From assembly GCF_018977255.1 (NCBI RefSeq), contig NW_024704742.1, positions 82,338,001 to 82,402,000 on the forward strand: 64,000 nt of DNA. The letters run 5' to 3'. Source of the DNA: Callorhinchus milii. Its lineage: Eukaryota. The position numbers and the translations under genes were made by a program. Each line of letters starts with the position of its first letter. Position 1 is the first letter of the stretch. The notes under the pieces were generated by a model. It was not told where the DNA came from. It made no database searches and saw nothing but the letters and a program-made list of their open reading frames with translations. Positions 1-64,000 of this stretch are shown one piece after another.

Positions 1-589
1 ATAAGATTAATTATCATTTAAGTTGACAAACTCTACAATTCTCCAATTCAGACCAAAGTGCTGCTCTCAGTATATTGAAGCCTGGGAGGCTTTAATTATA
101 TTTCATCCTGTTTCCTGTATCAGTTGGAGGCATCAGGTTGTAAGTGAGGAAAGGACAGTTTTTTGCAGATTGTGAGTTGAACAAGATGGTGAAGACCACT
201 GATGAGTAAATCATTCTAAAGATCAAGCCTTTTACAAGGAGGTGTGAAATGTGGTTTAAAATCAAACACTTAGGAGCAAATAACAGTTTTCAGGACATTG
301 GAAGACAGCAGTGGTGACTAATCATAGGTTGGCTGTGCATTCCTTTCCCATCACTGTGGTCACACGTTCTGACTCCCTACAGAGATCAAAATGATTTTCC
401 TTTTCATTTCTTCTTTTCCTCCTCTCCTGAGACACTGATTCAATTCCACAAGCAATAACAACAACAACTTGCATTTATATAGAGCCCTTCACGCAGCCTG
501 GAGTCCCAGAGTGCTTCACAATGGCAGAGTCTGACAGGGGGAGAGAAAGCGGGGAGGTGACCTTAATGTTGAAGCTGACCGACCAGCAG

Positions 590-1155
590 TAATTTCGAGA
601 CTTTGAGCTCACAGTTCAGACTCAGGCTCCAGCATAGTGCTTAGGGGAACACTGCATTGTTGGAATTGTCACCTGGAACTCCCTGCCTGAATCTCTCTGC
701 CTTGCCTTTTCTGTATCTATCTTTAAATCCCACCATAAGATCTACCTCTTCAATCATGCCTATGGTCACCTCCCCCTTCTCCCTTGCTCGGTGTCCAATC
801 CCACCAATGGAAAGTGCTCTGAGACCTTAACCTATCTGAAGAGCACTATGCTGTCGTTTGGTGGAGATATTAAGCTGATGTCCCATTTCCCTGTTCAGGT
901 GGATGTTAAAGATCCCATGACACCGTTCGTAAAGAGAAAGGAGTTTCTCCTGGTGGTCTGGCCAACAATCCCCCAAATAAAATTGATCACTAACTTCATG
1001 GCTGATTGTGAGACATTGCTGTGCAAATTGGTTGTTGTGTTGCCCACAAAATACACAATCACTACATTTTGCAATATATCCCGTGAAGCGCTCTGAAACA
1101 TCTCAACAACATGGTGAGGTGCTATTTCAAATCCAAGGGTTATTATTCATTATTA
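590..1155 (+). mobile_element. Old DeuSINE (SacSINE1/AmnSINE-like), interrupted by an L2 3' fragment at about 673-850
   Basis: Deu-type core (gatattaagctgatgtcccatttccctgttcaggtggatgttaaagatcccatgacac...cctggtggtctggccaac) and 3' part (gtgagacattgctgtgcaaattggttg...tgaagcgctctgaaacatc...ttattatt). The insert reads like the L2 3' UTR (ctggaactccctgcc...tatggtcacctcccc). Confidence 0.7.
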
Positions 1156-2699
1156 GCTAGGAAGCCTTTTCCTGCTACCAAAAAATGTATAAATGTACCA
1201 AGAAATGTATAATTTCTTGGTATAATTTCTTTGGCAACAGGCACTAAGCTTTCAATTACAGCAATAGCATTTTGAATGTAATAGAAACTCACAATGTCTT
1301 TCTCGAGGCACTGCTTCAGCTCCTTTCATTTTCTGTTTGGCTCTAGATGATCTGAAATCCCATAAGCCTTCTGCTCAGAAAACACCAACCCACCCAACAG
1401 TTAACTTGTTGTACATCACAGAGTAGATCATCCAAAACAGATCTTTAAGTGGGTTAAAAAGGACATAACACGATCATTCAAGCTGAGTCTTGACTAAACA
1501 GAACTCAATAGGCAGGGATGCACTGTACAATGTGCACAGCTTGGTGCTTATCGATCTCAACGCAGAGACAATCTGTCTGCTCAGTATATCCTGTAATATT
1601 CTTTGAGACATCCACCCAACATGAAACACGCTACACTAAATGCAAGGTTTATTATGCCTATTGTGGTGTATGGTCTGATACTTAGAATACTGTACTGAGT
1701 TGGAATATTTATGTCTCTTCGCAAACTTGCTTTGTGAATAGGAAGTAATATCTTGTATCAGCTTGTTTAGACTTCATGAGCTAATAATTTTGCAACTGCA
1801 AATATTAGTATACAACAATCACCCTTACGGATGTTGAGACATTCTGTTTTGCTGTTTGTGAAGATGGTTCTCATTTTGTGCTTAAGAAAAAACATTTCTG
1901 TGTTAATTACTAAGTTATTCTCTGCAGGGTCAGTCAGAAATTAATTGATCAATATTCCCAATCTTGCCTCAGAGTAAATTGAGTGTGCAATGTGGAGAGG
2001 GAAAGATGAAGGGAAATGCTGTCCTAACGCAGTGCATGTCTGTTCTTATTCAGATATTGTCTTCTTTATTTTTACTCCACATCTATCTGAGCTAAATCCA
2101 AATAATAATGCCCAGACGTGCGAAACCCGAGAGAGCTGAATGTAATAAACGCGCTGATATTAGGAAATTCAATAAAATGTGATGTTGCTTTGAATCAGTT
2201 TCATCAATGTTTTATTTTCTTTGAATTAATCTTTCAGAAAAGCATCGTGTTACAAATCTGTAGTAAATTAGCTCTTCTTAATGACTAAGCTCCTCCACTA
2301 ATTGATATTACAAAATATTGGTGTTTCCATATTGACATGTGACTGAAGTTTAGTATTAGTGACATATGTCTAAGATAGAGTAAATAATCCAGTCAAATAT
2401 GTAGTATTTGTTATATGTCGGTTTGCAACTAGAAACTTCTGCAAGTAATTGATGTGATTATTCCTGACCCATTCTCCAACCTGAAGTTGCTCGTCTCTTA
2501 TCACATCTCAAAGCGCTTCACAGGGTTTACTGTAAAGTGTGGTTACTGTGTATTCTCTGGGTGAATGTGGCAGTCAATTTACACAGAGCAATATCACACA
2601 AACAGTTCTGGAGTGAATGATCTGTTGTATCTGAGTGATTGTTAGATAAAACACTGGGAGAAACTCCCTTCTCTTTTGAATAGTGCTGTGGGATGTCTA

Positions 2700-3058
2700 A
2701 AATAATAATAATCCTTGCATTTGATATAGTGCCTTATCAAGTCTCGAGGCATCTCAAAGTGCTTCACAGAATATACTGTAAAGTGAATTGACTGTATATT
2801 TTCTGGGGGAAACGTGGCAGCCAATTGTGCACAGCAGTGTCCCAGACAATCGTGGATTGAGTGACTAAATATTTTTTAAGGGATTATTACCCCTGAACAA
2901 GGAAGTTTAATGCCTAATTTGAAGGATGGCACCTTCAACAATGCAGAGAACCTCTATCACTATATTGAAATATCAATATGAGTTCAATGGCTCATCATGG
3001 GGCTTGAATCCATGATTTTCTGACTCAGAGAGTGCTAGCAACTGAGCCAGGCTGACAC
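2700..3058 (-). mobile_element. DeuSINE-type SINE (degenerate, possibly with a nested SINE tail)
   Basis: Reverse strand has a tRNA-like head (gtcagcctggctcagttgctagcactc...gagtcagaaaatcatggattcaagccc) and the (TTA)n tail at about 2700. Confidence 0.65.
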
Positions 3059-4559
3059 CTTGCTCTGCTGTGATCATTCAGGATGTGGCCAGTGTGGAGT
3101 TCCCGCCAATTGGCGTGATGCACATTTTTTTGCAAAATCTTGCATTTTGAACATGTAAGTGCATAAAGTATTTAAAATTTCCCACAGACAATAATCACCG
3201 AGCTTAACAGTTTTGCATTTGCATTGAAGCCCTTTTGAGACATTTGGCAAGGCACTACAAATATGCAAATATATTATTTCTAACTTACTTTTCTGGCACT
3301 GAAGTGGAAGTGAAGTTTCAGTCGGGTTTCTATGAAATCAACTGAACAAAACAAAATATCCTCAAGGGGATATGCTGCTTGTATGCTGTTAATGTTATTA
3401 AGAATCAAGGGACATACTCTCTTTTGTTAATCAGTTTCTCTATTTATTCACACGGAGTCTCTCCTAAAATACTCATCACCCTGAATGCCAAGTTCACACC
3501 ATTTTTATGTTATGCTCATGTGTCAGTCAAGTGCCTTAACCACACCTATTATTACTGATGTAAACAGAGAAGTGCTTCAATATCCACACTTACTTTTCAA
3601 CCATAACTTTATTACCGGGTGAACAATGTGGTGGAAAATATTGTGTAAATGTAATCCTGTCATTCCCTGGAATTAAGGATATACCTTAGATCACCAAAGT
3701 ACCAGATGGTTTTCTAAAATCCTTGCTCCCCCCAACTCGTGCCATCCTGTGACGTGATCCTGGCTGTGTTGGAACAGAATGGAGCGGATGTGTGAGAGAG
3801 ACACCTCAGAATATGTGTGAGCTCTGATTCAGGAACACAGAACTATTTTGAGAGTGGCAAATGGTTGTGGGAAGCAGAAGAGATTTGTTAGCTCCTCAAC
3901 AATGCAAATATCTGGGTGCTGACAGTGCAGTGTCAGTCAAACTAAGTAATTTACTTTGACTGACATTTCAGTCCGGTAACTTTAGTTTTAACACTGGCAA
4001 CATCTTGAGAATCATTTGTACCTTCTATTGCTTGTCTTTCTGTTGGGCCATTTTATGTAATCCAAAAAGTGCCTGTTTCAAATTTCAGTAAATGATCAGA
4101 ATATACAGCATAATTTAAGTTCCTTGATCTCTGTACTATGTAGCACACTTTGTGTCAATGCCAAAGCAGGTAAAAAAAAATTATAAATAATAATCCTTGT
4201 TTTTTTTCATTTGTATATGTGGATATATGGTCATGACCAGGAATGAGGTTTTGACTTCATGCCTGTAAAATTAACTTTGAATGATTCAGAGGAAATGTAA
4301 ATCAAATGAGTGACAATTTCTTGGGAAGTGTATATTAGACAGGAGGCAGAATTCCAGACATTTCACCTATGGCATTTATATAGCTGCTATGACTCAAGTT
4401 GCTCCTAGCCTTGCTGGAATCTTAACTCTCCTGGAACACTCCCCAGCTCATCAATGCAGATCCTGAGAAAACTAGGTTAGAAATGTGTACAGAATTTTGT
4501 TATACAGAGAAATCTATACACAGGCTTGTCTAGGTTCAATAAAAATCAGTAAACATTGC

Positions 4560-4835
4560 TATGTTTCCTTACTCTGCACCCCTCTATTCACCTAGCAGTA
4601 AGTAGGAATCCGGTTGTTAGTCGATTGGCGGATTGCTTTTCCTGGGATAAAAATCCCTTCCAAAAAAAATTAATAGCTTGGTCACTTCATCCACAACTGT
4701 TTGTGGGACACTGCTGTGCACAATGGCTTCTGCATTTCGCCCACAAAACGTACAATCAATTCACTTCACAGTATACTCTGTGAAGCGCTTTAAGACATCT
4801 AGAAGACATGATAAGGCGCTATATATTACTATTAT
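4560..4835 (+). mobile_element. Headless copy of the tRNA-Ala SINE (long subfamily)
   Basis: Contains cctagcagtaagtaggaatccggttgttagtcgattggcgg and the shared body and tail, as in 55025-55388. Confidence 0.75.
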
Positions 4836-5897
4836 ACTCATCTGTGTTTGGTATGATTTTCAATCCAACACAAAAAACAGAAACTTGCATTTATGCATCT
4901 CCTTTCATGTTGGATAACATCTTAGTGCAGTTTATAGTGGCAGGATTGGATGCTGAGCAAGGGAGATGAAGGAGAGGGAGGTGACCATAGGCGCCGTCTG
5001 AGTCACAAGATCGGTCTGAATGAAGAAGGCCAAACTCAACTAGGTTTAGAAATCGATTTAAATATTAATAGAGATGGGGCAAGGTAGAGGGATAGTGGCA
5101 GGGAGTTCTGGAGGTTAGAGGCATAGTGACTGAAAACTCGGCCACTGATTGTGGTACGGGGAACGAAGGGCATACAATATGCCTGCGTTAACTAAGTGGG
5201 AGAGGGGGGCAGAGGAGTGGGATACAAGCAATAAACTTGTGTCCCACAATTTAAAATCATTTTTTTGTAATTCCAGAAGGCTAAGGCGAGAAAAAAATGG
5301 ATTAAAAGTCAGTAAAAATTAAAACAAAATTAGCAACCATGTCATCCGACAAAAGTCAGAATGAATAAAAATGGATTTCCATTTCCAGCCCTATCTGTAC
5401 ATGTAATTGTAATTAAATTAATTAAATGTAATTGGTGGCCTCATTTCTCCCACAAACTACAGTCAATTCACATTACAGTATATTCTGTGAAGAACTTTGA
5501 GACGTCTGAAAGACGCTATATCAAATCCAAGGATGATTATCATTATTACATGGTAGATCTGCGGAAAATGTCACATGTTGTACAGGGTGCAAGAAGAGAG
5601 GACAGTGCATACTTGATCCTGCCCATGCTCATATTATTCAAGAGGAATAAAATAGATCCAGCATTGACTTGGCAGCACTGAAGCCAGTCTGCTCATCACT
5701 TCTCATGTTTGGTTGATTGATGCTCCACATGATCCATATTATTGTCCAAATTAACAGGTAGCATTTGGTTCAAGGTTCTGTGACAACAGAATCTGGCTGG
5801 AGGAAACCATTTACTGCATAGAATTCTGGATCAAACTTTCAATGGTTCCTCCTGCCTTTTTGACTGTCACCTTTTCACTCACCGTCTTTCTGAAGTA

Positions 5898-6240
5898 CAA
5901 CAACAACAACATGTATTACTATTTTTTTAAACCCCTATGTTGAGGCACAGATCAGCCATGATCTAATTGAATGGCAGAACAGGCTCGAGGAGCTGAATGG
6001 CCTTCTCTTGTTCCTATGTTCCTATATAGCGTCCTTCACACAGGATAACATCTAAGCGCGGTACAGTGGCAGGGTTGGATGCCGAGCAAGAATGAAGGGG
6101 AGGGGGAGGTGGTCATAAGTTCAGTTGAAAAGGTAGGTCTTAAGGTGGAAATTAAAAATGGAAAAAGAAGGAGTGAGGTGGAGGGATTGAGGCGAGGAGT
6201 TCCAAAGTTTAGAGGCATAGTGGCTGAAGGCATGTGAAGC
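5898..6240 (-). mobile_element. L2 3' end carrying a nested plus-strand CR1 3' tail (about 5930-6023)
   Basis: The (CAA)n tail at 5898 is separated from atatagcgtccttcac by gatcagccatgatc...ggctcgaggagctgaatggcct...ttcctatgttcct. The minus-strand ORF shows the L2 C-terminal motif AFSHYASKLWNS. Confidence 0.7.
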
Positions 6241-6577
6241 AAAATAAAATAAGATTCTTTCTAACAGACTGAGAATTGTATAGAACAACACAACTCTCTC
6301 CTCACGCAGCTGCCACATTTCCCAGCAATTATATTCCACATGAGCCTTCACCCCTTCTAATCCTTGCTTATGTCCTCTGTTCCCTTCTCCCTCATGTTTG
6401 TATCAAGTTTCCTCTTAAATGTCTTGATGCTTTCTGGTTTCTACTTCTTCTTGCCAGTCAGCTCTGCAACCTTGTGGAGCTGGCTGGTGAGGAATGAAGA
6501 TCCACTGTCACTGGTTGCTCTCTGGTATCCTGTCCAAAGTGACCATACATTCATACTTGCACCTTGACAGTGAGTAA

Positions 6578-7122
6578 TTTTTTTTTGGACACCCATCAGT
6601 ATGCAAAAGAGTATCCAAACCAAATTGAGATTTCCATGCATCCTACCTACACATTGAAATGTCAGACATAGCTTGTTGGAATGGAAAGCGCACTCTCTCC
6701 CTAGAGGCACGCTTCCTGCTTACCTAATTCCTGAAAGTATTAGGCGCAAATTGGCAAGAGCCAAGGATTGCGGACACCCAGAGTGTGTGTTGGGGTAGAA
6801 TCTAACCAGCAAAAACCTCATAACTTGCCATTGATATTGCTGTCCGGCAAGCTTTCCCGACGCTTGTCCAGGAAGGACAATCCTACCCGGTAGGGCTTTG
6901 GCTTGCAGAGTTAACAGGAACTGAGTGAGATGACTCCCTGCCCCCAGTGGTTGGCCTACCCTTGCAAGTCCCGAATAACTGCCGGGATCAGAAAATGGAC
7001 TACCAGGATTGTCACAGAGGGCTGGTTCGATTCCTACATTCCATCAGGTATGTCACCTTGGAACCAGTTGAGCTCCAAGGAGACACCGCTTACCTACCCC
7101 TTCCCCAAGGAGAATAGTCACA
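6578..7122 (-). repeat. Unclassified structured A-tailed repeat ('family U'), near full-length copy A
   Basis: Collinear with 14851-15474 and 59297-59903 (gtatccaaacc, cactctctccct, cccagagtgtgtgttgggg, gttaacagg, ggttcgattcc, tgtcaccttgga). Strand is assigned from the A-rich end. Confidence 0.85.
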
Positions 7123-7564
7123 CAGCGTGTAACAACAGGCCACTGAACGACAAAGGACATCATAGCCGAGCTCAGCTCTCTCCTCACCCAGCTGCCACAC
7201 GCGTGCACTGTAGAGGGACCAGGTGCATCATCCCTAGCAAGTTTCAGAATAGATGTAGAAAGTTACAGCATGGAAATAGGCAATTCGGTCCACTGAGTCT
7301 GTGTTGATGCTTATACTCCGCATGAGCCTCCACCCCTCCTTTTCCCCTCTCTTATATTGTTCTATTCCATTTCTCTCATGTTTGCCTCATGTTTCCTCTT
7401 AAATACTTTAATGCTTTCTGGACCAGGATTCGAACTAGAGAGTTCCTGGTCTGTAACATGAAGTTCTCTCCACTTCACTTAAGGGGCTGTCAGTGGAGGT
7501 TTAGAAAGAAGCCAGTTTAGCCTCACACAAACCCATTGCTGAGACCAGCTAACCCTGGAGTGAA

Positions 7565-8583
7565 GTGTGCAGTGGTGCTCCACAGGGGTCAGTATTGGGA
7601 CCACTGCTGTTTTTGATCTATATAGATGACCTGGACTTGTGTACATGGAGTACAATTTCCAAGTTTGCAGATGATACTAAGCTGGGAAAAGTAGTAAACA
7701 ATGAGGAGCATAGTAGCAGACTGCAAATGGACACAGACAGACTTGTAAAATGGGCAGACACGTGACAGATGAAGTTTAATGTGGAAAAATGCGAAGTGAA
7801 TGCATTTTGGGAGGAAGAATGAGGAGAGGTAATATAAGCTGATGGTACAATCTTAAAGGGATGAAGGAACAGAGAGACCTGGGGGTCATATAAGTAAACC
7901 TTTGAAGATGGCAGGACAGGGAGATAAAGCTGTTAAAAAAGCATACGGGATACTAGGCTTTATAAATAGGGGATGGAATACAAAAGTCAGGAAGTTATGA
8001 TGAACCTTTTTAAAACACTGGTTAGACCTCAGCGAGAGTACTGTGTTCAGTTCTGGGCACCACATTTAGGAAAGATGTCAAGGCAATGGAGAGGGTGCAA
8101 AAGAGATTTACCAGGATGGTACCAGGAATGAGGGACTTCAGTTATCAGGAGAGGATAGGAAAGCTAGGGTTATTCTCCATGGAGCTGAGAAGATTAAGAG
8201 GAGACATAATAGAAATTTTCAAAATGATGAGGGGATTCGATAGAGTGAACAAGAAGAAAGTATTTCCACTGGTGGGTGGATCGGTAACCTAAGGACCCCG
8301 ATTTAAAATAGTTGTTAAAAGAAACAGAGGAGAATTTTTTTCACACAGCGAGTTATTCGGATCTGAATGCATTGCCTGAAAGGGTGGTGGAAGCCGATTC
8401 GATAACAACTTTTAAGAGAGAATAAGATAATTATTTGGGGTGAACAAGTTTGCAGAGCTATAGGGAGAGAGCGGGGGAGTGGGATTGAATTGTATAGCTC
8501 TTTTCAAAGAGCCGGCACAGACGCAACAGACCGAATGGCCTCCTTCTGTGCTGTATAATTCTATGATTCTATGATTCTATGAA
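7565..8583 (+). mobile_element. 5'-truncated CR1 LINE (RT C-terminal half plus 3' UTR), disrupted ORF2
   Basis: Peptides [27 protein letters not shown] and ERVQKRFTRMVPG; terminal (ATTCTATG)n repeat; internal stops and frameshifts. Confidence 0.95.
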
Positions 8584-9492
8584 TCCACACTCTGAAACAA
8601 TCTGTAAGCTGTACCTTCATCCACCAAACATACTGTTTTTTTAATGTATTAAAACCTCACTATTTTTACCACTTTATTTTTTTATGGGCATTACATCTAC
8701 ATAGAACATGGCTTTGTAAAAGGATAGCACATTTTAGTAAACATATGTTCACAGGATTTAACTCACAAGAGGGCTTGAATTGTTCAGCAAATAGTTTCTA
8801 TATAGCTCCTGGTAGGATATGTTTACCTGCATCTTGTTCTGGCAAACTATCACAAGAATATAACCCTCTTTTGTTATTGCGTTGGAGTATCTGGTTGGAG
8901 CTTTCTCCAAGACCTTTCTTTTCAACCGCATCTTTGGTCACCTTCTTCCCCCTCCCCCGGCTCGGTCCCAGAATCCGTTACTGTGAGACTCTGAGACGCT
9001 GTCCGGCGTGGAGTGCACTATATAAATCGAAGTTGTTGTTGTTGTTGTAGCTGATTTCAGCCATCTCACATATGATGGATTTCCAGTATGTATCTGTTTG
9101 CTGCTTAGGCAACTGAGCACAATTAGACTGCATTTACATATGCATAATAAATGTTCCATTCACCTCAATAATATTCTGGTACCCAAGGGATTTCAAGAAA
9201 TGGTAAATGCACTAAAATAATAATGGCACTGTCATTTGAAACATGAAATGATCAAAACGTGACAACAGCAAGGAAGAAATATTCTAGGAGTATCAGCAGA
9301 TTAAGGCACATTTTATAGATGGTTCAAAACTGTTACTTTCTTAATGGGAACAACCTTTACCTCGTTAAAATTATCTGCAGTAGAACACTTTACACATCAC
9401 TTATAATCAAATGTTCTTGAATTTTTATAGCAGCAATAATGTTAAAATGTTCTGAAAGTGCTTTACATGAAAAAAATTACCATATGTAGTAA

Positions 9493-10230
9493 CTCCGGAA
9501 CATCGCCAGACTACGGCACTACCTCACCCCTCACGCTGCTGAAACCCTGGTTCACGCCTTTGTCACCTCAAGGCTGGACTATGGGAACTCTCTCCTCGCC
9601 GGCCTTCCCGGCACCTCCCTCCACAAGCTGCAGGTCATTCAGAACTCTGCAGCTCGTGTACTGTCCCGCACCAGGCTTCGGGACCACATCACTCCCACCC
9701 TCGCTCGCCTCCACTGGCTCCCCATCCCCCAGAGGATTGATTTCAAGATCCTCATCCTCACCTACAAGGCCATTCACGGCCTCGCTCCCTCCTACCTCTC
9801 CAACCTACTATCTCCCTACCTATCTGCCCGTACCCTCCGTTCCTCTGGCTCCGGTCTGCTCCACGTCCCCCGCCCCAACCGCCCTACCATCGGTGGTCGG
9901 GCCTTCAGCCTCTCAGCCCCCAGGCTCTGGAACTCTATCCCCCAGTGCCTTCGCCGCCTCCTCCCTTTCCTCCTTCAAGGTCAGTCTCAAAACCTTTCTC
10001 TTTGACCGTGCCTTCAGCTCCCCTCTCGACTCGCTTCCCCCTCCTCGCTCCCTCCCTTCCCTCCCCTCACCCTGACCATTTCCCCCCTCCTCTCTCCCTC
10101 CCTTCCCTCCCCTCACCCTGACCATTTCCCCGCTGCTCGGGTCATGACCCAACTGTGCAGCGCCTTGGGACGTCCTCCTGACGTGAAAGGCGCTTTATAA
10201 ATGGTATCTTGTTGTTGTTGTTGTTGTTGT
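9493..10230 (+). mobile_element. 5'-truncated L2 LINE 3' end, relatively young
   Basis: Encodes the L2 ORF2 C-terminus (LVHAFVTSRLDYGNSLL...LHWLP); CpG-rich; 3' stem-loop agcgccttgggacgtcctcctgacgtgaaaggcgct and a (TTG)n tail. Confidence 0.93.
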
Positions 10231-10414
10231 AACTGTCTTTCGTAGGCAGAAGCAGCAACAGTAGCAGCAACAGCAAGAAAGAATTACATTTATACAGCGC
10301 CTTTCACATCAGGAGGATGTTCCGAAGTGTAACGGTTGTATTCGCACAGCCAAAGCCCACAGACAGCCTTAAAGTGAATTATCAATTAATCTGAAGGATT
10401 GTCTGCCAGGCCTC

Positions 10415-10590
10415 TGGGAGACACTTCCAGATACAGGGATTTCCATGTGTAGGTGACATACATATCTGTAACTATTAGCTGGATTTGGATACTCTTAAGC
10501 ATAGAGCTTCTACGAAGCTACTGGTAGGATTTGTTTATCTGCATCTGACGGGTTTCTGCACATGTCAGACATGTCGCTGACCAAAACAAA
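10415..10590 (+). repeat. Family U, 5'-truncated copy
   Basis: gatttccatgtgtaggtg...ggatactcttaagcat...gggtttctgcacatgtcagacatgtcgctgaccaaaacaaa. Confidence 0.7.
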
Positions 10591-12829
10591 TCCCAACTGC
10601 AAGCAATGAAACTCCAGAGCCATGCTTATCTCGTGAATTGCGACTTCAGTTTTGTGACTGAAGACCTCTCCCGCCTCTGATGAAGCTCTGTGCTTGCTAC
10701 AAGCCAGTAACGTGAAAAATAGACCCCTGATTTGTTTAACAGGCTCAGTCCGTAGCCCACATGTGGTCATAAAAAGTGGTAGCAGGAATCCGCCCTCTCC
10801 CATAGGCTCCAGATGCAGAGGAAAAGCCATGATGTAAGGGAAATGCAGTATAGAATTTAACATAGAGCAGACGGCAACCAGTAAGCCTACTAGGGAGCCA
10901 GGCAAATGGTACATTGCAGAAAGTGCACTGGGCTGAAGTGAATTCTCATTCATTTCAATGAAGAAAGATGGATGGGTTCAGTTAGAACAGGAACACACCA
11001 AGGAGAAATGTTCCGGCGCTCGAAGCTACAGTGGAAACTCAGTACTGAAAATAAACTTTCTCATTACAGCACCTTGCTGTCGTAGACTGAGATTAATGCT
11101 TGTGCAACAGAACAAACTGAGTGCAAGGCTTATTATGAATGATACCATCTGTCTACACTTTATATTATTAGACTTTGCTGCAGATTCTTGATCTTGACAG
11201 CTAAAGAGCAGTGATATTACAAAACAAGTTTGTATTAATGCTTGTAGCTAATCTTCACAAAGTAATGCCAGAGCTTTGAAACATAAGACTATTGCATGTG
11301 AAATTCCTAGAACAGAGATTAAAGCTAATTTAGTTGCCAATTATTAGAATGGCACACAATTACCTTGTACTTATAGCCACGAGGAATGTAACCTTAGAAT
11401 ACAACACAATTAACACTGACTGATTGCCTCTGTGTTAAAGCTTGGGTAAAGAAGGGATATTTTGTTGTACTTGGGAGGAACGATGACACCAAATCTCATT
11501 GAAACATCTTACAATAATTCTTGCATTTGATATAATGCCTTATTACATCTTCAAGGTGTCTCAAAACGCTTCACAGAATGTACTGTAAAGTGAATTGACT
11601 GTATATTGTGTGGGTGAAACACAGCAGCCGATTGTGCACAGTAGTGTCCCACTCATGGATCGAGTCAACAAAGTATCCAGGTTATTCTGGATACTTAACC
11701 TATAAACAGGTTATTGGTTATTCCACCCAATCTGAAAGGTAATTTAAGGCATGAATACATAGAAGTAGGTGTGTTCTTCATTGCTTTTCTGTCAGCAGCA
11801 CAAAGACTGGTGGGATCATTCTCTGGCCCGATGCTTACTCTCTCTCAACCCTTTCTTTGCTGTTGTGCTTGTTATAAATCCTCCCCCAACCAAGTTCATG
11901 CAGAGTGCAAGACAGGATTGCAGTATAGAGAAGAACACAAAGAGAATAGGTTAGGTGATTCATTTTCAGCACCAGTTTAATTCTGTGCTCAAAAATTCAT
12001 GATCAATTAATGCTGGGTCTATTCTGTTCTGTGTGTGTATGTATCTGGCAGTGCTGCCACCAACAGAAGCTCCACCTACAGTGCAACCCTGCTTCTGCAG
12101 AGCCACGAGGCACCCGATTCCCTACATTTCGCCCACAAAATATACTTTACAGTTTATTTTGTGAAGCGCTTTGAGAAGTCTCAACAACGTGATACGTCAC
12201 TTTATCAAATGCAAGCATTATTATTATTATTACAGGTGACATACCATTGCCAGTCAAGGCTTATTTCAGAAGCAGTGAGACCGGCACAGCCCATGAGTGT
12301 GGGTTTGCATTGTTGTACCACATAGAGTCTGTTCCACACATCAGAGAAAGATCAAAGGCCAGAGCTGAAGAGTACGAATGGGCACGCAGCCAGGTGCTGT
12401 TGGAATTTACCAGCCTTGACTATTGCAGAACCATTTCTATGTGAATCAAGCAGATTATGTGATATGAACACACCATTAGTCTCCATAGAACCATAGAAAT
12501 TTATGGCACAGAAGAAGGCCATTTGGCCCATTGTGTCTGCGCTGGCTCCTTCAAGAGCAATTGTTTCAGTCCTATTTACCTGCCCTTTTCTCCATACCCC
12601 TGTAGCTGACTCTTATTACGGCATTGTCTAATTCCTTCTTGAAAGTCAATATGGATTATTTCTCCATTATGAATAACAATTCTATTCTCCCATCCTCTGC
12701 TTCCTATCCCTTAACCCGGTGCCCGCCGAACTATGGCCCACAGGCTGGTTCAGGTCTGCAGGGCTATGATAACTTATTAGAAATGAAGGGCAAGTTTGAG
12801 ATATTAGTAGTTTGTGAAATTTGAAGGAT

Positions 12830-13375
12830 CAATGACTATTTTTTGAGGAGAGCAGTTTTGAGGGGGAACAGGACAGTGCTGAATGAGAGGGACATGTTGA
12901 CTGTGTCAGCCAGCAGGGTGTAGTTGGGTTCTCAGCAGTTGGGTGGCAGCAAGTGATTGGTTTCATACGGGTGATGGTGGTTTGTGACGGACAAGGGAGA
13001 AATGGGTGCAAAAGAGTGTAGGGGCAGTGGTAGCGGCAGTAGCAGAAGATGTGGGGATGTAGAAGACATGGAGGAATGACTGAAGGAAGTGGTGGGGGGG
13101 GAGAAAGATGATAGAACCATGGCCATGTTGTCTATTTTAGATACAAAGAGGTCCATGTTCTGTTTGCACTTTGCGTCAGAGGTAAGGACTGAGGGATATT
13201 GAGGATGTGGATGGAAGAGGTAACGTGACTTCCTCAGGCTCCCTCAGAGACTGCACTGCCTCACTAGAATGATGATCTATTGGGAGGAGAGAGTTTGCAG
13301 GCAGGGCAGGGGGAGTGGGGAGAGAGTGGTTGTGAGAGGGCAAGACAAGGCAGAGTGTGTGTGTGGGGCTGAGGA
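12830..13375 (-). mobile_element. Old internal L2 ORF2 fragment
   Basis: Minus-strand peptide MDLFVSKIDNM and a purine-rich plus strand; the plus strand has cagcagttttgagggg similar to 23001-23015. Confidence 0.5.
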
Positions 13376-13391
13376 GTTTATCTAGTTATTT

Positions 13392-13750
13392 AGAGTTGTG
13401 TAGCATATTGGCTAGTGCGCTCGACTCGCAAGCAAGAGGACCCGGGTTCGATACCCAGCAGGGTGAAACCTTAGGCAAGTTTGCTTACTCCACACGCCTG
13501 TTTTCCTTGCAGTAAGTAGGTACCCAGCTATTAGTCAGATTGCTTTCTGGGGGTAATAATCCCTTCAAAGAATAATAATAATTTGATCACTCAATCCATG
13601 ACTACACGTGGGGTACTGCTGTGTGCAATTGGCTGTCGCGTGTCATCCACAAAATACAGTTAATTCACTTTGCAGTATATTCTGTGAAGCGCTTTGAGAC
13701 ATCTTGAAGAGATAATGAAGCGCTATATCAAATGCAAGGATTATTATTAA
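13392..13750 (+). mobile_element. tRNA-Ala-derived SINE, long subfamily
   Basis: tRNA-like head with B box gggttcgatacc, ccttaggcaagtt CORE-like segment, gcagtaagtagg block, L2-like tail and (TTA)n. Confidence 0.88.
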
Positions 13751-14224
13751 TTATGTGTTGTGAAGAACAGGAGTTTGGGATTATTTTTGGCCTCCAGGAG
13801 GCCTGGGAGTAGGTGGGGTTTGGGCTTGAGCGAGAGAGAGGAAATGTATAAACAGATATTGTATCTAATTCTCTCACATGAATTTAGCATGAATTTAAAT
13901 ACAATTTACTCCCACTGCTTTTCCTGCATGTCTCATCTATGTACTGGTATTCAACACTCTGGGTAATGTAATTAATTGTGAACTGTTTGTTCACCTCTCT
14001 CTGAACTCGAGTTGTTAACACCCTCGTTGTGGATTATCACTCATGTTCAACATGTCATTAGGCGTCAGATTATCTGTTAATCTTTTGTCTTCTGTTATCT
14101 TGAATTCTATAATAACATTTCCCCTGAACTCTCTTTCTCCATTCTGAACATTCCCAGCTTCTCTTCATAATTCAGGTGCCTAATTCAATTCTAACTATCA
14201 ATTTAGTTGCCCTTCACTTCTGAC

Positions 14225-14480
14225 AATAGCTGGAAGCTGCAAGACAGCATTTGTATAGCACACTGCACAGTTTAGCTGGTTAAACTCCAGCAGAACCCTA
14301 ACACACACTCTGGGGTTCCCCAGGCTCGACCCTTGTGAACATATCCCTTATACTTTCTCAGATTAGGTGACACACCTGCTCACCTGATTTCCATATGTGG
14401 GTGGCATGCTCATGTGGAACTGTCATTCTGGGTTGGATACTGTTAAACATGTGTGTCAAGCCCTCGACTGACTAAAAAAA
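14225..14480 (+). repeat. Family U, 5'-truncated copy
   Basis: tttagctggttaaactccag...acacacactctgggg...ggttggatac...gactgactaaaaaaa. Confidence 0.72.
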
Positions 14481-14850
14481 TCCTTGGATCTGTACTCCAG
14501 CGTACACTTTATCCCTTTTATTCCTATAAATTAATCTTACACACTCTCCCCTCTGTAAAAGCACGATGAGTCTCTCCTTGAATTCTGTGTCCCTTTGTGC
14601 GTCATTATTTCTGCATTCCAAAGTCTTCGCTGCAACAGATGTCAGGTTCGCTGAAGTGTAGTTGCTTGGGTTATCTTTTTTCCATTTTTAAATAGGTGTC
14701 AAGTTTCCTGTTCTCCAGGCTCTGGCACCACTATTTGTTTTTTCAGTGAGTGCCTGAACATGCCTTGCCAGAACAAGTACCTTTTTGCGCTCTTGAATGA
14801 GGCCTCATGCCTACTTTGGGAAGATAAGTCTATGTTTACTTTTGAAGTAA

Positions 14851-15474
14851 TTTTGTTTGGTCAGCCGGACGCATAACCCCATTACCTGGTTGAAGTATAT
14901 TCAAACCAGACTGAAAGTTCAACATACATATGCTTCTTATATAAATTTCCCTGTGTCTCAAATGGAATGTGTGCTCTGTCTGTGGAGGGGCGCATGCTGC
15001 TTACCTAATCCTGATATGTAACGGGCACAAGTTCATGAAAGCCAAGGCTTGGGCCCCAGAGTGTGAGTTCGGGTACTGCTGGAATCTAACTAGCTAAAAC
15101 CGCATAGCTTGCCATGATATTGCTATCTGCAAGCTTTCCCACTGCTTGTCCACCTAGGACTATCCTGCCTAGCAGGGCTTTGGCTTGCAGTGTTAACAGG
15201 AGTTGAGTGGGAGGAATCCCTGTGCTAACGGCTGGTCTGCCCTTCCGAGTCCTCCCAATGAGCCAGGCTGGCTGTGGTGTGATCAGCAATGCCTTGGAAT
15301 ATTGTGGAGACGGCGGGCTCAGGAACCGGACTACTGCGACCGCTACAAAGGTGCCGATTCCGACATTCCAATGCCAGGCATGTCACCTTGTAGCCAGTTC
15401 AGCTTCAAGGAGACTTCGCTAACTCCACCCCCCCACCAACCTCCGCCCCCAGGAGGATAGTCATTAGTTGGTCA
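14851..15474 (-). repeat. Family U, full-length copy B (about 624 bp)
   Basis: Both ends are present: sense 5' tgaccaactaatgactatcct and sense 3' ccggctgaccaaacaaaa. Confidence 0.85.
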
Positions 15475-15960
15475 TTCAATATCCGATAAGCGTGGGTTTG
15501 AGCCCCCACTAGGTGGATGGTAGGTACCAAGAACTCCTGCCCTGCGAGCTTCCCGCTGGGCAACACATCTCAGCATGAATTGCATGAGAGCATTGTCACG
15601 ATCTTTCTGTCTGCAGCTCGGGCACCAATACCTGTCCTGGGTAAGATGAAATGTGTTCATTAGGAAGTGCAACCCATTCAGTGCTGGAAATATTTAAACA
15701 CTACCTGCAAAGCTTAGTTCATCCTAACGGAAAGCTGCCAGGGGGAATAATTGGCGTACTATATTGAATTTCTTTTAGAGAATCACTCAGTTGAGTTTGA
15801 TGAATTCTAACAAATACCTTGTAACGTCAGATTTTTTTTCTCACTTGTTTCTAAAGCAAAAAATTGCTGGCTTAATAAGGCAGTGTTTGCCTTTATTTAG
15901 AATAGTCCCAAGAGTCTGTAACTGTACGAGGCAATAAATACTGAGTGCTGCAAAATGCGG

Positions 15961-16685
15961 CATCCATGGTCTTGCTCCCCCCCTACCTCTCCAACCTCCT
16001 AATAATAATAATAATAATAATAATCCTTGCATTTGATATAGCGCTTTTCACGTCAGGAGGACGTCCCAAAGCGCTTCACAGAACACACTGTAAAGTGAAT
16101 TGACTGTACATTTGTGGGTGAACGCGGCAGCCAATTGCGCACAGCAATGTCCCACAAACAGTCGTAACAGATTGAAAATGACCAATTTATTGTTGTTTTG
16201 GTTTTTTTTTGGAGGGATTATTATTAGGCGTCTGGAGTAAGGAAACTTGCCCAAGGTTTCGCCCTCTGCCTGGAATTGAACTCAGGTCTCTCACTTGCAA
16301 AGCGAGTGCTCTAACCACTGAGCTACAGGACTCCTAACCCCCTACCGTCCTGCTTGCTCTCTCCGCTCAGCGGGCTCTGGCCTGCTTCACGTTCCCCCGC
16401 CTTGCTCATCCTACTATCGGCGGGTGGGCCTTCCACCACTCTGCCCACACCCTCTGGAACTTCATCCCACAGTCCCTCCATCTCGCCCCCTCCCTTACCA
16501 CCTTCAAGACCCAACTCAAGACCCTCCTCTTCAACCGTGCTTTTGATCTCCCTGCTTCACCCCCTGCGTTATCCCTTCCCCCACCCTGACCCTCAGCTCG
16601 GGTCCGTAACTCTGTCTGTCCAGCACCTTGGGATGTCCTCCCGAAGTGGAAGGCGCTATATAAATGTAATTGTATTGTTGTTGGA
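15961..16685 (+). mobile_element. L2 3' fragment split by a SINE insertion
   Basis: catccatggtcttgctcccccctacctctccaacctcctaa continues after the SINE as ctcctaaccccctacc through the L2 tail and (TTG)n. Confidence 0.85.
16003..16334 (-). mobile_element. Young tRNA-Ala(TGC)-derived SINE, short subfamily
   Basis: Reverse strand begins ggagtcctgtagctcagtggttagagcactcgctttgcaag; nearly identical to 38423-38752; (TTA)n tail. Confidence 0.95.
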
Positions 16686-17104
16686 TTCTTTTCCGAGGAT
16701 TTGATAGTGTGCACTGGAGTAAAACAGCAGTCATACCAGTATTGGCTATGGTAAATGGGCGTAATTTACAAAACCAACTTGCATTTCTGAAGGGTCCTTC
16801 ACACAGGATAGGGTCTCAGAGTACTTGAATATACCTTGCTTCACCTCGCATCACGATTCACAACATGGTTATGTTGATCAATTCTGATTAAGTATTAAAA
16901 TTAATTTATCCTCGGCCTGAATTTTCTTTTACTTGAATGCAATCTCATCCCAGCTTATGGTGCTTTTTTTTATATTAAATTTTTTTTGCAAGTTTATTTC
17001 CAATGAGAGTACTCTTACAACTTTGACTTCATTATTTTGTCATATTATTATCGTCCCAGAGGGTCCAACTCTTCTTTGTCCTGCTTTCCAGATTAGTTAC
17101 AGTA

Positions 17105-17743
17105 TTAATAAAAAAAATTCTTGCATATGATATAGCGCCTTATCACCTCAGGGAGATGTTTCAGAGTATTTGTCAGGATTTTACTGTACATTATAGTAAC
17201 TGTGTATTTTATGGGTGAATGTGGCATCGATTTGGGCAAAGCAATGTCCCACAAACAGCCATTAAGTGAATGCCAAATATTACCTGACCAGAACACAGGG
17301 AGAAATTCCCTTCTGTGTTTGAATAGTGCCATGGGATCTTTAACATCCAACTGTGCAGGCAGATAACACTTCTATTAATATCTTATTTGAAGAACGGCAC
17401 TACTGACAACCCTAGCGCTGCATTGGCGTGTCAGCCTAGACCAGTGGTGTCCAACCATTTTGTTCAGCCAACAAAATAAATTTTCTTTACTGAATATTTC
17501 TTGATTTATGCCATAAAATCAAGAAATATTTCACCAAGAAAAGCCGGGAAACACACTGCCGATCAAAATTGACTTTCCTAGACTCGTAAGAATGTTCGGT
17601 GGTGGAGTGGAGTGGGGCAGGAGTTGGTCACTTCATCGCAGTCATGATGGGTTGGCCACGACTGGCTTAGACGAAAACATAAAATATGGGGCTTGATCCC
17701 ACAACCTCCTGACTCAGAGTGCTACTGACTGAGCCAGGCTGAC
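17105..17743 (-). mobile_element. DeuSINE-type SINE hosting a hAT MITE
   Basis: Head at about 17743 (reverse strand gtcagcctggctcagtcagtagcactctgagtcaggaggttgtgggatcaagcccc), Deu core at about 17290-17400, tail at about 17105. Confidence 0.8.
17442..17664. mobile_element. hAT (Charlie-like) MITE, 223 bp
   Basis: TIRs cagtggtgtccaacc / ggttggccacgactg (13/15); 8-bp TSD gcctagac / gcttagac (7/8). Confidence 0.85.
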
Positions 17744-18399
17744 TCACTGTGGAGCACAAAAGAATATCAGAGTGGAAGAATAAAGAGGAAAGGAGAAGAT
17801 TGTCTGAAGCATGGATAAGGCGAGAGGGAAAATTGTAAATCGATATCTTACCCCCCCACCAGAATATAAGTATGTGCTGAGCCACAATTGCCTGTTACTG
17901 TTTCACCTCGGGTGCGTATCTCACAGTCCAGAGTTGGCGCTTTACGGGAGGCCACACTTGGGATAAATTAACCCGTCAATGGTTTCCACTCATTATTCAT
18001 TTGGGTAGGTGAGACCAGCATTGGGCGTGTGATACCTGCTGTGCACTGGAGCCTCTGAGCTGACACTTTTGGCAGAGCATGTTTTTTTAAAAGTCAAGAA
18101 ACCTCAGTGGAGCTTCACCGAATTGCCTTTATGGCAGTTTTCTGGGTGTTTGATTCTCCACTGGGGTGTGAGATTCTGCACTAGCAACTAATGGCAGGGG
18201 TTAAAATATGATACCATCTCTGTACCCCACTTAATAGAATTAATCTCTGATACTGCGGCACTAAAATTGTCTTGGCAACGAAGTGTGGGAAATAAATCTC
18301 CCTTGCGTCTGGACTTCATTACTCAGTTGTAAGTAAATTCAATGTATGCTGCACGAATTTATACTGTTGTATTTGTACACAAGTTACAAGAAAAGTACT

Positions 18400-18610
18400 T
18401 TGGAATTCATTGCTGCAAGTGGGTATTCAGGCTGAATCAATAGAGTCATTCAAAAGGGAACTGGATAAGTAGCTGGGCTGTAAAAATATTAAGGTGTATG
18501 GAGAGAGAAAGCTAGAAAGTGGAATTATTTAAAAAAATATGAATAATTTAGAAAAAAGAACAGAAGCACAGACAGGAAATGATTAAATTGCCCCTTCTGT
18601 GCAGGAAATT
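18400..18610 (+). mobile_element. Old CR1 3' fragment
   Basis: tggaattcattg...gagtcattcaaaagggaactggataag...gtatggagagagaaag, similar to 8360-8560. Confidence 0.6.
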
Positions 18611-18749
18611 TGGAATTGTTCTCAGGAATTATCACACAAAAATATCCAAATATGCTTCAGGTAATTGCTGTCAAGTGTGGTGACTATTTTCACCAGGCAA
18701 ATGTGGCAGTGATTTTCAAGAATAATCACATAAATCGGCCATTATCATG

Positions 18750-19010
18750 TCATATTACATCGTTAATGCTTCTCAAAGCTCTTCACGGGATTTTCTGTAG
18801 TGTAGTGACTCTGAACTTGTAGGTAAAATGCAATAGCCAATTTGCACACACAGCAATGCCCCACAGACAGCTCTGAAGTGAATTGTTGGCCAGGACACCA
18901 GCAGAAATTCCCTTTTCTTTTCAAGTAGGACCATGGATCTTAAACATCCACTTGAACAGGCAGAAGGGACCTCAGTTTTGCATCTCATCCATAGGTCGTT
19001 ACCTCAGACA
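18750..19010 (-). mobile_element. DeuSINE fragment
   Basis: Reverse Deu core: ttggccaggacacca...ccatggatcttaaacatccacttgaacaggcaga. Confidence 0.65.
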
Positions 19011-19629
19011 ATATAAATCAGCTTTTTGTACAAGCCATAAAATGTAACAAATATTTATGAAAGAAGCACTTGGAAGAAAACATGTGTGCAAATTACAAAC
19101 AATCTGCTGCAGTGTTGGAGGAGAAATAAAGCAGCCATAGTTTCAAATTCTATGCGGAGATTCAGAATCTACTGAAAAAAAGACAAAAGATAAAAATAAA
19201 TGTTTAGTTCATTGCCCCCTCCTCCCCGCCACCCACTCCAGGTATGTGACGCTCACTATATTTTTAAAAAATTGGTGGTTTAAAATCAGCCTCTGTTGTA
19301 TTGCTGTTTGCCTAAAGAATTGTCACGGTGGTGTATTTAACATGTTGTTCATTTGTATGAAAGGAAGATGGCAGTGCAAACCTGAATGTGGATTTGTACC
19401 TTCCTGGAGGCATTGTGTTCTGATGTGTACACAGTATATCGGTTCACCCAAGTAAAAAGCTTTTTTTTCCCCAGAATTGCAGCGCGAAAATTTATTTTTA
19501 GTCATTTTAGATCATTGATGGTTGGTGTGTGTATATATATATATATAAAAATTCTCAGTGATAATGAAATACTGCTGACATTCACGTAGACAGCCAGGAA
19601 AATTACCTAATAAGATTTATCAATGCCAT

Positions 19630-19980
19630 CATTTCAAGATCCTCCACTCACCTACAAATCACTTCAAGGCGAAGCAAATCCATATCTCTCCAAAGTGTTT
19701 GAACCCCACTCCTCTACCCCACCCCATTCCCCCACCCAGTCCCTTCTCTGGTTTTCATGTCCCTCGTTCCCTGTGCTGCACCATTGGCAGCTGTGTTTTC
19801 AGTCATTCTGCCTCAAAGCTCTGGACTTCCTGCCTCAATCTCTCCACCATTACCCTTTTTCCCATTCTTCCGATCGTGATCATTCCCTTCTACCTTCTTT
19901 GTCAAACTCAACGATTGTTAAGTGCTCCAAGATGCCATCCTGCGTGAAGGACGCTTTTTAAATGCAAGTAGTTGTCATTG
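19630..19980 (+). mobile_element. Old L2 3' fragment
   Basis: atttcaagatcctccactcacctacaa...ctctggacttcctgcc...gcgtgaaggacgcttttta aatgcaagtagttg. Confidence 0.7.
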
Positions 19981-21384
19981 TAATACACAATTGTCTTTCA
20001 AATCATTGTAAAGCACAATAACGTGGGGAATATCGTGTTCGTGGCAAAGAAATTTGCAGTTACTTAAATGTTGGGAAATCGAGAGTGCCGGGCAATGCGT
20101 TTGCATAGCAGTTAATAAAGGAATGGCTATCCTGGGGAACATCACAATGAGAGCAGAGCTTTCTGTAACACCAATAACTGCATCTCACAGGAGCTGGCAT
20201 CACATTTAATTAAAAGCCGTCAAAAGCAAACTGAAAAATTGTATCATAAAAATCTGTCCTGTCCCAGCAGCGTGAGGTGATGACATGTGAGCCCTGCAAC
20301 CAATAATGATTTGATAAGATAAACTGCCCTCAACTTGTAATCCACTCCGCCAGATATCAGCATCGGTTAGAGCAGATTAATAGAGCAATCACTAACTCAC
20401 TGTCTTACATCCCTGCTACCTAGTCTCTCGATCACCATTTCAACACATAGCATCAGTGATTGATAAATTGAAATGGGAGCAGGTCAGAATTCAATTTGTT
20501 TCACTCTTCCCTCTTCACTCGTGGCTTAAATAATTCAGGTGGAATGTTTCCTGGACAAGTCTGTCAGCCCCCAGCATTTGAGTAACTGCATTTATTGACA
20601 ATGTCGGTTTCCTATGCAAGCTCAATCTCTTTGCTCAGCAAAGTCAGGATCCAAAGAATTCGTCAGTATTGACCATTCTGCCTCGAGGGAACTCTCGTGT
20701 GAAGTGACTGATGAGAAGATGTGATGGCAGTGCAACGCTGGTGACATATCTATGACTACTTTAAAGATTCAAATTAACAACGCTCCATGCAACCCATAAA
20801 ATATTAAACCTCTCCATCTCTCGAAAGAGTAAAATGATTTGAAACGATGTATTTCCCTTTTTATAATCATATCTAGTTAAGGGGGAAGGGAGAGGAATAG
20901 TGTTCCTGTTGTGGTCTAATCATATTTCCTTAGATTAGATGGTGTGTGATATAGTCCCATTGCAGACACTAAGGTACTGACAGTTGTATCCTCTGTCTGC
21001 AAGAGGCAAATACTCAATTTTATACAACAAAAAATATGTCCTGATCAACAATCCCCCCTAGATAAAATTGGTCATTCACTTCATGGCTATTTGTGGGACA
21101 TTGCTAAGTGCAAATAGACTGCTGCATTCACAAACAAAATACTCAATCACTATACTTTACAGTAAATCCTGTACAGCACTTTGAGCTGTCTCACAAACAT
21201 GATAAGGAAAATGCAAGGAACCTTATTATAATATTCAAACCATCAGATTAGTGTGGTAGTGTTTTAGCATGATTAAAATACCAATGGCTTTAAACAAAGG
21301 ATGGGCCAGGATAAAGGATGGGCCAAGAATAATATTCAGGAACTCTTCAATGTTGAATGGGATGGAAAATTATTATTCAGAACC

Positions 21385-21535
21385 ACCAAGACAGCAGAAC
21401 AAGAGAATACAGGTTTAGGGTTTGTAATTTCAGGTTGGTCACCAAAAAATGTTTCTTTACCCAAAGGATAGTTTATGCCTGGAAAAGGTTACCACAAAGG
21501 GTGGTGGAGGCCAGGGCAGTGGACTCAGATAAAAA
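21385..21535 (+). mobile_element. CR1 3' ORF2 fragment, target of the adjacent L2 insertion
   Basis: Peptide FFTQRIVYAWKRLPQRVVEA is typical of the CR1 ORF2 C-terminus. Confidence 0.7.
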
Positions 21536-21539
21536 GAAC

Positions 21540-23040
21540 AACAACAACAACAACTTGGATTTATATAGCGCCCTCCACGTTGGACGACGTCTCAGAGCAC
21601 TTCACAGTAACGGATCCCGGGCCCGAGCCAGGGGGAGGGGGAGGAAGGTGACCAAAGGCGCGGTCGAAAAGAAAGGACTTCAGCAGAGACCTGAAAATAA
21701 GAAGGGAGGGAGCGAGGCAAAGGGAGTGAGGAAGGGAATTCCAGAGCCTCGGGGCATAGTGGCTGAAGGCACGGCCACTAAGGGTGGAGCGGAGGACTCG
21801 GGGGCGAGGAGGAGGCCAGACCCGGAGGAACGAAGGCAACGGGTACTGTTTTGAGGAGAGAGGAGGTCAGAGAGGTAGGGGAGTGCAGAGGAGTGCAGGG
21901 ACTTGAATACAAGGGTGAGGATCTTGAAATCGATTCTCTCTGGGACAGGCAGCCAGTGCAGTCTGGCAAGGACTAGGGCAATCGGGGAAAGGAGTTTTGT
22001 ATGAGTGAGAATGCGGGCGGCAAAGTTTTGAATAATTTGGATTTTATGGACGGTAGTGGATGGGAGACCGGCGAGGAGGGCGTTAGAGTAGTCCAGCCGA
22101 GAGGTGACAAAGGCATAGACCAGGGTTTCAGCGGCTTTTCGGGAGAGGTATTGACGGAGATGGGCAGTTGGTCGGAGGTGAAACAAAGCGGTGCTGGTGA
22201 GGGACCGGATGCGGGGGACGAAGGATAATTCAAACCTGATGCCTAGGTTGCGTACAGGTTCAGGGAGTTTTAGGGGGAGGTCGGGTAGGTGGAGGAGGTG
22301 AGAGCCGTGAGATTTTAGACGTTGACGAGAGCCAAAGAGTATGGCTTCCGTCTTGTCAACGTTCAGCTGAAGGAAGTTTGCGCTCATCCAGCCCCTAAGA
22401 TCTGACAGGCAGGCTGACAGAACATCAAGGGACTGGAGGTCGCAAAGAGAGGTGGAAAAATAGAGTTGGGTGTCATCTGCATACCCCATGTCTGTGGATG
22501 ACATCCCCAAGAGGAAGCATGTAGATCAGAAAGAGGAGGGGGCCAAGGATGGATCCTTGGTGTAGCCAGCAGGTGACTGGGTGAGAGTGGGAGGAGAAGC
22601 TGTTTGTGCAGATGTACTGCTGGTGGTTTGTGAGGTAGGACTTGAACCAGGCAAATGCGGTCTCACTGAGGTGGATGACAAAGGAATGGCGGTGGAGGAG
22701 GATGGCGTGATCGACTGTGTCGAAAGCGGCGGAGAGGTCCAGGAGGACAAGGAGGCAGAGGGAGCCCTGGTCACAGATAGAGAGGATGTCACTTGTGACT
22801 TTCACAAGCGCAGTGTCTGTACTGTGGGCAGAGCGGAAACCGGACTGGACGGAGTGGGAGGAGAGGTGTGCGCGAAGTTGGTTGGGAACAACGCATTCTA
22901 GAACTTTTGCGAGGAAGGACAGGTTAGAAATGGGGCGGTAATGGCTGGGATTTGAGGGATCTAGAGAAGGTTTTTTCAGTGGGGGGGTGGGGGGTGATGA
23001 CAGCAGTTTTGAGGGAGGCAGGGACTGATCTGGAGGAGAA
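21540..23040 (-). mobile_element. 5'-truncated L2 LINE with frameshifted RT domain (about 1.5 kb)
   Basis: ORF 22473-23081 (YRPISNLSFLAKVLE, QSGFRSAHST, LLDLSAAFDTVDH, QGSILGPLLF) and ORF 21680-22510 (YADDTQLY, SRLDYSNALL, LHWLPV); (TTG)n tail; candidate TSD aaaaagaac at 21531 and 23041. Confidence 0.96.
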
Positions 23041-23094
23041 AAAAAGAACCTCTTGATTGGTGGAGCGTTATATACGTGCAAGTTGTTGTTGTAT

Positions 23095-23400
23095 TGTCAG
23101 TGGTGCTGTCCTTTGGATGAGGCATTAAATTGAAGTCCTATCTGCCTGTACAGGTGGATGTCAAAGTTGATCCCACAATGCTACACCTGGTGTGCTGGCC
23201 AACTATTTCCTCATTCACTTCATGGCTGTTTGTGGACATTGATGTGTGCAAGTTGGCTGTTGCGATTGCCTCCAGTGACTACTTTTTACGATAAATCCTG
23301 TGAAGCACTTTGAGACTTCCTCCTGATGTAATGTGAAAGACACCATACTAAATGCAAGAATTAGTTATTATTATTTTTATTATTATCATTATTATTATTA
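23095..23400 (+). mobile_element. DeuSINE fragment (core to tail)
   Basis: gtgctgtcctttggatgaggcattaaattgaagtcctatctgcctgtacaggtggatg...(TTA)n. Confidence 0.75.
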
Positions 23401-24094
23401 TAGACTTGGCCCTGTTCCCCAACTCTAAATCTAAATAGATTTGGAATATCCTGGTGATTTTGCTGAGTTAGGGAGTGAAAAAACAATCAGCGAGAATCTT
23501 GATCTTGATAACTGACCAGGAACCCTGCTGGAATGTTTGGACAGAAGATGACAAGATCAGGCTGGACTCTAATGCTCCCCGATGTTGAATTGATGAGGTT
23601 TGGCACCGCAAAGCATATTACTTACAGCACTGAACTCTTTCTTGGCTACATTTCTAACAGGAATTACCCAGCAGATTCTAGTTGTATCCTCTGAGGACAA
23701 GATCACCTCTAAGATGATGGCTCGTGTTATGTTATGACTACGTTGCGGGAGTCCTGGAAGTAGGGCATTGCCAGACTAGAAAACTTTGAATAGTGGCAGA
23801 AAAAATAAATATACCAATGTAAGTTGACCAAAGGAAAACATTTTTAATTTTATTTTTCAGTGAATTTATGCTCATTTTTGCTAGCCTTTTAAGAATGCTG
23901 ATTCAATTTTAGTGTTCATGTTGTGTTCAACATTTTTAATTTAAGTGATTGCATTGAAAGGTATGAGTTTAACAGACAAAAGGATTTATGTTTTAGATCC
24001 AATCAGGGACAGGGTTGGGCAGCCCTACCGAGACTAGGAGATCAACATTTATTTGAGAATAAAATTCAAAAAGTACATATATGGGAAAGGGAGT

Positions 24095-24250
24095 GGGACA
24101 TTCCGGATGGTGCAATGACTGAACAGGTTGAATTTTCACATCCAAGACCTAGATTTGAATCTAGTTTAGACTAATGGGATGAAAAGTCCCATGTAGAGTG
24201 GGTTTAGATAAATATTAAGCTCATAGTTCAGTCTGACGTTCCAGTGGTCT
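24095..24250 (+). mobile_element. Possible LF-SINE-related ancient SINE fragment
   Basis: ttttcacatccaagacctagatttgaatctagtttagactaatgggatgaaaagtc...ttcagtctgacgttccagtgg resembles the LF-SINE consensus as I recall it (ctttcacctctaggtcactggttcaaatccagccc...tcagtccagttcctagtgg). Confidence 0.4.
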
Positions 24251-24369
24251 CCTGAGGATCTTTACTTTGTTGATAATGAATGACATCCATGGGAATGAAA
24301 GATTAAGCGCTCTGGGATGCTACCCTACGTGAGGGATGCTATATAAATGCAGGTTGTTGTTGTAAACTC

Positions 24370-24590
24370 AAACTCTTTCTACCTGTTAGGGTGGATGTTA
24401 AAGATCCAACGGCACGATTAGAAAGAGAAGGAAGTTTCTTTTAATGACCTGACCAACAATCCTTCTCGTTAAAAAAAGGTAATATGTTTAATGGGTGTTT
24501 GTCAGACTTTGATGTGCACAAATTTGGCTGTCACGTTTGCATCCGGTCACTACACTTGACAGTAATTACCTGTGAAAGGCTTTGAGACAT
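24370..24590 (+). mobile_element. DeuSINE fragment
   Basis: ggtggatgttaaagatccaacggcac...tgtgcacaaatttggctg...ggctttgagacat. Confidence 0.7.
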
Positions 24591-24596
24591 TTTATA

Positions 24597-25043
24597 ATGA
24601 TAATAATAAAAAATAATAATCTTTGCATTTGATAAAGCGCCTTATTATGTTTTTGAGCCATCTCAAAACACTTAACAGGATTTCACTGTGAAGCATGGTG
24701 ACTGCCTTTTGGAAGTGGACCCAGCAGCCAATTTGTGCACAGCAATATCCTTCAAACAGCCATGGAGTGAATGACAAGTTTTATTTGGGGATTGTTGGCC
24801 AGGACACTGGGAGAAGCTCTCTTTCCTTTTCAAATGGTGTCATGGGTCTCTTTAATATCCATCTGAAAAGGTAGACGGGACCTCAGTTTAACATCTCATC
24901 CAAACAATAACACCTCTGACAATGTAATGCTCCTCTGGGACTGCTACACTCTGTCAGCATAGACTGAGACTTCAAAGTCCCAATTGAACCCACAACGTTC
25001 TCACTCAGAGGTGAGAGTTCTACCAACTAAGCCAGGTTGACGT
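24597..25043 (-). mobile_element. Near full-length DeuSINE-type SINE
   Basis: Reverse strand shows a tRNA-like head gtcaacctggcttagttggtagaactctcacctctgagtgagaacgttgtgggttcaa, a Deu core (gatgagatgttaaactgaggtcccgtc) and an L2-like tail. Confidence 0.85.
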
Positions 25044-25440
25044 TATAGGAGCTACATGACAGGTTGTTATTATTCGATGATCTACTCAATGCAATGACAC
25101 ACTGATGATTGGTTTCCTTTCCAAATGTATTGGAAGACGAATCTGTGAATATTATCAAAATCAAAGGATGTGAATGAGTAGAGGACGTGAAATAAATTAC
25201 AAATGTGTGATTCAATATTCACCATTGGTTTCCGGTTATGTTGAAACTTCTGTGAATAAAGTAACGTTTTCAGCTTAGGTAGGATATTCAATAAATATTC
25301 AGTTAAATAATGAATGTATCACTAATTAATCCTGAAGTTTCCTATATTGAAAAATCCGTCATTAATATCCTCTATTGGATGAACTTTTAGCACATCTGTA
25401 TAAATGAAACAGATTTTAAATAAATATAAATAAAACAAGC

Positions 25441-25703
25441 AGTTTTAGCTGGTTGGACTCCAGCATTGTCCTCAATGCATATTCTCGGGTCCCCAAGCTT
25501 TGGCTCTCAATAAACTGCACCTAATGCTCACCAAAATTAGATAAGCAGAGTTGGGTTCCACCAGGGAGAAAATGCACATTATGTTCGAAACTCTGGGAAA
25601 TTTTGATATGTTGATGGAATACACATGTAGAACTCTCTCTGGCTTGGATTCTCTTAATGATGGGTTTCCACAAGTGTCAGGCACCCAATTGACTCCCAAA
25701 AAA
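25441..25703 (+). repeat. Family U, 5'-truncated copy
   Basis: gttttagctggttggactccagc...ccccaagctttggctct...gggtttccacaagtgtcaggcacccaattgactcccaaaaaa. Confidence 0.78.
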
Positions 25704-26404
25704 GCATTAATGTCAGGGTACATGGATGCCATTTAATATTTCAAGGGTTACATTTTATCAACTTTATTCTAAACCTCCTAGAAACGCAGGGTATCTTTTG
25801 GATACAGTATGTCTGTCTGCTCAATACTGGATCTTAAATAATGAAATAATAAATAAATGCCTCTAACATTAATACCCTCTTACTATAGGTGGCGAACTGA
25901 TTAGAAATTATACGGTTTTACTTGCAATAGGAAATATTTTTTTTCAGGTTCCCCTAAATACACACACATTTTTATTTTGTTTGCCGAATGGCTGTCCATA
26001 ATATTGTTGAATTGTAAATAAATTGACATATTGGAAGCTAATTTACAGTATTTCTTAACTGCGTTCCTTAACTTTCTTGAGTTGCCAAATGGCAACTGCT
26101 TCCACTAAATGAACAGAATTCAGGCCAATCGGCAGGAAATCTCCTCTTACACAAACCTATTTGTAAAGCAGGTTTCTTGTAACTTTCCCTTAAGCCTTTA
26201 ATCTGGGCTCTCGTCAGGTCTACTTTCAGATCTTCACAACGTTGTTCACCTCTGCCACTCTTCACCCAAACCCTCATCCAAGTGTCACCTCCAGACTTTG
26301 CTTTCTCCAATTCACTGCTTTCCTCAGATCTTCTACGATGTTACTCCCCCAGTCATGCACTCCATCAACTCTGGTCCTCTTTCAGCCAAGCTTTCAGCCA
26401 TTTT

Positions 26405-26625
26405 TACCCAGCAGTAAGTAGGAACCCGGTTGTCGATTGGCGGATTGCTTTTCCGGGGGTAATAATCCGTTAAATAATGTCCCACAAACAATGCTTTGCA
26501 CAAATGGCTGCTGCGTTTTGCCCACAAAATATACAGTTAATTCACTTCACAGTGTATTCTGTGAAGCGCTTTGAGACATCTCAAAGACATGATAAAGCAC
26601 TATATCAAATGTAAAGATTATTATG
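26405..26625 (+). mobile_element. Headless tRNA-Ala SINE (long subfamily) following an L2 remnant
   Basis: cccagcagtaagtaggaacccggttgtcgattggcggattgc...tail. Confidence 0.7.
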
Positions 26626-27419
26626 TTTGTATTATCATTTTACCGCTGCCTTCAGGAACCCTCTCCCTAAATTCCTCCACCTCATCAATTCACTCTGCTT
26701 TAAAATTCTGTGACTCTGCCTTGGATATCTTGTCCCTATCCTCCCTACATTGCATTGATGCAGTGAATCAAGGTGAAAAGCACAATATAATTCCTATGTT
26801 TAACTACAGTGGATTAAAATTGGAAGCACCAATTTCAAAACCACATCAAGGTGGGTTCATGTTTGGATACTCTGGAGCAAGGTGAAGGAGTTTCTGCATA
26901 TTCTTTGCATCTCCCTCCTTGCTCAGCCTTATATCCTGCAAAGTGCTTTGAGATATCCTCTGAACGTGAAAGGCACTGTATTAAATACAAAGGATTATTA
27001 TTACTATTATTACTACTAATAATGAAGTGCTTTCACATGTTCTCCCTATGGTAAATACCACAGTCTGCTAACTTTCACAGCCAATCCTCATATATGTATA
27101 TTCATAAAAGCCACTTGGACGAGATACCAGAGTATGACAGGCAACCATAGAACTGCAACACATTCGAAGGAAAAAGTGAATCAGCTCCCCTGGAGAAGAG
27201 AAGGTGAGAACATTGGCAACTTGGGAAAAGTAATGTTCCAAAGGGCATAATAAATCACCCCACTGCCACCATGTGTGTGACTGGAAGAAAAAGAGGAAAA
27301 ATTAGTTTTAATGCTGTGGAAAGAGCGGCAACTCAGGCACATATATATGGGGTGGATGTCAGATGTCTCATGATATGAATATATGCATTAACCTGTGGAT
27401 TAAGAAAATGCCTTAGGAT

Positions 27420-27784
27420 GTTATCCCAACATGAAATCCAATTTGTTCTTGTCAACAAGACCAAGGCCCTCCTGGTTGGCTCCCATCAGCACCTCCACAC
27501 CTCAGGTGCTGACAGGATCAACATCCAAGGATGCACAATCTACCTTACTAAGCCAGTCCGGAACCTTTGTGTCTTGTTTGACCCTCAACTATCCTTTCTA
27601 CCCCACATCCGTGCTTTGACCCGCCTTGCCTTCCCCCACCTCCACAACATCGCCCGGCTTCACCACTGTCTCATACCACAGACTGCCAAAACCCTCATAC
27701 ACACATTCATATCATCAAGCTTGACTATGCAAACTTCTTGCTTGTTGGCCTTCCCAACTCCTTCCTCCATAGGCTGCAGATCAT
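27420..27784 (+). mobile_element. Old L2 ORF2 fragment
   Basis: ORF 27418-27798: NKTKALLVGS...VRNLCVLFDPQLSFLPHI...LHNIARL. Confidence 0.85.
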
Positions 27785-28088
27785 GGCTCAGTGGTTAGAG
27801 ACTCGCCTTGCAAAAGAGAGACCTGGGTTTGATTCCCGGCAGGGCAAAACCATGTGCAAGTTTCCTTACTCCAAATGCCTGACAATAATCCCTCAAGAAA
27901 AAAATCATAAAAAATAGGTCACTTCAATCCACGACTGTTTGTGGGACACTGCTGTGCGCAATTGGCTGCCACGTTTCCCCTACAAATATACAGTCAATTC
28001 ACTTTACAGTATATTCTGTGAACCGCTTTGCGACGTCTAGAAGATGTGAAAAGCGCTATATCAAATGCAAGGAATATTATTATTATTA
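27785..28088 (+). mobile_element. tRNA-Ala SINE, short subfamily
   Basis: ggctcagtggttagagactcgccttgcaaaagagagacctgggtttgattccc...tail with gacgtctagaagatgtgaaaagcgct. Confidence 0.9.
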
Positions 28089-30304
28089 ATATTGTAAAGA
28101 GTCATATATGTGCAAATTGTTGTTGTCGGGAATTCTATGTGGGGCGGCTTATTTAGGAGCACTGTTAAGAAGTACAACATATGACCTTATACTTATATCC
28201 TTCTTTCACAACACAATTTCTGTTTGATTTAATGCACAGTGAATCAATACTAAACACCTGCTATAATTCCTGTTTGTAACTGCAATTAATTAAATTTGGA
28301 AACACGATTCTAAATCCACCTCCAGGTGATGACTTTAGGACGGAGTTGACGTATTGGCTGCAATTTGTATGATTTATTGCAGCCTAATCTGCAACCGGTT
28401 AAACACTAAAATATGAACTTTTAAAATTACCTGAAGGAAGTCCTATATACTGTTCTTCTGGTTATAAATGTTTTGAGAGAATTAGTCACGCAGCCCTTTA
28501 ATAATTAAGAAGAGCGCTTTGCTTAGTGGCACAGTCTCTCTAGCCCTGGGCACATAAGATTACAGGGCAGGCACTTTAACATTGCAAATACGTCTACTGC
28601 AAGCTGCAAGTAGTCATATCACTTCTATATGAAACATTACTTGAACTCATATACAACGTATAATAACTCAATGTATCTTGTCTTTTTAAGCAAACAGGGA
28701 CACTACCCCACTTGAAGAACGCTATCAAAATGCAAGTTACTGTTGTTATTGTTTTTTAATGCCAAAGTACTTTTGCATTGTTGGTAGATTTGAAGCTGGA
28801 AACTTGATTTATACATGTCTACACTGAATCGCTCTGAAGACTTCTTTCCATGTGCTGAGCAGAACAGGGCAATAAAATGGGCCATCTGTGTGACGTAAGG
28901 AAGATTGATCCAAATTGCATTTGTGTCTTCCACTGCATCAGGACTTGATCTAATATTCTATCTGGGCTGACACCAAAGTACAGTGCAATGCTGGTGGGTG
29001 CTGCATTGACAGAAGTTTGCCTTTCAGTTAAGATATTAAACCTTGGTTCTGTCTGTCTGTTCAGGTGGATGTCAAAGATTCCAGGACACTATTACAAAGG
29101 AGAAAGGAGTTTCTTCTGGTATCCAGGATCTCTGTTCTCCCGAAGTTATTGTTCACCTCATGGTTGTTTGTGGCACAATGTTGGAGGGATAATTAACGCA
29201 GGAAGCACTTTGAGTCATTTTGAAGTGACAGCATTTACTAGCCATTGGCAATTTGATAAAATGAGTAACATTATAATGACAATAATTCTTACCCACAATA
29301 CTCGTGTGATTAAATGCATTATTTTGTAAGAGCTGACATATTAATTGAATAAATATTTTACGGAAGTACTTGATTCACATTACGATATAATTATACCAAC
29401 TTTATTCCTAGCACTGATGAATAAATCCTCAGTTTTGCATTATCCCCAAATTATATCTGTATAGTCGAAATTAGGTCGGATCAATGAACTGTGGCATATA
29501 ATTGCAGTTTTCCTTGTATGACAATTGTACGTAGTTTGGAGAAGTTCTGTTCAATGAGATTTTGCAAATTACCTTTAAAATATTTGTGAAACAAAACTTA
29601 TCACTTCAGATGGTAGATATTGACTAGCAAATCTACAGGAATGACATATAGCAAGCAACTTCAATCTTATTTAAGTGTCCACAGAAAAAACATAATGAAT
29701 CTTTAGCAGAAACATGGATCCTATAAACAATGGACAGGCGATCAAACAAAATTTTTAATAACTAAAATATCTTTGTGTCCCACTATGACCACTTGAAGAG
29801 AGCTCTAAGTAATGACTAAATAAAAGTATGTCGGTCTCTGAGGCAGTATGTGCTGAGTTAGCTATGGTTCCAGGTGAACTCTTGTCCTATCTGCTGTGGG
29901 ATGAATGCCCCAGTGTGTCCTAAAGGATAAGGCATGTGTACAAGCACACCATCTGCTCAGAGTTGGTGCCAAATTGTAACACCACAGATGGTAAACTTAC
30001 TTCAGGTAAATTATTTTAACCCTTTTAAATACTAATGTACCTCCTGCTTTCAAATGGATTGACTATGCAACATCTGTAAAGATAATTTTCAATCAATATT
30101 GAGACCAACACACTAAATACGGATCTTTCTCTTAACTTGCTCACTAAGTGAATGTTTAGCATTGTTCCTCTCCACACCAAGATGGTGGGCCAAATCGCCT
30201 TCTTTTGCACCGCAAACGGCCTGGGTCGCTACAACAAGAAGAACAAATTACATTTGTATAGCACCTTTCACATTGGGAGGACATCCCAAGGTGCCGGACA
30301 GTCA

Positions 30305-30430
30305 GTGATAATCTGTCTCGGGAATTTCATGTATAGGTGGGATGCATGGAATTCTCAGTTTGGTTTCGATACTCAAGCACGGTGGTGGATTTCCGCATGT
30401 GTCAGACATCCAGATGACAAAAAAAAACAT
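30305..30430 (+). repeat. Family U, 3'-terminal fragment
   Basis: ggaatttcatgtataggtgggatgcatgg...gatactcaagcacgg...ttccgcatgtgtcagacatccagatgacaaaaaaaaa. Confidence 0.78.
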
Positions 30431-31431
30431 TGTTCCCACCTGATACTGGGAAAAACATTGGTTAAGTTTATTACTGCAGTTTTAATGGATGGGGATGGAC
30501 TGTAGGATGTGATAGCAATTTAACAGTATTGATATTGTAATCATTTCAATCATCTCAGACTTCCTCAGATACACAACTTTATGAATCTATTTCAGATGTC
30601 TAAATTAGACTTACAAAGTATTTATCTTATCCTAGATAAATGAATGAATCAACTTGCTGCATCTGTATCTCTTAGATGACATCAGTAGGTAACTGCAGAG
30701 CTAATAGTGTTAGATTTACCAGTGCAAGTGCTCCAGGAAACTACCTCGCATAAAGGCGCAATATCAATGCAAGTTGTTGTTGTACAATAATTTTTTTCAT
30801 TGGTCTGACTAAAGACTTTGGTAGCACTCTTGTCTCTGAGTCACATGGTTGTGGGATCAATGCTCACAGTGGGCTTTTGAGCTCATAGTAGACACTGACA
30901 CTCTGGCCAGTGACGGCACTTTTCCATTGATTTTGAAGCTTGTTGACAGTCGAAGGTGCTACCTTTAATAGGCTGGTCTTTATTGTATCAGTGCAAGCGA
31001 CCCATTTTCAACTTTGGGATTAAAAGTAAAGCCGCAGTGACACTGAGGCATGCACAAATAAAATGTTTTATTCTTACTTTAAATTATGTTTTACATTTAA
31101 ATGCTTTGGATTCTGACAGAAATAAAGCGAGTGCATTAACAAAGTCAAACCCGTAGATTGCCATCTGTTGTAAGACAGCTTCCGGTCTTTGTAGGCTCTG
31201 TAAGTTTTTAAACTCTATACTCTATTCCTGGAAATGCTATCATTATTGTCATAGAGCAGAGCAGACAGAGGGGTTGTTTAATTTCTCTAATATCCCTAAA
31301 GTATCAAAATAAATAAAAAGCAAAATTTAAAATGCAAATAAAACATTTTAAATAATTAATCGGACTCACCTCCAGCAACACTTTCTTTTTTTGTTTTATT
31401 CTGTGATACCTTTTAATTTTAAATTTTCTTT

Positions 31432-31592
31432 TCATAGAATTATATAAACCTACAACACAGAAGGAGGCCATTCGGCCTATCATGCCTGTGCCGGCTCTTT
31501 GAAAAAGCTTTCCAATTCGCCCCACTCGCCCACTCTTTCCTCATAGCCCTGCAGTATTTTTATTCTCAAGTATATTCAATTCCCTTTAAAGA
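31432..31592 (-). mobile_element. CR1 3' terminus (about 160 bp)
   Basis: Reverse strand caaagagccggcacagg...ccgaatggcctccttctgtg...attctatga matches 8505-8580. Confidence 0.9.
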
Positions 31593-31660
31593 TGTGATGG
31601 CTGGGAAACAAACCTGGGTCATCTGCTTGGAAGGCAGCTATGCTCACCACTGTACCACCA
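31593..31660 (-). pseudogene. tRNA-Gly(TCC) pseudogene
   Basis: Reverse strand TGGTGGTACAGTGGTGAGCATAGCTGCCTTCCAAGCAGATGACCCAGGTTTGTTTCCCAGCCATCACA versus vertebrate tRNA-Gly-TCC (GCGTTGGTGGTATAGTGGTGAGCATAGCTGCCTTCCAAGCAGTTGACCCGGGTTCGATTCCCGGCCAACGCA). The first 4 nt are missing, CpGs have decayed and the B box is broken. Confidence 0.9.
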
Positions 31661-31784
31661 TTTTACTATTAATTGTAACATATTTCTCCCCAATTTTTCC
31701 TAAATATATAAATAACATACAAATATTATTGAGTAAAACCATCTTTAAAGGCTAGTTGTACTTGGAAATTTCAGATAGGAATTC

Positions 31785-32000
31785 TACGCACTTGGCTCCT
31801 GTTAATACTGCAATTCAAAGTCCTACCTGATAGGATGGCCGTAGCATTGCTAAGATTGCCAATTAGTGATTGTGGTGGCAAGCCTTATGGTTTTGCTGGT
31901 CAAACACCAGCCATATGCAAATGCACAATCTGGGATCCCCAAATCCTGGCCCTTGAGCTTTTGCATGTGTTAGACATCCAGATGAATAAGAAAAAACACT
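31785..32000 (+). repeat. Family U, very degenerate copy
   Basis: cacttggctcctgttaatactgca...ggcaagccttatggttttgctggtc...gcatgtgttagacatccagatgaataagaaaaaa. Confidence 0.55.
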
Positions 32001-32254
32001 TGAAAGTATTTCAACATGGTTTTCAACAAAGATTAGATGAGCACAGACATTGTTAAAATCAGATCCATCCTTGGAAAATCAGCATAATATTTGGCATAAC
32101 CTACAACAGAATTTTCAAGTAAACTTGCTCATTGGTACTGGGAGGTTTATAGAATACTTCATACTTGTATTTTGCAACTGCTTCTGGGAAGATCTAAATA
32201 AGGAGATAAAATGATATATTAAAATTAAGGACTTATGCTCTCCCCTCCCGCTCC

Positions 32255-32560
32255 CAAGAGTGGGTAAAGGCACTTTTAGACTGGAAGGTTCATAGGTTTG
32301 AATCCCAGTCTACACAGAATTAGTTTATCTCACTTTGCAGGAAACCATTCAGAGTTCCCACACTTGATTGCTGTCTAGACAAATCCTCCTGATAGATGTG
32401 TGTTTGCCGGATGAGTACATGATCGAACTCAGTTTTGATACCCTTTTTATTTGTCAAGCTTCTCATGCTCAGACCAAGGCTCATAATTATGGTCCCTGGG
32501 TGATGTGTTGGAGGGTGATTGACTGATGGTCACTGGGTGAGGTTGGCAGGGGGGTGACTA
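32255..32560 (+). repeat. Ancient SINE-like repeat (related fragment at about 23455-23600)
   Basis: B-box-like ggtttgaatccc near the start; patchy similarity to 23461-23580. Confidence 0.35.
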
Positions 32561-33008
32561 GAATCACATCCTGGTTAAAGAAAAAAAAGGAATAAAATAT
32601 TTTCAGTGAAGTTTATGAAATCTGTAGCCAGAATTTGTATTCATTATGTGTGTTTCTTATTCCAATAATGAACAGGCAAAAGCATGTGATGAGGAATGGT
32701 CATTCAGTCCTCGATAGCATATTGTTTACAAAATCATCCATGATTGACATCACCTTAGTCTCTAAAACTCACTTAACCTTCTTAGGGAGTTGGATAATCA
32801 AAGGGAGATTTCTGAAGAAGAACAATCTCTTTTTTTCCTCCTCCTTTTTTCTTCCCCGAACCAAGTAAGCTAACATAAAGCTCCAGGATATCAATCTGAC
32901 ATTACAATACTTAATGTTCAACCCCAACCAAATGCATTCCACTGTTGGCAAACTCGTAATCCCAGCAGCACAGAAACCACAGAGCTCTGTGGACCATTTG
33001 ATCTTATA

Positions 33009-33320
33009 TAATAATAATCCTTGCATTTGATATAGCGCTTTTCACGTCGGGAGGACGTCCCAAAGCGCTTTACAGAATAGACTGTAAAGTGAATTGACTG
33101 TATATTTGTGGGCGAACGCGGCAGCCAATTGCGCACAGCAATGTCCCACAAACAGTCGTAGATTGAAAATGACCAATTTATTATTGTTTTATTTTGGAGG
33201 GATTATTATTAGGCTGTGTGGAGTAAGGAAACTTGCCCAAGGTTTCGCCCTGCCTGGAATTGAACCCAGGTCTCTCGCTTGCAAAGCGAGTGCTCTAACC
33301 ACTGAGCTACAGGACTCCAC
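33009..33320 (-). mobile_element. Young full-length tRNA-Ala(TGC) SINE, short subfamily
   Basis: Intact A box (tagctcagtggttag), anticodon arm ctcgc-tttgcaa-gcgag and B box (ggttcaattcc); CpGs retained. Confidence 0.95.
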
Positions 33321-33332
33321 AAGTCCACAAGG

Positions 33333-34181
33333 ACTGCTCAGGAATCCAGTGAAACTTTCGCAATGAGTACCTCCTCTCGCCACATGAGAATAGGACGTAA
33401 AACATAGGCTGATTCTAAATCAGCTTAAGTAGCTTCTTAACACCCATTGACTCTTGTTTACAGCTGCAAGGTGAACCCTATAGTCATTAAATGTGTCAAT
33501 ACTCCCTGTTCTCCTTGATGTAAAAACCCAGAATAGACCATTGGGACCCAAAACTATGGCCAGAAATACAGAGAAATGAACTTGCTTTCACTGAATAAAA
33601 AAATAAAGGACCACAATTCATCACTATGAAGGAACAGCAAATATAGATTTAGGCAAATCATTTACTTCAATTCAATTCAATTCAAATGTCCGCATTTATC
33701 CGTATAGTCTTCAGTCTTGTTCTTAACCAGGTATTTATCCAACTCCTTTCACTTCTATAGGAATCATTCAGAATGCCACTCACATCCTTTGATGACAATC
33801 TTGTTCCAACTGTGCTTGTGCTTGTCTTCCAGTTCCAATTGAATTGAAGTAAATGATTTGCCTAAATCTATATTTGCTGTTCCTTCATAGTGATGAATTG
33901 TGGTCCTTTATTTTTTTATTCAGTGAAAGCAAGTTCATTTCTCTGTATTTCTGGCCATAGTTTTGGGTCCCAATGGTCTATTCTGGGTTTTTACATCAAG
34001 GAGAACAGGGAGTATTGACACATTTAATGACTCTAGGGTTCACCTTGCAGCTGTAAACAAGAGTCAATGGGTGTTAAGAAGCTACTTAAGCTGATTTAGA
34101 ATCAGCCTATGTTTTACGTCCTATTCTCATGTGGCGAGAGGAGGTACTCATTGCGAAAGTTTCACTGGATTCCTGAGCAGT
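33333..34181. repeat. Long inverted repeat: 345-bp arms (33333-33677 and 33837-34181), 159-bp spacer
   Basis: The arms are reverse complements; I found one mismatch by eye (33481/34033). Confidence 0.97.
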
Positions 34182-35624
34182 TGAATTCCCTCAGTGCCCA
34201 GGTGTGCGACAGCAGCAGGATGATCTTCATTGTCATTTGTACCAGGGCATGTCACTGATGTTCATCTCACCTGCACTCTGACTGAAGGACATGTCTCAGC
34301 ACAGGGCAGAGCTGGCTGCTCGACAGTGTGCAACCACTAAAACTTTACCACTGATAATTACTTTCCTAATCTAATTTCCCACCCCAACCTCCCCCACTGC
34401 TTGATAGAATCCTGATTGAAGAGATGTCAGGATTCCATCATAGGGTGACAAGAATCTAAGAATAAAATTGATAATTGAATTGATCATTAACTTCATGGTG
34501 TTTTGGGGGCAATGCTGTGCACTAATTGGCTGTGTTTGCCTACAATAAAAACAGTAACTTCACTGTTTTACGCTGGATACTGTGAAGAGCTTTGAGACAT
34601 CCACATGAAAGGTGCTTTGCCAAATGTACTGTTAAGCATCTTCATTATTATTATTTTGTTCCTTCATTTGTGGTTCCTAACACCATTATTCAGCTTCTGT
34701 TAGAGAACATTGTGGGCTGCAGTCAGGGGAAAAATACGCTATTTGTAGCCACAGTCCATTGTTAGACCAGGTACTGATCTTAATTTATGATCACAAGATC
34801 ACAAGTTTGGTTTTGATGAAGAAGGTCCTTCAGTGCATCTGATCTTACCCACCCTGCTGCCCTACTTTCTTCCTGTCCTCAACCACCTTTCTGGCAGTCT
34901 ATAATTACTCTCTGGGTAATGAAAAAACTTCCTGTTATCTGTCAAATATCACAGAGATCTTTGAGTCCTGACACATTAACATAATAAATCCTCCTGCATA
35001 AAGTTACATTATGATAATAATAATCATAATACTTGCATTTGATTATGACTCTTCATGTCAGGAGAACATCTCGTAGTGCTTCGCAGGAAAACTGTAAAGT
35101 GGAGGCAATGTATTTTGTGGGCGAAACATATAGCTACATAAAGGGATACAGCTTGGAAATAAACTGAATTAAACTGATCACAGTTTAATGTTTCATATGA
35201 TTTTATTCCAATATGAAAGAGGAGAGTATTACAGATATTGTCAGTTCTTACTAATATATCACATACCCTGAAACACTCCCATCTATCTGCTGTCAGAATT
35301 CTGTGAAATATGTTTGGAACGTATTGGTTTCCTGTTAATTGTTTAAATATGAAATTGGGTTATACCTTTTTTTCTTGGGATGCCTTCATAAATTGTGCAT
35401 TGCCACTTCCAATACACCTCTAATAGCACTTAGCATGATTGATTTACCTATAGCCTGTATTTTATTAGTTTTATCTACAAAGTATGCTTTAGTGATGTAT
35501 TGGTTAACATACTGAGTGGTCAGTCCAGAACTGGTAATTCATCTTATTCCCTTTTTTATCCTGTATGCATTAATTCTTGCGGAATTTAAGAAATAGTTTT
35601 TTTGATTTTACTTAAAGGTAAAAC

Positions 35625-35996
35625 AATAACAATAATAATCCTTCTATTAGGGCCTATCATGTCGACAAGACATCACAAATTGCTTCAGAGGATTTACTGT
35701 AATATGTAGTGACTGTGTGTTTTCTAGACAAACACATCAGTTAATTTTGTGCACAAGAAGTCCCATAAGTAGCCATGAAGTGAATGATCAATTTTATTTT
35801 GGAGATTGTTGGCCAGGATACTGGAAGAAACTTTATCCACCTAAAAAGCCAGATGGAAACTCGGTTTAGCGTTTGATCCAAACAATGGCATCTCCAACAT
35901 CCAGCAGTGTATTGGAATTAATTTCCAATGTTCTTTCCAAAGAACCCACAACCATCCGAATGAGAAGCAAGAGTGCTACCGAATGAGCCAGGCTAC
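35625..35996 (-). mobile_element. DeuSINE-type SINE
   Basis: Reverse head agcctggctcattcggtagcactcttgcttctc; Deu core ttggccaggatac; tail at about 35630. Confidence 0.75.
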
Positions 35997-36904
35997 ACCC
36001 AGACTTCAGGAATGAGAGTTAATGCAGAACAACAACAACAAATTACACTTGTATAACGCTCTTCACATCGGAAAGACGTCCCAGGGCAATGGACAATCAG
36101 GGGATTGGAACGTAACAATGCGGGTGATTTCTGTGTCATACTGTTAAGCTACAAGGAATATTCAGATAAACTAGGGCTCTTGAGCAATGAACTAGATCGC
36201 TCAGAGGAACCTTAACGTTTTACAAAAGATTTTAAATGAAATTAACATTCTCCTCAAAGTGCCTCATGTCCTTTAGTCAAAAAAGTGCTAAACTAAAGGT
36301 GGCCACCATTGGAGATCATTGGTCTGGGGAGTGGCAAAATGAGACTGCATTTTTATAAATATTTTTTGTCACTGACCCAATTCAAGGGTCAAGCGGAAAA
36401 TTATCAAGAAAAAAGCTTCAAATCAAAATAATCCTTGCATTTGATATAGCACCTTATCACATTGTCAAGATGTCTCAAAGTACTTCACAGAATATATTGT
36501 AAAGTTGAGAGACTGAATTTTGTGGGCAAAATGTAGTGATTCATCTCCGTCAGAATATGAAATTGAGGAGAGTTCCTGACGGTTCAGATTTAGGATCAAA
36601 TTTGTGTGTGTGGGGGGTGTGGGTGGGGTGGGTAAAGGGAGCCTGACCCATTCGGTGTGGTTTGGTCAAATGGCTTCTGTGTATATGACAGCTATACATA
36701 AAAGAGTAGAACTTGCAGAATATTTTTTATGTTTCAACCTTTCCTTTTTCTATGTAATAAATGTCCCTTTGTCCACTGATTCCATGTCTAAAGGTAATAG
36801 ATTTCATGGATTTACCTTCTCATTTTCCTTCAGAATCTTAAATACTTCCATCATATCCTCTCAAAATCTCCTGTGCTCCAGTAGAAAAAGCCTGACTCCC
36901 TGTT

Positions 36905-37298
36905 CCTCACCTACAAAGCCATCCATGGCCTCTCCCCACCCTAACTCTGCGACCTCCTAAACCCCTACCAACCCACCCGCTCCCTCCTCTCAGCCGGCTC
37001 TGGCCTGCTCCACGTCCCCCGACCCACCCACCCCACCATTGGCGCGAGACCCTTTAGCCACTCTGCCCCCGACCTCTGGAATTCCATCCCCCAATCACTC
37101 CTCCTCGCCCCCTCCTTAGCCTCCTCAAGACCCTCCTCTTCGACCATGCCATCAGCCACCCACCTTCCCATCCCCTCCCTTCTCCCCCCACCCCTCCGAC
37201 CCCAGCTCAGGTCTGAAATGCTGTACACTGTCCAGCACCTTAGGACGTCCTCCCGACGTGAAAGGCGTGATACAAATGTAATCTTGTTGTTGTTGTTG
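36905..37298 (+). mobile_element. L2 3' fragment
   Basis: cctcacctacaaagccatccatggcct...ggacgtcctcccgacgtgaaaggcg...(TTG)n. Confidence 0.9.
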
Positions 37299-37820
37299 AA
37301 TGACATCCCCACTGTAACAGTGAAGCCCAAACTGAACACACAACTCCAACTCCATCCTATAATTCCAACATACCTCTGACCTCCTTCTCTCTCTCCCCAT
37401 TCTAGCCCCTTTCCTACACCTCCTTCCTCCACCTCCTACCTGCACCATGATTTATGAGCTGAAAACAGAGGAATTAAATTCCTTTTAAAAAAAACTGTTG
37501 GTTAGAGGATTGAAGTTCTCATTATATCAATATGATTTAAAATGACATAAAGTATTCCACCATGAAAATAAACCATTCAGCCCAAATTGTTCAAGCTGGT
37601 CTTCATACCTCACATCAACCTCCACCCCTCCTATTCCCTCTCCTATACCATCTGTTCCCTTCTCCCTCATGTATGGATCAAGTGGTTATTTTTAGTTTTG
37701 TGGATATTAGTGAGGACTTTTTGTTTTGTTTATCAATGTGGCACTGTAATGTGTGTGTTTGTTAAACATGGTCCTGTATGCTGGGTATACTTAATACAGG
37801 ATATTAATACAGGCTTAATA

Positions 37821-38030
37821 CAGGGTGAATCAAAGTCCTTACTCATCTCGTAGGTCTATATGAGATGTTCAAACTATTTCATGCAGATGTTTACAACTAT
37901 CAACTCGGAAACAAAACTTTCACGAATGCAAAGATTACAATGTAATAACTGTATACTTACTACAAATGTTGTCTTAAAAAATATATCATTAATAAATAAA
38001 ACTATAAGTAAGCATTTCTGGTTCACCCTA
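37821..38030. mobile_element. Tc1/mariner-type MITE, about 210 bp
   Basis: TA|cagggtgaatcaaagtccttact ... agtaagcatttctggttcacccta|TA; imperfect ~24-bp TIRs with TA on both sides. Confidence 0.7.
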
Positions 38031-38422
38031 TATAATGTAGAAATTTCCTGTCTGTGACTCTCAGCATAGAGGAGATTGCAATCACATTGCCTCTGTAGAG
38101 GGTGTGAGAATATCAGTGATAACTAAAGTATAATTATATGTGCAGCATATTACCGTGTCTGGTTGTAATTGCTGAATCTCTCATATACTGAATTATCATT
38201 CTCCCACACATTCATTTGAAAAATGAAGTATAATTGCAGAGTTCAAATTCTAAAAAATAGAATTCTGCAATTTTAGCCCAATTAATCCCAACCCCTCCCT
38301 ATTTTTACGTGTGTTCGTACAGTGAGTAGAATTACTTTTTGCATCTTCCAAAAAAGCTTGTTTTTTAAAGGGTTCCTGTTAAATACCATCCATCTCATGA
38401 GAACTCAAACCTGTGCTTGTTG

Positions 38423-38752
38423 ATAATAATAATAATAATAATAATCTTTGCATTTGATATAGCGCTTTTCACGTCGGGAGGACGTCCCAAAGCGCTTCAC
38501 AGAATATACTGTAAAGTGAATTGACTGTATATTTGTGGGCGAACGCGGCAGCCAATTGCGCACAGCAATGTCCCACAAACAGTCGTAGATTGAAAATTAC
38601 CAATTTATTATTGTTTATTGTTTTTTGGAGGGATTATTATTAGGAGTGTGGAGTAAGGAAACTTGCCCAAGGTTTCGCCCTCTGCCTGGAATTGAACTCA
38701 GGTCTCTCACTTGCAAAGCGAGTGCTCTAACCACTGAGCTACAGGACTCCAC
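38423..38752 (-). mobile_element. Young full-length tRNA-Ala SINE, short subfamily
   Basis: Nearly identical to 16003-16334 and 33009-33320. Confidence 0.95.
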
Positions 38753-38754
38753 GA

Positions 38755-39585
38755 CTATCAACTAGTGACTATCCTGCTTGGGTGAGGGGGGCTGGGGAGG
38801 GGAGGTGGGGTGGGGTGATGGTGGTACGCGGGGTCTCTTTGGAACTGAACTGACTCCAAGGTGACATGCTTGGCAACATAATGTCTGAATCAAGCTAACC
38901 CTCTGTGGTGGTCTCGGTAATCATTTTCCTTAACCAGACATTAATCCACGACACTGCAGATGACAGCCCAGCAGCCTGGCTCATCGGCAGGGCTTGGAAG
39001 GGCAGACCAATCAATTGGGCAGAGGGGTCCTACCAATCAGCTCCTGTTAACCCCACAAGTCTTGGAGATAGTGTGATGCTAGCTGGACAAGCAACGAAAA
39101 ATTTGCCGTACAGTGCTTGCAATGGCACATACATAGACTCCAGTAGTTCCCCAACACATACTCTGGGGCCCCAAGCCTTGGCTCTTGCCAACCTGCACCT
39201 AATGCTCCTGAATTAGGTAAGCAGGATGTGTCCCTTCAGGAAGACTGCATTCATTCCAATACACAGGATTTCACCCACAAAATACACAGAAAAAACACTT
39301 TACAGTACATGCTGTGAAGCGTTTTGAAAAGTCCTGACAATGTGATATTTGATATATTTATATCAAGTACAAGGATTGTTATTTTTCTATCCTCTGAAGC
39401 ACGTTGAGAGGTTCTCCTGAGATGAAACATAGTATATCAAATACAAGAATTATTATTGTTCAAGTCCAAGTCCAGAGGGGTCTGACGTTTTAAATTTTTC
39501 TTGTTCACTGATCAGTCAGTTTGGTTTGGATATTCTTAGGCCTGATGATGGGATTCCGCTCAACAAAAAAACCTAGCTGATCAAG
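38755..39585 (+). repeat. Family U, copy D (interrupted by SINE tails at about 39265-39500)
   Basis: 5' caactagtgactatcctgcttggg; ctcctgttaac; ctctggggccccaagccttggctcttgcc; resumes at tttggtttggatattcttagg...gctgatcaagagaaaa. Confidence 0.8.
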
Positions 39586-40741
39586 AGAAAAATCCTCCAC
39601 TTTCCTTCAACAACTCGTTATTCTGAACGAAGTCTGCGACTTGAACCGTTCCTTTCTCAGGGAATCTCATCTGATGTTTTTTGTGTCTCTCCTATCTTTC
39701 TCTCTTCGGTGGAAACCTACTTGCCTTTCTCCCTTTTATTGTACTTTTACAATCATTGCATCCCTAAACATTGCTCCCAAAACATGCTGACTCACATACT
39801 GTTTCCCTTCCCTGGTTCCTCACTATTTTGTAGATCAAAACTCATTGTCCCATCTTCCTAATCTAACTCAATTCAATCCCAGGACCCTCAATATTGTGGA
39901 ACTCAGTTTGCCTACAAAATAAATAGTAACTACGCTTTTCAGTATCTCCTGTGAAGTGGTTCGAAATGCTTTGAAAGATGCTGTATCAAATGTAAGAATT
40001 ATTATCAGCAGAACTTCCTCACTCTTCCCTTCCTCTTGTGATCCACAAGCAGTTAAAGCTTAAGCCTAATCTTCCTCAATCATGACTTTAATTTATCTTG
40101 TCCTCTATCATTTCAACATTTTTGGGACCCAACGTGATGGGTAATTTTCTTACCCCAAGGTTTCTCAATGAAAAGGTTGGAATCTTTCAAAATTTGCATG
40201 TTCTCAAGCAGAGAGAAGCCGTTCAGGTCTGAGCACTGGAAAAGCTCAATCTATGAAATATGACTATTCATGGCCAGCAACATTTGTTTTGCAGTAGGAG
40301 CTTTATCTCACTCCTGATCTTTTCATTCGTCAAATAGGTTCCTTGATGTAATGTTTTTTTATTTTATAGCACGTTTTTCATTCCTCTCCCACTGCATCAA
40401 CTGTCTCTAATGCCTCCCACCCACCCCCCGCACACACACACACACTGTTATGTAAAATGTAAAAGAAGTTTACCTTGTTAGCTGGAGTGTAGAAGACAGA
40501 TAACTGTATTGCAACATTTTGCACTCCCAATTCTCAGGTGCCTGACTTTGCAGTGAAGATCGAAATTGAAACCAGCAACAGAGGCTTTTTGTTCTCATTG
40601 CCCGAGGACTGTGACAGCATATTTCTCGCTAAATTAAGATTGTGGAAATTGCAGGTTTTATTTGTGCAGATATTCAGTAATTCAGAAACCCCATTTTAAT
40701 TTTCACCCCACAAATATATAGTTGCAATTCAGAGATCATTT

Positions 40742-42240
40742 ACATAGGAACATAGGAAAAGGAGTAGGCCATTCAGATCTTCGAGCCTGTTCCGCCGTTT
40801 AATTAGGTCTGTACCTCAACTAATCCTTGCAATTCCAATTTCCCGCTTTCTTTCCATATCCCTTAATACCCTGACGAACTAAAAAATTATCAACCTCACT
40901 CTTGAAGGTGTGGAAGGATCCAGCATCCACGGCTTTTTGGGGAGAGAATTCCAGATTTCTACCATGCTTTGAGTGAAAAAATGCTTCCTGATTTCACTCT
41001 TAAATGGCCTGGTTCTAATTTTAAGATAATGTCCCCTTGTTTTGGATTCCCTGCCAGGGGAATTCTCTGTGTCTACCCAATCAAATCCTTTATCATCTTA
41101 AATGCCTCAATCAAATCATTCCTCAAACTTCTAAACTCAAGGGAATATAATCCAAGTTTACGCAGCCTTTCCTTGTAACTTAACCCTTTTAGGCCTGGTA
41201 ACATTCTGGTGAACCTGTGCTGCACCCCCTCCAGGGCCAATATATCTATCCTGAGGTGTGGTGCCCAAAACTGAACGCAGTCTCCAGATGGGGTCTGACT
41301 AACGCTCTATACAGCTGAAACATAATTTCTTCCCCTTAGTATTCCAGGCCCCTTGAGATAAAGACCAACATTTAATTTGCCTTTTTGATTACTTTTGCAC
41401 CTGGGAACTAGTTTTTAGTGATTTGTGGATATGGACACCCACATTTTTTGTTCTCCACAGTTCTTAATTTCTCCCCATTAAGAAAGTATTCTGCTTTGTC
41501 TTTTTTTGGTCCATGGTTGATAACCTCACACTTCCCCACATTGAACTCCATCTGCCACAACTTTGCCCACTTACTTAATCTGTCCCTTTGTAACTTCCTA
41601 CTCCCATCTATACAATTTACTGACTCTCCTAGCTTAATGTCATCTGCAAACTTGGATATAAAACTTTCTATTCCTTCATCCAAATCATTTATATATATGG
41701 CAAATAGCTGAGTTCCTGACACGTTCCGCAAATCAGAGAACTTTCCCTTTATCCATACTCTCTGCCACCTGCCTCCCAACCAATTACCAAGCCACGTCAC
41801 AAGGTTACCTCCAACTCCATGTGCTTCCATTTTCGCTAATAATCTTTTGTGTGGAATCATATCAAATACCTTCTGAAGGTCCATATAAACAGCATCCATA
41901 GACTCCACTTTAGTGACCTCCTCAAAAAATTAAACTAGATTAGTCAGACATGACCTATCCTTCACAAACCCATGCTGACACTCTTTGACTAGTTCGTACC
42001 TGTCCAAGTGTTCAGTAACTCTTTCCCTAATGATAGATTCCAGTAATTTCCCTACAACTGACATTAAGCTGACAGGTCTATAGATTCCTGGTTTCTCCCT
42101 CCCTCCCTTCTTAAATAAAAGGGTGACATTCACAATTTTTCAATCTGAGGTGCAATTCCCAAATCTAGTGAGTTTTGGAAAATTATGACGAATGCATCTG
42201 CAATTTCCTCTCCTATTTCCTTTAACATTCTGGGATTTAA
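40742..42240 (-). mobile_element. 5'-truncated CR1 LINE with disrupted RT (about 1.5 kb)
   Basis: Minus ORFs: NVTLLFKKGGREKPGIYRPVSLMSVVGKLLE, QHGFVKDRSCLTNL, FDMIPHKRLL, SKFADDIKL, WQMEFNVGKC; tail (TTCCTATG)n at 40742-40757. Confidence 0.96.
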
Positions 42241-43794
42241 GAAGATGACCTGGTGTGGGGAAACCCTATTCCATTCAAAAAAAATTGAATGCCTAGATTT
42301 GTGGAGCTGTTTGAATTCCAGTTTGTATTGTCACTGCTTGTTACTGGGATTGTGAATGTCTTTACTCTTATTTAGTCTATCGATTTGCAAGTGGGATGAA
42401 GAGAGTGGACCAAGAGTTCACCTCCCACAAAAGATCATCCCAGTTCAACATGAAAGTTTGTTCAATCTGAAACCAGAGTTTTTTGATCCCTATTGTCATA
42501 TATAGATATATATGTATATGTATATATAATATATACTAGGAAACAGACATGACAGTCTAAAGAGATCCTACGTTTAAACTGCATTCTTGCCCCACCCAGT
42601 GGTGCTCGCACTTGCTTAGCAGAGTCCCTTCAGAAAGTCATGATGGATTTATTTTGTGGTGTTTCTTAACAGAATGGGAATCAATAGTATGTTGTGCTGA
42701 CCCACAGGAGCTCCACCGTGAGGTGACACAATCTGCTTCTGGTGCGGAATTCTTCATGTGTTACCTGAATTTTAATGGAAATATTAAAGTGGCCCTTAAG
42801 AAATCCTGCTCAGGAATATCGCAAGATAGAGTGCAGAGATGTATTTCATTGCAGAGAACCACCTTTCCCGAAGAATATATTTTCCAGATCTATCATGTTG
42901 TGTTACAGATCAGCAACATGCTTCCTAGGTTTATTGCATCCAGCTGTATGCACGATAATGTAGTATGTGAAAACTAGAGGAGAGTGTAAAAAATGCCCTG
43001 TAGGGATTACCCTTTAGTGCGTTCCAGTCTTAGAGATACAAGGTCCAATTTAAAACATAATGCATATTTTCAGGATGAAAAGGTGCTTCAGTCACAATGA
43101 ACCCTGCCCAGTTTGCACTGTCCCATCTCCTCACTCTGGGCCTACTGCGAGTTCTGCTCATTTTTACTGTCTTTTAACAGCAGAAATTGCAAATGCAACA
43201 CGACGTTGCTGAATTTGATAACATGACTGATTAGGTAGCATTTCAACTGTGCACAAATGGATCATTTTGCTTTGCTTGAGGGAATCCATCTGACTAACCA
43301 ACAAGAAAAAACACTAAACAGAATTAGCTTTGTAATGTGCAGCAGTACTGAACATGCCTTTAAACCTTCCCAAGATGCATGGGTTTGTGGGTGAGAGAGA
43401 GAGAGAGAAAAACTGAATGATGGATAAAAATATTTTAATTAATTGAGCAAGTAATTACATTTTGAAGAATACACAGAGCAGTCTGCTTTTTAAGGGCATT
43501 CTCTGTAACTGCCTAATCAATTGAGAACTCTGGATTGGCTAGTAGTTAACTGCTTTCTTAGTTGTAGAATACAGATTGTCAATAATTAGATTAGGAAATC
43601 CGGTTGCAATGAGCTGCTGCTCAGAGTATCGATGGCATCAGTTTAACTTAATTGCTGATTACAGACATCAAACCAAAATAATAAAGATGATTCCTGGCAT
43701 TTGCTATACCATTTTTCATGTTGGGAGGATGTCTCAACATGTTTCACAGGATATACTCTAAAGTGTAATTGCTGTGCATTTTGTAGCTACAAAA

Positions 43795-44790
43795 ACTTGC
43801 CTTAATATAGCGCCCTCCATGCAGGATAGTGTCTCAGAGTGCATAACAGTGGTGGAGCCTGGCTCCGAGCCGGGGGTTGGGGTGACTATGAGCATATTCG
43901 AAAAGGAAGGTTATAAGGCAGGACTTGAAAAAGGGGAGAGAGAGTGCAAGGCGGAAGGATTGAGGGAGAGTGTTCTAAAGTTTTGGGGCATAGTGGCATT
44001 GCGACCTCCAATGGTGGAGGGGAGGGTGCAAGGGACAAGCAGGAGGCTGGTGCCAGTCGAGCAGTGCCAGGAGTGAAGCAATTTGAACACAAGTGTGAGG
44101 ATCTTGAAGTCGATCTGTTCTGTGATGGGGAGCCAGTGGAGTCTGGCCAGAACTGGTGAGATGTGGGAATGGAGTTTGGTCCAGGTCAGTATGCGAGTGA
44201 CAGAGTTCGGAATGAGTTGGATTTTTTGAATAGTGGAGCTGGGGAGACCGGCGAGGAGTGAGTTGTACTAATGTGACAAACGCATACACGAAAGTACCGG
44301 CTGCATTTGGGGTAAAGTACGGTCAGAGGTGGGCAATGTGACGGAGGTGGAGGAAGGCAGTCATGCTCAGGGATCAGATGTGGTGAGGAAGGACAGCTGG
44401 GGGTTGAACCGGACGCCTAGATTGTGCACTGCTTCAGTAAGTCTAAGGGAGAGCCCAGGGAGGTTGAGGAGTTTAGATCCGCAGGAGTGAAGAAGTTGAC
44501 GGGAGCCAAACAGTAAAGCTTCCATCATGTCCACATTCAGCTGCAGGAAGTTTGCACTGATCCAGGCCCTGATGTGTGCCAGACAAGCTGCTAGAACATC
44601 AGTGGACCTGGAGTCGATACTGGAAGAGGGAAAATAGATTTATGTGTCATCCACATATAAGTGGAAGTTTACCCTGAATCTGCGGATGACAGCTCCAAGG
44701 TGGAGAATATAGATTAGGAAAAGAAGAGGGCCAAGGCTAGAGCCCTGGGGTACACCACAGGTGACTGGGTAGGGCTGGGAGGAGCACCCT
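43795..44790 (-). mobile_element. Degenerate L2 LINE 3' kb
   Basis: Collinear with 21550-22600; reverse strand encodes [16 protein letters not shown] and FHLYVDDT. Confidence 0.88.
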
Positions 44791-44954
44791 TCTTAGTGGT
44801 ATTGTCTCAAGAGTGTTTAACAACAGTGGAGCTTGACGCCAAGCAGGGAGAAAGGGTAGGTGACCATCAAAGTGGCAGGACTTCAGATGCAAACTGAAGG
44901 CTAGCAATGTGGAGAGATTCAGGCAGAGAGTTTCGGAGTTTCAGTAAACAAGGT

Positions 44955-45255
44955 AGATAATTTGCACACAGAAATGTCCCACAAACAGTGAATAACCAAT
45001 TATTTTTATCTGGGGGATTGTTGGCCATTGCATCAGGAGAAACTACTTCCTCTTTTCAAAACTGCCAGTGCATATTTAAAATGTTCACTTGAACAGGCAA
45101 ACGGGGCCTCATCTAAGCAATGGCACCTCCGACCAATGCAGCACATACCTAGCACTGCATTGGAGTATCAGCCTAGACTGTGAGTCCTGAGGTGAGGCTT
45201 GAAAGCACAATCTTCAGATTCAGAGGCGAGAGTGCTACCAACAGAGCCAGGGTAA
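44955..45255 (-). mobile_element. DeuSINE-type SINE
   Basis: Reverse head ccctggctctgttggtagcactctcgcctctgaatctgaagattgtg and a degenerate Deu core. Confidence 0.7.
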
Positions 45256-48200
45256 CTCGATTTGCTCAGCCAGCAAAGTTCAAGGCTTCATCCATCTGTT
45301 ACATTAGCGGAGCTGAGTCAGAGAGACAGAAGGAATGCAATATGTGGCCTCAGATCAAGTGGGCTAGAGAGATCAGTGACCATTCATATTCCTGATGGCT
45401 CTGCACTGACCTTTGCTACAAAGAGCACTTACATCTTATTCCATGAGGACAAGATCAAGCTCTGTTGACTTTCGACAGTTAAATATATTGCTGTCACTCG
45501 GGTTCCAGAGTGCCATGTGCAGAATTGTTAATTGAATGGGATATCAGAGGGCTAGCAGAACTCAGGGAACCTTACTATTGAGCTAGAGTTCAGTACCATT
45601 GTGAAATGTCAGGCCGCAGTGTCGGTGAAGAGATATTTCCATGAATGTGATGTTTCTATAATTACTGGCATGAAATAGCATCCTCAGGGAATGGGAAGAT
45701 GTCGCCCACAGAATAAATCAACATATCGGCTTCAGATAAATCACTCAAATGTACTTACGATTCAGTCAATAGAGGACGGATACACTCCAACCCCTACTTT
45801 GAGCTTTCTTCTCAAGCCCTTGTTAGATCAGTCTACCCAACAGAACAGTGCTGACCCGCTGGTAAGTGTGGCTATCGCTCTGATTGTAAACTGCTGATGT
45901 TATTTGGGAGAAAAGTTTGTTAAATTGGTATTACATTTGATGCCGTCTGGCCATTTTATCCATCTCCAGTTCCTTCACGTGGAGATTTTCTTTATCCCTT
46001 GGTAGTCAAAAATGGAAAATAACGTTTGCCTGATTTAAATCTGATTTGTTTCGACAGAAGCCCCATGTTAAAGCTTGTGCAGGCTCACACATATTCCCCA
46101 TGTGATTCTTTCTATATTTCTAAGATTATTATTACTATTGTTACGACTTTCTAAATTGTTTGACATTGCTGGCTGGGCACACGAGCTGTGGTTGGGAGGC
46201 AATGAGTTTGGAGAGGGGAAAGATGACCAAAAGCACGGTGAACGAGGGAGGGAGAGAGAACGAGTCAGAGGAGCTCCAGGATGGAATTCCAGAGGACAGG
46301 GGCAGAATGGCTGAAAGCCAATTGTGAGGCAGATAGGATGGGGGACATGAGGCAGGCTGATCAGTGAAGGGAGCAGCCAGACGGATATAGTTAAAGGAAG
46401 TCACAGAGGTAGGGTGGGGCTATGTAATGGTATTTAAATATGATGCTTATTGCTTGTGTCTATTAATCTGTGCATGCAATTTGGCACAGAGTATATGTTG
46501 CATACACATGTGTTGGTCCAAGGAGGTCAGTAACAAGATATTCACAACCTATATTAGCACCAAGTTCATTATTCTTGAATTCAAAGCCTAACAACACCAA
46601 TAGAAAATTGGAACCCATTTTGAACTGGCAGAAATACAGCATATATTGTGCATCATATCAAACTGTAGGAGCACAATTCCAAACTAATATATTTCTGGTG
46701 GCATATATAATAGTGTCATGGTGCTTCTGCTGCCAATGGGTGGATGATTGTATAGATAGATGTTAAAGATCCCATTGCACTACTTGAAACAAGAAGGCAG
46801 TTTCTCCTTGTGTCCTGGCCACCAATCCCCCAAATAAAATTGGTTACTGACTTCACAGCTGTTTGTGAGACCTTGCTGTGTGCAATTTACATCGTGTTTG
46901 CCTACAAAATACACATTAACTGGTCTCTACAGTAAAATCTTGTGAAACGCTTTGAGACATTTTGATGAAATGATAAAGATGCTGGAAACAAAAGCTATCT
47001 ATTTTCAGAGAAATGTATTGCCATTGTACTTGGTCACCTTCCCACCTGGCTCGGTCCCAGGATCCTAAACTGTAAAACGCTCTGAGACACCATCCGGCGT
47101 GGAGGGCGCTATATAAATCTAAGCTGTTGTTGTTGAATGGCAGTTTATAACAATTGATGCTTGTCACACTGCAGTTATATCTGTTGAAATATGGCTTCTA
47201 ACACTATTGTCAGCACAGAATGTTTGTCTCTCCACAATGTTGCTGCTTCTGAGAATAAGAGACAATCCAGGGCCAAGTTAGTCACTGTGTCTCACATTTG
47301 TTCTGAAGACCTTTCTAGAGAAAATGTACTGTCAATTGTTTTCACATGTCTTGATAAGTTAGTATAATTGCTTTAAAGGAGTAAGGCATACAGAATGGAC
47401 AGAGCAATTGGATACCCAGGCGTTATTACAAGTCAGTAATGTCACTGATGGATTTGGATGGTTTCTATATAAAGTATAGATACTAAAAAATGATTACTTG
47501 CCTATAGTCTCCCCGAGGGGCTCAACAGTTTTCCCTAAAGAAGAGGAGGAGGCAAAGGTGTGAAGCGAAGGAAGTGGGTGGAAGGGTGAGAGATGTATGA
47601 AATGATAGTGTTAAGCACTTTGAAGTTCCAAAATATATTAAAGGGTCAAATCATAAATGGAGCAACTTGTTGTGTCTTTAGTTATATAAGCAATCAAATT
47701 AACTTACATACCGATACTATACTATTGCATTGTTAGGGAGCCAAGTTTCAGATAATTATGGTCCTTGCAATATAGAACTTAGAGCAAGAACATCTCAAAG
47801 TGCTTCACAAAGTTTCACTGAAGTATAATAACTGTGTACTTGTAGATGAAAGCGGCAGCTAATTTGCACACAAAATACTTTTGTGCATCTGGGTTCATTT
47901 TCAATTGGACTAAAGATTTACACAGTTCTATCACTCCTTCCTCTTGTCTTTTTGATCATGTCAGAGAGCGCCACTTTGCCGTGATTGACCGGTTGGAGAC
48001 TCCTGATTTAGACTATGAGTTCAAAGTTTGCGATGTGGGGCTTGAACCCATACCCTTCTGATGCAAAGCTGAGCCAGGGTGACATGTGATGAGATGTTAA
48101 ACAGATGTTTTGTCTACTTGTTCTTCAAGCAATTATTAAAGGCCCTGTGATACTATTTGATAAGTGAAGAGAATCTTTCCTGACATCTGGCTGATGAACC

Positions 48201-49759
48201 TCCACATAATTTGATTATTCACCTTGTTTTTGTGTGTGGGGCTTTGCCATTTGCAAATTGGTTGCCACATTTCCCAAAACAAAATCACTAACCTTAATTG
48301 TGTCTTCAATGCATGCTCTTTCTTAATAAATGGAAAAGGAATTTGCTTTTAAATACATTTATAGAAGATGTATTCTTGGGTTGTATGGTTTAATACCACA
48401 GTATTTCAGCTTTAACTGGTTAGAAAAATTGCATTTTAAGACTGTAAGATCCAGTCAGCTATAAAAGCCAAACTCATTTTAATAAAGTCAGCAATGATTG
48501 CTGACATTTAAAAATCTGTATCTATAAATACTGCACTTATTGGTTGACTGAAGCTATTAGCATTGTGCTAAAATGTTGATATCTGAGTAGTGTTTAATAT
48601 CATTGCTTCCTCCGGTTCTCACCTTACAGTTATCAAAATGTTTTTTCCCCCAACTTTACTTCTTTGTACTTTTCCAAATTTAGGTTAACTTTTAAACAAC
48701 ACCACAAACAACTTGAATTTATATAGCACCCCTCACACAGGGTAGCATCCTAGAAAGCTTATTCTAATACCTTTCAATAGTAGGCACTAGAATGAAGTAA
48801 ATTCCCATCGCTGGGCTGACTGGAATACCATGATGTCTTTTTTGTGGCACTTGGTATATTTCATCTAAAGAAAATATTCTGGATGTGTTCTAATTGGTTT
48901 TTTTTGCAACCATAATAACTTACATATATATAGCGCTCTTCATATGGTGTCGCTCCATGGAGTGCCTAATAATGGCAGTTTGATGCTGAGCCAGGGAGAA
49001 AGGGAAAGTGAATCTTGGTACAGTCGATGAGGAAAGTCTTCAAGTGTGATCTAAAGACAGGTAAAGAGGGGAGGATTCAGGCAGGAAGTACCGATATTCA
49101 GGGCAAGATTGTTTCTCCCAGTGACCTGGCCAATGATCCTCCTGACAAAATTGGTCATTCACTTCATGGCTGTTTGTGGAACATTTTCTGTATTCAATTT
49201 GGTTTTACAAAACACAGGGTCACTGGATTTCGCAGTAAATCCCATCAAGCAATTTCAGTCATCCTTTTGACTTGAAAGGCACCATATCAAGTGTAAGGAT
49301 ATATACTGCATATCTATACATAGACATTAGATAAATGTAACAATGAAATACAGCATTGAAGTTTAACATGCAGTCCATTTGAACAACTGCATCTTGTCGG
49401 TATTGTTACAATTCAATTGCCATAGTGACCTGGATAAAGAATGCTGATTGCCTGAGGGTTAGCAGTTAACAACCACTTGAACACATAGTTAGAAAATGAG
49501 GAGGTGTCTCATTGCCAGAAGTACAAGCAATCTGACAGAGAGATTAACAATAACAAGAGTTTCATTCCACCGCCATAAAAATTCAACTCCCAGATTATAT
49601 TGATTACAACATTACAGTGCATGAGATGGTCCAATGTAGCAGACAAACATTGAACCCCTGCCCAGAAGAGATGCATACATGTAGTGAATCAGAAAATTGG
49701 GCATTATTATGATGGTTCACAGCAATACTCTGTCCATGTCATGAACTGTTCTGCGTTCC

Positions 49760-50612
49760 CCACCTCCGCAATATTGTCCAGCTCTGCCACTACCTCTCCG
49801 CTCAAGCTGCCAAGACCCTTATACACGCATTAATCTCACCCAGGCTCTACCACATTAACTCCCTGCTTGTCATTCTTATTCAGATTATTCAGAACTCTGC
49901 AGCTCGTGTCCTCTCCGCAGCAGCCTTGCTCCCTCACCCCATTCTCGCCCGGCTCTACTGGCTTCCCATCCCCAGAGGATAGAGTTCAAAATCCTTGTCC
50001 TCACCTCCCCTCCATTGCCTTGCTCCTCCCTAGCTCTGTGACTTTGCCTTTTAGAACTGAGTTGAGAAAACATTTCTTCACTAAGAGGGTAGTGAATTTA
50101 TGGATGCTCAGTCATTGAACATGTTCAAGACTGAGATCGATAGTTTTTTAAAAACTAAAGGGAATAAAGGATATGGGTATAGGGCGGGTAAATGGAATTA
50201 GGTTAGAAGATCAGCCATGAACTTATTAAATGGTGGGGCAGGCTCGAGGGGCCGAATGGCCTATTCCTGCTCCTATTTCTTATGTTCTTATGTTCTTAAC
50301 TCCATACTGCTCCATGTCGCCCATCCAGCCAGCCTCACCATCGGGGATCAGGCCTTCAGCTTTTCTGCACACACCCTTTGAAACTCTATCCCACAATATC
50401 TTTGCCTCTCTCTCTCCCTTGCCTCCTTCAAATCCCATGTCAAGATCCTCCTCTTTGACCATGCCTTCAGTCACCCTCCTATCCCTATCCTCTCTGCCCT
50501 CTACCCCTCCTGATCCCAACCCCCAGCTCAGGCCCAGTGCCTTAAATGTCCAACGCCTTGGGACGTCCTCTTGACAAGAAAGGTGCTATACAAATGTAAT
50601 TTGTTGTTGTTG
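49760..50612 (+). mobile_element. L2 3' fragment with a nested CR1 3' end (about 50045-50297)
   Basis: L2 sequence is interrupted by tttagaactgagttgagaaaacatttcttc...ggctcgaggggccgaatggcct...(TTCTTATG)n and then resumes to the (TTG)n tail. Confidence 0.85.
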
Positions 50613-50639
50613 ATTTTGGTGCACTTCCCCAATCTGTTT

Positions 50640-50828
50640 AAATGTTTGAGGTGCTACATGGTAGGATGCATTCCTCCAGGGAGAGAGTGTGCATTCCATT
50701 CCGACAATCTATCTCTGGAATTTCCATGTGTAGTTGGGATACATGTAGGTGGGACACAGTTTGGCTACCCTTAAGCATGGTGATGGGCTTCTTCATGTGT
50801 CAAACACCTGTCTGACCCCCCAAAAAAT
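50640..50828 (+). repeat. Family U, 5'-truncated copy
   Basis: ctccagggagagagtgtgcattccattccgacaatc...catgtgtcaaacacctgtctgacccccaaaaaa. Confidence 0.8.
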
Positions 50829-51807
50829 GGTTGTCTTCCACACAAGGCTGGGATTCTTCTCACTTGGCTCCTGTTAGCCTTGTAGATTTACACATGAGCA
50901 GATCTTGTTCATGTTCTCTGTCTGCCATTTCTCTCTTGTTCTCAGGTAAATTGTTCCTCATATACCTTGTTCATGTCACCTCTCTCATATTTTGGATGAA
51001 AAATAGCAAAATATGTGCATTTGATATAGCACCTTGTTACGTCTTTGAGACGTCTCAAAGTGTTTCACAGAATAAAGTGAATGACTGAAGTACAAATAGT
51101 GCTTTACCAGAAGCCATTAGCTCTTTGGTAGGAATAAGATGTGGGTAATTTGAGAGAGCAATATTCTGTCTCTCCCCTATTGAGGGTTTAACCGAGCTCT
51201 GCAACTTTTGATGTGCAATTTGGATGTGACTATGAAATTGGCCAACAATCCTCTACCTAAAATTTGGTCATTTACTTTGTGGCTCTTTGTAGGTCATTGC
51301 TGTGCGCAAATTGGCCACTTTTGCTTTCTACAGTCACAACGCTTTACAGTAAAATCCGCCAAAGCAGATTTGAGTTGTCTTCCCAATGTAAAAGTTATTA
51401 TATCACATGCAAGAATTAGCATTACTATATTACAAGAAAGTTCTCATCTGTCTGACTCCCAGTTTAACAATAGAAATGGGCAACACTCAGTAACTAATGC
51501 AGTTAACAAGTCACATCAAGATACAGGGCCACTTAATTGGATATTCCAGGAATACTCAAGCTCTTGAGCTGTAATTAGCTGCAGTGGAGATAAATGGATT
51601 TTAAAATAGAGATACTTAAGACCACGAAGGTTCATAAAAATTTGTAGTCAGGTTAATGATCAGTATGTTAATACAGTTAGAGATCACACACTGGTCCCAG
51701 TGGAGACAGAATTGCAGCAGTTTAACAAGAATTTTGCTGCAGGTATGAAAGTATTACAGGATTTATAGAGTCATAGAATATAGATCCATCTCTGGTGATC
51801 TATATTC

Positions 51808-52320
51808 CGTGAAACCCTCACCTACGCATTCGTCACATCAAGGCTCGATTATGGAAATTCTCTCCTCATCGGCCTTCCCAACTCTTCCCTTTGCAAGCTG
51901 CAGATCATCCAAAACTCCTCAGGTCGTGTACTCTCACGCACCAGGCTCTGCGACCCCATCACTCACACCCTCGCCTGACTCCACTGGCTCCCTCAGAGGA
52001 TCGAATTCAAGATCCTCGTCCTCACTTTCAAGGCCATCCATGGCCTTGCCACCTCCTACCTCTCTGACCTGCTGACTCACTACCAACCTACCTGCTCCCT
52101 TCACCTCACTTCCTCCCTTGCCTCCTTCAAGGCCGGTCTCAAGACCCTCCTCTTCAATCGTGCCTTTGGTTACCCTCCCGCCTCTCTGCCTTCCCTCACC
52201 CCTACCCCATTCCTTCCCCATGCTCGGGTCCTGACCCCTGACTGTCCAGTACCTTGGGACGTCCTCCCGACGTAAAAGGCGCTCTGTAAATGTAATTTTA
52301 TTGTTGTTGGTGGTGGTGGT
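51808..52320 (+). mobile_element. L2 3' fragment
   Basis: Collinear with 9540-10230; same stem-loop and (TTG/TGG)n tail. Confidence 0.9.
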
Positions 52321-52884
52321 CAGAATCAGCTATTTGAATGAGTCCAATTTCACGGTGGATTTCGAAGGAAGAAAATAAGCTGTATTTTAGATTTGGTATA
52401 TAGATTTTTGGAATTGAACATATTTTTGCATGATTTGATTTTTTTCTGAAGAAGACTAATAATAATTATTTAAACTCTGGTATAATCGGTATACCCGTAA
52501 TGTCCTCAGCTCCACTATCTTCCCAAACTCCCCCCAGTGGATCAAGTTTCTTATCCTCACTTTGAAATGCAAGCAAGATCTCACCTCCACCCTATCTCTA
52601 TGACCTCCTGTGACCCTACTGTCCCGGCCACACTTTCTGCTCAGTAAACACCAGTCTGCTTCACATCACCCACCATTGGCAGGCGAGCTTTCAGCCATTC
52701 AGACCAACTCTGTGGAACTCCACTCCAGAGGCCCGCCATCTCACCTCTCCCTCCCTATTTCAAAGCTACCTTAAGACCTATCTTTTCAACTGTACTTTTG
52801 GCCACCGTTCTCCCCTCTTTCTAGCTCCACACCCCCCCCCCACCACCCCCACCCATCAGTTGACTCAGTGGTGGTAAAGTGTGT

Positions 52885-53320
52885 CGACCAGCTCAGTTAT
52901 TAGTACTTTTGCTTTGGAGTCACAAGATGGTGTGTTCAAGCCCTGTACCCTGTATTTGAGCCCTGTATCAGGACTTTGAGCTCACACAAACTAGGCTGTC
53001 ATTGCAGTACAGTGTCATATCTGTGGGTGTGTTGCATTGTCAAATGTGCTGCCCTCTAGATGAGACATTAAACCAAGGTCATATCTGTCTGTTCAGGTGA
53101 TATTAAAGTACATGGTACAACTTGAAAATAAATGGGAGTTTCTCCTGCTATCCTGACACCACGCCTGTTTGTAAAACATTGCTGTGAGCGAATTGGCTGC
53201 CATAATCACCCACAAAAATACACCGTCCCGAACACTTTATTTTAAATCCTGAGAAATGCATTGAGATATCCTCCAAATGTGAAACGCACTAAATAAAAAT
53301 GAAAGGATTATTATTAGTAG
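52885..53320 (+). mobile_element. DeuSINE-type SINE, near full-length
   Basis: Head cagctcagttattagtac...gagtcacaagatggtgtgttcaagccc; core gatgagacattaaaccaagg; tail. Confidence 0.75.
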
Positions 53321-55024
53321 TAAAAACACAGTCACTACACTTGAAAATAATTACAGTATTTGTGAAGCCCTTTGAAACATTTCAATGCTAGAGATTATAT
53401 AAAAGCCATTTATTTATTTCACTATTGAATGCTGAAACAAACTCTTCAGTTCATTTTGTATTTGATTAGTGCAGCTGCTCTCTACGTGCCTGTTCAATGG
53501 TTTATTCCAACTCAAGGCTTCTATCTAACAGCTCCTAACAAACCTAATAATATATTTTGTCTCTCAGGATTTCAGTGAAGCAAATTCATCTAAGATTATT
53601 TTGCCCACCTCAATTATCAGAGTAATCCAGCTTCAATACGTTCCTTACCACATTTGTTCAGATGATTGTGCCTGTAGCTCACAATGGTAGCTGTCATGGT
53701 CACGCTTCCGAAACCCAACTATATATTGTCTCTAAGCTCTATGTTTAGCATTATGGAGTACATTTTCCGAATCTCTCCTTTCAAAGAATACTCAACTGAT
53801 CAACCAAATTAAATTAGATTTTCACTCAGAGAGTTGTTGGGATGTGGAATCCCATGACAAGTAAGATGGCAGAGGCAGAGCCATCAGGTGTTCGAAAAGG
53901 GAAATAAATGGATATATAAAGGATAGAGGCTTGAAGGGGTATGAGGATAGGGCAGGACAATAGCATTGGTAGTTATTCTCTCTGTAATCATCTTTTCTGT
54001 TTGTAATCTCTGTTGTCACAGGATCGAAAGAGTGCTTAGATGAAGTAGGCCTTACTTTCCATTTCATCCCATGCTTCCATAATAGTTTTCTGATCTTTCT
54101 CCCATAACAATACAGAGATGTTTGCAATGTGAGGAGCAGAAGTGAAGGTCAATGATGTGATAAAAGTTGCTGACCAGTTGAAGTTGCTGGGTTCCACAAG
54201 ATATTGCATCCTGTTCTTTAAAACGTTTATCTAATATCAGCTTCTACGCTTGATCAGAAAGTTGGGGGTTCAAATCCATACCAGTTTTAGATCAGGATGC
54301 AGTGCACTTTTAAACAGGGTCTGTCTAGCTATTTAGGTGGATGCTGAAGAACCCATGACGCTGTTTGAAAGAGCTGAGAGCTTCTCCTGGTGCCCAGATC
54401 ATCCAGTTACAAAATAATAATTTGCTTCAACAACAATAACTTGCATTTATATAGCACCCTTCACGCGGGAGGGAACATTGTGTAGTGCTTCACAGCTGTT
54501 GAATGTTGCTGTGTGGAAAATACTGTGCGCAAATTGGCTGCGGGTTCACCTACAAATACAGTTACTACACTGACAGTAATTACTATGAAGTTCTTTGAGA
54601 CAAGACATTTTAATGTGAAAAGGAACTATATCAAATGCAATGCTTATTTTTTTCTATAAATACCTGTGTGTTTTGGCACTCTTGATGTTCATTAGAATAA
54701 TCGGTATTTGTTTTGTTGACTGATTACTTGCCTTGGATATCACACATTCAGGGTATTATTAGTTTATAAATTCATTTTGACTGATCCACTAAATCAGGAA
54801 TTGGTTGGTTTGACATCTTGGACATTAATTCCTGACAATTTTTTGATTTATTTGGGTTGAAAGCTATGTAACATATCTATGTGAGATTTGCATCAATGTA
54901 ATAATTCTTGGTATTATTGACTTTGCATTTCTAATATTTGCTCCTCTGGGCATTTCTGTTTGACTATTAATGGCATTGTTTTGAGAAACAGGTGAACAAC
55001 TAATGTCCAAGTAGTTGGATAGTT

Positions 55025-55388
55025 GTTGAGTCCTAAAGCTCAGTGGTTAGAGCACTCGGCTCGCAAGCGAGAGAACTGGGTTCAATTCCCGGCAGGGCGA
55101 AACATTGAGTAAGTTTCCTTACTCCACACACCTCTGTTTACCTAGCAGTAAGTAAGAACCCAGTTGTTAATCGATAGCCAGATTGTTTTTCTGGGGTAAT
55201 TATTCCTTCAAAAAAAAATTGGTCACTCAATCCATGACTGTTTGTGGGACACTGTTGTATGCAATTGGCTGCTGCATTTCACACACAAAATATACCGTTA
55301 ATTCACTTTACAGCGTATTCTGTGAAGTGCTTTGATATACCTCGAAGACGTGATAAGGTGCTGTATCAAATGCAAGCATTATTATTAT
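55025..55388 (+). mobile_element. tRNA-Ala(CGC) SINE, long subfamily
   Basis: gagtcctaaagctcagtggttagagcactcggctcgcaagcgagagaactgggttcaattccc; retains the cctctgtttacctagcagtaag block. Confidence 0.92.
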
Positions 55389-58300
55389 AGTATCAACACT
55401 GAAATGAGTGGGAGAAAGGATACAATTTACACTTATATAGCATCTTTCACATTGGGAGGACTTCCCAAAGAGCTTGACAATTCTGGCTGGCACCCTGGAG
55501 CTAAGGGTGGACGCTGAGGGAGGTGATGAGGGGAAAAGTGATCTAAAATACATTAACAGAGAAACACTTTGAGGCAAACCTGGAATGGGGGAAGGGAAAG
55601 AGCAAGTGTGAGGGAACTGGGAATGGATAAGAATAAGTTCAATGGCAGCAAGTTTAGGTCTTAAAGGCCTTCAAATTGTGGAAGAGAGAGAAAGCTAAGG
55701 AGGTCTATGGTCTTGAGGTTCCTAGTAAGAACGAATTAGAGTAGAATATGGTTGGAAGAGTTTTGGTTTTAACAGAGTAACAATTTTGGGAAGACAATTC
55801 TGTAACACCTTTCTATAGTTCTGTAGCACTGTATACTTTATCCCCCAATGAGTTGTTTATTAGTCTCATTCAGTTTACTGAGATTGTCTGAGGAAGGAGA
55901 AGTATACCTGCTAGACCTGTTTCATACGGTTGCTTTATTAAATGCACTGTGAGTTCATAAGCTGACTTCTCTCTCCTACTTATATGGGCTAGTTACAAAA
56001 TCTGCAACAAAATACATTCAGTTGGCAATGGCTGTGGGTAACTGTGCTGGTTTAATTAACTCTCAATGGATTAAATGTTGGAAAAGTTGAGTTTGAGTTT
56101 GGCACCTTATCTGAACAGTAGTTTCTTCTTTGATAAGTGATTGCGCAAGACTTATTTTCATTAATCAGTTGCCATTTCCTCATTATATCTAAAATATCTG
56201 TATATTTTACATGCAGAAACATGCAAGAGGGGAATGTAAATCTTGTTTTTGTTCTGTTTGTGGTGAAAGATTTCTTCTTTTCTTGATCTGGCATTAAGAC
56301 ATAGCTTCATTGTACTTTGCACTTTGGCTGACTATTGTGAACAAGTAAGTCTCTAAGGAGATTAGATGTATTTATTTGTTCCGGTTGGTGGCTGCCTCCC
56401 ATTTTCAGTCCTGCAGCAATACTGGATTGTAACAAATTAATGTCAACTTCTAAAGACAGTGTCACGTACCAATTCAGTGGTAATTCTTAACATTTACTTG
56501 AGCTACAACAGCAAAGTTGATTGTGAATCTGAGTTGATGATTATTATTAATAATTCTTGCATTTGACATAGCACCTTTTAAGTCGGGAGATTGTCTCAAA
56601 TTACTTTCTATGATTTGCTGTAAGGTATAGCTTCTGTGATTTTTTGTAGATGAACATGACAGCCCATTTGCACACAGCAATGACCTACAAACAGTCATGA
56701 AGTGAATGAGCCAATTTTATCTGGGAGATTGTTTGCCAGGACACCTGGAGGAACTTCCTTTGCTTGAGTCATAGCTCAAAAGTGTTTTGGAAGAGCGTGT
56801 TTATACAGTCTTGGTTTTAAAGCTTTAAAACAGATTGTCAACAAGTTCATCTGAAATATCTGCACACTCCTCTTCCTGTGATATCAAAGACATTTTCCTA
56901 CAGGACCTAGAATTAACTAAGAATTTGAGTTTGTGCAGAATGAATTGTAGCCACTAACTGTGACACATAACAATATATGAGACTGAAAATATAATAAATT
57001 GGAAATAGAACAATCTCCTCTGAATGAGAATGCAGACATTATGTAGGGATATCAATTTATTTTAGATCAGAAAAAAAATCTCAGACACTTCATTCAATTT
57101 GTCTGATCACACCGTTTATTGAGAGCCAGTTCCTTTCCTATTGATCATAACAGATCTCGGCAGAGACAGGAATTATTTTATTAACTTCTCAAACTTCATA
57201 CAAACTTGCAATATATTTTACAAATGCAATCACCACATTTGTTCTCCAGACTGCAACCAGGATTTCAACAGTAACCTGTCTGTGAAAGTGTAGTATTCAA
57301 CTGTAGGCAAAAAAAGCTAGTTCCATCACCAGGTTGACTTTAATTCTTGTTTTGTTCTCCCGCTGACCATAATTCACACAAAGCCCATTTCCCAAACAAA
57401 GTAATAATAGTGTGGAAAACCACACTTCCTTATCCACATGCACTGTCGGGTGTGAAGTCATGCTCTTCCCACACACCACTTGCTGCCCCAGACATCTTGA
57501 TGTTCTCGAGAGCCAAATGCAATGTCGCTCGCTTGAAAGCAGCTGCTTAATCCCAGCCCGCGAGTTAGAAGAAGATCATGCTGTGAACATTACAGCAGGG
57601 AATCAAACCATTCAGCTCAGTTAATCCATGCCAGTGTTTATGCTTCACAGAAGTCTCCACCTCTCCTATTCCCCTCTTTCATTCCCCTCTATTCTCTTCT
57701 CCCTCGTGTGCGCATTGAGTTTCCTCTAAAATATGTTGATCCTATTTGCTACAGCTTCCAGCAGTGAGTTCCACATTATCACCGCTTTCTGAGTGACGAA
57801 GTTCCTCCAAAACACTATAAGACTTTCTACTCACTGACTATCTTATATTTACGCCTTCTCATTTTGGACTCACCAACAAGGAAACGGTCTTTTGACATCC
57901 ATCATATGAACTGACATCCACCTTACCAAATTTTTTTATAATTCTTGAACTGTTTCTATCACCTTATACTTTTCCAATTATGTTTTATTCAGAGTAATTT
58001 TGTTCATAATAATAAAATCTCCCAAATTATGAGACACCATGCTGAAGTTTTGATGGAAATAAATGGCCTTTCCAATTTTCCCATCTGAGTGACCATCCCA
58101 CTCCATTTGTTGCAACTTTGCAAGTTTTATGTGTATCAAAAAAGAAAAAGTCTGCAAAGTGATGCTTTGTTTTAAAGCACAGTTCTGCTACGTACAGAAT
58201 CCAGAGGAACCAGTAAAATTAATTTCCAGTTCACACATATCTTAAGGAATTAAGGAGTAGAATTGAGACTTGCTGCCTCTATAACCAATCATATAATCAA

Positions 58301-58874
58301 AGCAACATTAATATTGCTTATATTTGATACAGCACATATCACGTCAGGCTGGTGTCTCAAAGCGCTTCACAGGATTTCAATGTAAAGTGTAGTTACTGTG
58401 TATTTTATGGGCGAAGTTTGAAAGAGAGTGAACTTGATGACCTTTACTTGTTTCACACTACATTTTGCGGGGGAAAAATCTTACATAATAATAATTTATG
58501 CCAAAATATGTATCAGATCAGCTGGAACAAGATGTTTCTAATGCTCAATATAATGCCCACAAACCAGAAAATTAACAGTACCCTGTCCTTGGCTGTTCAA
58601 AGTCCCTGAAAGTGTGGTGCTGCACCTTGATGGCACAGGTCATTGTGCATCAAGCATTGCCTCTTTAAAGCATTAAGGAAGTGTCATTGTGCAATGATGT
58701 GAAAATATTCACAATCGTTCATTTGAAAACTTCCGTGCTAACATCAATGGAACAACTGTTTGTGAAGCGAACAGCATGCAATTGGACCAGACTCAGTCAT
58801 TAATCACCGGAAGTTCCTTGTCACCTATCTGTGTGCTTATTGCAAAGCCAAGGTGTCTCCGTGCTCCTAATATA

Positions 58875-59008
58875 AAGGGTGACCAAAAAGTCGTGATAAC
58901 TATCCTATGATCTAAAATATATATATATCTTATATATATGTAATATATAAGCATTTCTTTAAGACTTATTAGACATTGTAATGTGATCACAACTTTTTGG
59001 TCACCCTG
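58875..59008. mobile_element. Tc1/mariner-type MITE, 134 bp
   Basis: TA|aagggtgaccaaaaagtcgtgataac ... gtgatcacaactttttggtcaccctg|TA; 26-bp TIRs matching 23/26; AT-rich core. Confidence 0.85.
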
Positions 59009-59296
59009 TACAAGTATAAGAAATATAATTCAAAGACAATTAAAACATGTGTTTTACTGTATTGCATTGCTTAGTCAGCCTATTCACCATTGCAGGCAGT
59101 CACTTTTGCAAATTGAGAGGCGCGGGGTGTCAATGCAAACATACATAATTAGTTTAGTTTTACAGCTTAAGCATTTTACATTATGAGCGAATATGATTAT
59201 TTAAAGAAATGTCAGTGAACACATTCTGAGTAGACCAATGCATGAATGTTGTTCAGCCTAAATGCGTCTGTTCTTCAGATGACCATTTAATGTTAA

Positions 59297-59903
59297 TTTT
59301 GGTCAGCCGGGTGTCTGACACCTGCGGAAACCCATCATCATGCTTAAGAGTATCCAAACCAAGCAGAGATTTCCATGCATCCCACGTACACATGGAATTT
59401 CCAGAGACAGATTGTTGGAATGGAATGCGCACTCTCTCCCTGGAGGGACACTTCTTGCTTACCAATTCCAGAAAGTATTAGGCGCAGGTTAGCAAGAGCC
59501 AAGGTTTGGGGACCCCAGAGTGCGTGTTGGGGTACTACTGGAGTCTAACCAGCTAAAACTGCACAGCTTGTCATCTGGCAAGCTGTCCAGCTGCTTGTCC
59601 AGCTAGGACCACACTCTCTGTAAGGCGGCGGGCAAGGTTAACAGGAGCTGAGTGCTAGGATTCCCTGCCTCCATTGACTGGACTGCCCTTCCAGATCCTG
59701 CTGATGTGCCAGGCTAGCTATGCTGTCATCAGCAGTGCCCTGGAATACCGAGGATCTACCTGGCACAGAAACCAGGCTACTGAGACCGCCACAGAGGGCT
59801 GGTTCGATTCCATCATCCTTTTGCTAAATATGTCACCTTGGAGCCAGTTCAGCTCCAAGAAGATCCCACGTATGACCATTACACAAAAAGAGAATAGACC
59901 AGT
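59297..59903 (-). repeat. Family U, copy C
   Basis: ttttggtcagccgggtgtctgac...ggttcgattcc...ccttggagccagttcagctccaag; the far end is cut by the Penelope-like insertion. Confidence 0.88.
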
Positions 59904-60264
59904 AGCAAAAACAGAAGTCGCTGGGAACATTCAGCAGGTCAGGCAGCATCTATGGAGAAAAAAAAGTGAGTCAGCGTTTTGGGTCCATGACCCTTTGTCA
60001 GAAATGGGGCATTTTGGGAGTGAGAAGCTTTTAGGGGCTAAGAGAGAGGGGGGAGGCAGGGCAAGGGGATTTGCTCTGCCTATTTTGTTGCATTTGCCCT
60101 TAAAAGTCTCTCCCTCCCAACATGTTCCAGTTCTGACAAAGGGTCATGGACCCGAAACTTTGACTCACTATCCTTTCTCCATAGATGCTGCCTGACCTGC
60201 TGAGTGCTCCCAGCAACTTCTGTTTTTGTTTCAAATTTCCAGCATCTGCAGTGTTTTGCGTTTT
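59904..60264 (+). mobile_element. Mini Penelope-like element (inverted pLTR pair) with two decayed minimal hammerhead ribozymes
   Basis: Inverted arms at about 59906-60038 and 60096-60228; HHR-like ctgacaaagggtcatggacccgaaac at 60133; flanking direct repeat gagaatagaccagt / gaggatagaccagt (13/14). Confidence 0.8.
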
Positions 60265-60664
60265 GAGGATAGACCAGTGTTCTACTCAACAATCAACAGA
60301 AGAATTGGTTATTCTTCAGTCTTGAGAGAAGGTGAAAGGGCCTTCTTCATCAAAACTAATCTTGTTAACTTGTTTCCTTGTTGTCATGTCAAGAATGTCA
60401 AGGACCTTCCTCAAATTGATTTTTTTATAAACCTATATAATGCTTCCACCCTTTTTGGAAACAAAAACACAATTCATTTGAATCATTTTAATTAACCTTC
60501 AAGGAGTTAGTATTCAATAGGAAACATCAGCCTGCAGATTAGCCTAAATCCTCTCTCCTCACATTCTGGTTCTCTCTCCAAACTCATTATCTCTCTCTCC
60601 ACTACAATATCTCCCTGCTTGCAATCTCCAACTAAACCTATCTGTCCACTTGTTGAATGTCTGA

Positions 60665-61605
60665 TGACCAACTTGTGACTATCCTTTATGGGGTGGGGGT
60701 GGGGTTGAAGGTGGACTCCTTGGGACTGAACTGGCCCAAGGTGATGTGTCTGGTAATAGAATATTGGAATTGAATTGATCCTCTATGGTGTTCTTGATAG
60801 TCTAGTTCCTGAGCCAGGGTCTACAGTCTGCAGTACTTGTGGAGTCCTGTAGTTCAGTGGTTAGAGCCCTCGCCTCGCACGTGAGAGACCTGGGTTCGAT
60901 TCTGGGTAGGGTGAAACCTTGGGCAACTTTCATTACTCCACACGTCTGATAATAATCCCTCAAGAAAACAAAACAATAATAAATTGGTCACTTCAGTCCA
61001 AGACTGTTTGGGGACATTGCTGTGTGCCATTGCTGCTGCGTTTTGCCCACAAATATACAGTCAATTCACTTTACAGTATATTCTGTGAAGCGCTTTGAGA
61101 CATCTAGAAGATGTGAAAAGCGCTATATCAAATGTAAGGATTATTATTATTATTATTACTCCAGGACATGGCCAATGAAGGGATCAGTTAGCGTGGGTCA
61201 TTTGCAAGACTTGGAGCAGCAGACAAGTTACTGAGCGAGAGGATTTGTCGTATTTAGCTCCTGTTAACCTACAACAAAAAGCCCTAATGGATAGGGTGAT
61301 CCTAGTTTGAAAAGCAGCAGAAAGCGTGTCAGACAGTTTTTGCAATGACAAGCTGTACAGTTTGAGCTGATTAGACTCCAACAGTACCCCAACACACGTG
61401 TGCTGGAGACCCCAAGCCTTGTCTTTCAGAATTCGGTAAGCAGGGTGCATGGCCCCAGGGAGAGAGTGTGTATTCCATTTCAAACACAAGGACATTTCCA
61501 AGTGTAGGTGACATATATATGTGGAACTCTCAGTCTGGTTTGGATATTCTTCAGCATGGTGTTGTGTGTGAATCTGTCAGACTTCTGGATGACCAAAAAA
61601 AAAGA
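60665..61605 (+). repeat. Family U, copy E split by a SINE
   Basis: 5' tgaccaacttgtgactatcct at 60665; resumes at about 61158; ends gtcagacttctggatgaccaaaaaaaaa. Confidence 0.82.
60839..61158 (+). mobile_element. tRNA-Ala SINE, short subfamily
   Basis: gtggagtcctgtagttcagtggttagagccctcgcctcgcacgtgagagacctgggttcgattc...(TTA)n. Confidence 0.93.
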
Positions 61606-61740
61606 ATATTAACCCAACACCGCAATTTACAAATTAATAGAATAATAATCTATTCCTAGAGTAATATTCCTAGCTATCCACTGTTTCTTAATGGTCTGCC
61701 ATGAAACTTCTTAGTGTTAGAAAATAAAATCAACCAAATC

Positions 61741-62709
61741 TGTAAGGAAATAACTCTAATTCCTTTAACCAGATATCAGACTGTTTTATTATTATTCGTT
61801 CGTTATTCCCCAATATCCCGATGGGTCAGACCAAAGGCCGGTACAATCAACAGATCTTATAACAGAATAACACCACTATAGATATCTCGAGTTCAAGAGT
61901 TCAACACTGTGTCTTTCCAGCACACAAGCTTGATTCTTCATGCTTTCAGTCTTCTTGCTTACAGCTTTCAATCTTCCCTCTGATATCCTCAATCTTAGTG
62001 TTTCCAGCTCTCAGTCTTCCATCTCCGTATCCTTGTCTCCGCAGCCCGGGATGGCCCCATCTCCCGTATCCTTGTCTCCGCAGCCCGGGACGGCCACATC
62101 TCCCATATCCTTGTCTCCACGACCCGAGACGGCCCCGTACACAAAGTTAACGGAACTCTTATACCAATGTTCGTCCAATCATGGTGCGGACATTAGATCA
62201 CCTGTCGAAATCATGCCGGGTTCACGTGAACACCTCATGGGGTGTATGTGCCTCACACACATACACATTGTCCTTAAGACCCCTGTTATCTGATCTAATT
62301 GTCTAAGATAGAGGATTGATCAGTTTAGGCTGTATCTGGTGCTCATTATTTTGTGGTGTGGGATCATAAGTACATTCCTTTTAAGTGACTGGTTATTCCT
62401 TATCAGTATCCCGGGATGGTACCAAGGTCTTCTAGTTTAAGCAACTTTCTCATTAATTGCTATTCTTGAGGGTTGCCTTCTGTCGGTTGGCCCTGTCAGA
62501 ATCTAGCGACTTATTGCTCAGTCGAGATCCTGTGTCGACCGATATCTTGGACCGTTACCTCTGTGGGCGTGTGGTCATTTACTGATAAGAGGTGACCCCC
62601 TGCCCCTGTCCGTTATTCTTTCAAAAACAGAGAAAACCAGATGTGTCCTATCCCATGACTGTCAGTCCAGTTGTCCCCCACACTTAACTTAAAAGTTAAT
62701 CCATTCACA
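61741..62709 (-). mobile_element. Putative solo LTR, 969 bp
   Basis: TG...CA ends; flanks aaatc / acatc (4/5); CpG-rich relative to the flanks; minus-strand tgattgga...ggtataagag (about 62181-62156) and aataaa (about 61790). Confidence 0.6.
62020..62135. repeat. Three copies of a 38-39-bp tandem repeat inside the putative LTR
   Basis: Unit catctcccgtatccttgtctccgcagcccgggacggcc(c/a), starting at 62020, 62058 and 62097. Confidence 0.95.
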
Positions 62710-63455
62710 ACATCTATTATGATTCTAGCAGTATACAAAAAGTGTATATTCTAACATTAGTTCAGGAGAGGTTAAGTACGACTGTCATGCTTTCAGACAT
62801 ACAGGTTTTACTGATCAGGAAGTAATTATCTCAGGGTAAACTTTAACCAAAGCATTAAACTGAAGCAGATTCAGCAGTCCATTAGCCAAACCTATTTCAA
62901 AGATCCCCTTGAGGTGGGTGACTGACATCAGGAGTTCTGCAACCACACACTGTCCAATTAACCCATTGCTCCTGGAGGCATGTCAGGAGATGTATCAGAG
63001 CCAAGTTGGATATGGGTTCTACAGTAACCTCTACCCTCATGACTCTTGTGCATGACGGAGGCCATGATCCACTGCAATGTGATGACAAGTGTACCTACAT
63101 TAATCTTTCTTCTCAAAGTTATTGTGAAAGCAATGGCCAATATAATCGACAACTGATCAGAAAAAGAAAACCTCAAAATCAGTTCACACAGACTGTGTGA
63201 ATTTTGGCTGGGTATTATGCAGTCTTTTGAAACCTATAAATTTAATATGGAAATGGTGGTTCCTCAGTGGCAATTGTCTCACTTGAGACATAGAGTGAGA
63301 GACACAAAGAGAGAAAGATGGCTTTCTATAGCGTATAGGAACAGTATCTTTTTTTAAACACTTAAACACTTAGTTTGTTCCTTGTAGGACAAATCTCTAT
63401 CTTCATTTGTGAGTATTTGATACTTTTTTCTGCAAATGGACATCCATCATCTTAA

Positions 63456-63769
63456 TGGAATTCTGCAGCTCAGTGATTAAACCACTCGCCTCGCAAATGA
63501 GAGACCTGGGTTTGATTCCCGGCAGGCCAAAACCTTGAGCAGATTTCCCTACTCCACACGCCTGGTAATAATCCCTCAAGAAAGAAAAACAATAAGAAAA
63601 AATTGGTCACGTCAATCCACGACTGTTTGTGGGATACTTCCGTGCGCAATTGGCTGCCGTGTTTCGCCCACAAATATACAGTCAATTCACTTTATAGTAT
63701 ATTCTGTGAAGCGCTTTGAGATATCTAGAAGACGTGAAAAAGCGTTATATTAAGTGCAAGGATTATTAT
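63456..63769 (+). mobile_element. tRNA-Ala SINE, short subfamily
   Basis: tggaattctgcagctcagtgattaaaccactcgcctcgcaaatgagagacctgggtttgattccc...tail. Confidence 0.9.
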
Positions 63770-64000
63770 AAAGCGGTTTGTATTGATAGCAGCCCATTAG
63801 CCAATCCTATTCACCTTAGTTGTTCATACTCACTCTGGAATGCTAGAAATGGATTATATTCACCAAATCATTGAGTGTTCTGCAGCTGGACACCACAAGC
63901 ACAGGATAATTTCGTACATGATGTGTCAGCCTTCAACTGATTGGATCCCAGCAGATTTAATCATGACCATACTAGATCATACTCTTTTCACAAGATCGGT

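Follow-up and report, generated by a model that had tools for sequence, protein, structure and literature searches.

Copies of an abundant A-tailed repeat family in Callorhinchus milii DNA are probably the truncated ends of an old LINE

Nature of the repeat

The A-tailed repeats in the analysed DNA (a stretch of 64,000 nucleotides, hereafter the window) are best read as the dead remains of an old and very abundant LINE with a poly(A) tail, each inserted as a 5'-truncated copy, a reading to which we give a probability of roughly 80%. The recurrent unit of ~620 nt is likely the 3' UTR of that LINE, behind an ORF2 that likely ends in a CCHC knuckle. This view of the unit follows from the absence of a fixed 5' end combined with the continuation of two copies (A and E, below) into a knuckle or an in-frame stop. 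The initial annotation had instead proposed a non-autonomous retroposon of ~620 bp or a retrocopied structured RNA; this is not supported, since there is no fixed 5' end and a likely coding end lies upstream. It had also invoked a partner LINE not seen in the window. The 620 nt are most likely the 3' UTR of that LINE itself. In the window, no reverse transcriptase or endonuclease sequence was linked to any of the copies, none of them long enough to hold a reverse transcriptase domain.

Copies in the window and abundance

The window is repeat-dense animal DNA (41% GC). It contains reverse transcriptase fragments of L2-like and CR1-like type. Using Rfam and ARAGORN, we also identified tRNA-Ala-headed SINEs, which match the C. 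milii SINEs described in the available text of PMC5499810, the comparison being by description only. The 11 copies of the A-tailed family are named A (14851), B (6578), C (59297), D (38755), E (60665), F (10415), G (14225), H (25441), I (30305), J (31785) and K (50640). Self-BLAST of the window and a profile search showed that all 11 are related and that their coordinates and strands had been given correctly. With copy A as the sole BLAST query, 7 of the 10 others were recovered (B, C, D, E, G, H and J; E from 1e-64 to 2e-4), and the window self-BLAST joined copies F, I and K to E or C at 81-85% identity. All 11 were retrieved by a profile of these same copies, a result that is partly circular, and the profile added a piece of 39 nt just after copy K (E 7e-4); the best E in the control, comprising one reversed and four shuffled windows, was 0.41.

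The five long copies (A-E) share 65-77% pairwise identity, and all copies differ by 14.5-26.8% from their own in-window majority, a figure that is an underestimate. Together the family occupies 4,499 of the 64,000 bases, or 7% of the window. In sequencing run X1, 7,025 contigs matched a 1.3-kb stretch around copy A at ≥80% identity, only 40 of them at ≥99%; thousands of copies are therefore a floor, and the family is real and very abundant. Contig depth along the UTR changes more than tenfold and tracks the local divergence of copy A, so it does not measure copy number. Three runs that we guessed to be RNA gave the same depth profile as a DNA-like run; these are contigs, and they are uninformative on a source transcript.

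Copy A, the longest (14851..15625, minus strand, its upstream limit set by a contig depth edge), comprises a likely ORF2 end, the 3' UTR and an A tail. Copy C (59297..60285, minus) is nearest to the in-window majority, and a younger insertion at 59904-60264 interrupts it towards its 5' end. Copy D, taken whole with its nested inserts, spans 38372..39593 (plus): an ORF end at 38372-38421, a nested SINE at 38422-38752 and, after it, UTR interrupted by another insert at about 39263-39506. Copy E (60641..61605, plus) starts about 28 nt before the stop codon and holds a nested tRNA-Ala SINE at ~60835-61158. Copies C and E face each other head to head with about 350 bases between them; they are 69% identical and probably represent independent insertions.

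The short copies are all on the plus strand. Self-BLAST and the profile delimited four 3' fragments: F (10413..10590, with a 41-nt insertion), G (14223..14480, with two internal deletions), H (25439..25703) and I (30305..30430). Copy K (50649..50828), delimited by the profile, is also a 3' fragment. Copy J (31769..32000) starts in the middle of the UTR and matches profile positions 251-447 and then 611-654, the gap being an internal deletion of ~165 nt. Short copies had been described as lacking 5' sequence only, which stands except for J and, with its two smaller deletions, G. The piece after copy K (50844..50882, plus; profile E 7e-4), absent from the initial annotation, is a short internal part of the family that begins 15 bases past the tail of copy K. 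It shares a variant with copy J, and the two start at nearly the same profile position (251-254), which may mark a second cluster of breaks.

Anchored 3' ends and staggered 5' ends

With endpoints entered by hand from the alignments and from contig depth, the 3' ends of the 11 window copies have a standard deviation of 8 nt, compared with 242 nt for the 5' ends. The common A-tailed 3' end noted earlier is thus borne out, and short, decayed A-runs follow it. One copy had been said to lack the terminal hairpin; this is true of copy B (6578..7122, minus, delimited by the profile), which is without its last ~25 nt.

The "defined 5' end" of the long copies, on the other hand, proved to be wrong, as their starts are staggered and multi-copy depth runs ~150 nt further. 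Relative to the start assigned in the initial annotation, the copies begin at about -151 (A), -58 (D), -28 (E), -20 (C) and +9 (B); the start of copy D lies beyond its nested SINE, and that of copy C lies beyond its nested insertion. In run X1, summed depth was 6,273, 3,498 and 2,686 in three bins of 15492-15623 and dropped to 37.7 in the bin 15624-15667, with 7.5-10.7 in the flanks. Runs X7, X6 and X12 show an edge of the same shape. This edge places the start of copy A near 15625, ~150 nt upstream of the earlier one. Among the contig pieces listed, 6 of 32 belong to paralogous contigs that end at 15621-15625 and carry 9-559 further letters unlike the window; these letters beyond 15625 may be unique flanks rather than more of the element.

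Part of the additional sequence recurs within the window. Positions 15534-15488 of copy A align with 38372-38418 of copy D (72% identity, E 0.003), so that, behind its nested SINE, copy D has ~50 nt in register with the upstream sequence of copy A. Compared within the window, the five long copies have upstream flanks with nothing in common beyond this collinear ORF end.

Target-site duplications were not significant overall (3 of 11 copies with p<0.07; combined p 0.22). The candidates are an 11-bp repeat in copy B (9/11 matches, p 0.018) and a 9-bp repeat in copy K (8/9 matches, p 0.027), for both of which the junction was placed after the repeat had been seen, and one in copy J (p 0.066); the other 8 copies gave p ≥0.18.

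Four of the five long copies start between -58 and +9, just past a G-rich tract. Such a concentration would also be expected if the copies descended from a non-autonomous derivative of the LINE, either UTR-only or short and internally deleted, that was copied in trans and so began mostly near the stop codon. The depth profile lends this idea some weight, with 22,000-37,000 in well-matched UTR bins against 2,700-6,300 in the ORF-end bins, as do two 3' sub-types in the copy alignment; bipartite non-autonomous LINEs are known in RTE, Ingi, Vingi and R2, according to the available portion of PMC5786205. However, the 5' ends are spread over 160 nt with no common head, the family is without a sense-strand Pol III box pair, a hammerhead core or an Rfam ribozyme, and the depth contrast is not one of copy count, since UTR depth varies more than tenfold with the divergence of copy A. 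We therefore consider such a derivative unlikely.

An open frame upstream of the probable UTR

The supposed 5' end coincides with a TGA stop codon at 15472..15474 (minus). The earlier statement that the family has no ORF holds within the 620 nt and fails upstream of them, where translation reveals a 50-codon open frame (15475..15624, minus) that ends at this TGA and is likely the C-terminus of ORF2. From 15624, the frame of copy A starts with the pattern C-x2-C-x10-Q-x4-C. The majority letter at 15580 among paralogous contigs turns the Gln codon of copy A into His (depth 4532 of 4734, or 96%, from 101 contigs in X1), and runs X7 and X6 agree on His at this position among the variants listed (40 of 168); from this majority, the family carries a CCHC pattern. 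In copy E, a tandem TGA TGA occurs in the same frame and at the same place as the stop of copy A. Copy D is open in the frame of copy A for 16 codons, after which the frame is shifted by a small deletion where the SINE inserted.

The knuckle pattern was written after the motif had been seen, and with that limit its loose form occurred in 2.3% of random 150-mers of the window and its strict form, with His, in 0 of 20,000; an open frame of 50 codons occurred in 22%. Differences between copies A and D fall 4/7/3 by codon position over 16 codons, with no third-position bias, which fits dead copies and is uninformative. The knuckle spacing known in LINEs is x7-8, and the x10 of this family is longer. 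Tx1, Vingi, RTEX and Nimb elements have a knuckle at the end of ORF2. L1 ORF2 likewise has a C-terminal CCHC knuckle, as described in the available text of PMC3821027. Judged from its sequence, the frame at 15475-15624 likely encodes an ORF2 C-terminus with a CCHC zinc knuckle.

Peptides of 50-73 aa from the frame had no relative in Pfam, in two word-index searches or in the ESM Atlas, and metagenome scans with the DNA motif and with the peptide were empty. Against PDB, the best matches were ZNF593 (E 0.05) and RecR (E 0.06), both of which we rejected as chance; the cysteines of ZNF593 are not aligned, and it scores like RecR. Among 1.84 billion representative proteins, the single match (P0001) is an artefact, rejected as a relative since the protein is a ~40-fold tandem repeat of which no stretch passes alone. 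The peptide is a weak query: it has 50 residues, is decayed and, in copy A, is missing its own His.

A contig covering 15488-15621 in run X7 (depth 349; a run guessed to be RNA), seen also in X6, carries ~300 more letters upstream. This contig may represent either a copy of greater length or one embedded in a host transcript.

The probable 3' UTR, its tail and the search for a head

In copy A, the non-coding segment of ~620 nt, likely the 3' UTR, occupies 14859..15471 (minus) and contains several hairpins. A G-rich tract of variable length marks its start (15425..15450, minus), about 25-50 nt into the UTR; G runs are present in four of the five long copies and mostly missing in copy C. At the other end, a terminal 5-bp hairpin (14860..14877, minus), decayed in copy A, stands directly before the decayed A tail (14851..14858, minus).

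No A(A/T)TAAA polyadenylation signal was found in the long copies. This absence bears on a reading in which the family is the processed 3' end of one host mRNA, made of its last codons, 3' UTR and poly-A. An ORF end followed by a stop, a UTR and an A tail would suit such an origin, and the marginal PDB match to ZNF593 (E 0.05) could be cited for it. Thousands of contigs match the family, however, which makes up 7% of the window, and a conserved host protein would have been expected among the 1.84 billion representatives, where none was found. Together with the missing signal, these observations make a host mRNA highly improbable.

The earlier finding that the family has no tRNA, 5S or 7SL head was confirmed, as Rfam gave no match inside the family. 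The Rfam check covered the whole window at the gathering score and, with E up to 10, the regions 59200-61700 and 14200-15550; in these regions only the tRNA heads of SINEs were found, the remaining matches being far below the gathering score. Neither ARAGORN nor a profile made from the SINE heads of the window detected anything on the long copies. On the sense strand a Pol III A box is absent, and the sole B-box-like word, with 1 mismatch, lies mid-element in copy C only. No hammerhead core occurs on the sense strand, and Rfam returned no hammerhead or other ribozyme; one copy has one antisense match to the hammerhead pattern. A long-range inverted repeat of 13-15 bp, enclosing 210-244 nt, is kept in copies B (6798-6810 with 7021-7033) and C (59539-59553 with 59798-59812), and one of its arms is a perfect B box on the antisense strand. 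We considered this antisense word as a remnant of a tRNA-like head in B and C and rejected it, as the SINE-head profile is blank there and the word is an arm of the inverted repeat.

No terminal inverted repeat pair was found in the three copies scanned (A, B and C), in agreement with the initial annotation. Helitron2 or Helentron elements are defined by a T-run, a terminal hairpin, a far end that varies and asymmetric subterminal inverted repeats. Read on the opposite strand, the copies open with a T-run and a short hairpin, and 8 of the 11 are without a clear target duplication, so that a non-autonomous DNA element of this type read backwards, or else a solo LTR, comes into consideration. 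The terminal motif lacks an inverted partner in the three scanned copies, though, the knuckle and stop set a polarity towards the A tail, and a run of A at the end of every copy would not be expected of LTR elements; we give these two origins hardly any credence.

Folding of the UTR was compared with shuffled sequences. Copy C reached z -3.2 and the in-window majority z -2.8, the latter equally on both strands, whereas six other copy segments ranged from z -1.2 to +0.8; among the local controls, L2 reached z -2.5 and SINE z -3.8. For the 3' half, RNAalifold predicted 4 pairs, those of the terminal hairpin, each present in 7 of 8 sequences and with no compensatory change. Seven helices of copy C persist elsewhere above slid controls (e.g., 23/27 compared with ≤16/27, and 37/49 compared with ≤27/49), but this persistence is no more than expected from common ancestry. 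Double changes preserved pairing in 8 of 30 cases for the helices of copy C and in 4 of 8 for the majority. In copy A, a long-range helix joining the ORF end to the UTR was rejected because it depends on letters that differ from the majority. The ancestral UTR likely had hairpins; a strong conserved structure is not established by these pairing tests.

These data also bear on the origin favoured in the initial annotation, in which the family is a headless retroposon that arose from some structured RNA of the cell. The missing head and the z scores of copy C and of the majority agree with it. The multi-copy unit nevertheless extends into a knuckle-like frame with a common stop, no Rfam family matches, the other six segments fold no better than z -1.2, the L2 and SINE controls fold comparably, the majority folds equally on both strands, and pairing is kept in only 8 of the 30 double changes. 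A structured RNA is thus a very unlikely source, and the family is better explained as the remains of a LINE.

Proposed mechanism

The copies are 3'-anchored, 5'-staggered and A-tailed, which supports the earlier proposal of target-primed reverse transcription. Following established LINE biology, their course would have been retrotransposition in cis by this route with early termination: working at a nick, the endonuclease and reverse transcriptase of the LINE itself would have used the A tail for priming and proceeded from there towards the 5' end. Most synthesis would have stopped early, often within ~60 nt of the stop codon, past the G-rich tract, and such a pile-up of stops near the stop codon would mimic a defined 5' end. 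The G-rich tract is a candidate stall site for reverse transcription, and by analogy with human L1 a stall there is a plausible cause of the apparent 5' end. According to the available text of PMC10830416, human L1 ORF2p acting on its own 3' UTR in vitro gave shortened products unless the G-quadruplex-forming first 78 nt were removed, and the short products matched the length obtained after the 78-nt removal. The 5' ends clustered past the G-rich tract of the present family echo these short products (PMC10830416, same portion), and its thousands of genomic copies would amount to a natural record of the stall sites of a LINE reverse transcriptase.

After insertion, the copies would have decayed neutrally, to about 15-27% from the in-window majority, and later SINEs and other elements would have inserted into them. 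The family predates the SINEs found inside D and E as well as the insertion carried by C. At the rate for C. milii SINEs given in the available text of PMC5499810, the divergence would correspond, as a very rough figure, to an age of 130-270 million years; another rate in the same text gives far older dates.

A further step can be envisaged, in which UTR-only copies, released by a barrier of G-rich sequence backed by a hairpin where the UTR begins, founded a headless non-autonomous family able to propagate itself. Host read-through would supply its transcripts, and the terminal hairpin and A tail would allow their capture in trans. We regard this scenario as speculative and improbable. If the UTR-only copies were a lineage of their own, they would represent a route to a non-autonomous retroposon without a promoter-bearing head; the resulting family would be SINE-like, would have neither a Pol III head nor a LINE 5' end and would make up several percent of a cartilaginous-fish genome. 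If the copies are instead truncated LINE insertions, as we favour, the consequence is one of annotation: a LINE covering 7% of the window is seen almost only as its UTR, and automated repeat libraries may label the family "unknown."

Comparison with known elements

Truncated L1, the described model, resembles the family in its 3'-anchored copies, A tail and staggered 5' ends. According to the available texts, L1 also has a Cys/His knuckle near the ORF end (PMC3821027), to which the putative knuckle here would correspond, and a 3' UTR that opens with a G-rich tract (PMC10830416), as does the one here. Unlike the human L1, for which the UTR template in the available part of PMC10830416 measures 231 nt, the family has a UTR of ~620 nt; this UTR lacks AATAAA, is balanced in GC and has a short hairpin at its end, and the putative knuckle has x10 spacing. 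Candidate clades for the LINE are L1, Tx1, Vingi, RTEX and Nimb, and no sequence homology to any named LINE was found.

Bipartite non-autonomous LINEs (RIME, NARTc, the Vingi-1_EE derivatives, Bov-A and the R2 SIDEs) are likewise short, non-coding, LINE-derived and A-tailed and have no small-RNA head. As far as the available portion of PMC5786205 describes them, they usually keep the 5' end of the LINE as a fixed head, whereas the long copies here begin at five different points with no common head. The holocephalan tRNA-Ala SINEs with L2 tails (the CmiSINEs SINE2-1_CM and SINE2-1B_CM, and SacSINE1-CM), as presented in the available text of PMC5499810, differ from the family, which is without a tRNA head and has another tail; it is the tRNA-Ala-headed SINEs of the window, two of them nested in copies D and E, that we liken to these SINEs, by description only (PMC5499810). 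Penelope-like elements and retrozymes, which are marked by a hammerhead core and pseudo-LTRs arranged in tandem, also differ, as the family has no hammerhead core on the sense strand. Our literature search found no description of the family, which is weak evidence because repeat families mostly appear in Repbase or Dfam, and the family may already be catalogued there.

Other features of the window

The insertion that splits copy C (59904-60264) has inverted arms of 136 nt that are 87% complementary, and it is flanked by a 14-bp target duplication. Its make-up is reminiscent of the Penelope-derived repeats known from cartilaginous fish; Rfam identified no hammerhead within it.

A 345-bp inverted duplication (33333-33677 and 33837-34181) is 99.7% identical between its arms and very young. 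Its spacer of ~160 bp contains short TTCAA-type repeats, and the duplication adjoins a young SINE at 33008-33320. A Pro/Ser-rich open frame of 119 codons (61934-62293) holds a 39-bp tandem repeat (3.1 copies, 62019-62136) and is possibly an exon or a GC-rich minisatellite.
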